From Eremomyces bilateralis CBS 781.70 (taxonomy: Eukaryota): a stretch of DNA of 64,000 nucleotides. Location: NCBI GenBank assembly GCA_010015585.1, contig ML975153.1. The stretch is one strand, 5' to 3'. A program made the translations under genes and the position numbers. The notes beneath the pieces were generated by a model. That model was not told the origin of the DNA. It worked only from the letters and a program-made list of their open reading frames with translations, and searched no databases. This document shows, piece after piece, positions 1 through 64,000 of this stretch. Numbering within the stretch: the stretch's first letter is position 1; the number at the start of each line of letters is the position of its first letter.

Positions 1-63
1 GAACTCCAAAAGACACTTTCCGTCATACAATTCAAGCGCCACAGCATCTCCGGATACGACCAT
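1..63 (-). CDS. possible 5' start of a gene running off the window edge (MVVSGDAVALELYDGKCLLEF...)
   Basis: ATG at 63 in an ACCATGG context and an open frame to the edge. Too short to assign. Confidence 0.25.
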   Translation of the reverse strand, partial: MVVSGDAVALELYDGKCLLEF

Positions 64-257
64 GGTCGAAGTTTGAAGAAGAGAGCACGACCGCGTGGTT
101 GGCGATACCAACCCGGTCTCTGCTGGTATTAGGAGCCATTTATTGGAACTAATGCAATCCTTCATCTGGCTGTCCCATTATAACTATTCTTCATTGCCCT
201 CTAGGCTCACATACGACCCACCCAACGAGCGAGGCATGCCGCAGTCTGACCTCCACC

Positions 258-1965
258 TCATTTACTCGGTGGATTCCCCGCCCGCACCAATACCCGAACG
301 TTATCCAAAAACCGCTTGACCAACGGCTCGAACGAGTTCTCCACCCCCTCCTGCGCCATCAACCCCTGCCGCCGCACCTCCTCCGCATCCACCTCCACCT
401 CCAACTCATGCGTGCACGACGGATCGCGCGGATCGCCCACCTGGGTGAGGTCGATCCTTACCCCCTGATGCTCGTAAGATAACCGGTCTTTCCGGCGTGG
501 CGGCTGGCCCCCGGGGTTCCCGTTCGCGCCCACGTGCATGGGGTCGCCACCGTCGACGAGGGTCTCGATGGGGCCGTCGTAGCGCATTTCGACGTTGACG
601 GAGATGCGGATGTCGAAGATTTGGCCGGGGCAGAATATGTCGAGGTCGGCGATGCGGGCTTTAACAATCTTGGCGGTGACCTGGTTGGTTTTGGTGTCCC
701 GGGTGACGCGGATTTTGGGAGCATGTTTGCGCATGGAGATGAGGTCGCGGGCGTAGGCGGGGAGCTGGTCCAGGGCGGCGGGACGGAGGGGGTGGAAGGT
801 GTCCACTTCGACTGAGTGGCGGTAGTGCACGGGGATCCGTGGGGGTTGTTGGGATAGCTGCGTTTCTCGGTTCAAGAAGCGGTTCATGTCCCGATGTTGG
901 AGCTAGATGAGGTTAGTATCTCGTACCACGCCGGTAGGGGAGATTCAATGGACATACCTTAGACATTGTGCTCTCGAATCTTGTCGAAACACCGGGGACG
1001 AGGATAGTCTCCGACTGGACCGGCAATGCTATGCGGCCCCCATCGTCCCGCGAGACCAGCGTCCCGATCTTCGCTTCGATCTCGAAGACGGCTCTCGGAC
1101 CTCCCGCCGACGGGTGTCCCAGATCCGGTCCGGCAACGACCGTATCGAACAGGAAGTCGGCGATCTTGCGGTCGAACTCGTTATAGGGCTCGAAATTCGT
1201 GACGGTGGGTTCGGGGAGGCCGGGCTTCGCGTCGCGCAAGGGCGGTGGATGGCCGTTGGGGGGCGGCGCGGCGGGGGGAGCCGGGGATCGATCGACGCTG
1301 ATCTTCTCGTGCTTCATGCGTGGTGTATGGGAGAGCCGGGCACGCGTTTGACGGGCGTGGATGATCTCTTCGACAATTCGCTCAACATCGGCTTTCAGGT
1401 TGTCCCAGTCGGCGCGTTGCGCCCATCGTGGAGGTTCGTGGCGGACGCGCTTGCGCTGCGATGATTCAGTTTCCAGGTTGTCGACGGTGCTAATGCTTCT
1501 CTTTCGGGAGGAGGGCTGGGGGGAGCTGGTGATGATGGAGGAGGGGTGTTCAGAATGGAGCTGTTCAGGTGGAAGGCCAGATGGCGCGCTGGAGACGCGA
1601 TGGGGACCGTCCAGTGGTTGGTCTAAGGATGAGACGGGGGTGGGGTTTTGAACAGGTTCAGGGTCGGAATAGATGGTAGACGGGATGTTGAGGTTGGTGA
1701 TTCGGGTCTTGGGACTGACGCTGACGCTCTGGTCTCGTGGGAAGGGGTTCGCTGTGGCGGGATGGGGCGTGTACGGTGGCTGCGGAGGGGAGAAGTTGGG
1801 GAAGGTCGGTAGCGAGGCCTGTCGAGTCGGGTACATCTGAGGAGGTAATGGACGCGAGGTGGATGATGGAGAGGAATGCGGAGTGGAGTGCAGTTGGGCG
1901 GGAATGGTGTTGGCTCGCGCTGCGGCGGCGGCGGCGTCGGTGTTGAGAATGGATCGTAGGTCCAT
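258..1965 (-). CDS. CET1: mRNA-capping RNA 5'-triphosphatase (CYTH / triphosphate tunnel family), 2 exons
   Basis: Motifs FEIEAKIG, PPRWA, RRKDRLSY, IDLTQV and HELEVE. Intron 903-957 (GTATGT...TACTAAC...TAG) joins ORFs 913-1965 and 258-887 in frame. Confidence 0.93.
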
Positions 1966-2585
1966 GTTGATCTAAGCGATGGTGATGGTATGGGCTAGCA
2001 GGCTTGTATGGCGCATTAGGTCGGGTAAAGCAAGGCGAGGGTGGAAGAGCGAGTAGGACGAAGCGAGGGTTGGTGGAAGGTGATCTGTTGGTATTCAGCA
2101 TCCATGAAGGGGCCTGAGAATTATTGTCGGATGCGGACATGCGCTGCTGACTCAGCCAGGCCTGATACAGTGAATGAGAGTTAGGAGACAGGTATCAAAA
2201 AGGATGTCCATCAAGGCGTAGTATATTGTCAGAGTGGCTGGTACATTCATTTATACAGCGAATACTCTTGAGCAGTATCCGTACCCTAGGGTTAATATTT
2301 GCTACGGAGTTGTTTGATGTTTACGCCTTGCGGAGAGTTGACGCTTGACAGTTGATAGCTAAGGATGCACGTGATCTAATCAAAATATTTATACCCTAAT
2401 TAGGCAAGAAGGCAGAAACAGAAACGAGCTTACAGTTCGCCCCACTCTCAGATGAACTTTCGGATGAGAGTCGCCAGCCGGCCATATGTTTTTCCGAAAG
2501 ACAGAGACCATCCACTCTCAGGTGACAATGCCCACTCTCAGATGAACTTTCCTTTTCACACTACCTTGTACCAATGTTTATCAAG

Positions 2586-2690
2586 ATGTCGTTGAGCAAG
2601 AATGTAAGTTATTCGGAAAATGTTTAGAATATATTCCTAATTAATCCAGCCTATCTACCAATCGTATTGTGCTCTGCCGTCGCGACCTTT
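2586..2690 (+). pseudogene. 5' stub of a second, convergent gene of the MULE element (MSLSKN|PIYQSYCALPSR...)
   Basis: ATG 2586; intron 2604-2649 (GTAAGT...CTAAT...CCAG) in the same 11-bp periodic style as the transposase introns; then runs into a foreign transposase remnant. Confidence 0.45.
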
Positions 2691-2699
2691 GGGCACGGA

Positions 2700-3383
2700 G
2701 CCTTGGGGGCAAGATGTAGCGGGGCACGACCGATGCAGATAATGGCTGCCATTCAAAAGGAGGATCCGAACACGCCAGTCTCAACCACCGATATTCGCAG
2801 CGAGAGGAAGGCAATTAGAGAGAAGCACTTGAATAGGAGGAGTCTGAGGAGTCCGATTAAGACATCACTAGATGACGTGTCTACGTTGACCCCTGTACCT
2901 GCCCCTATATCTTCCCCTACCCTATCTCATTTATCTTCCCCTATCTCTGTTGCTGTATCTGCCAATATGTCTCGATCCCCTCTATAGCCTGCCTGGCAAC
3001 CTCCGTCGTTGGAAGAGTTCTTTGCTGATATCGAGCGTCGACGGCTTCAGCCTACTCTGCATCACTGTAGTGACTTAAATACAGTGACCAAATTTTTGGC
3101 AGAGACAGGGCAGGAAAAGGACCCGATAGAACTGGTTGAAGCACGGAATATGGCTCTCGCTACAAGCGGAGTATATGCTCCATGTACTCCAACAATGGCA
3201 TGGAATTATAACTTTGGAGATATACAGGCTTTCTACGCTGAGAGATTCGCACAAGTTGATGCTCAAACTACTCCTTTTGAGTATCGGGATGTACCGAGAG
3301 AGCGCCCTAAGCGCGCTGCAGCAGAGAGGGCTTCAAATGCTTGGAAAGAACTCGGTCCGTGCAAGAGGCAGCGACGTCAGTAG
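2700..3383 (+). pseudogene. internally deleted remnant of a second, intronless (Hop-like) fungal MULE transposase
   Basis: ARPMQIMAAIQKEDP...DIRSERKAIREKHLN...SPIKTSLDD resembles the pre-catalytic region of fungal MULE transposases (recognised from memory). It is joined via a Pro/Ser tract to a C-terminal ORF (3009-3383). No DDE core is present. Confidence 0.5.
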
Positions 3384-3540
3384 AAAGAAGAGAGGCTTAA
3401 TAATAGAGTAGCCAATATGAGTCATTTAAGAGGAGCAGACGGAAGCCTCCCGCCGAACACACGTTAATTATGCTCCAGCTTTTGATTTGAACCTCGTACC
3501 AAAATTGATATAATTTATTCTATACTAAATAGTACAGGTA

Positions 3541-3607
3541 GGAAAAACCCATTTGGTGGGAAAAACCCATTTAGTGGGAAAATCTCATTTGGTGGGAAAA
3601 TCTCACC
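3541..3607. repeat. 18-bp tandem repeat, ~3.5 copies (GGAAAAACCCATTTGGTG variants)
   Basis: Read directly from the sequence. Confidence 0.9.
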
Positions 3608-3654
3608 TACATAATTGCCCTGGTTAAATACATTTCTAATACATTAGAAAAGCA

Positions 3655-6600
3655 TTACTCTAGTCCCCGACTTAGACTCTGGTTTTCTAACTCTCTTCTA
3701 TCATTCTCAAGTCGCTTTTGCCGTAGTTCTTCCCTCATCAACTCAATTCTTAATTGCTTTTCCGTCTGATCTAGCTCCATATCTTGCCGTTCTTGGCTTT
3801 GGTTAAGTATGTTCTCGGAGGCCATACGGCAGAGAGCGAGTGATGTATCTCTAAAATGGTAATAGATTAGATACGTATTTCCAATAAATTCTAAATTCAT
3901 TACCTCTGCGCCGATCCCCTTCGTCTTGTAGAAGAGCTGCGTGAGCTCGAAGATCTTGAAACGCGTCTTCTTTGGGGCTCTGGTGGGAGTAGCTCGGTAT
4001 CTACCGAGCCATCGTTATCATCTTCTGACTCTCGCCTCCTTGAACCTATAGAATTTCGAATACGTTAGAAATGTATTAGAATATTTCGGAAAATTTGGTT
4101 CGTACGATCTCTTCTAATAGCCTCTGCGAACCTCTCCGATAGCGACGTATTCCGCCATGAAAGCGAGATTCCATAGCCTGCCCGGCTGTTATATCTATCA
4201 ACATCATACTTATCAAGGATCTGGCTTCTATAGGGTCGTTAATATATTTCTAAAATGTTAAGAATAACTTACGAATGAATTGCTCGAAGTAGAGGGAGTT
4301 GTCGGCCAAAAGAGTTACTCTTAAAGCGTGTTTGCTCAGTAGCATTAGTGTGATTCCGAGTCCTTTCCCAGACCTCACTAGCAATCATTGAGCAATGTTT
4401 ATTAAGGCCACACGCAATTGAAGGCTGCATCTTATGCCGAGTCCACTCCTTCACACTCTCAGAGGAACTAGAGGATGCTAGACAAGTAGTAATATATTAG
4501 TAATATATTACAAATGCATTCGGTATAGATTCCATGGAGAGACGTACTGATAAGCTCATTGCAGAGCTGAAAGTAGTCCGCCTGTGATTCGCAGCGTACT
4601 AATTCCCCCATGCGTGCATGGATAGAGTTAGTATTATGGCCTGAAGTGCCTGCTGCACGATCAATGGATCGCTTGAAATGTATATAACAGAGCATGACGG
4701 TATTTCGAGCCTGCCACTCCCATGGACGATGTGAGCCATCAATTTGAGATAGATATTGGCCCCATCCTAAAACATTAATACCGCGTTTCTAATTCATTTA
4801 GAATACCTTACCTTGAAGCTGGCCTCTGTCCATATCGGTCACAATGCAGGCAAACCCAGTACCATGTAAGTGCTTCCAGCGAATTTCACGCTCGAGTTTA
4901 GAAGATAGAAGCCCAAATAGGGCTTCAAAGGCTTTCGTGTAAGCGGTAGAGCTCTGTGCATTGATGAACACTCGGGCAAATGTAAAAACTTATGAATGTA
5001 TTAGTAATACATTTATAAAAGGATTAGCGACTTGACTTACTCTTTTCGTTCTCTGGGAGGTAGGCCGCAAAGACGATCTCGTTGATGTCTTTATCTCGCA
5101 CACGTTTGAAGCCCATATCAATCTCAAAGGATTCCCGATCTAGTATTATCTTTACTTGTTCTTTGAAGAAACAAGTAACCAGAAGGTTAATACCATCGAA
5201 GTAATACCCTTGGATATACTGGAGATATGTTAGTAATGCATTTGCAATGCATTGTAAAATAATTACCTGATTCGGTTTCCCCGATTGGATCTTGTACTCG
5301 TTTTCAACAGCGGCAATTGACTGGCCAAAAGGATAGGAGAGAAGCCTCTGTTTCTTTATAAGAGCACTAATCTTATCAAGATTACTGAAGCTTTGGTGGA
5401 CATCAGCAAGAGATGTTCCTTGATGCTGTGTACAAAAACGCTGCATTTCTGGATGCCGAAGGAGACCAGCTAGAGAGGTAGAGATACATTAGAAATGTAT
5501 TTTAAATGTATTTATAATATGTTCTTACCAGTGGTAATGCTAGGATCACTAATCCTTTGAATGACTTTTACGATCTCATCGCAGTATTGCTGGGGCGTCT
5601 TCGTTGGTGGAGGTGGAGGATGTCGATGGGTGCCATGTGATAACCATATGAAGTAAGGTGTCTCGTCCATTTCAATTGAGAGATACACCGTAAATTGTAC
5701 GGTACAAGGGAGTACAACGATATCTCCCTGTCCCTGGGGATGATCAACACCTAAACTGATTTAGAATATATTATAAACATATTAGTAATGACTTACCGCA
5801 GCGTTTGGCCCTGCTATTCATCTGTTTGAGTACAGCACATGGCTCGACGACAGTGTCATGTTCTGTAGTGTTGAAGAGGGCCTTGATTTCAGTAATTCGA
5901 GGATAAAGATATCCTGGAATAGATCGGAAGAAATGTTGTGAGCCATATGTATGACGCTCACATCGGATGTAGAAGTTTGGGACGCCCGAGATAGTCTATT
6001 ATATGTTATAAATGTATTCGAAATATAGTAGAAATCAGTAAACCAAACTTACCACTTGTGAACTTTGGTAAACCTCTGGAATACAGTTCTCGTCTTGAAT
6101 GTCTTTACAAGCAGATCCCTTGCGAAAGGCTTCTATGATAGGCAGGTAAAAGCTAATACCAGTTAACGCTATATCCACTAAATGCATTTATAATTGTATT
6201 TCAAACCTATTCGCTTGCTGGGTAAGGCTCGACTGCTGATATGCATTGCGAGAATTACGTATTTTCTCCCAGTCATCTTCTTCGAAGCACGTATGCTTCA
6301 GATCGATGATATCCTGAGCGAGATATTGACACGCCTTGACGCCCGTACATCGTGCTGACATACGATAGCACCGTGCATTATCTAATATCTTCACCACTGA
6401 GGTATGCTTCGACCATTTAAGGGCAGATGAGTATTGTACCTATAATAGATTAGAAATGATTTAAGAATATATCCCTAATATATTACCAAGTCTTTATGTC
6501 GCTTTCGATCCTCGGCTGGAATGCCTTGAAGGTTGACAACATAGGCAATTCCTTTTTCTGATGTTTGAGGATAATCAGGGATCGAAGGAACATAAATGAT

Positions 6601-6829
6601 ACGCTCAACCTCAACATTGCCATGCGATGATTTAGATATAATCCATGGTTCATCAGCAGGAAGTATATCAGACTAATACATTAGTAATGTATTTGTAATG
6701 AATTATTTAGTTGAATCTCACATTGTCCTGCTGGACATTTTCGGATATTTCAGGATAGGTTTCTAGCTCATCCTCCTCAAAAGGAGTAGACCATGGCACA
6801 GAAAAACCAATGCCAGGAAACTGGGCCAT
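3655..6829 (-). CDS. MULE-like DDE transposase, 14 exons, ~829 aa, no stops after splicing
   Basis: Introns 6673-6721, 6440-6486, 6153-6206, 5996-6052, 5751-5796, 5470-5528, 5219-5266, 4989-5040, 4767-4811, 4478-4547, 4228-4272, 4046-4105 and 3851-3903 (all GT-AG) give a 2490-nt frame. Motifs: C...GTHRHPPP (WRKY/GCM-like Zn finger), FEIDMGFKR (D), IVTDMD (D), CYIHF (CxxH), TNATEQ (E), C-terminal coiled coil. Confidence 0.85.
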
Positions 6830-7057
6830 AATAAATGTATTCCTAATGCATTATGCATACAATTTGGATGGATTGGTATTGGTAAGAAAATGGGGTGTTG
6901 ATCTGGAAGAGTTCATCTGAGAATGAGAAGTAGTTTGGCTCGGGCGGGTCATGTGATGTGTTTCTATGGACCGTGCACTCTCAGTCTCAGATGAAATGAT
7001 GAATTGATGAAAGCTCAATAGCTCATCTGAGAGTGGGCCGACCTGCAGCCTCGAAAC

Positions 7058-9826
7058 CAGGGTGGAGACTTGAGCGAGTTTGAGCGAACTCAAGTCTTAC
7101 GTAATCGAGTCGCCCGACTCTACTCACACTCGTCTAAGAACCTTGGCGAGCGTGCCTGTACCGTGGTTGCGCCAACCAAATAAAGTTCCAACTTTCCTTC
7201 CTGCTTATGTATAAACAGAGATTTCGTGGTGGTGAAGATGGTGAAGAGGATGATAATCTATATTACACTACTTATCTACATAGCCTCCGTAGACGCCTGA
7301 TGATAGATAATCCTCTCGAGCTCCATATCACTGATAATACCTTGATTAAACCAATTCTGTAGGCAAATCAGTCTGTTCAACGTTTTTCCCTCCATCCGTG
7401 GCCTTTCGGTATCAAGAAGTCTCCCACAAGCTGACCAAATCCGCTCCATATCAGCGGCGGAGGAAGGAGTCGCGAAGAGGTCCAGAGCGATCTGGTATAG
7501 AGCGGGAAACCGCGTGCGATTAGCTACCCACCACGTAATAGGCGTATCAGTCTCCTCAGGGGCCTCTCGGAGATAGTAGGAGACCTCATCGGGCGTGGAG
7601 ATATTACGTGGTTCAAAACGAGGCGCGAGGGCTGCCTGGAAGGCCTTGTAGACCCTTTGGCGATCACTAGGGATGGTCTCCTGCGAGGCCTCCTGTGCAT
7701 TCTCTGCACCCGAATCATTATCCTGTATCTTGGATACATTCTCGCGGAGTTTGCGTAGGAGCTCGGCAGTCTTGTGGCTACTAGCTTCGGAGTCGTCCAA
7801 CCACGCCTTCTTGTATTTTGGGTGGAGGAGAAGGGCGAGTCTGTACGCAGGAATATCCTCCATCTTAGACCGGTATTCCTTCGCCTTAACCAGGGCCGCT
7901 TGTATGGCCCTTACGAGCTCCTGGAGCTCCTGATTCTGTGAAAGATCCGCGAGGAAACCCTCCAGGGCCCGGATAATCATAAGAAGCGATGGATACGCCT
8001 CCCAAAGAGCCCCTTTAGCACCATGGTCCGCATTCCCTTCCAGGATCCAGGTCGCATGCTTCATCGGTTCGTACAACTCGATAAGTTTCTCAAGGATACG
8101 CCAATCGTCGACGGTAAGGCCCTGAAGGTGCTGATACCGCTCGCAGTACTGATCAATAGCGACACGCAGCTTGATGGCTCGCTGGACCGAATCGTACCGC
8201 GAGTTCCACCGTGTGGCGTTCTCACGTACGATTCTAAGGGGCCGATCGGTCTTAATGGACTTTTCGTTGCCCGTCATATCCTCAATAATATCAGTCTGTA
8301 TCGTAAAGAACTCTTTCTCCTGTTTAGGACTCTTTTTGATATGACCAATGATAGCTTTAAGCTTGGTAATGGGCTCTATGTCGGTATTGGTAGGAAACCC
8401 AGAATCCAAATCCGTGTAGCCTTCAGCCCGCCTAGGTCGTATAGTATCAAGCCCATTGTCATTGCTGGCTTCGATATTAGACGAATGGTCCCTGGAAAGC
8501 TGTTGGCAAACTAAATTCACGATGTGGGTACTACAGCGTAAACGCCTTCCCGATAAAGTGAGATTTAGGAGCTTCCCAAGCTCTTTAACCGCGGTAGAGT
8601 TGTTTTCCGCGTTATCAGACATTAGGAACGCAATCCTTGCCTGTATCTCAAACGTTTGGATAGCCTTGGTAAGGAGCTGTGCGATATTGTCGCCGGTATG
8701 AGCACCTTCGATCTCCTCTAGCCGTAAGAGGATATTTTGTTGACGCGGTATTCCTTCCCCGGAGATGAAATGCGCCTCGATCCCAAGGAAAGGAAGGTCG
8801 TTCGTAGAGGTCCAGATGTCATAAGACAGTGAAACATTGCTAAGACTCCGCGAGATCTTATGAGAAACGAGACGACGACATTCCTTGTATGCGAGATCAA
8901 TTTTCTTGCGCACAGACTTATGGTTGCGTACTCCCATCTCAATCTCTCCACCACTTAAAGACTCCATCAGCGCGTTGAAGCTGTTTGACGAAGCCTGACG
9001 AAAAGGCACTCCATCAACCACTAGCCATTTCAAATAGGCTGTGTGGGCGTTGAGGAGGGTCCTCTGACGGTATCCTGTAAAATCCTCCCACGATTCTGGA
9101 TGTCCTGGAGGGATAACCTTCGATCCATGCCTGAGAAAACCGTGATCGTTTATGAGATGTCGACGGGCATTGGAAGTAGCTGATATCGAATACATCTTGA
9201 TATCGTTGATCGATTTCGCTTGAAACCAGCATTTACGACAGACCCAGTACGGTATCTCTTCCTCTGTATCGCCCATTTTCCGTACTGTAAACCCCCAGTA
9301 CCATATGGAGCTTGTCCGGTGTTTCTTCCGCATTGCTTGACGCGTTGGAGGAACGTCAACCGCATATAGACCGTATTTGTCGAGCTGAGGTCGCAGGGGG
9401 ACAAACTCTAGCAGTCGGTCTGTTTCCGTGGTATATGGGGTCTCAGACGACGAGGTCGAGGAGTACGAGTCTGTATACGATGCCATATTGATGTTTTCCA
9501 TGATCGGAATCTCGTTTTCTTGAAATCTCACGGACTTTTGGTGAAACCGGACCAAGACACAGACTTGAATTTCGGTTTTGAGCTACTGTACATTTGTAAC
9601 ATGAGCAATGAACATCGAATTTCGACATGAAGCCGTCATTGCTATGTAATTCATATGGTTTTATAGCCATAACGAGCAAATCTGGGGTCCAAGTCCAGCA
9701 AGATTGGTAGACTAGTATGGAAGAGGATTAGCGGGAGACTCGCTACGAATCTTGAGCGAGCATCGAGCGAGTCCTTGGCGAGCGAGTGCAAATGAAGCGA
9801 GTGGCTCGACTCAAGTCTCCAGCCTG
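7058..9826 (-). mobile_element. full-length hAT transposon (2769 bp)
   Basis: 17-bp TIRs CAGGGTGGAGACTTGAG (7058-7074) / CAGGCTGGAGACTTGAG (rc of 9810-9826), 1 mismatch. Perfect 8-bp TSD CTCGAAAC at 7050-7057 and 9827-9834. Subterminal GAGCGAG repeats at both ends. Confidence 0.96.
7276..9501 (-). CDS. hAT transposase (BED finger, DDE, hATC dimerisation domain); frame open to 9555, first ATG 9501
   Basis: IWYWG...WVCRKC...NARRHLINDH (BED), SLSYDIWTS (D), MSDNAENN (D), RLRCSTHIVNL (CxxH), TRWNS, PITWW...RFPALYQIALDLFATPSSAADMERIWS (E). Confidence 0.94.
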   Translation of the reverse strand: MENINMASYTDSYSSTSSSETPYTTETDRLLEFVPLRPQLDKYGLYAVDVPPTRQAMRKKHRTSSIWYWGFTVRKMGDTEEEIPYWVCRKCWFQAKSINDIKMYSISATSNARRHLINDHGFLRHGSKVIPPGHPESWEDFTGYRQRTLLNAHTAYLKWLVVDGVPFRQASSNSFNALMESLSGGEIEMGVRNHKSVRKKIDLAYKECRRLVSHKISRSLSNVSLSYDIWTSTNDLPFLGIEAHFISGEGIPRQQNILLRLEEIEGAHTGDNIAQLLTKAIQTFEIQARIAFLMSDNAENNSTAVKELGKLLNLTLSGRRLRCSTHIVNLVCQQLSRDHSSNIEASNDNGLDTIRPRRAEGYTDLDSGFPTNTDIEPITKLKAIIGHIKKSPKQEKEFFTIQTDIIEDMTGNEKSIKTDRPLRIVRENATRWNSRYDSVQRAIKLRVAIDQYCERYQHLQGLTVDDWRILEKLIELYEPMKHATWILEGNADHGAKGALWEAYPSLLMIIRALEGFLADLSQNQELQELVRAIQAALVKAKEYRSKMEDIPAYRLALLLHPKYKKAWLDDSEASSHKTAELLRKLRENVSKIQDNDSGAENAQEASQETIPSDRQRVYKAFQAALAPRFEPRNISTPDEVSYYLREAPEETDTPITWWVANRTRFPALYQIALDLFATPSSAADMERIWSACGRLLDTERPRMEGKTLNRLICLQNWFNQGIISDMELERIIYHQASTEAM

Positions 9827-10393
9827 CTCGAAACAGTATGATATGCAAATCACATGATATTTTAGTGTGCACGTGATTGATCTGATGATTGCACAATTGG
9901 TGCCTCAGTCCACAAGGCATCCACCGGCGAAGTCGCCAGAACAACGCAACAGCTTCTGCCTCTTGGGGTTCTCTGCATTCTGAGCCTCTGAGCTGTTCCT
10001 TTGACATTCACTTTATCAAATACCTGTCCCGGTATCTAATCCATTTAGTCAACTCATCTTCCAATCCCTCCTTTCGATCCTCTTCCATCATCCGTGCTTG
10101 CCGCATTCCTTTCAACCCATCATCCCAACTCCGCTTGTGCTTCTCCTTCCTCCCTTTCGCCTTGGCTGCTAGCTAAACGCGCTCATCCGTCACCCATCCG
10201 CGTCAGACGTTTGCCTCCCCCGATCCCCAACTCCGAATACCTCTGCTCCTGCTGCATCCAGCTCCGTCGACATCCAGATCCGTCCGCCATCTGCGCCCGA
10301 TCTTTCGAAAGTCCACGGACTCGTTTCCGACCGTTGTCTCGACTCCCGAACACCCCATCCATATTCCCCCTTCGAGGTGGTTGCGTTGCCGGC

Positions 10394-13300
10394 ATGGTTG
10401 GTCTCACATCGGCCGCTGGCCTCGTGGGCTTTCTATCAGAACACGATCCGACGTTGCGAAGTTTCGCCCTTCACAAGCTGAATGAGGATATTGATTTGTT
10501 ATGGCCCGAAGTCTCCGGCTCCCTCGCTCAAATGTACGTCACCCTTGTTGATGCCTTTCATCGCGCTTGGCCCGTCGTTCACCTGACGGCTGTGAACTTC
10601 TATCATCAACAGAGATGTGATGTGGGCGTCCCCTAGCTAACCATGAACAGTGAGGCGCTTTACGAAGATGAATCCTTTCCAGATCGTGAACTCGCCGCCC
10701 TGGTGGCCGCCAAGGTCTACTACCAGCTACAAGAATACGACGAGAGCATGGTGTTCGCCCTAGGTGCCGGAAAACTATTCAGCATCGATCAGCCGGGAGA
10801 GTTTGAAGACACGATTATTGGTATGTTCTTGGTTCGCCGTTGGTGAGGCGTTGTTGCCGTTCTGGCTGGACCGCTAACCGTTCAACAGCAAAGTGCGTGG
10901 ATACGTATATCGCGCTGTCTGCTATGCACAATCCTCCCGCACCAGCGAGCAGTGCAAATTCCGCGCCGCCCGTTTTGTCAACCGTGTTCTCCAACGCGAC
11001 CAACGGTGCCGCGAACACGTCCGCCAGCCTCGCCTCCCCGACCACGCCGTTCTCGCAATCAATCCTCCCGTCAAAGTCGCTCCTATCACGTCAAGATTCA
11101 TCATCGTTGGAATCGTCCTTGATGGTGGGCAACGGGGGCATTGTCGGTGCTCACCCGGCGCCGTTGGCCCTCCAGCGGAACGTTCAGAAGAATCTGCAGG
11201 CCGTCATTCGGAGACTTTTCGAGAGCTGCTACGAGATCGGCGAGTACCATCACGTGGTTGGCATCGCCGTCGAAGCCCGCAATCTTGAGGTTTTGCGGGA
11301 AGCCATCCTCCGTGCGAGCCGAGAAGAGAGAAAACAGAGCAAAAAGGCCGCGAGTCCCACTCCAGGCAAGAGCGAGGAACTGATGGAGTATGTGTTGGAC
11401 ATCTGCATGAACATCGTCCAGGAGCGAGGATTACGGAACGAGGTAGGCTCACATCACGCCACTGGACCGCAGGGCGCTAACGTTGAATAGATCCTCCACC
11501 TGATCCTCGACCTTTTGAACGACATCCCCAATCCCGATTACTTTTCGATCGCCAAATGCGTCGTCTATTTGGGCGAGCATTCCATGGCATCCAACATACT
11601 GAAGCAACTCGTGGAAAGAGACGATTCCAAGTCCCTCGCGATCGCCTACCAAATCTCCTTCGATCTCTACGACAATGGCACCCAAGAATTCCTATCTACA
11701 GTGATGGAAGGATTGCCAGATACGACCGAGGAAGCGAAGGACAACGAGCACCCGGTCGCGAACGGGGATATCAACCACGACCGTGAGCCGGCCGAACCGA
11801 CGGAGACGGACCAGCTGCTGGACTCGAACGGCGATTCGCAAGCGAACGGTCCTCGGACCTCGACCATCGCCACGCGCACGAAGCCGGCGACCGAGGCGGA
11901 AACGAAAGCCTATAAATCCATTCGACAAATCCTGACCGGCACGAAGTCAATCGAGCTCAACCTGGAGTTCCTATACCGATCCAATCGACACGATATCGCC
12001 GTGTTGAACCGCATCCGAGACAGCCTCGAGGGCCGGAATTCCATATTCCACTCGGCTGTTACGTTTGCGAACGCATTCATGAACTCGGGCTCGATGAACG
12101 ATGGGTTTTTCCGACAAAACTTGGAGTGGCTCGGTAAAGCCGTGAACTGGAGCAAGTTCACCGCCACGGCGGCCCTGGGCGTGATCCATCGCGGAAATAT
12201 CGGGCAAGGCTTGAAATTACTTGAGCCCTATCTTCCCAAGGCAACATCGGTGAGCGGATCCCCCTACAGCCAGGGCGGTAGTCTGTACGCTCTGGGGCTC
12301 ATCTACACCAATCACGGGACCCAAGTCTTGGATTACCTGCGAAAGCAATTCAACGAAGCGACCGAAGAGGTCGTGCAGCATGGTGGTGCTCTCGGCCTCG
12401 GCGTCGCCGGGATGGCGACTGGTTCCGAGGACATCTTCGAGGAGCTCAAAACCGCTCTGTGGTCCGACTCCGCCATCAATGGAGAGGCCGTGGGCCTTGC
12501 CATGGGGTTGATCATGCTCGGCACCGGAAGCACCAAGGCACTGCATCTCATGATCCAATATGCCCATGAAACGCAGCACGAGAAGATTGTTCGTGGCCTC
12601 GCCATGGGCATGGCGCTGATTATGTATGCCCGACAAGAAGCGGCCGACGATCTTATCAATGGGCTCCTCGAGGAACCCGACCCATCGCTCCGCTACGGTG
12701 GCATCATGACCATTGCGTTGGCGTATTGTGGAAGCGGAAGCAACCGTGCCGTCCGTCGACTGCTCCACGTAGCTGTCAGCGATGTCAACGATGATGTGAG
12801 GCGAGTCGCCGTTATGAGCTTGGGCTTCGTTCTGTTCCGGAAACCGGGCAGCGTTCCACGGATGGTGGAATTGCTGGCCGAGAGCTACAACCCGCACGTC
12901 CGGTATGGCGCCACCATGGCCCTGGGGATTGCCTGCGCTGGAACAGGGTTGGACGACGCGATCGATCTGCTCGAGCCGATGATGAAAGACTCGGTCGACT
13001 TCGTCCGCCAGGGCGCGTTGATCTCTCTCGCCATGATCATGGTGCAGCAGAACGAGGTCATGAATCCCAAGGTGGCGACCATCCGCAAACTGCTGACCAA
13101 GACGGTCAGCGATCGCCATGAAGACGCGATGGCCAAGTTCGGAGCGGCGCTCGCACTGGGAATCATCGACGCCGGCGGTCGAAATTGTACCATCGGCCTG
13201 CAAACGCAAACGGGGAACCTCAACATGACCGCGGTCGTGGGGATGGCCATCTTCACCCAATATTGGTATTGGTTCCCGCTGACGCACTTCCTATCCCTCT

Positions 13301-14276
13301 CCTTCACACCGACGGCCATCATCGGAGTAGACCAGGATCTGGAAATCCCCAATTTCGCGTTCCACAGCGCCACACGGCCGAGTCTGTTCGACTACCCGCC
13401 AGAGCAGGAGGTCAAGACCGAGGAGGCACCCGAGAAGGTAAAGACCGCCGTTCTTAGCACGACGGCTCAGGCGCAGAGGAGGAAGATTGCCAAAGAGCGA
13501 CAAGCCCGGCGGGAGAGCACGAGTGGCATGGAGATCGACCAAACCCCTACCACCCCCAAAGTTGGCGCCGAAGACGCGATGGAGGTGGACGAGGAGACAA
13601 AGAAGGAGGACGAAGAGAAACCCCCGGCCGAAGGGGACAAGGAGAAGTCAAAGGACGGCGCGGCAGTCGAAGGCAAAAAGCGACCGGAAAAGGAGAAGGT
13701 GGGGTACGAGCTGGAAAACATGTCTCGCATTCTTCCCGCGCAGACCAAGTACCTCAGCTTCCCGAGTGACCGATATGTTCCGGTCAAAAAGGTGAGCACC
13801 AGTCTACCGTTGTATGTTCGTTGCTAACAGATTCCCAGCCTACCGGCGGCGTCATCCTGGTCCACGACAATCAGCCATCCGAGCCGAAAGACCTGCTCGA
13901 ACTCAAGGTCCAGAAAGCTGTCGTCACCGCCGCGCCCACCGCTGGCCAATCGACCGGTCCCTCCGGGGCGCAAACGGCCACCACGGGAATCCCCAGCATC
14001 GGCAGTCTCTCGTCGTCGCAGCTCGGAAACCTCAACCCCGCGCAGCGCGACATGATCGGGAACCTGCAGCGCCTGTTGGGGGAGCAAGGCCACGGTCAGG
14101 CCGGGGAGGACGAGCCGCAGACGCCCGCGTTCCGGGGCGATCACGGCGGCGCGGCGGCGGGGGCGGGCGTGCTTACCGCGTGGGATGATGGGGAAGAGGA
14201 GGCGGAGGCGCCCGACGCGTTTGACTATGACAGCGACGGACACCGCAACGATGGGATGGACGATGATGAGGAGTAA
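10394..14276 (+). CDS. RPN2: 26S proteasome regulatory subunit Rpn2 (PSMD1), 5 exons
   Basis: MVGLTSAAGL start, ALVAAKVYYQL, NLEWLGKAVNWSKFTATAALG, PC repeats and QYWYWFPL. Introns near 10533-10650, 10821-10888, 11443-11490 and 13792-13838. Confidence 0.97.
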
Positions 14277-15027
14277 AGGGACGATACCACCCGCCTTTTT
14301 CGCTCGGGGACGACCACCATCCACCTCCGCTCGCCATTCGGCATCCTCAGATTCGCTACGACGCCTCGAGACACCCCGATGCGCTGGATCGGCCACCCGC
14401 TTCGATCCACCCTTCGACCTAATCCCCATGCATCTGGTTCGGCGCCTACGGACTGTAATCGTCTTTTTTCACGTTCACGTTTGTCTTAACAACTTCCTGC
14501 CTGCGTACCTTGCGCTGACGGGGTCCACGGTGCTTCTGGATTTTGGAACCCGCGCGCGGTCTTAGAATAGTAAGGGGGGGACGGGTTATAAGATGTAGAG
14601 TATTCATACGTGCAACCAACCCATCAGATATAATCCATGTGTGTTCTTGAGAATTTGCTTGGTCGACGTGATGAGATTATGTCCCGGATTTTCTTTTTAG
14701 TATAAGTAGAAGCGTTAAATCGTCTGGTGTGGAATACTTTGATGGCAACAGCATCTAATAGCTATCCCAGGCAGGGGGAGCTGCTTAGTGGGCTGTGGTA
14801 ATCCACGTCCGCCACGTCCAGACCACTGTACGCGTAGACCTACCGTACGAGTCCTGTAGCCAAGCTTCCTTTACTGAGTTATTGCCTTTCAACCTGCATG
14901 TTACAACTATCGGAAAAAACATGCCATTCACCCCTTCGTCCAGAAGAACGGTGCCTTTGCAATCCCCATAGCGTTTAATGGACCTTCTGGTCATCACCCC
15001 CCACTTCGACGTGGACAATCGGTAGCC

Positions 15028-17032
15028 ATGGGTCAAGGGCAATCCACCCCTCCCGTCTCCATCGGTATGTGAGCCACCAACGCTCCAGACGGCGAATCTA
15101 CTAACCCACCCGACAGAGGAGCTCAACCGGGATCTCGTGAATAAACTCCTCGAGAAATGCTACTCCCCCATAGAAATATACTCTTTCAAGCATGTCTTCC
15201 GCTCCCTCGCCGACAGCGAGAGCGGCCTGCGCTACTGGACCGAGAGCACCCTCTGTCGCTTCCTCGAGCTGCCCGACGCGATCGGCGCGGGCCCCGTCGT
15301 CTATCAGATGGCGACCTATCTAGGCGCGTTCCCCTTCCCCAGCCAAGCGCCGGCCATCTTGACCAACGACGCCTTGCTGAAGGTGGTGACGATCTTGACC
15401 GGGAGATATGAAGCGGTCTTGCGGAAGGGGAGGGAAACGTGGGTGAGGGAGATCTATCGGAGCCTGGCCGTCCACGACCGCACGCTGCGGCAGAAAGAGT
15501 CGCGAGGCGGGGAGAGTCCGACAGAGCGAGCGGACGGAAAGGGGTTCGCCGTGGATGAAGCGGCGGATGACGATGAGGATGGCGATGACGAGCTGGTCCT
15601 GTCCGCCTTCGAGACGTTGGATGCGATCGAAGCCTTCGGACACGGCGAGAGGGTGGACGTCCACCACTCGGTCATCCCGAGCGACAACCTGCTGAAGCTG
15701 ATCGAGCTGCTCATCCTCGCATCCCCGATGGGCGCGCAGGAGAAACTGTCGGCGATCACGTCGGAGCTGACGGACGCGAAGGTCAGTGAACTGCGAAGGA
15801 CGGCCGGCAACATCTTGGCTACTTTCGGCGTGGAACAGAGCCATGGCGTGGCGTTCAAGACTTTCCACGCCGTGGTGATTACGTCCCTTCCGTACCTGTT
15901 CGACGGGCTGCGGCCATTGTTCGAGCATTTCCTGTTCGACAAGGACTTCGACCTCTCCAAGCGAAAGATGTCGGCGTCTTTGACCTCCGAGTTGTCGCCG
16001 TCTGTCTCGACGCTACTGTCGACGCCGCTGTCGACACCGTCCGAGTCCATTATTGCAGAGAAACCCACGCCGCCAGAGCAGGAGCCGGCTCTACTAGAGC
16101 CAGGAGAGATTCTTGATCTGAATACATTGAGTCACCTGTCATTCTTCCTCCGTCCCTCCCCGTTTCGCCACGTCCATCCGCTGTACGCCGGATCCCGCGC
16201 GGGATTCAGCATGGGATCGTTTGAGAAATGCGTCTTCAAATACCCCGGACCTACGATTCTCCTCTTGCGAGGTGAAGTGATGTCCGCCAGCGAAATGGCC
16301 AGCACCGGGAATCCCCGATTACGTACATTTACCGACTCCATCCCCCCATCACGCCTCTCCTCGTCGATCCCCACATCCTCCCAATCGTCGACCGTAACCT
16401 ACGGAGCATACATCCCCTCACCATGGAAATCGACACCATCGGCATGCTTCGGCGATTCTAGCACCGTTCTCTTCCAACTCTCCCCACGGCACCTTCTCTT
16501 CCCCGCCTCGACTCTCTCCCCGCATTATGTCTACTGCAACAAGAACCCCACGACGTTCCCCGGCATCGGATTCGGCAGCCCCGCCCCCGTCCGCAGCGCA
16601 TCCCACATCCACGGCGTCGACCGTCGCCACAGCTACTCCGAGCGCCGCACCCTCCCGCTCGGCCCCGTCAGCCTGCACCTCGAAGACGGCCTGGAGTTCG
16701 CCGTGTTCACCCACGATGCCGAGGGCGGCGGCTCGTTCCTCCCGTCGCCGATCGCCGGATTCTCGGCGCACCACGCTGCGGCGCAGCCGAGTGCGCGCAG
16801 CCTGGCGTCGTGGCAGGACCGCATCGAGATCACGTCGCTGGAGGTTTGGGGGCTGAGTGCGGCGGGCGATGGGACGGAGGCGGAGGAACAGAGGCGGGCG
16901 TGGAAATGGGAGGAGCGGGAGGCGGAGCGGCGGAGGAGGATTAATCTTGGGACGGGGGATCGGGATGCGGATTACGAGCTGTTGAAGATGGCTGGGCTGG
17001 TGAGCGGGGAATACAGCGGGGGAAGTATGTGA
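15028..17032 (+). CDS. RTC5: TLDc-domain protein Rtc5 with N-terminal myristoylation motif (MGQGQS)
   Basis: Exon 1 15028-15064 and intron 15065-15116 join ORF 15137-17032. LYAGSRAGFSMGSFEKCVFKY, IEITSLEVWG, W.WEEREAERRRRIN and LLKMAGLV. Confidence 0.88.
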
Positions 17033-17286
17033 TAAACGGGATGGGCGGGAAACATTTCCTCTTACTGACGAGCCAGTCGACGGGATTGCTGTCGTTTGGA
17101 TGGGCGTTCATGGATGCTTTGGACGAAAAAGGAGGATTTAATGCGTCATGAGATTCACAAGATATAGTAATACATGCGTCGTCCTGGGGATGCTTCGCTA
17201 TAATACAAGAGGTTCGATATCATCCCATGTGAAACACCCAGACTCCATCCGCCCGCCGCCGTGGTATGCTCGCCTTTCACTCCGAC

Positions 17287-17781
17287 TTATCCTTGCCTGT
17301 GACGTATCAGATATGCCATGGTGAAGCGTAAAGGTCAACTCACCGCTGCTTGTGCTTCGGGTTCTTGCTACATATGATGTAGACATACTTCTTCTTCCGT
17401 CGCACGCTCTGTCCTTCTGTCAGCACACCGTCGTCACAATCGCCAATCCTTCCGCCGGGAGATTTCTGCATACCTTACATCCGTCGCATAATTTCTTCAC
17501 GGACGTCCGCACCTGTTCAGCTCAGCATCCACCCCCGGTCCTGGAATCAAGCAACCAACCTTCATCCCTCTTCGCTGTCCTACGGTTGTGAAGATCGAGG
17601 TGCCATTGGCCTCCACGGCCCCGGAAGGGCTTAGGAATTGCGATGGACGATTGGGTCGTGGGAAGCGGAGGGTTTGCGAAATCGACGTGATGCTTCGACG
17701 GAGCGGAAGCTGGGTGAACGGACTTGAGCAGGTCGGTCGGGAGACCTGCCTGCTTGTAAGTAAGAGGGTCCGAGCCAACAT
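17287..17781 (-). CDS. RTC6: mitochondrial ribosomal protein bL36m, 4 exons
   Basis: Arg/Ser-rich presequence, then spliced RGMK|VRTSVKKLCDGCK|SVRRKKKYVYIICSKNPKHKQR|QG* (L36 Zn-ribbon signature). Only partly present in the ORF track. Confidence 0.9.
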
Positions 17782-18036
17782 CTTGTCTGGTGATTTGGGG
17801 ATATGCGGCGTGGAGTGGTCGAGGATGTTAATTGTTGGATCCACCACGAATTCACGATGTCCAGTCTCCCAAGAACCCTGTCGATGATAATCTAGATCAC
17901 GTGACTCGATATATACTAGAATATCGGATATCACGGTCGGAATGGAATTATGGAATCTCCTCTAATCATCGACTTTCCGCTGGGGTTTTACTGTTTATTG
18001 GTGTCTCTAAATCAAACTCTGCACATTATACAACTC

Positions 18037-18879
18037 TCATTTCCGACTACCTTGTTGTGCTTCGGTTTTATCGATTTGCTTCAGAAGAAACCCAATGCTA
18101 GCATCTCTAGCCTTCTCCAGCTGCTGTAAACGAGCCAAAGGAAACGATTCATACTCCGGCGATGTCGCTGAAGGGGATGCTTGTAATGGCTTAGTTGGCT
18201 CACTTGACTGACTCGCAGCAAGTGGAGAACCGGCCGTCACCGTATCTGCCTTCTTTTGATCTAGCAGCTGTCTGAGGACAACGATGCTCTCGTCTCTGGA
18301 TTGGAGCTCTTTCACCAGAGCCCTTCGTTCCTTCTCCTCCAGTTCTGGATCTCGTGGCACAATCTTATCGCCTTGCTCTAGCCGAGATGCAGAATCCACC
18401 TGTCGCCGTTTCCGATCCCCTTCCCCGTCCCGCTCCCAGGTTTGTTGCCATCGTCTGACAGCGTTTCGCGCCACCGTTTCGATATGCTGAAACCTTACCG
18501 GACCCAGCAAAACGCCGCCATACCATCGTGCCACAACAATGCTCCCAGTAACTCCCATTTCTTCGAGAACCTTCTCGAGCCGTTTCCCGGCCCATGACTC
18601 CCCATCATCATCGTGTCCGACGTCGAAGAGCTGCAACGGCCCTGATGATGTCTTCAGAGTCGTCTGCTTTGAGGCTACCCGCCACGCTGCGATTCGGTGG
18701 GTTGCCGGCTTCAGCTCTGGGAGGCTTTGCAGGGTCCTCGCTGGCAGGGAGGGAGAATAGTATCCGGCAAAACGAGATTTTCGGTCAAGGACCGCCTCTG
18801 AGACGGAGTAGTTGTTGTTACGTTGCCGTTCATCCGGTGTCGAATCGGCCATGGTTCCCGCCGAACGCTTGAGACTCAT
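18037..18879 (-). CDS. IMPACT/YigZ (UPF0029) family protein without RWD domain
   Basis: DRKSRF, ATHRIAAWR, HDDDGESWAGKRL and VVARWYGGVLLGPVRFQHI. Confidence 0.88.
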   Translation of the reverse strand: MSLKRSAGTMADSTPDERQRNNNYSVSEAVLDRKSRFAGYYSPSLPARTLQSLPELKPATHRIAAWRVASKQTTLKTSSGPLQLFDVGHDDDGESWAGKRLEKVLEEMGVTGSIVVARWYGGVLLGPVRFQHIETVARNAVRRWQQTWERDGEGDRKRRQVDSASRLEQGDKIVPRDPELEEKERRALVKELQSRDESIVVLRQLLDQKKADTVTAGSPLAASQSSEPTKPLQASPSATSPEYESFPLARLQQLEKARDASIGFLLKQIDKTEAQQGSRK

Positions 18880-19287
18880 AGTGGATATGGATGTGGAATC
18901 AACGCAACATGGCGCGATGTCCACGCTCTATAGCTAGTGGTAGCCACATGCCCAGTCGCTAGAATAAGATCATCTCTGAGACCATCTCTGCAGAGTACGA
19001 CATGGAAACGGTTGTAGATTTACATCGCTTGTAGATGATAATTGAGATAGGAACGGGAAGTGCTGGGATGGACGGAGAGGCTTAGTAAGATCAGGTTTAG
19101 ACTTAATACTGACTTATTATCACTTGACACTTAATTAATTAGTCACTTAGTAGCAAATGTTGGGTGCACGAACCACCTGTTCCCTATCAACCTCGAGTCC
19201 AACTTCAGACGCGGCGAACGTAAACAGAACAACCACAAACTTCAGCAGCATCGTGAAGCTACAGCAAGCACATCCCGTTAAGCCAAT

Positions 19288-20913
19288 ATGGCTGTGGGTT
19301 TCTTTTCAAGGTCCTTCTGGGTTCTAACCGCCCTTGGTGGGATCTATATAGCCTTGCTTTCAACTTTGACCTTTGTAGATGTCCAACGCTTGTATGTCCC
19401 TCAACTATCCGACAACAATGAGGATGGAGATGATGATATGAGTATGGAACGTGGACTTACTGGTTAAAGCGCCCTTTATGCAAATAAATTCCATACCGGT
19501 TACTGGGACGATGTTTCTGAGACTGAGCGTTCCGGATTTTCTAGTACGTTGGGCATTTGAGATGATATTTCCGCCATCCTGGGGACGCGTGTCTGGTCGG
19601 CATCTGGTTTGGCGCGTGATTCCATCGCATATCGGTTCTGCCTTGCTTAAGATTCTTGCGCAATTGTTCTTCCTGCGATTTGATCCATGATCGGGATGAC
19701 TCGCGGAACTTACTCGAGTACAGAACATCAAGTGACCCCTTTCTTCATCGATTCAACCGACAATGTCAAGCTGTACGCGTGGCACGTCCTTCCGATATCG
19801 GTTTATGGGAAGCATAGAGATATAATCCTATCACAGCCAGATGGTCTAGTCGAAGACTTCAAGCAAAGCCTTCCGTATAAGCTATTGAAAGACGACCCAG
19901 ATAGCAAAGTCATCGTGAGCTGTGAGTGGCGTCGACTGTGACCGTGTTGGAGGTTTTCTAATTGACATGCATAGTCCATGGGGTAAGGATAGCCCGTACG
20001 AATACATAATCGAAAAATGGGGACTGATGATTACCACTGTTCTAGAACGCTGGCCACGTTGGGCAAGGATTCCGCCCTGATATTTACCGAACGGTGACGG
20101 GCCTTTCTCCTCACAATCACTTGATCGCTATCGATTACCGTGGATTTGGGGCTTCCAATGGCTCACCGACCGAAGCCGGCCTAATTGCCGACGGTATATC
20201 GACCGTCGATTATGTGGTGAATATACTAGGAATCCCTCCTGCACGTATCGCTATCCTAGGCCAGAGCCTCGGCACCGCCGTGAGTTCCGCAGTAGCGCTA
20301 CATTTTGCCTCTCCCGGTGCTCCCGAACTGGCGCCGCTGAACTCCTCATCCCCGGAAATCCAAGCGTTGACGCCCGCGGCGCCGATGGACTTTGCGAAGA
20401 TCATCCTCCTGGCGCCGTTCACGGACCTGCCGACGCTGCTCCGCACGTACCGCATCTCCGGCATCATTCCCGTGCTCTCGCCGCTCCGATACCATCCGAA
20501 GGCAGTCGACTGGATGCTGAAGCACGTGGTGGATATTTGGGATAGCGCGGCGAGGTTGGAAGCGTTGACGCGAGCCACCGTGTCTGACGGCCGGACACTG
20601 GATTTGCATGTTGTTCATGCTATGGATGACTGGGATATTAGGTACACCCACAGCGTCGACATCTTCAAACGGACAATGAGAACGGATGCCAGTCGCACAG
20701 TGGCCACAACGGACCTGAAATTTCGTGGCGGTGAACGGAGGCAATGGCTTGGACCGGATCAAGTGTGTACCATTGACATGCTGAACTACGGAGGTATGTC
20801 TTCTCACCTCATTGACTTCAAAACGACGATATTCAACACATGATGCAGGACACAACCGAGCAATGAAGTCGAGCGCCGGGCAGTTGGCAGTTCTAGAGGC
20901 CTTCGGACTGTGA
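19288..20913 (+). CDS. ABHD12-like alpha/beta hydrolase with N-terminal TM segment, 6 exons
   Basis: LYAWHVLP, spliced F|HG|NAGH, IDYRGFGASNGSPTEAGL, GQSLG nucleophile, HAMDDWDI and G|GHN. Confidence 0.88.
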
Positions 20914-21396
20914 GAAGGATTTTAGTGGAATGGAGCGAATTTGGGGGGAAGGTAAAGAAGAACTACCTTCGCTGAAACGTTTAAAGAATGGATGGAGGTT
21001 AATTTGAGTTTTCTGGGCGTGATTGAGGAGCCCTAACCAGTAGGATACTCTTACCTTATACATATAATTTTCAATGCAATCCTTGCGTCTAATAATCCTT
21101 GCATGTCTTGTGTTGATAGGCACTTAGTCTCTCCGTCGTCAACGATTGCATATACTGTAACAAAGCCTCCATCCCCTTCAACCATTTCTTGTTCCGGGGT
21201 TGAAAGGTACGTATTCATTCCATTCCTCATTTATTCTTGCCCAAGAGCTCTTTAGCTCTTCTTAAGACCGTGTTTTCTTAAAAAATACATCGGGTTTCGT
21301 CTAACGCAGTCTGATACTGTTTATACACACGCTTTAATAACGACAAACCCAATCTGGCCGTCTGTCAACACCCATACACCTTTGTAGCCGCATGAT

Positions 21397-23597
21397 TTAG
21401 ATGCCATCTCCATCCTCCGCCTTGGGCAAACGCAACGGCAGGAATCGATCCGGCGCACGTGTCCCTTTCGCGAACACCATCTCCATGTATTCCCGCACAT
21501 CCTTCTGCGGCGCCACAGCCCGCGACAACGCCGAGAGTACAAAGGTGGTCTCGTCCTCGGCGAAGAATCGGATGGTGACGGGCTGATAGTAGAACGGACC
21601 ATCGACGTCGAGCTCTGGGATGCCTTGCGGTTTCAAGGGGCTGGGTGGATGAGTGGGAGGTGGGGGTGCCGGGGCTGGAACTTCAGGCTTGATGGCCAAA
21701 GACGCATTGGAAGCCCCTTGCGGAGTGTGCTTCGAGGGCGTCGCGCTAGCGCCGGGGTCAGCTGCACTGGGCGTGTGATTTGACTGTGTGTTCTGCGATG
21801 CGGCTGATACAGCTTCCGGCTTCACGGCTGGCGTGGCGGGTTCTGCGACCCGTCGTTTTTCGCGGATCGGTTTGCCGTCCAAGTCACGGAGGATCAGAAA
21901 GGAAGCGGTCGCCGCGCGAAATCCCGGCTGGTACTCAATGATGCTCATCCGAGGAAAGAGCCATCGGTCGTTCGTATTCTCTTCGAATTCTATCAGGAGA
22001 TGGACCGGTCCATCGTTCGCGGGCGGTCGAACGATTCTCGGGCGCGGAGGAAGCGGCTGACGGTAAACGTGAGCTTGTTGCGGGCCTTGGTAAGCATATG
22101 GCAATGAAGACGGGGTTCCGAAAGGGTTTTGTTGTGGATGTTGCATGGTTGGTGGAGGTGGCGGTCGAGGGGCGGGGGAGGGGAGGGGGTGTGAGAACGG
22201 ATTGGAAGCACTGGGCTGGCGTGGTGGCGCTGGCGGAGCCGCTGGGGGAGGCGGGGCCGGCGTTTTCACCGATGCAGGGGCTGGCTGTGGAGCAGGAGCC
22301 GGTGTTTGCACCGGAGGGGTTGGCATATTCGTCTTGCTCTGTGCAGATGTGGGGGTTGGCGAGTGGGAGCTAGCTGGAGGAGCTGGGGTGGGTGTACCAT
22401 GTGCAGTATGCCCACCACGCGCCTTGACAATTGCCGACAGCTCATCGATGTGCCGCTGGAAGTACTCCAGCTGCGACGGATTGGCGTTCCCTGACGCGAC
22501 AATCCTCATCACCTGCTTGAGCTCCATGTTGGTGCTGGCTCGTTGTGCCAGCATGTGGATGACCGGATCGGGTGCTGGTTGCTGGGACGGAGCGGGACTT
22601 GGTGTTGGCGCAGGTGGAGGCGGTTGTGAAGCAGGGGGTGTCGGGGCTGCCGCATGGTGAGGGGCGTTTTCGGGGACGTTGCTCCTCGCCTGATGGCTTG
22701 GCTGCTGCGGAGGCTGCTGCGGAGGTGCTTGCTGTGGAGGCGGTTGCTGTGGAGGCGGTTGCTGTGGAGGCGGTTGCTGTGGAGGCGGTTGCTGTGGAGG
22801 CGGTCTCGGTGGCATGGGGCCACGGCTTATTGAAGGCTGCTGAGCCGACCGGATGGGAGTGGATTGTCCCTGGGCGAGAAAAGAAGGACCGGGGGTGGAA
22901 ATCGGTGTCTTGGGAGTACCATGCTGCGCTGGCGCGACGGTGTACGGAGGCGGTCGGTGGTAGTGATATTGGCCAGGAGTGGGAGATGCTGGATACCCCG
23001 AGTAGAAAGGAGATCCGTATGGTACGGGGGCCGTTTCGGTCAGAATGCGTTCGCCAGGGAGAGCGTCCATGCGCACCACGTAAAGATTGGCTTGGAATAT
23101 GTGTGGCTCAATGGTAACCTTCACCCCTTTCGCCCATTCTTTCATGCTTCTCTTCTTCTGGCCCGGCTGTTCGTTGTGGAGATAAACGATATCGGCTTGT
23201 TTTCTTTTCGCCCACCATCGATCGAGTGTGGCTTCATGTGTCCATTTGTGGCGTGAACGGCGGAGGGATTCCGCAAGAACTCCGCTGTAGAATTCATGTT
23301 AGCCTGCGCCATCTGCCGAAGAGCCCATGTATACCTTTCGCGTACGGTCTGGAATGACTGCACATCTTCGGGATCCTGGGGAGTAGACGTTGTCGGTAGC
23401 GGTTCAGCGGTGATTTTCGAAGGAAGGATTTCTGGCTTCGGAGGCGAGGGAGAAGGTTCTTTGGGTGTTCGCGGCGCGGCGTTGGATCTTCGACTTCGTG
23501 TACTGGATAGTTTGCGAGAAGAGGGATCGGGGGTGACACGTCGGTGTTTGGTGGCCGGAGTTCGCACTCGGCTCGAAAGTCTCCTCTTCTCCGCCAT
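21397..23597 (-). CDS. SWC3: SWR1 chromatin-remodelling complex subunit Swc3-like, 2 exons
   Basis: Intron 23285-23334 gives ...RE|SGVLAESLRRSRHKW...IEPHIF. Also DPVIHMLAQRAS...LKQVMRIVASG...FQRHIDEL and YYQPVTIRF. Confidence 0.75.
22728..22804 (-). repeat. 15-bp coding tandem repeat, (PPPQQ) x ~5
   Basis: GTTGCTGTGGAGGCG repeated on the + strand. Confidence 0.9.
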
Positions 23598-23873
23598 CGC
23601 GATTGGGCAAGATGGTCGCGTTGATCGCGATGGTTGCGATACTACGGAATCCAGAATAATACAGATGGGAGGACCTGAAATCAACGTAAGTTCAAGTCAG
23701 ATGACTTCAACAGGCAAGAACCACGGTGAACCAATAGGCGTTCAGAAACCCCGCAGACCCCTGTTCCAGCGACGCGAGGTGAGATGGTCACGTGCGCGAG
23801 AGAACGTGGCCGGCCAGGCAGGCATCGATTCATCGTCATTGGTCGGCCTTTCCTCGGCCACCTGGACTATCAC

Positions 23874-23898
23874 AATATCAGAATATCAGAATATCAGA
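23874..23898. repeat. (AATATCAG)x3 in the SWC3/NMT1 divergent promoter
   Basis: Read directly from the sequence. Confidence 0.8.
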
Positions 23899-23991
23899 TG
23901 CCAATTGCCATCGCCCGCACCCTCCATTTCTCATCTCCGCTTCTCAGTCCTCACTAGAATCCAAATATATTAACCCTGAGGACCTATCACC

Positions 23992-25876
23992 ATGTCGGAA
24001 CCTAATAAATCCGATGGAAATTGGAGCTCGAGTTCGACTACTCAACCCGAACCGCCTGTTTCAACCACTGGCCAAGCTTCCGCTGGTGACCAAGGTGAAG
24101 GCTCCGGGATGACTCAAGAAGATAGCCAAGCAGCGGGCAAGAAGAGGAAAAAGTCTAAAGCCAAACATGAAGGACCTGAAAGCGAGGGTGGAACCGATAC
24201 CGCTTCTGACAACCAGCAACTTCAGAACCTCATCGCAAGCAACCCCACCTTGAAAAAGCACTTTGCTGGATTGGAGCCCGAGAAGATGGAGGAAGCGCTT
24301 CGAAAGCTGAAATTGGAGGAGATCCTGTCCGGAATGGTATGATTGATCGAATTCCATTGCGTCCCTCGACATTCACCATGTTCACGGCTAATGACACCAG
24401 TCGCCGCCAAGTGCGAAGCGACAGAAGGACATGGCCGGATATAAGTTCTGGAAGACGCAGCCAGTGCCTGCCTTCGGTAGTTCACCTTGTCTTGATAGAT
24501 GCACTTGTGCTGATGGCTCTTAGATGACCAGCGCCCAACCGAGGAAGGTCCGATCAAGATGATCGAGATCGACCGAGTCTCGAAGAAGCCTGCTCCGCTG
24601 ATTGATGGGTTTGAATGGGTGACCATGAACCTTGACGATCCCGCAGAGGTATGGGACTACTTGCTAATATGAATTATCGATGACTTTCTAACCATGTGTG
24701 CAGTTGAGCGAGGTATACGAGCTGCTCTCCCATCACTACGTTGAGGACGATGAAGCCATGTTTCGGTTCAACTACTCTCCCGCTTTCTTTACCTGGTATG
24801 TGTCTCTCAATACGAACTGCGAAATCACGCTAACTTTTATAGGGCCTTGAAAGCTCCAGGGTGGACCAAAGATTGGCACATCGGTGTTCGAGCTACCAAA
24901 TCACGAAAGCTGGTTGCATTCATTTCGGGGATTCCAATCGGACTACGAGTGCGGAAGACGGTTCTGAAGAGCTCTGAGATCAATTTCCTCTGCATCCACA
25001 AAAAGCTGCGTTCAAACCGCCTTGCACCTGTGCTCATCAAGGAAGTCACTCGGCGCTGCTACCAGATCGGCACCTTTCAAGCCATCTACACTGTGGGCCA
25101 CATTCTACCCACCCCCGTGTCCACATGTCGATACTACCATCGATGTCTTGACTGGGAGAAACTATACGAGGTGGGCTTCTCGCCGCTTCCATCTGGATCC
25201 ACCGTCCAACGACAGATTATCAGATACAAGCTTCCGACCACCACATCCACCCCCGGACTCCGACCGATGAAGTCAAAGGATGTACCTGCTGTGCAATCCC
25301 TCCTCAAGAGATACCTCGATCGTTTCGAGCTGGCCCAAGAGTTCACTGAAGAGGAAGTTGAACATTGGCTTGTCCATCACGAGGATTCCGGGCGTGAGCA
25401 GGTGGTCTGGGCCTACGTCGTTGAAGAGGAAAACACCCATCGTATCACGGATTTCTTCTCCTTTTACAACTTGGAGTCCACCGTCATCGGTCATAAGAAG
25501 CACAATGCTGTCCGAGCAGCGTATTCCTTCTACTACGCCTCCGAAAAGGCGCTCACGGGAAATATGGCCGAGCTCAAGGTTCGCTTGAATGAATTGATGA
25601 AGGATGCGTTGATTCTGGCGAAGAATGTCAGCCCTCCCAACCCCCCTTTCTTTCATCTTGGTGTTAATGAGTTTCCAGGCCAAATTCGACGTTTTCAACG
25701 CGCTGAGTCTACTCGATAACCCGCTGTTCTTGGACGATCAAAAGTTCGGGATGGGCGACGGTCGGCTGCATTACTATCTCTACAACTACCGGGCGGCGCC
25801 TATTCAAGGCGGTCTCGATGCGCAGCAGAACGCGAGTGAGAAGCACATGGGTGGGATCGGCGTCGTCATGCTTTGA
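23992..25876 (+). CDS. NMT1: glycylpeptide N-tetradecanoyltransferase, 6 exons
   Basis: [66 protein letters not shown] and C-terminal GVVML. Confidence 0.97.
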
Positions 25877-26470
25877 GGGATGCTCGAATCTTGAGCAGAA
25901 AACTGTCGTTGCCGAACCAAGGTGCGTTGCGCGCCGTCCAAAGGTCTTTCACAAACCAATTCTCTGCAGGAGCGATTATCTTTTGGATCTACTTCAACGT
26001 GTGTATCTCTAGCCTTCGAGTGGTACTTTCGGTTCCAGCCACCAGTTCCACATGGGTGTATGCTACCTTGTTTCTCGGGGGTTCGACTGCGCAGGTTCAC
26101 ATGGATCGTAGCATGGAAAGGAGGGATGGGCTGTGAATTTAATTGTCACAGTGAGTGAAATCGGATGACCCGTATAGGCGGTGCATGTAGGTAGTTGCAA
26201 TTGCATAAATACTAGGAACGTCGGACAACATGGGGTAAAGTAGCTATCGGCTAATGATGATATTATCCTATATCATCCAAATGTCTGTCTAGGTTTGTGA
26301 TACTGATTGCTGAAGGCAAAACCATTCAGATCCGTGTCTCCGTACCCCTTATTGACTGAGGGATCAATGTGATCGGTATCAGGGGGTCTAGATGGTTGGG
26401 ATGGTGTAGGGATGAAATTCGGATAAAATTCCGAATAAAATAGGTCTGTGGTGCATATTATTATAATAAG

Positions 26471-27255
26471 AATCAATTTAACGTACTATCTGGATCCCTT
26501 TCGGGTCTATGAGCACGATATTCTATCTGGTCTGTCGAGGGAAAAAGTTTCCCCCCAGCCGAGGCTGCAGGTACATAAAATCCCGCCTCCTCCCCTTAGT
26601 AGAGTATCTCAATCATTGTTCATCTTTCCGCACGGGTCGGTGTTTCCGCCTAAGCGGAGAGCTTATTCTGGCACGTCGTGGAGGAGCTGGAACGGTTTCC
26701 AGTCCACTATTACTTCCTTCTCAACTTCCTTGGCCACCCGGTATTGCTCTAGGCCTCCCGCATCGATCAGCCACCTTGCTGCGTAGCGTACCTTGTCCCT
26801 GTCATGCAATATCCTCTTAAAGTCCGTTGTTCCAGCTCGTTGGAGGAGCGCGATCCTCTGGTAGGTCCGCTGCGGGCAAAACGCAAGGAGGTGGTAGAGA
26901 GACTGTCGGGGGGCACCGCACTCACACGCTGGGTGGATTCCAGGGACACCGATTTTCGCGAGCCATCCTTTAACTCCAACTACCTCAGTCCGTAGTGCCA
27001 TAAACGCCGAGGCCTCGTGTTTCTGAAGGCCATCGAACCGGTTAAGACACTGGGTTTCCCACGGGTCCTTCCATGTCCTTGCTCTCCTTCCTGGTTTGGC
27101 CGCTTCGGCTTGCCATCTCTCCCTTCATTTCGCCCGATACTCATCCTGGATCATTCGGTGCGGGCCTTTTCGCTGTTGTGTCTGATATCCCCTAGCTGGT
27201 GCATATGCCTGGAGGAACGAAGTTCCGTAAGGTCTTTGTGGACGCCTGAGGGCCA
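26471..27255 (-). mobile_element. 5'-truncated Tad-like non-LTR retrotransposon (3' end of ORF2 plus UTR)
   Basis: ...WKDPW...GLQKHEASAFMALRTEVVG...CECGAPRQSLYHLLAFCP (C-terminal CCHC knuckle)...AARWLI..GGLEQY. An upstream in-frame TGA sits where Trp is expected. Boundaries approximate. Confidence 0.8.
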
Positions 27256-27458
27256 ACTTTTCTCCCAACTCAAACTTAAATCACATGATATTCACGTGAG
27301 TTTCACGTGATTTCCGTTCCTTCACCCCAACCTTCGTCGACATCGCGATCGCCGCCCGATTTAGCCCGTATGATATGATTCTAACGAGCTATGAAACTAC
27401 ACGCTCGGCATCGTTCACTCGCCGTTCGCTGACACCGCCTGATTCTGACCCCGCGCCT

Positions 27459-27540
27459 GACTGAGTCCGATCGTCGGGACTCAATCCGATCGTTGAGACT
27501 TGACTCTGATTGTCAAGACTGACTCCGATCATAAAGACTC
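27459..27540. repeat. degenerate 19-20-bp minisatellite x4 (GACT..TCCGATCGT...)
   Basis: Units gactgagtccgatcgtcgg / gactcaatccgatcgttga / gacttgactctgattgtcaa / gactgactccgatcataaa. Confidence 0.75.
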
Positions 27541-29688
27541 GAGAAAAAGAGGAGGGATGCGAGGGAAAAAAAAGAGGCGAAGTCTCCCCATCATTAAGCG
27601 ATCAATGTTACAAAGGGTCGGTTTTCAATGTCTCTCGCCCTATTTGCGCTCTGCTAGCCAATCTACTTTGTATATCTAGGCCGCGTTTACTTCCCCTTAA
27701 TGTACCGTCCATCCCTCTTCTATTGACCAGTCCCAACGTTCCGCGTCTTAAATCATCCCCTCGCTCAGCCGTTCTAGCCTATTCTCGGCGGCGACCATAG
27801 GCTCGGGCACTCGATTACCGATAATGTCCCTTTCTCGCGCTCGAGACAGAAGCATGATCCCATCTAGGGATGGGCAGCGCGATAGTTGTACGTATAGGCC
27901 GTAGGCATCGCATTGACTGGGAACGGCCTGGCCATCGATGTTCGTCGTCCTCGCGCCGCGAAGTTCTAGCGCCACTCGGTCTAACGTCTTTCCTTGCACC
28001 TTATAATCCGTAGAGGCGAACGCCGCTGCGCACGGTAATCCTCGCCGGCTGACGGCGTGCATCTGCCACGGCCGCTTTCTCTAGGAGTCGATTTTGACAC
28101 TGACGGGTGCCAGGAGGATAGTGCCGGCTAGCATGCCCACGAAATCGTAGTCTCTCGTCGTCTCGGACGCCAGCACGATCCCGGCCGGAGGCCCGAAGTG
28201 GAGCATGGTATCGGCGTTGACGCGATGCCCGGGGAATTTCAGGTCGAGGATGACGTCTAACGCCGTATAGCGGGCGCCATTGACCAGCTTCAGGCCTTGG
28301 TGGGTGTTTTGATTTACGGTGATGGGCATCCCCTGGACGAACATAAAGATGGCGGGGACGGGGATGGCGCTGTCGTCCCCCTGACTTAACAGCATTAGGG
28401 CCTCCTCCTCCGTAGGCTGGCCATCTTTCCACTTGTGCTCGGACATGAAAATCCGAAGCACGCTTTGCCTTTGGCGTTGGAAGGACAGCGTGGCTTCGAC
28501 GTTCAGATTCCAGCGGTTCCGATTCAGCGGCGTGATAACCGTGATGCCGGACTCCCATGGGATACGTCGACCTTCCTGGTAGCACGTGTCGTTCAGAAAA
28601 TCCATATCGGACTGATCTTGTACGCCGTGCCGGATCCGCCTGAGGAGTTGCTGGAGTCGTGGATCTCCGGCGGCACGGACTTGTTCGTCGAGCATCACGA
28701 CCGTAGTAAACTTGTTCCACAGCGCGTGCGCTTTGTCGTGCTGGTGCCTCTGCTCTGCTCGGAAAGCTGTATCGTCGGTCCACGCAATAACTTGGCTGGG
28801 GAGAAGGATGGACCGCTCCTGGACCGGGCGGAACTGGCGGAAATCCCCGCAGAACACGATAATCGGGATCCCGCCAAAGTCGTCCGCATACCCTCGAAGT
28901 CGGCACAGCTGTTCGTTTACCATATACAGCGTCCGCGCACCCAGCATACTGACCTCGTCGATAATGAGCAGGAGCTTTTCCTACCACACGGCCCGGCTTC
29001 GTCCATCGACGCGGAGATTAGTTGAACTCCTAGGCGCGAATCTCTCCAGGTCCGTACTCCGACCCACCGACCGAGTCGTGTCTTTCGAGAACCCGCACGC
29101 GGAATGGATAGTAACCCCATCAATATTGGCTACCGCCGTTCCCGAGGTCGCTGTAACCAGTAGGCGGTGCGGGATCCCCTTCCTCGCGAACAGCGCCGCG
29201 ACCGCTCCGATGATCCGTGATTTTCCCGTCCCGCCCTCACCTCCAATAAATTGGCAGAGCTAGGGAACTCCGGACTCGTCGCGGTGGACCCGGTCTAGCT
29301 GGCGGCAGATAAGTCGAAATGCGATACTCTGCTTTCGATTCAAGGTAAACGACTCCTCTGCTAACTCCTTCCCAACCGCAGAAAACGATGTGGAGGGACC
29401 GAGCTGGACATTCATAGATGGACCGGCGTCCTATCCCGGGCCTTCCTCATCGGGAGCGGTGAAATGGACGTCGTGCTCCCCGAAACCGTCCGGCGCCCTG
29501 AACTCGGTAGTACTCTCCCCGACCGGCCCCTGAATCCCTTGGATCATCCTCTCTCTCTCGCGCGAGACGCTCTTTTGCTGCGCCTTAATCGACTTCAGCA
29601 GCTCCTGTGCCGGCACGACCGACGCCGCTAACTCGGTATACCCGTCTTCTTGGGTGCTAAGAGTTCCTGGCCCTTGCTCGAGGATGGT

Positions 29689-30530
29689 NNNNNNNNNNNN
29701 NNNNNNNNNNNNNNNNNNNNNNNNNNNNNNNNNNNNNNNNNNNNNNNNNNNNNNNNNNNNNNNNNNNNNNNNNNNNNNNNNNNNNNNNNNNNNNNNNNNN
29801 NNNNNNNNNNNNNNNNNNNNNNNNNNNNNNNNNNNNNNNNNNNNNNNNNNNNNNNNNNNNNNNNNNNNNNNNNNNNNNNNNNNNNNNNNNNNNNNNNNNN
29901 NNNNNNNNNNNNNNNNNNNNNNNNNNNNNNNNNNNNNNNNNNNNNNNNNNNNNNNNNNNNNNNNNNNNNNNNNNNNNNNNNNNNNNNNNNNNNNNNNNNN
30001 NNNNNNNNNNNNNNNNNNNNNNNNNNNNNNNNNNNNNNNNNNNNNNNNNNNNNNNNNNNNNNNNNNNNNNNNNNNNNNNNNNNNNNNNNNNNNNNNNNNN
30101 NNNNNNNNNNNNNNNNNNNNNNNNNNNNNNNNNNNNNNNNNNNNNNNNNNNNNNNNNNNNNNNNNNNNNNNNNNNNNNNNNNNNNNNNNNNNNNNNNNNN
30201 NNNNNNNNNNNNNNNNNNNNNNNNNNNNNNNNNNNNNNNNNNNNNNNNNNNNNNNNNNNNNNNNNNNNNNNNNNNNNNNNNNNNNNNNNNNNNNNNNNNN
30301 NNNNNNNNNNNNNNNNNNNNNNNNNNNNNNNNNNNNNNNNNNNNNNNNNNNNNNNNNNNNNNNNNNNNNNNNNNNNNNNNNNNNNNNNNNNNNNNNNNNN
30401 NNNNNNNNNNNNNNNNNNNNNNNNNNNNNNNNNNNNNNNNNNNNNNNNNNNNNNNNNNNNNNNNNNNNNNNNNNNNNNNNNNNNNNNNNNNNNNNNNNNN
30501 NNNNNNNNNNNNNNNNNNNNNNNNNNNNNN
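29689..30530. other. assembly gap (N run)
   Basis: Ns. Confidence 1.
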
Positions 30531-31207
30531 AGAGACGACTTCTACCTGTGATAACGGCCGCTCCGTGAAGATCCGGTTCGCGATTCTCATCAAAAACTGG
30601 CGTGTTTGGTTCTCACTACCGTTGCCCGTTATCGGGCCATCCGTTGCGCCCTCCTGCCGCTCCGCCGTCGCACCGTTATGAGCCGAGATGAGTTCTGCCG
30701 CTGCGGCCACCCGTTTTGACACCGGATCCTCGACTTTGGTTGCATAGTTCGTCAGGTAAAAGACGAGAGCCATGGTCTTACACTGCGTTCCGATGAACGA
30801 AATATCATGGTTATGACGCAGCCCTACCGCGATCGCCTTATTCCATCGATTCACCATGCTATGCGTCCGCCGAATCTGCAACACTCCCTCCTCGGTAAAC
30901 GCCGTCCTCTCTACCAATTTCCACGGCGCCTTAAACCGGCACAGGTCCTGATTCCTTCGTGTTTGCCCGTTAATAGAGTACTTTACACACGTCGGGCTAT
31001 GGGTGTGGATCTGCGTAGCCCCAGCGCAGAGGTTGGCCTCCTCTTCAAACGCGGCGGCGAATTGCTCGCGATTAGCTAGCAATGGCGATATGTCCGACGT
31101 TACGGACCGTTCCGCCCGAACGGCGGAAAATGCCTCGTAATCGAGATCCTACATCGTTTAGCCTTACTTTCGACTACCGTTGCTTTATATGGTTACGATA
31201 GGGCGGA

Positions 31208-31633
31208 NNNNNNNNNNNNNNNNNNNNNNNNNNNNNNNNNNNNNNNNNNNNNNNNNNNNNNNNNNNNNNNNNNNNNNNNNNNNNNNNNNNNNNNNNNNNN
31301 NNNNNNNNNNNNNNNNNNNNNNNNNNNNNNNNNNNNNNNNNNNNNNNNNNNNNNNNNNNNNNNNNNNNNNNNNNNNNNNNNNNNNNNNNNNNNNNNNNNN
31401 NNNNNNNNNNNNNNNNNNNNNNNNNNNNNNNNNNNNNNNNNNNNNNNNNNNNNNNNNNNNNNNNNNNNNNNNNNNNNNNNNNNNNNNNNNNNNNNNNNNN
31501 NNNNNNNNNNNNNNNNNNNNNNNNNNNNNNNNNNNNNNNNNNNNNNNNNNNNNNNNNNNNNNNNNNNNNNNNNNNNNNNNNNNNNNNNNNNNNNNNNNNN
31601 NNNNNNNNNNNNNNNNNNNNNNNNNNNNNNNNN
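31208..31633. other. assembly gap (N run)
   Basis: Ns. Confidence 1.
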
Positions 31634-34600
31634 AGCGGGTCCGAGATCGCCAGCCGTGCTCGCTTGTACGCTAGATCTAGACTCGTTAAGAAGGCTTCAG
31701 CCACCTCTGGATCCCGGGTCCGATACGCAGCAAGCCGGAGCTTGATCGGATTGGTTATATCGTTCGGATTCAGCGTGAACCAGATTGCCGGAATACCATC
31801 CCGAATGATGAGGGACTGGATCTTGCGCCGCATGCTTAAACGACTCTCCCTCGACATCGGCTGGCGATATCCATACAGCGATAGGCTCCTTAAGAGCCTA
31901 TTAACGTCCTCGTCGCTCGTCGTTCGCGAGACCTCTAATTCGCCCTTGGCACGCTCTAGCCGCTCCGCGTTCAGCGAACGTACGATACACTCGACTGCGG
32001 GGAAATCTTTCCTTGCGACACTCGCCATACTGGCACGGCGATTCCTTGACCGGACGCCTACATTAAAAACAAGAAAGGGAAAGATGTGGTATAACGCGAA
32101 TCGACCACCGTGACGCTAGAGGACTAGTTTAGCCCACGTCTCGAGGCTCATGTTCCGTGATATAATAAGGCCCCTCAGCCGATCAGCCGCTTCGATGCCT
32201 ACGTCCCTCGCCCCAGCGACGTCCTGGATGCTCTTATCCGCCTGAAGTGGGCCCCCACGACCGAGAGGGAACAGCGTTGGGAACGTCTTTGCGAAAAACC
32301 GTGCATCGAACGGATCGGCAAAGTCCTCGCCCCGGTTTACCACGATATACGGCTCGGCACCGTTCCAACGCCGCACCTCTGCCGTCCCACCCCGTCGTTT
32401 ATTACCCGGATCCTGTTGGCCTAGTGCGTCACGAACGTACTGTAACTTCTCCCCGTTCGCGATATCCGGTCCCTTATCTAGTGCGAATATGCCAGATGAA
32501 CTGGTTTCATGAACGGGGACTGCAGCATCGCCAAGGACCCTATCCCTATCCCTATCGGTAGCATCGCCCTGTTCCATTTCTTCTGTTACCTCCTGGCTAG
32601 TCTCGATATCGTCCCCCTGACCTAACGTAGCCAGCACTTCTCGAATATCTACTGCTTCTCCCTCGTCTAGGCCACGCTCCGTAGACGGGACTACCTGCCC
32701 GGTTCGTGCCTTCTCCTGCGCCGACGGCTCGTCCCGTCTTAACCGCTCATATACTCGAGATGGTACCCCGTGTAAGGGCGCATCCCAGCTGTCCAATTCC
32801 GCCACGTCGATCTCGATGTGCCTATATAGCGGATTATGCCGCTTTAGCTACACTAGTGCTTTCTCTACCACCCGACGCCGAACCGATAGAAGGACCGATA
32901 GATCGCTTGGTACTGGCTTCTCCGACCCCTGCCAGGACATATGAATCTCGTCGACTACCTTCAGGAGCGGATGCGGGAGGACGTTGGCCACCAGCTCCTG
33001 CACGTTATTTGGGAAGACGGTGATATGCCCCTTAACATGCCTTCTATACCTTACTCCTTGCCTCGGACCATTAGGGATACTATACTAGGCGATGAAGCCG
33101 TAGCACGAATTCAGCGCGATAAGCTTCTCCTCGATCGGCGTCAGATCCTTCAATTCACCGGGGAACATATGCTCGTACCCGAGTCGGTCGTGTAACTGGG
33201 CGGCTAGAGATAGACTACCTTTCTCTAAGTGCTTCAGACAGGAACCACACCCGTCAATGCTCTTCCCGATAGGGAAACACTTGATACATTGAAAAGGTGA
33301 ATCTTGACGCTTCTCAATAGGACTACCGATCCACCGCTGCCATGCTACTTCCTGTAGCTCGATCCGACCGTACTTGCCATAACAAAACATGCAAGTGAGT
33401 ATCGGCAACGTGTTCACATCATGGAACGCTTCATAGAACTCCTGGACGGTATTAACCTTGCTCCTGGTTGGGATCGGCGCACACCACGCCTGGTTATAAG
33501 AGAGCTGCTCTTTCTCGGCAAATTCGTTATCTAATCCACGCATAACGCCGTCGAGCTCTCTCCTTTGCTCCTCTTCACTCCACTCCGAACGGTCCGCTCT
33601 TCGGACGCGTTTGGAGGGCGTCTTACGAGAAATGGCCGACCCGGACCTCCTCCGTCCCAAATGGGATCGGTTCGCTACGACCGCAGGGCTGATCTCGCTC
33701 GAACCGTGCTTAGTACTACCAGCTACCTCGCCGGACGACGTCGCCCTCGGCATCGCACTCGGCGTCTGAGTCCGCCGGCGGCGGGATCTCCCATCTATTC
33801 TGGCCTGCTCGTCTTCTCTCTCGAATTCTTCAGCAATGTCCACTGACGTCCGAAGACCTAGGCCTGCGAGCACTGATCCATCCCGGTTCGGATTTCGACC
33901 TTCTTAACCGTCTTCGAACTCCCGCTCCATCGTGTTAAGGACACTAGCAGGTGTCCGCAACTCTATACCCGCCTGCGCCATGCGCTCCCGATATAATGCG
34001 CTCTAACGACGGAACCGGTCGGATGAACTCCCCTCGCCTTGACAGTGGCCCTCCATAACGGATTCGAATCAATTGAAGTACCGGCTTATCTAGATTCGTA
34101 ACTCCTGTCGCGATATACAGGCTATCCTCTTAAAACTCGAACTAATCAGTCGACCGAACAGTATCCCTTATCCCGTCCTGGCTCTGTAGACTACTTACGA
34201 TCCCAATCCCTCCCCCACTCCACCACCGTTCAACCGCAGACACGATCGCCCCCTAAGTCCTGGATCCCTTCACCTTGAACGCTACGAAACTTGGTCAACC
34301 AGCCTATCAATCTACGACTTCCAACTTTCCCCCATCATACCAGTCCGAACTCGTATTCTCATCTATCTTCTACGACTCATCTTCCGCGAAATTCGCTCCC
34401 CGTGACACGGCAACGTGCATGACATATCACCAACCCGCGCTCCGCGCTCTATTGTGTAACCTGTCTTATAGAATCTATTCCAATATTACGTCAACTTCTC
34501 TTTCTTTCTCCCGTCCTTTCCCCTCTTTCCCTCTCTTCCCTCTTCATTAATTGATCAGCCGACCCCTCTTTGCCTTTTATTTCCCTCATAACATCAGATA

Positions 34601-34720
34601 AAGTGGGAATTCCATCCCCACCTCGTGCTCCTCTCGACCGCCATATCAATCAACTCTTACCTCGATACTACGACCGTTAGATCACCCCTGATATCCCTCC
34701 CCTAACTGTGTTTACCCAAT

Positions 34721-35759
34721 ATGTCTCGACTACCCTCACTCTCGAATATCATTCATATTCGTGATTTTATTAATACCGTTACGAATAACCCGACTCGACA
34801 AGGCTCATCTAACTACGTTGAGATCTAAACCGACTTTAATATCTTCGAGGAAGACGGCTTCTACTATTCGGATGTCGTCGTCAAGCCTATTCGGGCGCGG
34901 ATTCGTGCCTATCTGACCCAAGAGCAGCGGGAACTGTTTATCCCTGACGCTTTCTTCTACGCAGACGGTCGCTTTTCTACTACCTTATCTGCAGATAATA
35001 CTTTGGAGATAAACGTCCAGGCACTCAGTCTGATAAGGCTCGTCTACCTACACTCGCATTATGACTCGACTAAACCGGTCTAGACATCCGGGTGACGTTT
35101 CGAACTTCGACGAGTACCGCCAACGTTTGCCAGACCAATGGTGTCCAATGGTAACCATCGTTGGCTCCGTGTCGTCTCGCAACAACGACAACTCCCTAGA
35201 CCCTGCCCACGCTCGCCGCTTCGTGATTGACACTTCCGTCTATAACGCCTCTAACGCCGCACCGGTTCCATATTCTATGGCCTGCTTCTTAGAGGATTCT
35301 AAACGTTGGGCAAAGGTGAAGATCCCTCAAGCAGGAACATTCATCACCCTTACCGCAAAGGTGGTGGGTCGTACGACTAACACGAACCTTCTGGCCCTCC
35401 GAATCCTGGATCTGGCCTATTTACCAAAACTTGCGTCCGCCGGACTCACGACGACCCCGACCACTCCCTCACCGTCGAAACGACCAAGTCGTTGGGAGGG
35501 CCGGCCCACTCCATCGACCCCTTCGAAAAGATCGCGCCTTACGGGGCCGGTCGATGAAATACCAACGCCATCGGACTCGAGCCTACATGACCTCTATCCA
35601 CCGCACCCAGACGGCACCGCAGACTCGCAATCTACTCCTACTTCTCCCTCTACTACGGCACACCCCGAAGGCTCCTCGAATATACCGGCTCTACCATCGA
35701 ACTTCAACAGCGGATCTCGGCCACATCGTAACCGTTATCCTCCTAAAAAATTGAGGTAG
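34721..35759 (+). pseudogene. Helitron accessory gene, beta-rich, possibly tandem OB-fold ssDNA-binding protein, with Ser/Pro/Thr tail
   Basis: ATG 34721, TAA at 34826 (likely from CAA), probable intron ~35038-35082, then PMVTIVGSV...FVIDTSVYN...CFL..SKRW..GTFITLTAKVVG...ILDLAYL. Confidence 0.6.
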
Positions 35760-36079
35760 CTGACTAGACCAAAAACATCGAGCGTACGCAACACAGAAGC
35801 GATCATAAGACAAAAATTAGGAGGATTTGGTAATGAACATAGTGCACGAATCCCTTTTCTCTTTCATTAGCATTCGAGTAGTAACAGTCCTATAGATACT
35901 AAATTGATCGACCTAGTTAGAGCTCTGACATACGTATCAAATTTAGTTCTCTGTTTCCCCAGAACACCAATAGAATAACAACCCTTTTGTGATGCTTATG
36001 TGATTATAATTCGACCCCTTTTTTAAAAGGACGTTCGAAAATTGTAAACTCTAGCTTCGTTCCTCCAGGCTCTCTTTCA

Positions 36080-36109
36080 GCGAACCCGCTTGCGGGTTCG
36101 CATCCCTTG
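36080..36109 (+). other. Helitron terminal hairpin plus CTTG end
   Basis: GCGAACCCGC-TT-GCGGGTTCGC, then ATCC, CTTG and T. Confidence 0.75.
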
Positions 36110-36535
36110 TTATTATAAAGGCAACCTTCCTGCCCCAAATCATCACGAGCGACGCTAGCACGTGATCTCTGCCTCATTCAGGGGACAAGCCACAGGCCTG
36201 GAACCGTAACAGTCTTACCCTAGAAAATACAGGTAAATCCGGAGTGTTTTATAGGTTATTTAACGACGAGACTGAGTGTTAGTACATATTCCGTACATCA
36301 GCTGGAATTTGAAAGTCGATGGTCCCGGTTCAATGATTTCATCGCGTCTAGGTCTCCTGAACCTATTCTAAATTTAGCACCTTCGACTCCACGTCCAACG
36401 AGCCGCCTTGTGTTTAAGGAATTCAAGCTCTCCCAGGCATTTCTCTAATTAACACTAACTAGTTAGGAACGCGGAAGTTTTAGATCGAAAGGAACATCCA
36501 TGCCAAGGCAGATTTGAGCTTACTACGTACGTACG

Positions 36536-36926
36536 TTACAGAATCATACCCCAGGTTTTGTGCACTGCTTCCTCCTGCGCCTGCACCTCCTGAAGCTCCT
36601 TCTCCTCTCGCTCCATCTCGACAACCGAGATTTCTTCAAATCCGATCCGTTGGAGGATCTTCCAAGTTAAGTACCGGTAGGCAGTGTGGCCCGTAACCAT
36701 ATCGCTGACGTCCACGTTCTCGACCCCTTTCACGCCTTGGATCGCTTGCAGCCCAGCGATGCCGAATTGGATAGAGCTTCTCCTGTAGAGGAAGGCAAGG
36801 GTGTAGTCATTGTCAGAATAGACGTTGACCAGCCTGCCGGCAACCATAGCCCTCATTTTTCTCCAGTCTGCAGTCACTGGGCGTAGGTGCTCCCAACAAA
36901 GACGACGGACTCGACCAACCCGAAGG
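36536..36926 (-). pseudogene. C-terminal fragment of a DUF726/TMCO4-like gene, frameshifted and 5'-truncated
   Basis: FGLVESVVFVG / APTPSD / ADWRKMRAMVAGRLVNVYSDNDYTLAFLYR..GIAGLQ..VENVDVSDMVTGHTAY read across small frameshifts. Confidence 0.75.
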
Positions 36927-37055
36927 AGCATACAGTTCACCTCCCTCTCAGATGTGAGATGAACTTTCCTTCTTACACTACCTTCAACCTTGAACCAGCA
37001 GTAGTTCATCAAGATGTTGTTTAGTTCGTCTGAGAGCGGGCCGACCTGCAGCCTG
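36926..37055. mobile_element. ~130-bp MITE-like derivative of the MULE at 2426-7052
   Basis: Left GAGCATACAGTTCACCTCCCTCTCAGATG...GATGAACTTTCCTTCTTACACTACCTT matches 2426-2454 and 2541-2567. Right TCTGAGAGCGGGCCGACCTGCAGCCT matches 7026-7051 with one mismatch. Confidence 0.82.
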
Positions 37056-37354
37056 CGTCATAGTAGATTAGGAATGGTGGTGGAGAAGAAGTCACATGAA
37101 CATTAAGTCACGTGGTTTACGTTCGCAAACCCCTTCAAGCCAATCAGAGGGCAAAGAAGGATATTGATTCGACCACTTAAGTAACTCGTTACGCTCGTGA
37201 TAAAGACCCTTGGTCCCTGTTCTTTTTCCCTTTCCTCTCATTGGTCGGCTCTCCCCAGGATTCAATCTTCAAAAGTTTCGAGTTCGACACGCGATGAACA
37301 GTCTGAACATTTCCACCACGCTCAACTTCCGGCTTACAATTGCGGACGGCAAAG

Positions 37355-39861
37355 ATGCGGGCAAATCGTCTCGCTAGAGTATCAAATGATGCTCTGCGGG
37401 CATTTAGAACGCCAGCTTCACGCCCAAGAATAGAGCTTTGCTCTCAATGGCGCTGTAACAGCACATTTTCATTACCTTCAGTTTCACAGCGGACTGTCCA
37501 AAGAACAGGGCAATGGCAGTTGAGGAGACACCAGTCCTCCGAAGCCACCGCGACATTGTAGGCTCTGAATCCTATCTCATCCAAAGTTTACGACGCTAAC
37601 TTAAAGTGTTGTAGAGCAGAACAGGCCTCGCAGGACCCATCGAGTCTCGGGCTAGATACCATCATCCAAAACCTTGACCCGGCCGAGGCTAAACGTCTCT
37701 CGCAATTGCGAAACATTGGAATCGCTGCGCATATCGATAGCGGTAAAACCACCTCCACCGAGCGCGTCCTTTTCTACACCGGCCGCATCGGGGCCATCCA
37801 CGAGGTTCGAGGCAAGGATGCCGTGGGCGCGAAGATGGATTCCATGGACCTGGAGCGAGAGAAGGGCATCACCATTCAATCGGCCGCGACCTTCTGCGAC
37901 TGGATCAAGAAGGAAGACGGGGTGGAGAAAAAGTACAACATCAATTTGATCGACACACCGGGGCACATTGACTTCACTATTGAAGTGGAGCGTGCTCTGC
38001 GGGTTTTGGACGGGGCGGTCATGATCCTGTGCGCCGTATCGGGTGTGCAATCGCAAACCATCACGGTCGACCGACAAATGCGGCGGTACAACGTGCCTCG
38101 GATCACGTTCATCAACAAGATGGACCGGATGGGAGCGAATCCGTTCAAGGCGATTGACCTGATCAATCAGAAACTAAAGCTTCCTGCCGCCGCGTTGCAG
38201 GTTCCGATTGGCACCGAAGATGCTTTCAAGGGAGTGGTGGACTTGATTCGGATGAAAGCGATCTATAACGAAGGCGTGGGCGGCATTGACATCGTCGAGA
38301 CGGATGAAATTCCTCCGGAGGTCCAATCGTTGGCAGAAGAGCGGAGAGCGATGCTTATTGAGACACTTGCCGATGTGGATGATGAGATCGCGGAAATCTT
38401 CCTCGACGAAAAAGTCCCGACGCCGGAGCAAATGAAAGCCGCCGTAAGACGCGCGACCATCGCGCTCAAGTTCACTCCCGTCTTGATGGGTTCGGCATTG
38501 GCCGACAAATCGGTCCAACCGATGCTTGACGCGGTCTGCGATTACCTTCCGAATCCGTCAGAGGTGGAAAATCTGGCGCTCGATCGGGCCCAGAACGAAG
38601 CCCAGGTCAAGTTGCTCCCGTACAATTCCGAGGGCTTCGTCGGCTTGGCGTTCAAGTTGGAAGAGAGCAATTTCGGTCAATTGACGTACATTCGCGTTTA
38701 CCAAGGCTCACTCCGCAAAGGGATGAACGTTTTCAACGCTCGCTCGGGTAAGAAGGTCAAGGTTCCACGCATCGTTCGGATGCACTCCAACGAAATGGAG
38801 GACGTGCAAGAGGTCGGCGCCGGAGAGATCTGCGCCGTGTTTGGAATCGACTGCGCGTCGGGCGACACGTTCACCGACGGTACTCTTGCATACACCATGG
38901 TAAGTGACGCCTCGTGCTGCAGCTTCCCGATGTGATGTCTAACTGCTCATTGTAGACGTCCATGTTCGTTCCGGAACCGGTCATTTCGCTATCCATCAAA
39001 CCGAAGCACTCCAAAGACGGGACCAATTTCAGCAAAGCCATCAATCGTTTCCAGCGCGAAGATCCGACCTTCCGCGTCCACGTCGACGCCGAGTCGCAAG
39101 AAACCATCATCTCCGGCATGGGTGAGCTGCATCTTGAGATCTACGTGGAGCGCATGAGGCGCGAGTACAAAGTCGAATGCACCACGGGCCAGCCGCAAGT
39201 CGCCTACCGCGAAACCATCACCGCCTACACCCCGTTCGACCACCTCCTGAAAAAGCAAACCGGTGGCGCGGGAGACTACGCCCGCGTGATCGGCTGGATG
39301 GAGCAGAACCCCGGCGAGAAGGAGAACCACTTCGAGAGCCAGATCACCGGCGGCACGATCAGCGAGAAGTTCCTCTTCGCGTGCGAGAAGGGATTCAAGG
39401 AGTCCTGCGAGAAGGGCCCGCTGATCGGCCACCGCGTGCTCGGCGCCAGCATGGTGATCAACGACGGCGCCACGCACATGACCGACTCGTCCGAGCACGC
39501 CTTCCAGAACGCCACGAAGCAAGCGTTCCGCAAGGCGTTCGTTGCGGCAAAGCCGCAGGTGCTGGAACCCATCATGAAGACCGAGGTGACCGCGCCCACC
39601 GAGTTCCAGGGCTCCGTGGTCGCGCTCCTCAACAAGCGCAACGCCGTCATCGCAGACACGGAGACCGGCGTCGACGACTTCACCGTGCTGTGCGACTGCA
39701 GTCTGAACGCGATGTTCGGGTTCAGCTCCCAGCTGCGCGCGGCCACACAGGGGAAGGGCGAGTTTTCCATGGAGTTCAGTCACTATGCGCCGGCGCCGCC
39801 GCAGTTGCAGCGGGAGTTGGTGGAGAAGTATCAGAAATCTCAGACGGAGAAGAAGAAGTAG
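37355..39861 (+). CDS. MEF1: mitochondrial translation elongation factor G1, 3 exons
   Basis: Arg-rich presequence exon; [27 protein letters not shown] and [10 protein letters not shown]. Introns 37558-37614 and 38900-38955. Confidence 0.96.
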
Positions 39862-40287
39862 GGGGCGGTGGGGTCTGCGTTGGAGCGATCTTGTACATTG
39901 CATGTAAGCTAAATATGGGCGTGCACACCGCACAGGGAAACTTTGGATGTATAAGTAGGTACCAAGGCATCGTATGGTTGTAGAAATCGGCAATGGCGCA
40001 TTGTAAATCATGAAAGGGACTCCGCTCTCGAATTCAATTTGATTGCACTGTTTCCGCTGAATGTACCTGATCTTTTATATGAGTTGAGCTATGTTCTCGT
40101 CTGGACGTGGCGAAAATGATCAACTACGAATCGTGCCTTCAACAGGATTCATTAACATTGACCTGTGCCATTCGCAGAGAATGGAAACCAAACCGTCCGC
40201 TACATAAGTCCATCATAATGTCTCGTCACCATCCTATGCTTGCGAAGGGATATTTTATCCGAAAGATCAAATCCTCCCTCCTCCCGC

Positions 40288-42768
40288 TCATTCGTGATAG
40301 CCCTCCATGGTAAGCGATCGAGAACTCCTCCGTTTCATAGGTCTCTCATTCGCTTCGGGATAGGCCTGTGGCCTCTTCCTCCCTACCGCGGTGGAATGCG
40401 TCGAGCGCCCATCGTTGTCGATGCCTGGAATCCCCGAGCCGTTGGAGAGTAGCGCAGCGAGCTCCATATCCTCACCCGTCGTCATACCATGCGCAACATC
40501 TTCCAGTTTCTTGATAGCCTCGTTCATGGTGTGGCGCCTCTTGTCATCTACCCCTTGACGACGGCAGATCATCCTTTCCAAAGTCTGGTCGCGTTCGGCA
40601 AGGCGGTGCTTGAGGGTCTCCAGCTCCTTGGCTTCGCGCGCCTTTTCGTCCTGGAACACTTGGATCTGGCTGGTGTGGTGCTGGATCTCACGGTTAGCGG
40701 AATCGATGGTACTCTGGAGGTTCTGCCGCATCTGATCCCAGGATTGTGCCGCGTCTAGGAGCCGGTCCTGCAGTTGGAGGTATTCCGATGCTTGCTCGCT
40801 GATGTGCTCTTCTCGGCCCCTGACCGTTCGCGCGAGCTCCTGGTTTTGCTTCTCGATTTCCCGCAGCCGCATGTTAAGGGATTCGATGGTCTGTTCCAAC
40901 TCGGCAATCCGGCCCCTACTCTTCTGAGCATTGACTGCATCGATGCGAGTCTGTTCGGTAAGCGCTTCCTGCACGTCTTTCAACTGTTGATCTTTTCGCA
41001 TAAGCGACTCTCGAAAATCACGCGCGAGCGAGTCCGAAGCACCCTGAAGATGGCCCATTTTACGCTCATTGGCTTCCATCTCTGCGTTTTTGCTCTTCAA
41101 GGCATCCTTGAGGATGGAAATTTCCGAGTCCTTGGTCGTTACCTGTTCGCCCCTTTTTCTCTCGGCCTCGTGAGCCTGACGCATCTTTGCAATAAGGATT
41201 TCCTCGGTCGCCGACGCTCGCTTCTGCGCATCGGCAACGCGGTCGATCTGCTTTTCGATTTGGGCTTTGAGGTCATCTTCCGCATGAGACGCGGTGATGT
41301 GGGCGGATTCGGCATCGCGTAGCTGCGAGGCAGTCGCTTCCATCCCCTTTCGCAGGGACGCCATATCATTTCGCATGGATTCCATCTCTTCCTCCAGCTC
41401 GCGCCTCTTTTGTTCGGCCTTCTCTGCCTGCTCGAAGGCATCCTCTTTGGCGAGGTCTGCAATCTTTCGATCCTGGTCTAAGAGTCGGATCTCATATTGA
41501 AGTTCGCATTTCTCGTCCGCAGCTCTCTGAAAATCCTGATTGAGCTCTACAACCAGGTTCTCCAGCTCCTGGACCTTGGTGTTGAGATCGGAGGCCTGCT
41601 GTTCCAGGTCAGAATTTGATTGCTGGAGAGATTCCACAAGAGTCCGCTGTCCGTCAAGCCTACTCTCATGCACATCTTGTTGGGACTGGACGAGGTTTTC
41701 GAGCACCTTGATCTCAGTCCGATAAGAATTGGCGCAGTGGGTGAGACGTGACCTGGTATCTTCGGAATCAGCCAGCTCTTGTGCCAATGTTTTTGCGTAT
41801 TCCTTCCACTCCGTGATCTTCCTGGTGCGTTCGTCCAGTGTGCGATCGCATATGGCCTGGGTGTTTTCCAGAGCTATCCGTCTCTTCCCCTCTGCGTGCA
41901 CTTGACTGGACAGCGCATCGATACGTTGATCGCTTTCATGCGCCAGAGCAGTGAGGTGTGAGATCTGCACTTTGGCCGCTTCCAGCAAATCCAGTCCATG
42001 ATCTTGTGCATCGTCTAACTTTTCAGCCAGGTTCTTGCATCGTCTCGGGCCATCTGCTGCTAATGATTGTTCGCACGCAAGGGAGAAAGCAGTCGATGAG
42101 CCGTCGAGAGGGGTCGGGGTTCCTGGTGTTGGGGTTCCTGGGGTCGGAGTTCCTGGGGCCGGTTCAAATATCGATTCAAGATCCATGTCGTCTCCATCTT
42201 CTGATCGGGATTCAGCGAGACACACCGTTTCACGAAGCAGCTCCACTTCTCGCTCAAGCTCACGGATCCTATCTTCCTCATCCCCAATATTGATCCCGCG
42301 TTGTCTCTGAAGTTCCAGTTCCAGTTGCAGTTCCTCAATCATGCCTTCTCTCTCGCGAAGCTTTTCGCGGGTTTCGTTGAGATCGTTTTGTCGTCCACGT
42401 GCGCGGCTCTCAACATTATTCTGTTCTTCTGAGAGGTGAGATCGGCGTAGCCATCTCCGGGTTCTGTTTGACAACCGCTGTTCCAGTGGACTGAATTGGA
42501 TGGTGGTCGAAAGGTGGGGACCCGTATTTGGCCTTTGGTTCGAGCTTGTGGGTGTGAGAGGATGTCCATTTCGTGTAGTTTGGAGCGGTATAAGCGATGT
42601 CCGGCGAACGGACGGAGTGAGCCCAGTTGCAGCGGAGGTAGGAGTTGGAGGAAGTTCAGCGGTAGCCATAGAGAATTCGGCTTTCTTCTCGCTGGTATCT
42701 TGTTCTGAGTCTCTCATGTGGACATTGTCACTCAGCGGAGTGCGCTCCATGATGCTGGGTCCTTTCAA
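40288..42768 (-). CDS. long coiled-coil protein of unknown function; further 5' exon(s) likely
   Basis: 826-codon ORF with E/K/Q/R/L heptads, QFSPLEQRLSNRTRRWLRRSHLSEEQN motif and (PGTPT)x3. A GTAAG donor lies upstream near 42862. Confidence 0.8.
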   Translation of the reverse strand: MKGPSIMERTPLSDNVHMRDSEQDTSEKKAEFSMATAELPPTPTSAATGLTPSVRRTSLIPLQTTRNGHPLTPTSSNQRPNTGPHLSTTIQFSPLEQRLSNRTRRWLRRSHLSEEQNNVESRARGRQNDLNETREKLREREGMIEELQLELELQRQRGINIGDEEDRIRELEREVELLRETVCLAESRSEDGDDMDLESIFEPAPGTPTPGTPTPGTPTPLDGSSTAFSLACEQSLAADGPRRCKNLAEKLDDAQDHGLDLLEAAKVQISHLTALAHESDQRIDALSSQVHAEGKRRIALENTQAICDRTLDERTRKITEWKEYAKTLAQELADSEDTRSRLTHCANSYRTEIKVLENLVQSQQDVHESRLDGQRTLVESLQQSNSDLEQQASDLNTKVQELENLVVELNQDFQRAADEKCELQYEIRLLDQDRKIADLAKEDAFEQAEKAEQKRRELEEEMESMRNDMASLRKGMEATASQLRDAESAHITASHAEDDLKAQIEKQIDRVADAQKRASATEEILIAKMRQAHEAERKRGEQVTTKDSEISILKDALKSKNAEMEANERKMGHLQGASDSLARDFRESLMRKDQQLKDVQEALTEQTRIDAVNAQKSRGRIAELEQTIESLNMRLREIEKQNQELARTVRGREEHISEQASEYLQLQDRLLDAAQSWDQMRQNLQSTIDSANREIQHHTSQIQVFQDEKAREAKELETLKHRLAERDQTLERMICRRQGVDDKRRHTMNEAIKKLEDVAHGMTTGEDMELAALLSNGSGIPGIDNDGRSTHSTAVGRKRPQAYPEANERPMKRRSSRSLTMEGYHE

Positions 42769-43686
42769 CGGAGCGAAGCATTCAATGTTGGACTGATAAC
42801 TATTGTGGCTATTATTGGTATGGATCGCTTGGAAGTATTCGATGCACGGATTGTGTGCTTACCTGACTTTAGCCTAAGGGTAGATTTATGCAAAAGTCAC
42901 GTACAGATCAGTCAACCTGTACCTGACAGGTTGACGCGGAGGGGTCCTAGTTGAGACTTGAGGTGAGTACGTCTCAGAGACGGTCACAATTAAACCTGGC
43001 CAGTCAGAAAACGAGAAAGGAAACAGCTGACTGAAGCGGAATAATAAGATACGTGTAGTAAATCTTGCAGCGAGGTGGCAGATCTGCTTTGTTGTGAGTC
43101 GGCGGTACGTTGGTTTCAGAAGTGGTTGCAAACGCGTCGACGTGTAGGGGGTTCTTACTTTTCCCCGCCAGACACCATCGTTATCAGATCCCCCCGTGCT
43201 AATAAAGATGCCCACAACAGATACAATACCAAGTTAAGCCGTCTCCCTAGAGTCTAGACACCATCATCATACATGTATGCACCTTGAATTCGCCTATAAT
43301 TACAGCACACTTGGTGTTGACACGAAGCTGACGCGCTGCACGTGACCGACAACCTCAATATATGGCGATGAAGTATCGGCTTATGAACTGTCTTGCTAGC
43401 CGTGAAATATAGTGAGTATTCTGAATTATTAAAGATCGAATGCCTCAAATGACAGACACCATGATAATGAATACTATGAAGGCCGGTACAGTGTAAGTGT
43501 AAAGTTTCCAGTTGGGCCAGCCAGGCCATACATAGAAGTCGACAGGATGGCTTGGATCCTGGAACAGCCGAACTGTACCCGAACGATATCGGCCAGATGG
43601 TGACATGGTGTTTTAGCTGCGCCAAGGGGAATTTTTCCCCATTCACGCAATTCCCATCCCATCTCTTTCAGGCGGCATAAGGAGAT

Positions 43687-44897
<1,211 letters not shown>

Positions 44898-45481
44898 ATA
44901 AGACGATTATTCAAAGTATCTTGCCTTGTGGCAGGTCTTGTTGGACATCTGAGCGACCAAGATACATGTGACCGGAAACACGGGATGCTGACACTAGAAA
45001 CAGGGTTCCCTCCGGACCAACAGCCTATTGTCACGGTTTCTACGGAATATTCGTTGTTCTTCTGCAGTTCATTTTTCATCTGTTTTTGCAAACGTCAAGA
45101 CTCAAGATAGGACTGGTGGTGGAGTCCTAAGGGTCCGGAATTTGCATGGGACAGAATTAGTCCCTTCGACGTCATTCCACCCTCTCATCCAAAACGAACC
45201 TCGCCGTTCCTCACCAGCAAGGGCCATACATGACCGCGTTCGCGCGTCACCTACCTTCCCGACTTTCGCCTCAATGTTTGAACTTCCTAGTCGCGGCGAA
45301 TTCACCTAAAGTCTCTACTATTTTTATTTTGAGTTGATCTTGCAAATTCCTAGATCTCGTTCAAGTCTCGTATCCCTCGTTTTTCTTCCTCCCCAGCCCC
45401 AGCTTGTCATCTCCACCATTTCGTTCCTCCGGCCCCTTGCTAGGACTCCAGGTGAAAAAGACCTCATCCTCATAGCACATC

Positions 45482-46637
45482 ATGGCTCAACCTATCCACA
45501 GCTCGATGACCGACCCGCATAGCTGGCTGCTACAGGTCACCATCGGGCAAAACTACGACAGCTCAACCCACGAAGTCGTCACCGTCAACCGCGATGAACC
45601 ATATCATGTGTCGACCGACGACCTCGAAGCCGATGTTTATGTCCGAATACGTGACTTCAGAGGTGCCATCTCTCTTCGGGAATCCCACGAGTACTTTTAG
45701 GTTGATTATATGTACAGGACTCCCCGAAGATTCACCAAAATCTTCCTCCTACTTCTCTCATCCCAATCACAAGAACGATCGCTATTCAATATCGTTGTCG
45801 TTTCGTCCCAAATGGCCGATAAACGGAAGCGATCTTGTCTGGGGTAATGATTTCGACCACCCTGTCCGTGATATGCTCCCCCCAGGATTCAGCTACGCTT
45901 TTAAATTTGTTAAATGGTGGCTCGACCCGGGTTTAGAAGGCAATCCATATGCCGACGAGCCCTGGCTTTATGGGCCGATTCTATCGAGCATGAACGCAAT
46001 CTGGGTGGGGGATAAAGTGGGTGAATCAAGAGAAAAGGATCAGACGGAAACACAGGATCAGCATCATGCGAATGGGCATGGAAGTCCTAGCGTTCGGAAT
46101 TCGGCCGATGGAGCGGAAAATCAACAAAATTCCGCGAACAGCCTCGACGCAGATCTAAACATTGAGGAAACATTCGATGGCTTCGTCCCCATCGAAGGCG
46201 CTAGCCAGTCAGGTCGGAGCATCCGAGAGGACCACAGTATTCCCTCCGATCCCTCTGCCCGACGGAAACACTTCCTCGACCCCGAACGTCGTTCCTCATT
46301 TGTCTTCGAACCCGATCGCGAATACCGCTGCGATTTCCACAACGAATTCCTCGACTTCTCCGACTTCTCCCTCAAGCTGCCGGGATTCTCGCTGAATGTC
46401 ATCCGACATCTTGGCAGGCACCTGAAGCGAGACCACACGCTGCGATACGTGCTGAAGGACAAAGGACGGAACAAAGAGTTGCTCGTTGTGCTTTTCACCT
46501 TGATCCCGGCCGATGGGAGTGAATTTGCTGAGTGGGTGGACGATGTCGAGTCCACGTCAGTAAAAGGTTCGGATGAGGATAAAGATGACAAAGACGAGGA
46601 CAAAGACGAGGATAGCGTAGATGAAGGTGTCGATTGA
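45482..46637 (+). CDS. DUF1769 family protein, 2 exons
   Basis: VRIRDFR|GLP..SP..S.YF and WGNDFDHPVRDMLPPGF..KWWLDPGLEGNPYADEPWLYGP. Intron ~45663-45717. Confidence 0.85.
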
Positions 46638-47137
46638 TTTGTACAAACGAGCATGTACCATTGTCAGCATGCGAATACCCTTAGCGAAACGGAAATCTGC
46701 ATTATCGTGCTTCACCTGCGGGAGCATCGGTACAGAGACTAGCGAAATTGCCTTCCGGTTTTTGCAGCTGCCAGCTCTGGAAACTTTCAGAGCAAAGCCT
46801 CCTTACAGGTCTTGGCGTAAATTATACGCATCGATTCTTGGTGATCGGTACTCCGCAGTATTGTTCCAGCCGCTACCTAAATGTTTTCCAAATCGGTGCT
46901 TTACAAATTGCATCACGTGAACAAGAATGATCTTCATGCGTCGAGCAATTCAGCAAAGCGGCTTGGTTGTCTTACAAGGCTGGCGTCAATCATGCACCAC
47001 CTCTCCCTAGCCTTATCCGCATTTCCCAGTCTACAGTCGCGTCCCCATCATGTTTCATTTGCTTCTTGACAAGAAATGATGTTTGAGTCTATCGAAAAAC
47101 TCATTTGGTGGAACACTTCCCGGTTCAAGCAAAAACC

Positions 47138-47777
47138 ATGCGTCTATTGAAGCGCAGTGGCAGTGGCCAGTGGGGGACTGAGCCTGACAAAGGACCTGGT
47201 TGACGACGATATCCCTCAAAAATACGCCATATTCTCGCATACATGGATACGTGATGAGGAGGTCACATCCGAAGACTTTACAAAAGGGATGGGAAAGCAC
47301 AAAGATGGGTATAAGAAGATCGAGTTCTGTGGAGAGCAGACCGTTCGCGATGGCTTGGAGTACTTCTGGGTGGACACCTGCTGCATCGACAAGTCAAACA
47401 ACACCGAGCTATCGAAGGCCATCAACTCTATATTTCGGTGGTATCGCAATGCGACACGATGCTATGTCTATCTGTCGGATGTTTTGGGACCAGTCTCTGG
47501 CGCAAACAACTCGGAGTGGGAGATGGAGGCGGAGATGCACGAAGCTCTGCGTAAAGTGCGTCAGGATCAGGAGAACCATAACCCCCTTGACAAAGCAACG
47601 AACCCCTTTAATAAAATCTTCCTTGCCTATGAGACCATGTGGCGAGTGGTTTTGCACGGTTTTCTGGAGGTCAAGTTTCGCAATGCCCCGGACCAACCCA
47701 TCTGGCTCCAAAGTTTGGAGAGCATCTGCCAACAGGGTATGACACCGTCGAGAAAGTGGCAAAAGCTCGGATTGTGA
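47138..47777 (+). pseudogene. HET-domain (HET-E-like) gene fragment, frameshifted and fused to unrelated sequence
   Basis: MRLLK (47138) is out of frame with YAIFSHTW..EEV..WVDTCCIDKS..ELSKAINSIFRWY..CYVYLSDV. The usual WF.RGWTLQE motif is absent. Confidence 0.75.
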
Positions 47778-48504
47778 ACATCTCATGCGTCCATATTACT
47801 TGACTGTATAATATTCATGCAGGAAGAATTAAAAAAATCGATATAGACTTAGCGTTTGCCGAGTCCATTCTAGGCCGAGCAGGCAAAGCCCTCATCCAAT
47901 CTTTGCCCCTAATCTGCATCATTCGTGGGAAACATTTCAGATGCAGCTGCGATGTTCTGCTATCTTCCAAATCCTGGCCCTGCGGTGCTGGCAGGCCGTA
48001 GTGTTTGACAATATCTTCACGGGGTCTCTCCTTCGGATGTAAACAAAGGATCCCAACCTTCATAGCGCACCTTGATCTCCAAATAGGTAGCCGCCAAAGA
48101 CATACCCGAACGTCACAGTGGGTATAATCCCCCAAGCTTGGATGTTGGAGCCAAAGCATCATAGACTCGACGGCTCATGGTAGTATGGAATATCCATGAC
48201 CATCAGCTATCCATAAGAATAATGTGATGAGACCAATCATCCCGTTCGTGGTATATCGACAACATCCAAGCTGTGCCAAGCCATGGGATAATAGGATCGG
48301 ATTTTAGATCGGGTATATGATCTGTCCACCATGCTTCGTAGAGTCGTTTGGCGGCACTTGGTGGCGACTGAGTCGAGTGTGATGATCCTCCAGCGATGAA
48401 AGGGTTGGAAATGATCCTGGGATGAAAGGATTGAAATGATCCCTCGTCATGGGAGAAAGGTAGCGGTTCTGCGGGCATTTGTGTCCATTTTTTCCATGCA
48501 GTGC

Positions 48505-49026
48505 TTATCCATTCCAACCAAATCTTCGCCATGCTTGTCTTGCAAGTGGGTTTCCGGCCCAGCCCATTTGACCGTCGTATGCTCTAGCCGCAACAGCCTG
48601 GTCCTCCCAGTACTGCCACTCTTGATGCCAACGCCCTGACCAGTGCTGAATATCATCGACGGTTCCGTCGATGCCCCGATTCCACACATATACGCCAGCT
48701 ACTGCGACTGTAAAATAGATCGCAAGCCGGAAGAAAAACAAAACCCAAGATACCAGAGTTCGACGAAGCATGTCCAGGATTTTGAGGGAGAGGAATACGA
48801 CGACGAGAAGTAGCGCGATCGAGGCAAGGTCGGGTTTCGCTATAACGGGTTCGATCAAGGCCATCAGCGCGTCTTTTAGATAGAAGACGACGGAGGTTCC
48901 GCGACTCATGATGCGTGGGCTATACTGGTGGAATATGTAGTTCGACCACTCTGATTGCTGTCAGTTACTGGCTCAATTGGTGTCGCTGATGAGATGCGAA
49001 AGTTACCAACCTTGGACGAGATCCAT
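48505..49026 (-). CDS. APQ12: Apq12-like nuclear envelope / pore biogenesis membrane protein, 2 exons
   Basis: MDLVQ|EW...PDLASIALLLVVVFLSLKILDMLRRTLVSWV..VYVWNRG; two TM segments. Confidence 0.7.
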
Positions 49027-50048
49027 GGTATGTGATATGAGTGTATTCTCCAGTATGTAAGTCCCCTCAATGTGTTGAAGACCGAGATCAGTCATGCACG
49101 TCACACAGGTGAAAGGAACATCAGTGTCTCTGAAGCTCCAGTCAAGACCTGACAGCCAATATGTCCTAATTAGCAAGGACAATCCAATCTCCCCAGAAAG
49201 CCTAATTAGTGTTTACGGTACATATGTAACAAGTAGTTAAGTAGGTATCTTAAACCACCGGAAGCAACTCATGTCCTTGATGTCGGAGTGTTATGCAGTG
49301 GGGAGAGATTACTAGTTTAGAGTACCGTTTGTTCCTTGATGATCTGCATCTGGACTCTGGAGTAATGATAGTGTAGGTCACGTGCCCTAACATTGCGACC
49401 TTACCATTTTGTTTTCCACCTGTTTCCAACAACAACCAGGTATGGGTAAGCAAAGGACTTAAAACAGGTGGATCTCAGATGAGCAGAGCAATCCGAATAT
49501 AAAAAATCTCTCTAAGCGAGTCTGATGTGTTGTCATATCCTGGTTTACTCGATGCGCTGATGCCTTTTCAATGTGTAATGCTGGGTACAGCCTACATATA
49601 CAGCTATGGTGGTCAATGATCATCACGCCACCACAAGACTGTGTTCAGCATTGAGGTTGTGGACAGACTAATAAGCCATCACAAGTATACTTTTGACAAA
49701 GCCAAGCAAACTGCTATCATAACTTTCAAGTCACGTCACTTAAAACCAAGGATATGCTTACCATCTTTGCTCCCGATCAACCGAACATGGGCAAGGGGAA
49801 GTCGCCAGTGTCCCGGCGGAGGAGAGCGACCCAAGAACGCCTAGCCCTTGGAAAACATCATGCCACAAATTGGATAGTAAGGTAGATCGTGACAGGGCTG
49901 TAGGAGATTAGTATCGAGATGTGAAAACTTAAGGTGTTGGGATGTTCGAGTTAACTATATAAAGCGATGGCTGCCGTGCTGTGTCTCCGTGATGACAAGC
50001 AACAAGACGACAGGAAATATACATCATACTATATTACACTAACACAAT

Positions 50049-51830
50049 ATGAAGCCGTTAAAAGTTCTGAACGTGTTCGCCAGAAGTCGAACGCCTCCGT
50101 TAGATGAAGGAGATCCAATATCCATCCCTTCAAAGGACGAGAAAGGCAACAATCATGATCCACTGCCAGATCCAGACGTGGGATTAAACGTTGAGGAAAG
50201 GGCACAATTGGTATTCCAACTTGAATCTGCAATTCTTATGCCTGAGCTGACTGAAACCATCATAGGACAAGAAACTTGTTCGAAAACTCGACTGGAAATT
50301 AATCCCATGGGTATATCTCTCCCTGTTCTACTGGCGCAGTGTCTAACCACTATAGCTTTCTTTATTATATCTCATCTCCTTCCTGGACAGAGCGAACATC
50401 GGCAACGCCCGGATATATGGCCTGGAGGAAGACCTGGGGATGTCTGATACCCAATACAGCATCGCCCTGACCGTCTTCTTCATCAGCTATTCCGTGTTCG
50501 AGCCGGCCACGAACGTCATGCTCAAGCAATTCCGTCCCCGAATCTTCATCCCGGCGATCATGGTCGTCTGGGCCATCATCATGACGTGCATGGGGCTGGT
50601 CCAGAACTACGGTGGCCTGCTCGCCGCGCGGTTCCTGCTTGGAATGGCGGAGGCGGGCTTGTTTCCGGGGGTCAACTATTACCTATCCTGCTGGTACAAA
50701 CGATCCGAGTTCGGCGTTCGCGCGGCGATCTTCTTCTCCGCGGCCGCGTTTGCGGGTTCATTCGGGGGATTGCTGGCCGCCGCAATCGCACAGATGGATG
50801 GCGTGGGAGGGAAGCCGGGGTGGGCGTGGATTTTCATCCTCGAGGTTTGTTAATCTGCCGATTTCCGACCGCGTGCACTGACATGATCAGGGTCTTGCAT
50901 CGATTTGTTTTGGGATCGCATCCTACTGGATGGTTCAAGATTTCCCAAGCGACGCCACGTTTCTCGACGAGAAAGAGAAGCTACGGGTCCTCCGCCGACT
51001 GAGAGCAGATAAGCAAGCCAGCTCAAAGCATGAGAAGTACCACAACACTTTCGCGAAGCAGGCGCTGTCGGATTGGAAAACCTACCTGTTCATGATCATC
51101 TACGGCGGCAGCGCGGGCAGCCTCTATGCATATTCGCTCTTCCTGCCCACGATCATCAAAGAGATGGGCTACACGTCCACGAAAGCGAACTTGCTGTCCG
51201 TCCCACCGTACGCAGCGGCGGCCGTCCTGACCATCCTGGTGGGCTGGCACGCCGACAAGACGAACAAGCGAGCCCGTGCCAACACCGCCATCCCCCTCCT
51301 TGCCGTCATCGGGTTTGCCATGCTTCTTGGCTCCGATAACGCCGGCGTCAAGTACACGGGGACGTATTTGGCGGCGCTGGGCATCTATCCCACCATCTCG
51401 AACACGATCACGTGGGCAAGCAACAATGTCGAGGGAGTTTTCAAACGTGGCATCGTCCTAGGCATGGTAATCGGGTGAGTTCACGCTATAAAACTGAGTG
51501 AAGAACCACTGACATATGGAAATAGTTGGGGGAATTTGAACGGAATCGTGGCGAGCAACATCTACAAAGCGCAGGATGGGCCGCGCTTTATCGTCGGCCA
51601 TTCGGTCGTCCTAGCCTACATCGTCGTGTTCCTCTTTGGTGGCAGTGTTGTCACGGCTGTTTCTCTCACCACTGAAAACAAGAAACGACGGAATGGGCAG
51701 AGGGACCATTGGGTGGAGGGTAAGAGCCCGGATGAAGTAGAGCAGCGTGGAGATAAGAGGTAAGACCTTTCCCAAACACCCGCAACTAGAGGCTGACGGA
51801 GTTAGACCGGATTTCATTTATGTTGTGTAA
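50049..51830 (+). CDS. MFS transporter, anion:cation symporter (allantoate / nicotinate permease) family, 6 exons
   Basis: DKKLVRKLDWKLIPW|LSLLYLISFLDRANIGNAR, RFLLGMAEAGLFPG, YLSCWYKR, GWAWIFILE|G and GDKRPDFIY. Confidence 0.93.
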
Positions 51831-52861
51831 AGTACACTTTTACCTAGTTAGTGGTAGCTGGGTGTAGATATCATGGGTTCTTCGATTTGATTCCCGGTAC
51901 TTGGGTTAGACATTTTAGTGACGGGCACTATATGGCCTGAGATCTAATGGTAGTTATAGATAATAGTATTAGCTGATATATAGACAGTGCGTTAAGACAT
52001 GGTAGTCTATAATTTTAACAGAAATGATTTTATTATACTCTTTTGATGCCTTGTGGAAACACTGTGTTTCAGAACGTAGCTTGTATCAAGGTCCTACGGT
52101 CCCATAGGAGTTTCGCTCCTTGGATTGTTTCGATGCTCCTTACAACTAGATCAAAGGCGCAAACTATAGGTGATGATGGAGTCGAGGCTCTTGAGCTTCT
52201 AGTTCGTGGTGGGATTTCAGTCTCTGGTCTACCTGAAGAACAGGACTGATGCGTGCTTAGATTGCAGGTATTCTCTTTCAATGCTTTACTCTGGTCAAAT
52301 ATCAGTCGAGACTTAGTCTGCATGACGCCAACTCGAAGAAAACGGTATGAAGAGAACGCTTTTAATATTTGAACGGGATGGCGACGCCGTCCAAGAAACC
52401 GATCATCGATGACGATTCATAATTAGCCGGCCGAGCCAACGTGCCAGGTCCGCCCGTATTCCATCTGCATTATCCAATCTCCGCAGCCGTCAGAATCGCG
52501 GGATCGAAATCCGCGCCGCGCGCAGGTCAAATGACTCTCAAGAAAATCCGAAAGATATGGTACATCAAGACATCAAGGTATGGACTCCATGCGCGAAAAA
52601 AAAGACAATGACTCCCGCCGTTTTGAAACGCCGAACAACCCCCGTGTGAACCAATCGAACCCGGCCGTGGGCGCGCGGTCTGACGTTTCCAGAACATCAT
52701 GACAGCCGCCCGGAACTTTTGGACGGATTCCCAATGCGGCCCTATCGTGCATGCAGACACGGAGTCTACTGCTCCGCATGGGTCCGAAGCCAACCTTTGA
52801 GGAGAACCAAAAAGGACGCCGATACTCGGGCGTGAATAGAAAGCGCAACATCCACGCGCAT

Positions 52862-54610
52862 TCAAAATCTCCCTGTGGTACCGAGCCGGCCGACCAGATC
52901 CCGCAACCCGGCACGGATCCACCACTCGTCATCGATATCTTCGCGCTGCGCCAACCGCGCCAGCACGCTCTGCACCTCCTCCAAGTCCGGGTCCATGAGA
53001 TCTTCCGGCGCCGCGAATTCTGGATCCGCTCGCATCCCGTCGATGACGTCCTGCTCAGTCACGACGTGGGGGCGCTGTCGGCGCCGCGCGCGGTCGCGAT
53101 CCATCGCGTGGCTGCGGCGGACGGTGCGTGGGGAGAGGGGGCGCTGGGCAGGGGGGAGGTAGTGGAGAGCGTCGGTGTGGGCGGGCATCGGGGAGCGGGA
53201 GCCGGGGAGGATGCGGGGTGGGCGGGAATGGAACCCATATGCGTCGGGCGCGAAGTGGATCCGTTCGGGGCCATCGGTTGGGTCTTGCGCGTGGGGTATG
53301 AGGCCGACATGGGGCTCGCGGCGCGTGCGTAGGTTGTGTGGGGCGTCGAACGCAACGGTATCGAGCGGATGAAGACGGGGGGGAGCGGTTGGGGCTCGGG
53401 GTGGCATGGACGAGGGTTGAGATCGAAGGGGGTCAAGAGGTGCGGTGGATTGATCGCGGAAACTAGGATTTCCGCTCGGGAGGGGATTGGTATCTCCATC
53501 GATATCCGTATCTTGATCGCAATCGGATACAGAATCGGTGGTGTAGTGCCGAACCCTATAGGACGGAACAGGGGGAGGTTGACGACGATCGGATCGTCGC
53601 GAGTGCTCCGGGAGTGGCTCTTCATCCTCCGAGGACTGGTTAAAAGGCACGGTCAAATGGGTTTGCGAAGAACGAGCCGAGTACGAGGTGCTGTTCGAGC
53701 GGGAATTCGACTGCGACCGAGAATCCGACCCTTCGCGTGGGTTTGATTCCGGGCGGGCTCCTGAAAAAGATGCGGTTGCGACGGCAGTGGTGAAGGATGA
53801 ACCTGCACTGGGAGGATGAGGATCCGGAGTGATGGTCGTTAGCATCGTTTCCCAGCTGTCCTCGTCTGGAGGGAGGCTTCGCTCGCGGTCACCCAATCCA
53901 TCAACACGAGCTCTGCTCGAGTTTCCTGGGACCTGGGTTTCCTCACGACCCGACGGATCCGCAAGGTCATTGACGGAGCGTCCACTCATGCGGCGCAAGG
54001 GTGGAAAGTCATCGGGGTACCCGAACGGCGTCGAGCGCGACGTCGACGTTTGGCTATCTTGACCGGAAATTTCAGCGGGAGGGAGGCTAGCAACGTGCAG
54101 TCGTTGACGCGCATCTAATCTGCTCTCGGCCAACTGCCTGTATGTATCACGATCCTGCGCGTCGCCGAAGGAGACGGCGGTTGACCGGAGCAGCTGGGCC
54201 AGGTTGGCGCCGGAGGAATGTTGGAAATTTTGGAGCTCGTCCAAGGACGTCCATGCCGAACGAGGATCGTACGGTCGACGAGATCTCTCGGTCGCGGAAC
54301 CAGAGATGGTGCCTGAGGCGACGTGCACGCGTCGATGAGGGGCAGCACGCGATACCTGGGGTGAACGACGTCGGCGAATGGGGGATCGTTGTGCGACAGA
54401 CGCATCGGCTCTTGCTTTGGCGGTGTCAACCGGCACAGGAGCTTTCCATACTCTAAAGACGCGATATGACGGTCAGTGGGGATCCCTCAATTGACGCAAC
54501 GCATGATTTTGGACTTCGTTTTGGACTTCATTGTGATGCGCACGGTCTTGCGACGGGGCTGGAGGAACAATGTCGGGGTAAACATGAACCATGACTTACG
54601 GGAGACCCAT
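52862..54610 (-). CDS. conserved fungal hypothetical protein, largely disordered, 2 exons
   Basis: 11-nt first exon (MGLP), intron 54453-54599. Motifs RSPIRR, DGLGDRERSL, WETMLTTITPDPHPPSAGSSF and LARLAQREDIDDEWW..AGL. Confidence 0.8.
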
Positions 54611-55387
54611 GATGGCGCGTGGGGTTCCGAACGAGACTGCGCGGGTGTGAAAAGACAACGAGAAGAAAGTATTGAGGAGAGGAGAGGAAATCACAAGAAT
54701 ATGAAAAGATAGCGGCCGAGAGATATTGACGCGAGAGAAGGGGAAGCAGATGGAGGATGGAAAGGCGGATTTAGGCCGGGCTGCGGCTCTCTGGTGATGT
54801 GATGATGTGTGGAGGGTGGAGTTTCTGGGGGTTTTGCGCGAGGCTGAGACGAGGAGGAGGACGGGGGGAAGGTAGGGAGGGAGGTGGTGAATTGGTGGTG
54901 AATTGGGGGGAGGAAAAAGAAGCGCGAAAGGCGGAGGGGGCTGGTTCTCAGGCGATGAGGCGATGAGGCGATAAGTGAGGTGTGCACCACAGTTTTTTGC
55001 GTTTCAATACAACTTATCCTCATCGATGATTGGACCCCTTGTCTTAGTATTGTAATGTATCGCAGCGTAAGGAATATGAAATTCAGCCACAACGGCAGCC
55101 CAGGCCCCTGGTCGACCCTGGGAGATGGTAGTCTGGGCAGTCTCGGCTGCGCGTCTATCCGCCAATCGCTCCACCTGAGTCATGTTCATCAAAACATCGC
55201 AGCAGATCCTGCGTCAAGCTGCGAGCCAGCATAGGCAGTTGCATCAAGAAAACATATCAGATCTCATTCAAGCTCTCTCACTCCTATAACCTGCTACAAG
55301 GAGGCAACCATGGGTTTGGAATGTTGAGTCAATGGCGATAATGACGCGTTCTCAAGGTTTACAATTCTCTGTTTCCTTTACCCCGAC

Positions 55388-56695
55388 ATGATCGACTTAG
55401 GTCTATCCCGGATTACCCGACTTCTGGAGCCTCTCCTGTCATCAAAGCTATCATGGCATGCCGTTCACATTGCCGGGACTAATGGCAAGGGGTCGATCGC
55501 TGCATATGTCTCGACCATGCTTCGCCATGCCAACGTTCGTGTGGGGAAATTCACCTCCCCTCATCTCATTGATCGCTGGGACTGCATCGCGATCAATGGC
55601 AGGCCGGTCAGCGAGGGCTTGTTTCGATCGGTCGAGGATCTGGTCATAGCGAGGAATCGACAGGACGAGATCCACGCAAGCGAGTTTGAGGTTCTCACTG
55701 CAACGGCTTTTGAGCTCTTCTCCCGCGAGCGAGTCCAAATCGGCGTCATCGAATGTGGGATGGGAGGCGCCAGGGATGCCACGAATGTGCTTCGTCCCGA
55801 GCATGTGGCCGTCAGTGTCGTCGCCAAGATAGGACTCGATCATCAGTCGTACTTAGGCAACACGATTGACGAGATTGCGAAAGAAAAGGCCGGGATCCTC
55901 AAGCGAGGGGTTCCGTTTGTACTTGACTTTTCGAATCCGTCGAGTGTCCTCCAGGTCATCCGCAACGTCGGTCGCGATGTTGGAGCTCGGGATGCGGACG
56001 GCATAAGCACACCGCATCCGCCATGGGATCTGGACTTCCAAACCTATCTCGAGCAATCTCGACTTCCTGTGCACCAGCAGCAGAACCTTCGATGTGCATA
56101 CGAGGCCGTGAAATGCATCTGGCCGATGCTCGGCCTTGGACCGATTCACGGACCAGATCTGCTTCGTGTGTCGAGGTCGCTGTATATGCCAGGACGACTT
56201 CAGAAAGAGGACATCTCGTCAATCACGGGCAAGCACACGTTCGCGCTTGTGGACGGCGCTCACAACTCACAGTCAGCCGATGCCTTGGCAGACCATGTAG
56301 ACTCCAACATCCGAACCAGTGACGGAACCTCGGACCTGCGCCCAGTCACCTGGATATTGGCCTTCTCCCAAGGCAAGTCCATTGCGACCATATTGAACCG
56401 ACTGGTTCGTTCTAGAGATCGCATCATCGCTGTGGAGTTCGGTCCTGTGGATGGCATGCCTTGGGTCCAACCCGTTCGACCCGAAGATCTGGTTCACGAA
56501 GTCGTGGAGTTGCATCCGGATGTTCATACGACGCTGTGCAGCCGAGATCTGAAGCGTGCCATGATGCTTGCCAGCGATCAAGCGGACTTGCCAATCGTTA
56601 TTGCAGGCAGTTTGTATCTCGTTGCTGACATTATGAGACTGCTGAAAGCTGAAGATCCGAATCATCCTCTGAACGCAGCGGATGAGTCTGCTTAA
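55388..56695 (+). CDS. FOL3: dihydrofolate synthetase (FolC family)
   Basis: MIDLGLSRI, HIAGTNGKGS, FTSPHLIDRWDCI, ECGMGGARDATN, DGAHN and GSLYLV. Confidence 0.92.
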   Translation: MIDLGLSRITRLLEPLLSSKLSWHAVHIAGTNGKGSIAAYVSTMLRHANVRVGKFTSPHLIDRWDCIAINGRPVSEGLFRSVEDLVIARNRQDEIHASEFEVLTATAFELFSRERVQIGVIECGMGGARDATNVLRPEHVAVSVVAKIGLDHQSYLGNTIDEIAKEKAGILKRGVPFVLDFSNPSSVLQVIRNVGRDVGARDADGISTPHPPWDLDFQTYLEQSRLPVHQQQNLRCAYEAVKCIWPMLGLGPIHGPDLLRVSRSLYMPGRLQKEDISSITGKHTFALVDGAHNSQSADALADHVDSNIRTSDGTSDLRPVTWILAFSQGKSIATILNRLVRSRDRIIAVEFGPVDGMPWVQPVRPEDLVHEVVELHPDVHTTLCSRDLKRAMMLASDQADLPIVIAGSLYLVADIMRLLKAEDPNHPLNAADESA

Positions 56696-57544
56696 TTATA
56701 CCCTATTCTCTCTGCGATATGGGAGCAGGTGCGGGTAGACGTCGCGAGGAGTGCAGAAAAGAAGTCTAGAGAAAGTCTCGATCCTCTTTCATTCCAGGAC
56801 TTACTTGCTTCGGGATATCTTGTCGCTCCCTATTCATAGCGACTAAGAAGTTAGCTTATCCCAAAGTTTAGCTTCAATACAGCAAGTCTATAGTCCGCGG
56901 TTCAATCGTCAAGCGATTTTTATGTTAGGCTGTGCATATTCTCTCACGCACTTCTCCGGCTGTTCCTCTTGTGTTTCAAGTGTGGTCTATCATGGCCTGA
57001 CGCAATTGGTGGATTTCCCAACTTGGACTGTGCAGTTCTAGTCAATATGCAACTTTAAAATTCCCAGAACGGGGGAAAGCTTATGATTGGATTAATCTAT
57101 TTTCATGTCCAGATGATCTGTTCTGGTCGCCGTTATTGCTCTCTCCACGGAAATCACACGTCTGTCAATTTCCTTGCAATCAAATACACTCAAACCAGTT
57201 CGCTTTCAGCAGAACACTGCACATCAAAGGTGATTCTCACCACTATGACCCTCCTGCTTCAAAGGTTTCCGTGCTGGTAACGTAACTCCATTGTATATGC
57301 TCAATATGTCCCTGATTTATTTCCTGGGGTAGATGCCCATTTATGCCAAACTGCTCGGATCCCTCCAGGCCTTGTCGATAGAGGGAAAATGTGGAATCTG
57401 TTAGTAATTAAAATGCCTGCTAGAAGCATCTCTTCCAGACCAAATAAAGTATTTCTCTTTCCCTCCGAGTCAAGATGAACGTTGCGAAGTCTCATCATCA
57501 CGGAACCTGCTGTCGGATGCCGCGTCGCGACCTTGCTGTCCACG

Positions 57545-59406
57545 ATGATCCTCCCTTTTACCGCACTGTTCTTCGTCGTTAACGCCCTGGGAGTCCTGGG
57601 CCAGAAACCGTTCTTGGAAAAGGCAGGGGACCGGCAATGGCGCATTGGGAACAACCTGTGGAGCATTGTTCAAGGTCGAGACACTGCTACCAAGTTGCAG
57701 TTCAAAGGCCGTGACCTCGTTTCTGGGACGAAGGGCCACTATCTGAGCATTGGCGAGTATGGGAACAGTGGTCGGATTACCCGTTTCTGATATGTTATAG
57801 ATGGCAAAACGTCGTTGCAATGGACGTCAGCCGATATTGTCCAGCGTGGGTCCGACTTCATAGATATCCGGTTCAATAGCAACGAAGGAGAGGTACGCCT
57901 TTCTTCCCTCTGAATTATTCGAGCATGACATAATCCTCCTCGGACAGATGCACTGGGTGATCAAGGACAACGAACCGGGCGCCCACCAATACTTCGTCAA
58001 TAAACGGCTACCGCGCATCGGGGAGTTTCGCTCCATCTTACGCCTCGATCCAGGCCTCTTCCCGAAGGGCCGCACCAGCGTGAAGGATGGTAACCTCCCG
58101 AGCTTGTCGGATATCAAGAAGAGTACCAAGACGCAAGACGAGACATGGAAAAAGTCGGACGGATCGTACATTACTAAGTACGATTGGAGCGATAATGTGA
58201 GGTCGATGGACTTCTATGGAGTCTACGGGGGGAGCTTTGGAGCATGGTATATGCATGCAGGGCGAGACTACTTCAATGGCAATCACCTCAAGCAAGAGTT
58301 GATGGTAAGTTTCCGTCACTCCTAACTCGTTCCAATATTCCTTCCACATTAGGACGATCCGTTCTGACCTGGCTCTTCAGGTCCATCGTGAAACAAACTC
58401 CGGAGATGCGGTCATGCTGAACATGATCCACGGCACTCATTTCCAAGCCTCGTCCGCCGATGAGCCTCCGTCGGGTAAGATGTGGGGACCGTGGTTCCTG
58501 TATTTCAACGGCGGATCCGTTGCCGATGCCAAATCCCGCTACGAAAGCGAAGTCAAGCAATGGCCATACTCATGGGTGACCGACGCCGCATACAAGTCTC
58601 GAGGGGTTGTGTCCGGGGATTTGACCCTTCAAGATGGTCGTCCTGCAGCCGGCGCCGCCGTGTTCCTGGGAGATAACAATCCAACCAAAACCGATATGGA
58701 CATGGGGACTACCTACTACTACACCGCCTATGCGGATGCGGAGGGGCAGTTCTCGATCCCCAATGTGCGGTCTGGTACCTACGGCCTTCGTGCATGGGCA
58801 AACGGCGGAAACATCAGTGACGTTCTCACGACCTTTTCGAAGAACGGCGTCACGGTAACGGCGGGACAGACCAACGCTTTAGGCGCGTTGCAATGGCCTC
58901 TTCCCGGCCGCCAAAAGGTGTTCCAAGTCGGTGAATATGACCGCAAATCCACAGGATTTGGCCCTGCCGACCGGCCAATGTTTCAAGCCGGGCTCATCGA
59001 TCGATGTCCTGCATCCCTCACGTATACCGTGGGGCGTTCAAGCCCTGCGGATTGGTGTTTCGGGATGTATAAACGAGGAACGTGGACAATCGCGTTCACG
59101 CTTGACGATCCACCGCCGGCAGGTAAACAGGCGATCCTCACGGTGAGCTTGGCTGGTTATTCAGGCATGTCGTGCGGTGTAACGGTGAACAAAAAAACGA
59201 ATATTGGAAGCTTCCGGTCGTCTAATCCAGCGAGCGACCCAGGCACCTACCGAAGCGCAACTGTTAATGGGGAGTGGAGGCTGTGGGAGTATAAGTTCAG
59301 CGGCAGTGCGTTGCAAAAAGGAGCGAACACCGTTGAGTTTACTGTCAATGAAGAGCAGCAGTGGAGGGGGATACTTTGGGATACTGTCGTGCTGGAATTC
59401 GCTTAG
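57545..59406 (+). CDS. secreted rhamnogalacturonan lyase (PL4), 4 exons
   Basis: Signal peptide; LGEFR-like IGEFRSILRLD, QDETW, ITKYDWS, DYFNGNHLKQELM|VHRE, GPWFLYFN and WDTVVLE. Confidence 0.9.
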
Positions 59407-59581
59407 TCAATACGACGAATATGTTTCAGTGAAATTGAATTTGAGAGTCTCCATGTAACGAAACAAACTCGTCGACAATGGGTACTTGCCAAGCAAACTC
59501 CCAAGAATATCGCCGTTCGCATCGCTCCAACGCCCATACACATCCTATACTAATAGACCAAGCGAGATCACCCAGCAACGA

Positions 59582-60467
59582 TCAACCATCCACCTTTTCT
59601 GCGCTCTCAGCAACCTCAGCAGCCGTTTCCGCGGGTTCCGTTTGCTCCAGGGCAGATTTATCAACGTCGACTTCCGTGGACGGGACTGCCGCATCGTCGC
59701 TGAGCTCCTCGACCAGCGCCTTCACGATGTCCACGGTCTTCGCCGGACCTCCTTCTTCGAGTACCAACACCTTTCCGGCCTTGTCGACCGCGAAGACACC
59801 CCGTTTGGTCCCTTTTGGCGATTTCATCAAACCAAGAGACTTGATCAGATCAAACCCGGGGTCACACAGGAGCGGGTAGGGAAGCTTCTGTTTGGTCGCA
59901 AAGGTGGTGTTTGCCTTTGTGGAGTCCCCGGAAAGGCCATATATCTTGAGGCCGGTGGCCGTAAGGGGCGTATATGAGTCGCGGAAGAGGCAAACTTGAT
60001 TTGTGCCTGATACATGTCAACACCGCACGCAAGAGTTTCGCTACCGCCAGCGTACCGCCTAAGGCAAAAACACGGAATGGTGCATGATCAGTTTAGGACC
60101 GTCATTGCGAGGGACGAGACCAAGGTTGTGACTCACATCCAGGAGTACTGGCCCTCGGATAAGTGAAGATGACCACACCGGACCCCGAATCCTCTACCAG
60201 GCTCTTCAACGTCACCACTTTCCCCTCGTGTGTGGTGACTTTCCCACCAAACGTCGCGAGGTCGATGACATCGCCTACCTTTGGAGCGCTTGCGGACGTG
60301 GACGTTCCATTGGCCTTGGCGCCTGCTGGTTTGGTCGACAGTTTCTCCTGGACGACTTCCTTGACCTTTGCGACCTTGGATGAAACCCTTGGACCGGACT
60401 TCTTCTTCGCGGGTGGGTCGGGTGCAGGGGCAGCGGGCGCCTTTCGCTTCCGGAGCTCGACAACCAT
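59582..60467 (-). CDS. DOT5: peroxiredoxin Q / BCP (nuclear thiol peroxidase), 2 exons
   Basis: FTYPRASTPG|CTNQVCLFRD, IYGLSGDS, LPYPLLCDP and TKRGVF; Lys-rich N-terminus. Confidence 0.9.
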
Positions 60468-61261
60468 GTTTAGGATGCAATGACAGGAAATGATATGAAG
60501 ACTGAAAACGGAGAACCTTGGAAATTCACGGCGAGGAATGGACGTAGCAAAGGGTAAGCGCTTCGGAATTGGGTGGCTGGGGTTGATGAGGAGAAGCAGG
60601 ATGGAGTGAAGACGACAAGTCGATCATGGAGGTGCAGTGAGGAGCGGAACAATCAACAAACCAATGGTTCCTATCTTGAGCGGGCGTGGCCCTGACCTGG
60701 GAATCGGAGCTAATTAGCGGGCTGGCGCAACGTTAGACGTGCTTACAGCTTAACGGGCGGTCCTGGTACGGCGTAATTTGCATCCCTTGGTGCCATCAAT
60801 CGCGACTTTTGTCGCCGTCTTGGTGAAACTCCTGGACGTGGACAAGGATGAAGATCTAGCCACACCGTTCCACGTGACCAGTATCAACACTTCAACAGAA
60901 CTTTGACATGTCACTCAAACGAAATACAAGTTCCTAGGCGATAATCAGGAAAGTAATGTATCTCGAGGGTAGCAACGGCGTTGGACAGAGTCAATTCTAA
61001 ATCTTGCCTCTCAATTTCCCGTAGTCATCCCTTCAGCCCATAAGTCTGCTCCCTGCCAGCGAGACTCAAATATATCGTCGAGCAAACATTAATATTACAT
61101 GATACTTCGCCGTTCCCTTTTGAGGTACAAGCATATCAGCAGACAACGTATAGATTCCCGGAATTATATTCTATTGTTTGGGGATGATCAGGCTGATACG
61201 GTAATGAGCAGAAATCGCAGGATCTGTCCTTCCAAGGCTCCATTTCATTGCGTCACGCGCC

Positions 61262-62451
61262 ATGGCATCGACTGTAGCCGTACCGAACGGCGACAATGAG
61301 GCCGTTACTCCATTGAGATATGTCGATGTTGGTTCGCATCCGTTTATCCGTTTCTATTCCTGCCATGTCTAATTCCTTCACAGATCGGTATCAATTTGAG
61401 CGACCCAGTTTTCAGGGGGGTCTATCACGGGAAAAAGTGTCATGAAGATGACCTAGAGGACGTCGTGGAACGAGCTATTCGGGTCGGTTGCACCAAATTC
61501 ATGGTCACAGGTTCTGATCTCGAAGAATCTCAAAGAGCCATCGAAGTTGCGCAAGAGTACCGTTCGTTTTGATTTTCCAATTTGATATGAACGATACTGA
61601 CTGAGGTATAGCTGGGCATTGCTATGCAACGGTTGGCGTACACCCATGCTCCTGTCTCCAATTCGACAAACATGCACAAGGTCCAGATGCATATCTGTCG
61701 GAGCTGCGAGAATTAGCAGTCAAAGAGTCTCAGGCGGGGCATGTAGTCGCCTTCGGAGAAATCGGTCTTGACTATGACCGGTTATACCTCTGTCCAAAAG
61801 AGGAGCAACTCAAATACTTCGAGATCCAGCTGGACCTGGCCGTTGAGCTCCAATTGCCACTCTTCCTTCACAGCCGAGCGGCGGCAGAGGACTTTGAACG
61901 TCTGCTTAAGCCACGGCTAGAAAAGCTTCCAAAGGGAGGTCTTGTGCACTCGTTCACCGGGACTCTAGAAGAAATGCAAAGAGCGGTCAATCTCGGTCTT
62001 GACGTCGGGGTTAATGGATGTAGTTTAAAAACCGAGGAGAATCTGGAGGTGGTAAAGCAGATTCCGCTGGAAAGACTGCAGATTGAAACCGACGGACCAT
62101 GGGTATTTATGCCGTAGTCGTCGAAGGATACGGAATGGCTAACCAATCCAATAGTGTGAGATGCGACCATCGCATGCATCAGCAGTGCTTCTGAAAGACG
62201 CGCCTGTATTGCCCAAGTCGGTAAAGAAGGAGAAGTGGGTTAAAGGGGCAATGATCAAGGGACGCAATGAACCAGTCAGCATTCCGCGTGTCGCGCTGGC
62301 CATTGCGAAAATAAAAGGGATATCCGTTGAGGAGGTTTGCAAAGTGTAAGTGAATGCCGCGACGATACAAGATCTCATGCTAATCTAGGGCATCGTACTC
62401 CGTAGATCATCGGCCAACTCGATTCGAATGTTTGGATTAGGACAGTCGTAA
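61262..62451 (+). CDS. TatD family DNase (TATDN1-like), 5 exons
   Basis: LRYVD|IGINLSDPVFRG, ATVGVHP, FGEIGLDYDRL, LPLFLHSR, VHSFTG, IETDGPW|CE and KGRNEP. Confidence 0.93.
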
Positions 62452-63353
62452 CATAGTCAACGTTATTCGAGTCCAAAACTAGCGGATGGTACCGCTCGCC
62501 GCATTCTGCTCGAGGCTTCAAGCTGCACTATGGATATAGCATAGATATTGTGTCACGAATAAAACCTGTTTATTCAAAGACCCGATGTAAATCCAAAGGA
62601 TGGTTACCTAGTGGAACATGCTTGTCATTCATTTCATGTCCTACTATGTAGACTAGAGGTGGGGGTTATCGCATAAACTTGGAACAAAACTTCAATGTTC
62701 TCCATCCGAAATATTGTTCCTAGATCGTAGTTACTCGCAAATTACAGGCTTACGAGTTACGTACCACAGATGATCACCAGGCCCAGATTCCAGAGACCAG
62801 AACGATCGGATCCAAAACGCGTCAACGGAAGCGGATCGAGGGCCAATCGGCGGAGGATTTGGAGATGGGGAATCCGTTGCTCCTCCACAGTAAACGCCAC
62901 CATAACACCCGTTGCCCCCGACAACGCGCCCCGCAATAACGCAAAACAGAGCGACACCCGCACCATTCTAGGTGTAATTCCGGATAATCCGATTGTTGTG
63001 GATGCTATTCAGATAAGGTTCGCTCATCCGGAGTGGTCCCCGAGCGGCTTGTATTCAGATCAACTGCCTAGCGTGATTTGCTGCGGCCAGAAAACCGACC
63101 GTCGTCTGGCGAAACGAGCTGCATACCTGGAATTGTGATTGCGCATTCTCTTCTTCGACTTTCTTCGCATCTAGGACATTTCACCAACACATTAGCCCTC
63201 AAGTTCTTATTTCGGTTCTATCCATCATTCATTGTGAAATTATTTGTTTTCTCTCTTTCTCTCCCCAGCTCCGTGGACCGCATGATGCGGCGAGTCAACT
63301 GGAGTCGCACACCCCCACAGTGCACTACCAAACTCCCGTCATAGGGCGACAAG

Positions 63354-64000
63354 ATGAGACGACACGGCCCATTCGGCTGTTCTTTCATACTGATTGCGCT
63401 GGTGTCCTTGGCTGGAGCCCGCCAGCTACCGTACAATCCAGCCAAAATTCTTCGACCTCCTCAGCGAGAGGAGCTCGCATATGTGTTCCGTCCCTCTTCA
63501 GACGGGGAGCAGTTCGAGTTCACCTCAATCGACTTAACCTCGAACATTCAATCTTCAGACCTCCGAGAATCCGTGCTATACTCAACGTTGCCATTTCTCA
63601 CCAGCCGACATGACGGCTTCACAACGGCAATGGGAGAGGACGGGGAGATCACAGTTGTGTCAGGAAATTGTCTCTCTCCAACTGGGCCGCAAATCTGGAA
63701 GTTTTCCCCGGACGAGAACTCAAGAGAAGGGAACGGCACATGGATAAAGCAATCTCTCACGACGCATAATCTAGATCCAGTGGCAGGCGTAGCACCAGTC
63801 CCCTACTACCTAGCGTCGGGGATAAGTTTCACGTCATTACTAGGCGAGGCCACTGGAACGGACGACACCTCGACGACTTATATCTTTGGCGGGATGTGCT
63901 CCAAATCCGAGTCGACCGAAATATCAACGTGGCAGTCTGATGCGACATACAGCAATACCATGTTCAAGATCGATCGAGAGGCCGACGCTTCCAGGCTCGC
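63354..64000 (+). CDS. signal-peptide-bearing kelch / galactose-oxidase-like propeller protein, runs off the window
   Basis: Open frame MRRHG..FILIALVSLAGA-RQLPYNP..TLPFL..SGNC..GNGTW..YIFGGMC..YSNTM. Absent from the ORF track because no stop falls in the window. Confidence 0.7.
   Translation, partial: MRRHGPFGCSFILIALVSLAGARQLPYNPAKILRPPQREELAYVFRPSSDGEQFEFTSIDLTSNIQSSDLRESVLYSTLPFLTSRHDGFTTAMGEDGEITVVSGNCLSPTGPQIWKFSPDENSREGNGTWIKQSLTTHNLDPVAGVAPVPYYLASGISFTSLLGEATGTDDTSTTYIFGGMCSKSESTEISTWQSDATYSNTMFKIDREADASRL

What the first reader, a model, noticed from the sequence alone, without database searches (positions are those of the whole stretch)
3626..6855. The introns of the MULE transposase gene are built from an 11-bp periodic quasi-palindrome
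Seen: the 13 introns (45-70 nt) contain 2-4 phased units of consensus ATT-N3-AAT-N2 (often ATTWCTAATRY), clearer in some than others. Sense-strand examples: intron 1 ATTACAAATAC ATTACTAATGT ATTAG; intron 5 ATTACTAATAT GTTTATAATAT ATTCTAAATCA; intron 6 ATTATAAATAC ATTTAAAATAC ATTTCTAATGT; intron 7 TTTTACAATGC ATTGCAAATGC ATTACTAACAT; intron 10 ATTTGTAATAT ATTACTAATAT ATTACTACTTG; intron 13 ATTTAGAATTT ATTGGAAATAC GTATCTAATCT. The unit recurs in the 3' UTR (3626-3656) and 5' UTR (6831-6855). I did not see it in the host introns I read. The unit embeds a CTAAY branch point and reads similarly on both strands. Inference: the periodicity is retained while the N positions drift, which suggests selection on a DNA-level code at about one helical turn. 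Candidates are distributed binding arrays for an element-encoded protein, nucleosome phasing, an anti-silencing signal analogous to nematode intronic PATCs, or an intron-generating mechanism. I do not know of a description of this in fungal MULEs.
Basis: partly seen in the sequence, partly recalled or inferred. Interest (0 to 1): 0.9.

Follow-up and report, generated by a model that had tools for sequence, protein, structure and literature searches.

The report
Transposon introns built on 11-base lattice
A fungal DNA transposon carries its own kind of tiny intron, each a short array of an 11-base mirror-symmetric unit that evolution has preserved and that the host's own introns lack; what the pattern does is still unknown.

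Summary
The octamer AATRYATT occurs 24 times in 64 kb. 22 copies lie in one 4.6-kb transposon (2425-7053): 18 in its 14 introns, 4 in two intron-like arrays at the mRNA ends, none in exons. Neighbouring copies are always 11 bp apart (ATT-ATT at d=11: 17 observed vs 1.6 in shuffles, z 12). The lattice AATNNATT+NNN often runs in register from GT to AG, with the branch site in one spacer.

RNA contigs show spliced joints at introns 12 and 13 and the accessory-gene intron. Eleven RNA-confirmed host introns are GC-rich and lack the lattice.

A 73%-identical metagenomic relative has introns at the same 10 positions with the same lattice. Lattice bases are 82-84% conserved, spacer bases 33-50%, and 4-fold sites 49% diverged, so the triplets are held by selection. 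Eight further relatives, read through their introns, fit it; one outside the clade does not.

The transposase folds like the IS256-family ISCth4 enzyme (Mutator superfamily), though Pfam finds no MULE domain.

Function is not shown. I favour an intron-level (pre-mRNA) role over a DNA-binding code. Stable hairpins are not supported. My literature searches found no description.

The parts
2425..7053 (.). Whole DNA transposon (about 4.63 kb), low GC relative to its surroundings
   Evidence: Imperfect terminal inverted repeats at both ends. Similarity to the relative L001 starts exactly at the right end. Element GC is 0.42 against 0.52 for the rest of the window.
2425..2464 (+). Left terminal inverted repeat, with copies of a CTCTCAGATGA-type subterminal motif further in (2441, 2511, 2531)
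   Evidence: 30 of 40 positions identical to the reverse complement of the right end. Direct-repeat family D5 and inverted repeats I2 and I18.
7014..7053 (-). Right terminal inverted repeat with the same subterminal motif
   Evidence: L001 positions 115-154 match it at 30/40.
3655..6829 (-). Transposase gene: 14 exons, 829 aa, Mutator/IS256-superfamily fold
   Evidence: Clean frame after removing 13 GT..AG introns. 73% identical over 643 aa to the L001 product. NCBI protein P0001 is 100% identical to exon 10. AlphaFold model pLDDT 84; top five PDB matches are ISCth4 transposase.
6673..6721 (-). Intron 1, 49 nt, lattice match 20/27
   Evidence: A 19-nt perfect palindrome surrounds an ACT spacer.
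6440..6486 (-). Intron 2, 47 nt, lattice 22/25, starts GT|AAT
   Evidence: Same length and register as L001 intron 2.
6153..6206 (-). Intron 3, 54 nt, weakest lattice (15/30)
5996..6052 (-). Intron 4, 57 nt, lattice 21/31
5751..5796 (-). Intron 5, 46 nt, lattice 21/24
5470..5528 (-). Intron 6, 59 nt, lattice 25/32
   Evidence: TRF reports period 11.
5219..5266 (-). Intron 7, 48 nt, lattice 22/26
   Evidence: The deposited gene model P0001 reads this intron through in frame.
4989..5040 (-). Intron 8, 52 nt, lattice 18/29
   Evidence: The junction agrees with P0001.
4767..4811 (-). Intron 9, 45 nt: GT + 4 octamers + AG (19/24)
   Evidence: Same length and register as L001 intron 9, which matches 24/24.
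4478..4547 (-). Intron 10, 70 nt, lattice 28/38
   Evidence: TRF reports period 11 at 100% matches.
4228..4272 (-). Intron 11, 45 nt, lattice 17/24
   Evidence: An RNA contig piece ends at 4227, the exon edge.
4046..4105 (-). Intron 12, 60 nt, lattice 21/33
   Evidence: Spliced joint in RNA contigs of run X3..
3851..3903 (-). Intron 13, 53 nt, lattice 25/29
   Evidence: Spliced joint in RNA contigs of run X3..
6821..6860 (-). 5' array: 40-nt GT..AG intron-like lattice segment that contains the start codon; probably a former intron
   Evidence: Lattice 18/22. L001 has at the same place a 45-nt GT..AG lattice segment (285-329) with an in-frame ATG upstream.
3620..3658 (-). 3' array: 39-nt GT..AG intron-like lattice segment. 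The stop codon lies in its GTAAT, and it forms nearly all of the 3' UTR
   Evidence: It is not spliced in the RNA contig, which ends at 3619.
2604..2649 (+). Intron of the second, convergent gene of the element, 46 nt, lattice 20/24
   Evidence: Spliced joint with GT..AG in RNA contigs of X3..
2587..3383 (+). Second (accessory) gene, apparently decayed: the frame after the intron does not continue into the long open frames, and one in-frame stop sits at 2985-2987
   Evidence: No Pfam family and no Atlas hit.
3537..3600 (.). 18-bp tandem repeat (3.6 copies) between the two genes; not part of the lattice

Best explanation
This is a transposon-specific class of minimal spliceosomal intron.

What is shown:
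- A clade of Mutator-superfamily DNA transposons of filamentous ascomycetes carries these introns. The copy here is in Eremomyces bilateralis.
- Each intron is a short tandem array of an 11-nt, two-fold-symmetric unit: the octamer AATNNATT plus a 3-nt spacer.
- In its clearest form the intron is GT + four octamers + AG = 45 nt. The 5' splice site (GT|AAG/AAT) and the 3' splice site (ATT|AG) are part of the lattice.
- One spacer (ACT or TCT before AAT) supplies the branch site.
- Introns 12, 13 and the accessory-gene intron are removed in the host's RNA.
- Arrays gain and lose whole units by slippage.
- The AAT/ATT triplets are held far more tightly than the spacer positions. The lattice is shared by a clade of relatives and is absent from host introns.

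What is inferred: the lattice works at the level of the intron itself, in the pre-mRNA. It may act as the element's own intron-definition scaffold: a regular row of A-W-U triplets every 5-6 nt for multivalent binding, plus a weak fold-back around the branch site. This would let these foreign-style, AT-rich mini-introns be recognised in a GC-rich host. The array at the 3' end may have been reused as the polyadenylation region.
For: Specificity and periodicity.

Register with splice sites: 9 of 24 introns start GT|AAK and 13 of 24 end ATT|AG.

Both 'UTR' arrays are GT..AG-bounded in register. The L001 counterpart of the 5' array is a 45-nt intron with an in-frame upstream ATG.

No array occurs in the element's other non-coding stretches 2425-2586, 3384-3618 and 6861-7053.

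Splicing:
- RNA-only joints at 2604-2649, 3851-3903 and 4046-4105.
- An exon edge at 4227.
- A 2556-nt RNA contig whose length would fit the fully spliced mRNA, with '11 more joints not shown'.
- Junctions 8, 9, 11, 12 and 13 agree with the deposited protein P0001.

Host contrast: 11 RNA-confirmed host introns have 52% GC, CTAAC or CTGAC branch sites, and lattice match 0.27-0.46. The element's introns have 25% GC.

Selection:
- Lattice identity is 61/73 (ungapped same-length ortholog pairs) and 92/112 (3'-anchored pairs), against 8/24, 16/32, 12/36 and 21/53 at N positions. 97/198 four-fold sites differ.
- Among A/T sites, 92/109 are unchanged on the lattice against 21/55 off it, p 3e-9.

Clade-wide pattern:
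- Read-through peptides at intron positions 7-11 of 8 further metagenomic relatives (40-63% identical) are 0.74-1.00 lattice-compatible. Shuffled peptides give about 0.6-0.7 and exon windows average 0.59 (max 0.76).
- The lattice bearers form one side of a branch, SH-aLRT 96.

Slippage: period-11 arrays with 100% matches occur in W introns 10 and 6 and in L001 introns 1 and 7.

Local fold-back: adjacent octamer centres are Watson-Crick complementary in 13/49 pairs against 6.7 expected (p 0.014). Six of the 7 non-palindromic cases flank an ACT or TCT spacer.
Against: - No splicing factor or RNA-binding protein known to me reads AAU/AUU triplets in this spacing. The RNA-level role is inferred, not tested.
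- The lattice is symmetric under reverse complement apart from the branch-site spacers and a mild pyrimidine excess. A single-stranded RNA signal has no need of this; a site read on double-stranded DNA does.
- Predicted RNA folds are weak and inconsistent. Mean z is -0.54 (window) and -0.47 (L001), and several introns fold at about 0 kcal/mol.
- With G-U pairs allowed, the centre complementarity is not significant (16 vs 12.4, p 0.16).
- Where a hairpin forms, it would bury the branch adenosine in the stem.
- Only 22 of 76 units are branch-site-like, so most conserved triplets have no known splicing role.
- Host introns of similar length are spliced without any lattice.
- Only three spliced joints were displayed to me. 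The other ten introns rest on frame, homology and contig length.
- The tree may be biased by retained intron read-through columns and was a quick search.
Confidence: 0.4

Rival explanations
1. DNA-level periodic code. The two-fold-symmetric 8-bp sites, spaced about one helical turn apart, are read on double-stranded DNA. The reader would be a dimeric or oligomerising protein (element-encoded or host), or the DNA's mechanical properties. The sites sit in introns because that is the only space inside the transcription unit free of coding constraint. The purpose would be to keep the element's chromatin open (as PATCs do in nematodes) or to assist transposition.
For: - Palindromic octamer and reverse-complement symmetry of the lattice: centres AC 12 vs GT 9, CT 7 vs AG 5; spacers CTA 5 vs TAG 4.
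- Constant 11-bp spacing.
- Purifying selection on the triplets.
- No consistent RNA structure.
- Precedent of helical-period AT-rich intronic DNA derived from transposon minisatellites that resists silencing (bioRxiv 10.64898/2026.08.08.743475, abstract read; PMC4947018, search listing only).
Against: - No array lies in the element's ~590 bp of other non-coding DNA, where sites would be easiest to place.
- Every array is GT..AG-bounded and in register with splice sites.
- Arrays are only 2-6 units long, far shorter than PATC tracts.
- The period is 11, not 10-10.5, and there are no A- or T-tracts.
- The terminal repeats that a transposase should bind carry a different motif.
Confidence: 0.25
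2. Self-similar 'sister' introns of common descent. One symmetric mini-intron multiplied within this transposon lineage, in the manner of introner-like elements or the symmetrical introns of Hypoxylaceae. The lattice is what that intron type needs for its own spread or persistence, not something the transposon uses.
For: - All 14 introns and both relic arrays share one architecture.
- Non-orthologous intron pairs are as alike as orthologous ones at N2 positions (32% vs 33%) and nearly so on the lattice (75% vs 82%).
- Symmetric, proliferating introns are known in fungi (PMC8469720, abstract and section 3.5 read; PMC4457414, abstract read).
Against: - 0 of 11 host introns carry the lattice, so there is no sign of spread outside the element.
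- All 10 comparable intron positions are the same in the 73%-identical relative.
- Intron positions 9 and 10 are also occupied, by ordinary-looking introns, in P0029 outside the lattice clade. The positions therefore look older than the lattice, or the lattice was lost there.
- Descent alone does not explain why the triplets resist 49% four-fold-site divergence.
Confidence: 0.15
3. Imported intron style. The element came by horizontal transfer from a lineage in which all introns look like this, so the lattice says nothing about the transposon.
For: - The element's exons (45% GC), introns (25% GC), 5' splice sites (mostly GTAAGT or GTAAT) and branch sites (CTAAT) all differ from the host's (52% GC, GTATGT or GTACGT, CTAAC or CTGAC).
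- It is single-copy by DNA depth (about 250 vs 203-231 in flanks).
Against: - The lattice is kept across a clade down to about 40% protein identity, presumably in different hosts.
- It is kept here in a host whose own introns are unlike it.
- My literature searches found no organism described with such introns.
Confidence: 0.08
4. Neutral by-product. Replication slippage of an 11-nt unit around the branch site, plus quasi-palindrome correction, keeps regenerating periodic AT-rich arrays without any selection.
For: - Perfect tandem copies in several introns.
- Identical neighbouring centres in 11/49 pairs vs 7.2 expected (p 0.095).
- Simple 11-bp AT-rich tandem repeats that fit the same pattern occur by themselves in AT-rich viral contigs.
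Against: - Slippage homogenises whole units, N positions included. Yet across arrays and lineages the N positions are randomised while the same six lattice bases persist.
- The same consensus occurs in all introns of at least 10 diverged elements.
- Nothing comparable occurs in the host's introns or in the 27.5%-GC region of the window.
Confidence: 0.07
5. Interplay with fungal homology sensing. RIP and meiotic silencing recognise matching triplets spaced 11-12 bp apart. The lattice could be a decoy for, or an interference with, that pairing.
For: - The match in form is striking: conserved triplets at an 11-bp period, in Pezizomycotina, in a transposon.
- PMC4858203, abstract read.
Against: - Arrays are 22-66 bp long and separated by 100-233-bp exons.
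- From memory, the RIP work used homologies of hundreds of bp; the abstract I read does not give lengths.
- There is no test here and no sign of RIP in the intact frame.
Confidence: 0.05

Closest known systems
Introner-like elements (ILEs) of Dothideomycetes (Collemare et al. 2015, PMC4457414, abstract read; van der Burgt et al. 2012, recalled)
   Same: Families of sequence-similar spliceosomal introns in the same fungal class. Several can sit in one gene.
   Different: ILEs are multi-copy across many unrelated host genes. As I recall, they are longer than regular introns and have stable predicted folds. Here the introns are 45-70 nt and have no consistent fold. They are confined to one transposon and absent from 11 host introns.
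Internally symmetrical sister (stw)introns of Hypoxylaceae (Fekete et al. 2021, PMC8469720, abstract and section 3.5 read)
   Same: Introns that resemble their own reverse complement. A genuine intron exists on one strand only, and the symmetry is apparently not needed for splicing.
   Different: Those are 93-207 nt, with 45-55-nt terminal inverted repeats and a 10-nt palindrome, and they are spread through host genes. Here the symmetry is at the level of an 8-mer repeated every 11 nt, inside a transposase gene.
PATCs, periodic An/Tn clusters in C. elegans introns (PMC4947018, search listing only; bioRxiv 10.64898/2026.08.08.743475, abstract read)
   Same: AT-rich intronic DNA with a near-helical period. 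It derives from transposon minisatellites and is proposed to resist silencing.
   Different: PATCs have a 10-bp period, are built of A- or T-tracts, form extended barrier elements (as I recall, hundreds of bp long), and lie in host germline genes. Here the period is 11 bp, the units are AAT/ATT triplets, arrays have 2-6 units, they lie in the transposon itself, and they are in register with splice sites.
Triplet-at-11-12-bp homology sensing in RIP (Gladyshev and Kleckner 2016, PMC4858203, abstract read)
   Same: Trinucleotides matched at an 11- or 12-bp period, in filamentous ascomycetes, in a process aimed at repeats.
   Different: That is a property of the recognition machinery, not a sequence family. 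As I recall, it was tested on homologies hundreds of bp long. No link was tested here.
Mutator/MULE transposons and their bacterial IS256 relatives (ISCth4 structures 6xgx, 6xg8, 6xgw)
   Same: The fold of the catalytic region is closest to ISCth4 (E 1.5e-5 to 2e-4). D, D, CxxH and N..E columns are conserved in 29 relatives. UniRef labels some relatives 'MULE transposase domain-containing'.
   Different: No Pfam MULE or Transposase_mut hit even at E<=10. The TIRs are only about 33-40 bp. No 8-11-bp target duplication is seen; only AAA is shared by both flanks.

Membership tests
U2-type GT-AG spliceosomal introns | GT..AG borders whose removal restores an open frame | tested here: met
   13 of 13 introns give a clean 829-aa frame. 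The frame is colinear with the L001 product at 73% identity.
U2-type GT-AG spliceosomal introns | Removal seen in RNA | tested here: met
   RNA-only joints at 2604-2649, 3851-3903 and 4046-4105, plus an exon edge at 4227. The other 10 introns were not displayed ('11 more joints not shown'). They are supported by the deposited protein at junctions 8, 9, 11, 12 and 13 and by a contig length that would fit full splicing.
U2-type GT-AG spliceosomal introns | Branch-site motif 8-35 nt upstream of the 3' splice site | tested here: met
   xCT|AAT or xCT|AAC spacers lie before an octamer in most introns. Actual branch usage was not measured.
Mutator/MULE (IS256-like) DDE transposase | RNase-H-like catalytic fold closest to the IS256 family | tested here: met
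   AlphaFold2 model of P0001: pLDDT 84, pTM 0.67. Foldseek PDB ranks 1-5 are all ISCth4 transposase (E 1.5e-5 to 2e-4); Hermes follows at 2e-3. That ISCth4 belongs to IS256, and that IS256 is kin to Mutator, is recalled.
Mutator/MULE (IS256-like) DDE transposase | Match to Pfam MULE (PF10551) or Transposase_mut (PF00872) | tested here: not met
   No such hit for 13 exon translations, for P0001-P0003, or for the 22 further relatives scanned, including scans at E<=10.
Mutator/MULE (IS256-like) DDE transposase | Conserved acidic triad with CxxH between the second D and the E | tested here: met
   In alignment A2 of 29 relatives, D173, H210, N296 and E299 are invariant; D96 and C207 are nearly invariant. 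Assigning these columns to the catalytic triad is my inference.
Mutator/MULE (IS256-like) DDE transposase | Terminal inverted repeats and an 8-11-bp target-site duplication | tested here: inconclusive
   TIRs are present (30/40 identical). No 8-11-bp duplication is seen; both flanks share only AAA. An adjacent multi-copy hAT element may have disturbed the right flank.
Introner-like elements / introners | Many near-identical copies in unrelated host genes | tested here: not met
   0 of 11 RNA-confirmed host introns in 1-20000 carry the lattice, and no lattice array lies outside the element in 64 kb. The rest of the genome could not be searched.
Introner-like elements / introners | Longer than regular introns, with stable predicted secondary structure | tested here: not met
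   Lengths are 45-70 nt. The mean folding z-score is -0.54, and several introns fold at 0 to -1.5 kcal/mol.
Internally symmetrical Hypoxylaceae (stw)introns | 45-55-nt terminal inverted repeats and the 10-nt palindrome described for them | tested here: not met
   These introns are 45-70 nt in total. Their symmetry is that of an 8-mer lattice, to be compared with section 3.5 of PMC8469720.
PATC-type periodic intronic DNA | 10-bp periodic A- or T-tracts in extended barrier elements | tested here: not met
   The peak is at 11 and 22 nt, not 10 (ATT-ATT at d=10: 1 observed vs 1.6 expected). The units are AAT/ATT triplets, and arrays have 2-6 units.
Simple tandem repeat (minisatellite) | Head-to-tail copies detectable as such | tested here: met
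   TRF finds period 11 in 3 of 14 window introns and 5 of 10 L001 introns. The rest are too diverged at N positions to score, although the lattice persists.

The most novel reading that the evidence does not exclude
The lattice is a sequence code read on the DNA double helix. It would consist of two-fold-symmetric 8-bp sites, one per turn, which a transposon lineage has packed into every intron because introns are the only freely writable space inside its transcription unit. Its purpose would be to shield the element from fungal genome defence, whether heterochromatin, RIP or meiotic silencing. The last two themselves sense triplets at an 11-12-bp period. Alternatively the sites could load an element-encoded protein along the whole gene body. 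Introns would then be maintained in a selfish element as carriers of a DNA signal rather than for anything to do with splicing.
Probability: 0.25. Interest if true: 0.9.

Novelty: new variant of a known kind. Interest (0 to 1): 0.72.

Why it matters
Intron interiors of this size are usually treated as free to drift apart from the splice signals. Here six of every eleven internal bases are conserved as strongly as many coding positions, in every intron of a mobile element and across a clade of relatives, while the host's introns show nothing of the kind.

If the lattice acts in splicing, it would be a portable, host-independent intron design. It would also be a new kind of intronic signal in fungi, of interest for how horizontally moving genes keep their introns spliceable.

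If it acts on DNA, it would be a fungal counterpart of nematode PATCs, carried by the selfish element itself. It might then connect to the unexplained 11-12-bp triplet rule of homology sensing.

Either way, it gives a compact, mutable test object: 45 nt, four units.

It also shows that the deposited gene model is wrong. The model has 472 aa with one intron read through, against 829 aa here.

Tried and rejected
**Searches that found nothing useful**
- Whole-genome search: no genome is held for this window, so copy number and lattice introns elsewhere in the genome could not be checked.
- Pfam on single exons and on relatives: no transposase family.
- Profile of 29 relatives against PDB sequences: only chance-level hits.
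- Rfam on 2300-7200: one sub-threshold chance hit.
- The search for homologous proteins with P0001: only itself.
- Relatives' DNA: the metagenome scan gave one locus; genome contigs and viral contigs gave none.
- Earlier findings of this scan: nothing.
- Protein Atlas for the accessory frame: nothing.
- Literature: eight searches found no description of periodic or lattice introns in a transposase gene. Subscription journals are not covered.

**Controls and hypotheses tested and set aside**
- A scan of viral contigs for a four-octamer lattice returned 20 loci. All are plain, perfect 11-bp tandem repeats, mostly in very AT-rich contigs, and unrelated to this element.
- Stable RNA hairpin hypothesis: folding energies are barely below shuffles and no better on either strand. 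Centre covariation is modest (p 0.014 Watson-Crick, 0.16 with G-U).
- Intron-length quantisation in steps of 11: R = 0.46, p 0.0055 against uniform lengths, but periods 12 and 13 score as high. The result is therefore not specific.
- A 9-bp target duplication was not found.

**Considered from memory only and dropped**
- Extended pairing of the lattice to U2 snRNA.
- Matches to Yap-type bZIP sites, paired-homeodomain sites, the yeast ARS consensus, and yeast polyadenylation efficiency elements.
- None fits all units.

**Sequencing runs**
- The look-up of sequencing runs listed no holder on record as RNA.
- Run X3, guessed to be RNA, did show GT..AG joints absent from the DNA run.

Full report
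**1. What is there**

The stretch 3626-6855 lies inside a gene on the minus strand.
- Removing 13 GT..AG segments of 45-70 nt gives an uninterrupted 829-codon frame from ATG 6829 to TAA 3657-3655.
- Exon 10 is 100% identical to an NCBI protein of Eremomyces bilateralis CBS 781.70 (P0001, 472 aa), so the host is a Dothideomycete.
- The deposited model is shorter than mine and reads intron 7 through in frame. It agrees with my junctions 8, 9, 11, 12 and 13.

The gene sits in a 4.63-kb element, 2425-7053.
- Its ends are imperfect inverted repeats (30 of 40 positions), with repeated CTCTCAGATGA-type subterminal motifs.
- A second, convergent gene on the plus strand (from 2587) has one intron (2604-2649) and looks decayed.
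- The element has 42% GC. Its exons have 45% and its introns 25%, against 52% for the rest of the window.
- By DNA depth the transposase gene is about single-copy: roughly 250 against 203-231 in the flanks.
- The neighbouring hAT transposase gene (7279-9555) is multi-copy.

**2.

Pair-distance counts in the 13 introns (685 nt) were compared with 2000 dinucleotide-preserving shuffles.
- ATT-ATT: 17 vs 1.6 at d=11 (z 12.4) and 10 vs 1.1 at d=22 (z 8.7).
- AAT-AAT: 15 vs 1.4 at d=11.
- AAT->ATT: 23 vs 2.1 at d=5.
- ATT->AAT: 18 vs 1.8 at d=6.
- No shuffle reached any of these values, and d=10 and d=12 are at background.

The sharper description is an octamer AATNNATT (centre mostly RY) followed by a 3-nt spacer.
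- AATRYATT occurs 24 times in 64 kb. 17 copies are in the 13 introns, 4 in the two mRNA-end arrays, 1 in the accessory-gene intron, 0 in exons, and 2 elsewhere.
- Neighbouring copies are always 11 bp apart.
- With a three-octamer template, all 27 windows scoring at least 15/18 lie in the element's introns or end arrays (3 of them straddle an intron border). None of the remaining windows in 64 kb reaches 15.
- A 27.5%-GC region at 29.5-32 kb peaks at 10/18.
- Tandem Repeats Finder calls period 11 in introns 10, 6 and 1.

**3. They are real introns, and the host's introns are different**

I laid contigs of a run guessed to be RNA (X3) and of a DNA run (X1) on window 1-20000.
- Joints present only in X3 fall at 2604-2649, 3851-3903 (intron 13) and 4046-4105 (intron 12).
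- Pieces of one 2556-nt RNA contig end at the exon edges 3850, 3904, 4043, 4104 and 4227.
- The tool withheld 11 further joints. I therefore saw direct RNA evidence for three introns and one further edge.
- The contig length equals the fully spliced mRNA (2490 nt of coding sequence plus 36 nt to 3619 plus about 28 nt upstream). This is consistent with complete splicing but does not prove it.

The same call gave 11 host introns with GT..AG joints.
- They have 52% GC, 5' sites mostly GTATGT, GTACGT or GTGAGT, and branch sites CTAAC or CTGAC.
- Their best-phase lattice match is 0.27-0.46, against 0.50-0.88 for the element's 14 introns.

**4. Anatomy of the lattice**

Each intron was printed in its best phase.
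- 9 of 24 introns (14 here, 10 in the relative L001) begin GT|AAK.
- 13 of 24 end ATT|AG.
- The clearest form is GT + four octamers with three spacers + AG = 45 nt. Examples are window intron 9 and, perfectly (24/24), L001 intron 9.

Of 106 lattice slots, 76 hold a well-formed octamer.
- Centres: AT 21, AC 12, GT 9, CT 7, GC 7, TT 6, AG 5, others 9.
- Spacers are led by ACT (11) and TCT (8). With CCT and GCT, 22 units make a branch-site-like xCT|AAT, roughly one per intron.
- Apart from these spacers and a mild pyrimidine excess near the 3' end, the lattice is symmetric under reverse complement.

The two 'UTR' arrays are themselves GT..AG segments in lattice register.
- The 5' array is 6860-6821 (40 nt) and contains the start codon.
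- The 3' array is 3658-3620 (39 nt), and the stop codon lies in its GTAAT.
- In L001 the 5' counterpart is a 45-nt GT..AG segment (285-329) with an in-frame ATG upstream.
- The end arrays therefore look like former or optional introns.
- The RNA contig ends at 3619, one base past the 3' array.

The element's other non-coding DNA (2425-2586, 3384-3618, 6861-7053) has no array.

**5. Comparative evidence**

A metagenome contig (L001, 2813 bp) encodes a protein 73% identical over 643 residues. It has introns at the same 10 positions and an even cleaner lattice, with match 0.70-1.00.

*Ortholog conservation:*
- Ungapped comparison of the three same-length ortholog pairs: 61/73 identical at lattice positions, 8/24 at octamer centres, 16/32 in spacers.
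- 3'-anchored comparison of the five pairs with the same end register: 92/112, 12/36 and 21/53.
- The other five pairs differ in end register and were left out of the 3'-anchored count.
- Non-orthologous pairs give 476/634, 67/211 and 89/294.
- Four-fold degenerate sites differ at 97/198.

*Controlling for base composition:*
- Among sites that are A or T in L001, 92/109 are unchanged on the lattice against 21/55 off it (Fisher p 3e-9).
- A<->T changes are 6/98 on the lattice against 16/37 off it (p 1.4e-6).
- Mutational stability of A/T sites therefore does not explain the pattern.

*Slippage:*
- Unit number changes between orthologs: 46 vs 66, 48 vs 59 and 70 vs 58 nt.
- Several arrays contain perfect tandem copies.
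- Slippage is ongoing, but it cannot by itself hold the same six bases in every array and lineage.

*Wider family:*
- An exhaustive HMMER search found 653 relatives at E<=0.001.
- Named relatives come from Coccidioides, Polytolypa, Plenodomus, Acrodontium, Hypoxylon and Microsporum, plus a second Eremomyces paralog.
- Many short metagenomic relatives are prokaryote-style gene calls that read through introns.
- At intron positions 7-11, the read-through peptides of 8 further relatives (P0003, P0024, P0041, P0052, P0058, P0059, P0094, P0107) are 0.74-1.00 compatible with the lattice on back-translation.
- Shuffled versions of the same peptides give about 0.6-0.7. Exon windows average 0.59, with a maximum of 0.76.
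- P0029 (43% identical) has inserts at positions 9 and 10 that are not compatible (0.57-0.59) and look like ordinary introns.
- In a quick maximum-likelihood tree of 27 rows, the 9 lattice bearers form one side of a branch with SH-aLRT 96, and P0029 groups with the Plenodomus protein on the other side.
- Three caveats apply to the tree: the careful search did not finish, many rows are short, and read-through columns may have been retained.

**6. What the protein is**

- Pfam finds no MULE or Transposase_mut domain in the exons, in P0001-P0003 or in 22 further relatives, even at E<=10.
- A profile against PDB sequences finds nothing.
- An AlphaFold2 model built from 29 relatives has pLDDT 84. 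Its five best PDB matches are all the ISCth4 transposase (E 1.5e-5 to 2e-4), ahead of Hermes at 2e-3.
- D173, H210, N296 and E299 are invariant in the alignment; D96 and C207 are nearly invariant.
- From memory, ISCth4 is an IS256-family enzyme, and IS256 is the bacterial kin of eukaryotic Mutator elements.
- 'Mutator superfamily' is therefore supported. Membership of the Pfam MULE family is not.
- No 8-11-bp target duplication is visible.

**7. How it may work**

*Shown:* a transposon-specific intron type, spliced in the host, built on an 11-nt symmetric lattice in register with the splice sites. It turns over by whole units, and its triplets are under purifying constraint across a clade.

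*For an intron-level (RNA) role:*
- The register with GT and AG.
- Every array is an intron or an intron relic.
- Arrays are absent from other non-coding DNA of the element.
- Adjacent octamer centres are complementary more often than expected (13/49 vs 6.7, p 0.014), mostly around the branch-site spacer.

*Against it:*
- No factor known to me reads such triplets.
- Predicted folds are weak (mean z about -0.5, several near 0 kcal/mol).
- The G-U-inclusive test is not significant.
- Most units have no branch-site role.
- Reverse-complement symmetry is what a double-stranded DNA site would show.

My estimates for the explanations:

| Explanation | Estimate |
|---|---|
| RNA-level scaffold | 0.40 |
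| DNA-level periodic code | 0.25 |
| Self-propagating symmetric intron family | 0.15 |
| Imported intron style | 0.08 |
| Neutral slippage | 0.07 |
| Link to RIP or meiotic-silencing homology sensing | 0.05 |

RIP and meiotic silencing read triplets at an 11-12-bp period (PMC4858203, abstract read).

**8. Comparison with what is known**

The nearest described things are:
- Introner-like elements (PMC4457414, abstract).
- The internally symmetrical introns of Hypoxylaceae (PMC8469720, abstract and section 3.5).
- Nematode PATCs (bioRxiv 10.64898/2026.08.08.743475, abstract; PMC4947018, search listing only).

Each shares one trait with the lattice introns: self-similar introns, reverse-complement symmetry, or near-helical AT-rich periodicity in introns of transposon origin. 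Each fails on its defining features (see the membership table).

Eight full-text searches found no account of periodic or lattice introns in a transposase gene. The library lacks most subscription journals, and I read no supplements.

**9. Verdict**

The finding is real, specific, conserved and, as far as I could search, undescribed. Its preference for a DNA-level code is possible but not favoured by the anatomy. The function remains open and is cheaply testable.

Noticed in passing
window 7279-9555 (-): An intronless 759-aa open frame with a hAT C-terminal dimerisation domain (E 6e-17). DNA depth is about 4-5 times the flanks, and alternative junctions sit at about 7058-7063. This looks like a multi-copy hAT transposon abutting the right end of the lattice element.
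   Followed up: partly
window 3906-4043 and 3658-3849 (-), C-terminus of the transposase: The C-terminal tail is rich in arginine and serine (an RS-like run) and is followed by a long predicted helix (residues 418-471 of P0001). Similar R/S-rich tails appear in relatives P0013, P0015, P0028 and P0030. RS domains are typical of splicing factors, which may or may not relate to the unusual introns.
   Followed up: no
window 5219-5266 and the deposited protein P0001: The public gene model (472 aa) starts inside exon 7, drops part of exon 7, and translates intron 7 in frame. It also uses a different junction at intron 10. The 829-aa model is supported by the L001 homolog.
   Followed up: partly
window 2669-3335: Summed DNA contig depth is about 4750, against about 200-300 nearby, with loose ends at 2846 and 3170. 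RNA contigs differ from the window at 2769-2784. Part of the accessory-gene region therefore seems to belong to a highly repeated sequence with expressed paralogs.
   Followed up: no
window 3537-3600: An 18-bp tandem repeat (3.6 copies, 89% matches) lies between the two convergent genes. DNA contigs show alternative junctions at 3574 and 3607.
   Followed up: no
window 6859-6911: One DNA contig of run X1 replaces 51 bases here with 11 other letters. This is a structural variant or a paralogous copy just upstream of the transposase start.
   Followed up: no
window 29500-32000: A 27.5%-GC island carries long open frames on both strands (for example 29628-31082 minus and 29650-30681 plus). It may be a RIP-degraded repeat. 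It carries no lattice.
   Followed up: no
L002-L021 (viral contigs): Perfect 11-bp AT-rich tandem repeats that fit the four-octamer pattern occur in 20 stretches of giant-virus and phage contigs, most of them 17-30% GC. They are unrelated to the transposon. They show that period-11 AT-rich minisatellites arise on their own.
   Followed up: partly
window 916-1965 (-): A host gene with an mRNA capping enzyme beta-chain (mRNA_triPase) domain. It has an RNA-confirmed 55-nt intron at 903-957.
   Followed up: no

Follow-up and report, generated by a model that had tools for sequence, protein, structure and literature searches.

Proteins of the Mutator superfamily are defined by a C/DxxH helical insertion that follows the second catalytic Asp (PMC7780238). 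One branch, MuDRF, was described from basidiomycetes and Naegleria as elements with a single ORF, whose one protein unites a GCM domain with a DDE transposase, and with 9-bp target site duplications (TSDs) (PMC3164196). The MULE Muta1 carries tandem 12-bp subterminal repeats that raise transposase binding and excision (PMC5499845), and plant VANDAL elements set a precedent in that their introns contain arrays of element-specific motifs to which an element-encoded protein, VANC, binds (PMC5735166). Here and below, these four accounts are cited from part of their text. Our searches of the open-access PMC and bioRxiv literature turned up no account of transposase introns that carry phased arrays.

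Here we describe such arrays in a 64,000-nt window, by which we mean the whole stretch of DNA analysed, from contig ML975153.1 of Eremomyces bilateralis CBS 781.70. The gene that carries them is the transposase of a cut-and-paste DNA transposon of the Mutator superfamily, most likely in the GCM-domain MuDRF branch. The arrays, which were absent from an earlier, sequence-only reading of this DNA, are its most unusual feature and the likely reason for its richness in introns.

The spliced gene and its element

Removal of 13 GT-AG introns (45–70 nt, GC 0.19–0.31) from the minus strand, between the ATG at 6829 and the stop at 3655, leaves 14 exons that total 2490 nt and encode 829 aa plus one stop, with no internal stops in the spliced frame; the longest open frame in the unspliced gene is 154 aa. 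A 2556-nt contig of run X1 matches the gene with its introns skipped and with no other letters reported on it. This contig prints the splice joints of introns 5–13 (nine joints), and the removal of introns 1–4, whose joints are unprinted, agrees exactly with its length and with the depth in two bins (for introns 3 and 4, removal is read from depth). X1 is not on record as RNA, and its source is possibly shared with the genome itself; our sole ground for treating it as RNA is that it skips host introns as well. The joints, length and depth thus bear out the stop-free model of the sequence-only reading and confirm that the gene, split into 14 exons, is spliced correctly, being transcribed from the B end of the element and spliced at 13 conserved introns. 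Against these 13, X1 lists one and four splice joints for two neighbouring host genes, the two to which our comparison of intron richness is limited; a consensus intron scan of the remaining window is insensitive, recovering 3 of the 13 transposase introns. Two further candidate introns were rejected, one behind the stop (3620–3658), which is retained in the X1 contig, and one before the ATG (6821–6860), where the contig keeps most of the segment. A public 472-aa gene model (P0001), labelled “MULE transposase domain-containing” in UniRef, corresponds to the C-terminal half of the transposase.

The gene lies within a 4.6-kb Mutator-like (MuDRF-like) element (2426–7052) with termini 5′-GAG..TRCAG (inverted repeat I2), placed between two host genes, in their divergent promoter region. 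Its terminal inverted repeats (TIRs) are 33 bp long and identical at 27 of 33 positions (A end, 2426–2458, plus strand; B end, 7020–7052, minus strand, 5′ of the transposase). The same terminus is found in MITE-like copies and, in two metagenome loci (L057 and L058, one of them at dS 1.17), upstream of the homologous gene. These MITE-like derivatives share both element ends and retain array-bearing segments, a retention that counts once because they seem to share one deletion history. When we looked for an 8–11-bp TSD at the window element, we found only an exact 5-bp flank repeat (2421–2425, repeated at 7053–7057; 8/11 if extended), possibly a short or decayed TSD, on a flank that later received a hAT element. 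Four other two-ended elements of the family, which are decayed or nested, had neither an 8–11-bp TSD nor a 5-bp flank repeat, and a loose terminus pattern gave 63 matches vs. 47 for the control, with no clean TSD. The neighbouring hAT (7058–9826, minus strand; 768-aa ORF; PF05699, E = 6e-17) has an 8-bp target duplication (7050–7057, 9827–9834) that covers the terminal 3 nt of the Mutator-like element; the hAT was inserted later than the Mutator-like element.

Inside the A end, CTCAG(A/G)TGA sub-repeats (2441–2551, plus strand, at 2443, 2513 and 2533; repeat families D5 and D9) have counterparts near the B end (6905–6922 and 6982–6995), and similar motifs are present at the ends of L057, L058 and L034. 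These are likely classical transposase sites, and such ordinary sites being already provided counts against the docking-site reading of the arrays that is set out below. A second, convergent gene is represented by a remnant of its first two exons (2586–2720, plus strand; X1 joint 2603–2650), the intron between which (2604–2649) holds an 11-bp array. In the distant element L066 the second gene is long and consists of very short exons, with array-bearing segments that resemble introns; a search of G000, which holds one copy of the transposase element, found no fuller second-gene copy of the window lineage. Behind the remnant lies an inserted piece of another multi-copy element (2721–3607, plus strand), with dozens of matches at 73–87% in G000, which includes a C-terminal fragment (~2721–3460), by resemblance presumably Hop/FAR1-like, and 18-bp terminal repeats (3538–3607). 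The latter were tried as an end of the Mutator-like element and rejected, since they belong to another family (9-bp TSD at the copy in L053).

Fold, motifs and relatives of the protein

The order of motifs proposed by the sequence-only reading, HxHPPP, D, D, CxxH and E, was found again in the spliced protein, distributed over exons that all lie on the minus strand. Exon 1 (6722–6829), at whose residue 1 the L034 and L057 alignments begin, and exon 2 (6487–6672) are followed by exon 3 (6207–6439), with C129 and C135; exon 4 (6053–6152), with C191 and C199; exon 5 (5797–5995), with the conserved C221, H230, C262 and C275; and exon 6 (5529–5750), with H317-x-H319-PPPPP (5628–5620) and the end of the GCM-like zinc domain. 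Exon 7 (5267–5469) encodes a helical region preceding the core, exon 8 (5041–5218) the catalytic D451 (5119–5117), exon 9 (4812–4988) the catalytic D528 (4836–4834), and exon 10 (4548–4766) C562-xx-H565 (4689–4678) and the start of the helical insertion. Exon 11 (4273–4477) supplies W620, W645, the catalytic E656 (4337–4335) and R659 (4328–4326), and exons 12 (4106–4227), 13 (3904–4045; a low-complexity linker) and 14 (3655–3850; coiled-coil tail and stop) complete the protein.

Full-length independent homologues are collinear with the window protein across aa 29–820, and 653 homologue clusters were found at E ≤ 1e-3. In ungapped rows, the DDE residues are conserved in 58/61 (D451), 64/66 (D528) and 63/65 (E656) relatives, and the CxxH residues in 61/67 (C562) and 62/67 (H565). 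In the insertion before the catalytic Glu, W620 is present in 64/65 and W645 in 43/67 (aromatic in 62/67), and both are candidate counterparts of the conserved W401 of Muta1. Residue 659 is Arg in the window protein vs. His in 56/65 relatives. An AlphaFold model (pLDDT 87.7) placed helices after the CxxH, and its best structural match was ISCth4, both by Foldseek (E = 2.7e-5) and by VIA (Z = 11.0, rmsd 5.9, 246 aligned); this is the RNase H fold with a helical CxxH insertion that had been expected of a structure prediction, and together with the TIRs it upholds the assignment to MULE/IS256-type transposases. In the ESM Atlas, the nearest named clusters are MULE (TM 0.66–0.74). For the N-terminus, it was the homologue P0005 that matched the GCM domain 1odh (Z = 8.9, rmsd 3.8, 137 aligned), and the Cys/His residues of this zinc region, with the HxH motif, are conserved in the window protein, in keeping with an N-terminal zinc finger of the WRKY-GCM1 class. 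The protein thus begins with a multi-zinc region, for which the homologue shows a GCM fold, and continues with the RNase H core that holds D451/D528/E656, the helical insertion with its CxxH, and a coiled-coil tail.

Sequence-level searches returned little. The Pfam MULE models PF10551 and PF00872 reached their cut-off in 0 of 68 members (best E 0.036 and 0.1, from single members), and Pfam gave nothing meaningful on single exons or on P0001 and P0002. GCM had zero matches at the sequence level (an ESM lead at 0.87 was weak), a PF03615 (GCM) profile search of G000 matched neither the family nor the controls and therefore says nothing either way, and when solved structures were searched by sequence with each of the two alignments, only weak low-complexity or chance matches came up. 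A single-protein search for related loci yielded 2 loci out of 30 candidate stretches. The nearest named relatives are ascomycete, with agaricomycete proteins also among the relatives. The clade, which the sequence-only reading called poorly catalogued, is missed by Pfam; it has probably been named already, as MuDRF (PMC3164196, in the part cited here).

Phased palindromes in the non-coding stretches

The arrays consist of an 8-bp quasi-palindrome, AATRYATT, phased at 11 bp in the introns, in the 5′ and 3′ UTRs and at the far end of the element, with 2–4 copies per non-coding stretch at a spacing of exactly 11 bp and one array per ~230 bp. They are carried by introns 1 (6673–6721), 2 (6440–6486; the segment is retained in the MITE-like derivatives), 4 (5996–6052), 5 (5751–5796), 6 (5470–5528), 7 (5219–5266; 48 nt, in frame), 8 (4989–5040), 9 (4767–4811), 10 (4478–4547), 11 (4228–4272), 12 (4046–4105) and 13 (3851–3903), all on the minus strand; the array of intron 3 (6153–6206), which has a non-consensus GTTTGA donor, is the weakest, with motif matches 12 apart. 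Further arrays lie directly upstream of the ATG (6827–6860, ~200 bp from the B terminus) and at and behind the stop codon (3627–3656, retained in the X1 contig). All 26 loose AATRYATT matches in the window fall inside the element (local-shuffle mean 0.3), and 19 of the 20 exact sites in G000 are within family loci (control pattern, 1); the exons of the window copy showed no enrichment.

Five related elements have identical 11-bp phasing, some with another word, and intron positions are common to four of them; these positions were called by using the window protein as the query, a choice that biases the calls toward agreement. Lag-11 z was 8.0–11.2 in five elements vs. 1.3 in host introns confirmed by RNA (n = 5) and 0.6 in predicted ones (n = 10). 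Over 58 introns, cores were spaced by 11 nt 84 times, by 22 nt 48 times and by all other distances 20 times; one doubtful, GC-rich L058 intron call (after aa 16) was dropped before these statistics. The word differs while the period is constant: AATRYATT in the window, AACRYGTT in L035 and CATATG in L066 (z = 5.8, on introns picked by hand, 2 of 10 of which have no defined end). Palindromic 8-mers are modestly enriched in some elements (z 1.1–3.0), and in L066 z is 6.4. Within elements, co-variation of core positions 3 and 6 did not exceed chance, and positions 4–5 are often non-complementary. An introner origin of the arrays was rejected, host introns having no array copies; on that question PMC12130899 gave no passage on MULEs.

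We read the arrays as double-stranded-DNA docking sites for a dimeric element-encoded protein, one per helical turn and all on one face, with a probability of roughly 0.55. Two candidate binders have about even odds: a VANC-like anti-silencing or activating factor encoded by the second, convergent gene, and the zinc region of the transposase. From what is known of the family, the transposase would bind the TIR and sub-repeats, excise the element and its MITE derivatives and insert both elsewhere; the element-encoded dimer would dock on the phased arrays, with binder and array word co-evolving and the array doubling as branch point and acceptor. We propose that the many tiny introns are retained because, within a coding gene, it is introns that offer room for arrays. 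Although the window element retains just a stump of the second gene, the RNA-type run X1 contains its transposase in spliced form, and expression at this locus therefore needs no second-gene binder. This weighs against docking, as do the unenriched exons, the core positions that co-vary no more than by chance or are often non-complementary, and the modest palindrome enrichment in some elements. More tentatively, this fungal Mutator lineage may have made its introns a self-recognition code, with both genes studded with the element's own phased palindrome and read by a co-evolving, element-encoded protein whose role is to maintain expression of the element or to direct the transposase to the element's own copies.

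The same periodicity could act through DNA mechanics, with phased A/T dinucleotides bending DNA or disturbing nucleosomes every ~230 bp and so shielding the gene from silencing, like the PATC introns of C. elegans. AA-N4-TT is indeed the invariant part, at a near-helical period, in five of six elements, the arrays occupy introns of an expressed transposon gene, and PATCs, in the cited part of their description, are reported to derive from a Helitron minisatellite and to have an insulating role (bioRxiv 10.64898/2026.08.08.743475). We consider this improbable: L066 retains the 11-bp period with CATATG and zero AA-N4-TT pairs, PATCs are 10-bp periodic, extended barriers whereas the window arrays are strictly 11-bp and of 2–4 units, and bending needs no element-specific words.

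An effect at the RNA level, in which tandem branch-point-like units, hairpins or sites for RNA-binding proteins tune transposase splicing, would account for the CTAAY-like branch sites at unit junctions, for the last unit often lying 2–4 nt before the intron end and for each unit being nearly self-complementary. This too we find rather improbable, since the mean folding z was only −0.25 to −0.86 in five elements, hairpins would allow other loop lengths where the spacing is almost only 11 or 22, and the arrays also occur in unspliced UTRs and MITEs and read alike on both strands. A neutral origin, in which the introns go back to an old array and stay alike through slippage and through gene conversion among them, would produce near-perfect tandem introns such as L057 intron 1 and L058 intron 5, and many core variants are indeed of the C-to-T type. 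Period and register are maintained across proteins 27–73% identical with saturated synonymous sites, intron length stays near 45–70 nt, CATATG copies in L066 are enriched outside masked introns as well (10 vs. 1.35 expected), and the array word is absent from host introns and from the neighbouring hAT, all of which make neutrality a poor candidate.

Mobility, meaning and comparison with known systems

The sequence-only reading had called the transposase potentially active. Its frame is intact, it is spliced, it bears no RIP-like signature and its dN/dS against L057 is 0.145; against activity stand the single copy, the imperfect TIRs, the missing 8–11-bp TSD, Arg659 and the broken second gene. 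RIP on the transposase CDS was rejected from indices (TpA/ApT 0.70, (CpA+TpG)/(ApC+GpT) 1.40) read against generally known thresholds. That the window copy can transpose still is doubtful, and it is probably a late, possibly crippled survivor that has lost most of its second gene. A single-copy, intact, spliced gene with this dN/dS, with Arg at a conserved His position and with another intact paralogue (L034) that has Gln at the catalytic Glu, would also fit a domesticated host gene, that is, a GCM-type DNA-binding regulator derived from a transposase with mobility lost, for which the WRKY-GCM1 MULE transposases of fungi are a precedent (PMC1702500). We hold domestication to be quite unlikely in view of the TIRs at both ends, the identical terminus flanking homologues in other samples, the MITE-like relatives that share both ends, the retained DDE triad and four further paralogues broken by stops, frameshift or insertions.

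Taken alone, the transposase adds a new member, probably ascomycete, to a Mutator branch that is thinly described and that Pfam misses; this has annotation value and is unsurprising. If the arrays are co-evolving, element-specific binding sites, they would represent a fungal case of sequence-specific self-recognition or counter-silencing, which we otherwise found described, in open-access PMC and bioRxiv, only for plant VANDAL elements. Docking, if true, would give a concrete selective reason for 13 introns at fixed positions across proteins 44–73% identical. A self-recognition code would be an independently evolved fungal counterpart of VANC anti-silencing, with introns retained as carriers of DNA-binding sites and not for splicing. 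The window locus offers a practical entry point, being intact and spliced, with natural non-autonomous derivatives and relatives that have different words.

Among described systems, MuDRF shares with the window family a GCM DNA-binding fold and DDE in one protein (the GCM fold being seen on the collinear homologue P0005); both are fungal and far from ordinary MULE profiles, a likeness drawn by description only (PMC3164196). The window family differs in its ascomycete nearest relatives, 13 array introns, second convergent gene and lack of a detected 9-bp TSD, and the cited part of the MuDRF account gives no introns, arrays or second gene (PMC3164196). ISCth4/IS256 (PDB 6xgx, 6xg8) has the RNase H core, DDE and CxxH alpha-helical insertion of the window protein at 10–12% identity, without its zinc region or introns, and is prokaryotic, ~400 aa long, with an HTH-type N-terminus and copy-out/paste-in transposition (PMC7780238). 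Muta1, from Aedes aegypti, is likewise a MULE with a conserved Trp and DDE, and its repeats lie within the TIR only (PMC5499845), whereas the window arrays run through the whole gene in its introns. PATC introns also combine a helically phased A/T signal with transposon derivation and a tie to silencing escape, but in the part of their account cited here they are extended, have a 10-bp period and no short protein-binding word, and were co-opted by host genes (bioRxiv 10.64898/2026.08.08.743475); the window arrays are short, 11-bp-phased and built on an element-specific palindrome. The VANDAL/VANC system is from Arabidopsis, has 8–9-bp non-palindromic motifs for which the cited part of the account describes no fixed 11-bp phase, and has had binding and anti-silencing shown (PMC5735166), whereas for the window element we infer both. 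In each, an element has its own short motif, which is arranged in tandem within introns and elsewhere in the non-coding sequence and differs between related elements (PMC5735166 for VANDAL).

The spliced transposase and its class

Splicing of the minus-strand gene at 6829-3655 reproduced exactly the 14 exons, 2490 nt and 829 aa plus one stop that the sequence-only reading had put forward. All 13 introns, whose donors and acceptors were tested by reading of the strand, are GT-AG, with introns 1-7 at 6721-6673, 6486-6440, 6206-6153, 6052-5996, 5796-5751, 5528-5470 and 5266-5219, and introns 8-13 at 5040-4989, 4811-4767, 4547-4478, 4272-4228, 4105-4046 and 3903-3851. A single 2556-nt contig from sequencing run X1, which we took to be RNA by guess (five host introns are likewise skipped in it), covers the gene without reported mismatches. 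The joints of introns 5-13 are seen in this contig, and removal of introns 1-4 with a contig end at 6857 reproduces its length and bin depths exactly (103.7 at 5924-6400; 102.3 at 6401-6877), although X1 is one run whose independence from the source of this genome is uncertain. The public gene model P0001 (UniRef label "MULE transposase domain-containing") spans aa 358-829 with mostly identical junctions, and separately annotated fungal proteins are colinear over aa 29-820 (P0154, E 1e-131; P0005, E 4e-131); together with the X1 contig, these support the gene model.

A search with P0001 returned 653 clusters at E ≤ 1e-3, annotated "hypothetical" in nearly every case; named relatives come from Plenodomus, Polytolypa, Coccidioides, Hypoxylon and Taphrina, with agaricomycetes more distant. 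Structure prediction, proposed earlier as a check, placed the P0001 AlphaFold model (pLDDT 87.7) closest to the IS256 transposase ISCth4 (Foldseek E 2.7e-5; by VIA, Z 11.0, rmsd 5.9, 246 aligned), followed by Hermes and P, and the ESM Atlas neighbours of the transposase are MULE clusters. Residues D451, D528, C562, H565, W620 and E656, kept in 91-98% of ungapped alignment rows, stand in the arrangement described for ISCth4 in excerpts of PMC7780238. The structure of the full-length homologue P0005 matched GCM domain 1odh (Z 8.9, rmsd 3.8, 137 aligned), and the Cys/His pattern of this region is retained in the window protein. MuDRF, in excerpts of PMC3164196, is defined by GCM plus DDE, is described from basidiomycetes and Naegleria, and is called "a distant branch" of MuDR; judged by this makeup rather than by sequence alignment, the transposase probably belongs there. 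The description of a poorly catalogued clade holds for Pfam, where none of 68 family members reached the cut-off of the MULE models, although the clade has probably been named already. The terms "intron", "GCM" and "MuDRF" are absent from the main text of PMC6446971.

Arrays of 11-bp period in the introns

Element-specific 11-bp arrays make up the transposase introns. A repeat finder detected an 11-nt-spaced motif along the whole gene, a feature missing from the sequence-only reading, and when pooled intron interiors were autocorrelated, lag 11 (z 8.5) gave the single peak, repeated at its multiple 22 (z 4.5); autocorrelation of the transposase exons gave no lag-11 peak. Each unit consists of AATRYATT and 3 further nt. 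The 64-kb window has 26 matches to the double site AA-N4-TT-N3-AA-N4-TT, all within 2606-6852, compared with 0.3 expected by local shuffle and 0-2 with other spacer lengths. A genome-wide search found 20 exact double sites, versus one match for a control pattern; 19 of the sites fall in the window element, in MITE-like copies related to it or in paralogue loci, and one, on contig C26, is unassigned. Arrays also occur 5′ of the ATG, 3′ of the stop and in the second-gene intron, on average every 229 bp, and are weakest in intron 3. The MITE-like copies are composed of array-bearing pieces (B end, intron 2, A end), a makeup that probably reflects one shared history.

We called homologue introns using the window protein as query, and found position and phase to be shared for 13/13 introns in the transposase locus L034, 10/10 and 8/9 in the metagenome loci L057 and L058, and 9/13 in the transposase locus L035, the non-matching introns of L058 and L035 being displaced by 1-3 residues. 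Lag-11 z was 8.0-11.2 in these four and the window element, versus 1.3 and 0.6 in host introns, and across 58 introns 84 core pairs were 11 apart, 48 were 22 apart and 20 had any other spacing. The word is AACRYGTT in L035. The distant element L066 (27-33% identical) contains no AA-N4-TT pairs and uses CATATG, keeping the 11-bp period (z 5.8 over 10 hand-picked segments); CATATG occurs throughout both of its genes and is enriched outside the masked introns (10 versus 1.35 expected). The array design is common to the whole family, and the word is lineage-specific.

Arrays of 11-bp period with an ACGCGT core, the MCB cell-cycle box, were seen in or near other inserted elements (L034 3141-3173, L035 9036, transposase locus L036 1191). 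Outside the element, the window carries a short 11-bp-period repeat of CACGTG-like units at ~27281-27313, and an AT-rich trough at 29001-32000 (GC 0.26-0.41; elsewhere 0.5-0.6).

The element, its ends and its second gene

The element, 2426-7052, is bounded by 33-bp TIRs (27/33 identical). Its GAG..TRCAG terminus recurs 5′ of the homologous gene in L057 (73% aa identity to the window protein, dN 0.17, dS 1.17) and L058 (44%), which favours a mobile unit over a host gene; domestication of the window copy, a separate question from array function, seems to us improbable. The flanking host genes, a capping-enzyme gene (PF02940) and what we take to be proteasome subunit Rpn2, both point away from the element.

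The genome-wide copy search gave one DNA-level copy of the transposase, five diverged paralogues (on C14, C21, C43, C44 and C56) and five short non-autonomous relatives with the same ends (L021, L022, L024, L025 and L039). An 8-11-bp TSD was not found at the window element, where a 5-bp flank repeat was seen, nor was a TSD found at four further two-ended family elements. Arg stands three residues past the catalytic Glu, at a position occupied by His in 56 of 65 relatives; L034 (833 aa), the one further paralogue that is intact, carries Gln in place of that Glu. The gene is an intact, spliced Mutator-superfamily transposase. The observation and class in the sequence-only reading stand, but the "potentially active" part of its interpretation is weakened by the Arg, the single copy and the lack of an 8-11-bp TSD, and we doubt that this copy can still move.

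A hAT element at 7058-9826 postdates the Mutator-like element, since its 8-bp duplication takes in the last 3 nt of the B end. This duplication is perfect (7050-7057; 3 nt of B end plus 5 nt of flank), and a hAT-type insertion with the same arrangement occupies the same spot relative to the family B end in L024 (~5959-5966). The window hAT has an intron-less, uninterrupted 768-aa ORF and is covered by X1, and the loose end seen at 9826 hints at a further copy. In the non-autonomous copies at L021 2291-2337, L025 3745-3809 and L024 2177-2230, the first ~50-60 bp are A end and run directly into a second terminus, resembling a tail-to-head junction or insertion into the element's own end. CACGTG boxes lie within 52 nt of 7/11 family ends (window 2368 and 9870; L021, L024, L025, L057), with 3.6% of the window within 60 nt of CACGTG; this possibly reflects a preference for E-box promoters, part of the ends sharing ancestry.

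At the A end, a second, convergent gene is represented by its first two exons (2586-2720), with the intron between them spliced in X1; from 2721 on it is cut short by part of a different multi-copy element (2721-3607). L066 (2187-8509, 6.3 kb; 113-bp TIRs, 93% identical) retains a long second region, which lies on the opposite strand and has at least 12 segments resembling introns, so the complete form probably has two genes. The second gene of L066 has very short exons, and in-frame stops occur in the L066 transposase. Over window 2586-3460, a spliced transcript (joint 2603-2650) seems to be made from the A-end promoter, starting in the stump of the second gene and heading toward the foreign fragment and the transposase 3′ end, with convergent or antisense transcription possible. 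An end of another family (GGCTG-GTGAGATTT type, with a 9-bp TSD in L053) starts within ~50 nt past the transposase stop at window 3538-3607, L034 3240-3295 and L036 6500-6640, in opposite orientations among the three, which suggests repeated insertion beside the 3′ array.

A putative docking function

Transposition itself would be driven by DDE chemistry at the TIRs, as family knowledge in excerpts of PMC5499845 indicates. Several features of the arrays (fixed spacing of one turn, a word with two-fold symmetry, independence of strand, occurrence in unspliced parts and a sequence that differs by lineage) speak for putative dsDNA docking sites for a dimeric protein evolving with the element, a reading to which we assign a probability of about 0.55. 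Counting against docking, the word is not enriched in exons of the window copy, array cores show no co-variation within an element, and palindrome enrichment is weak in two elements. The binder could be the second-gene product or the zinc region of the transposase; against the former, the second gene is broken in the window copy and the transposase is nevertheless spliced, and against the latter, the TIR sub-repeats already resemble transposase sites.

Action through DNA mechanics, as for the PATCs of C. elegans introns, would be served by a helical A/T period, but L066 with its CATATG word speaks against it, and it is unlikely. Control at the RNA level is slightly less probable, with folding z near zero, and neutral slippage a shade less so again.

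Docking by a dimeric protein is a directly testable mechanism, for which L066 is the best source of a candidate binder. In the open-access literature searched, we found no account of phased arrays within the introns of a transposase; further records covered were PMC1702500, PMC5751038, PMC12130899, PMC4947018 and bioRxiv 10.64898/2026.08.08.743475. The precedent for the window arrays is VANDAL/VANC: in that system, according to excerpts of PMC5735166, silencing is lifted by an accessory protein that binds intronic arrays of motifs specific to the element.
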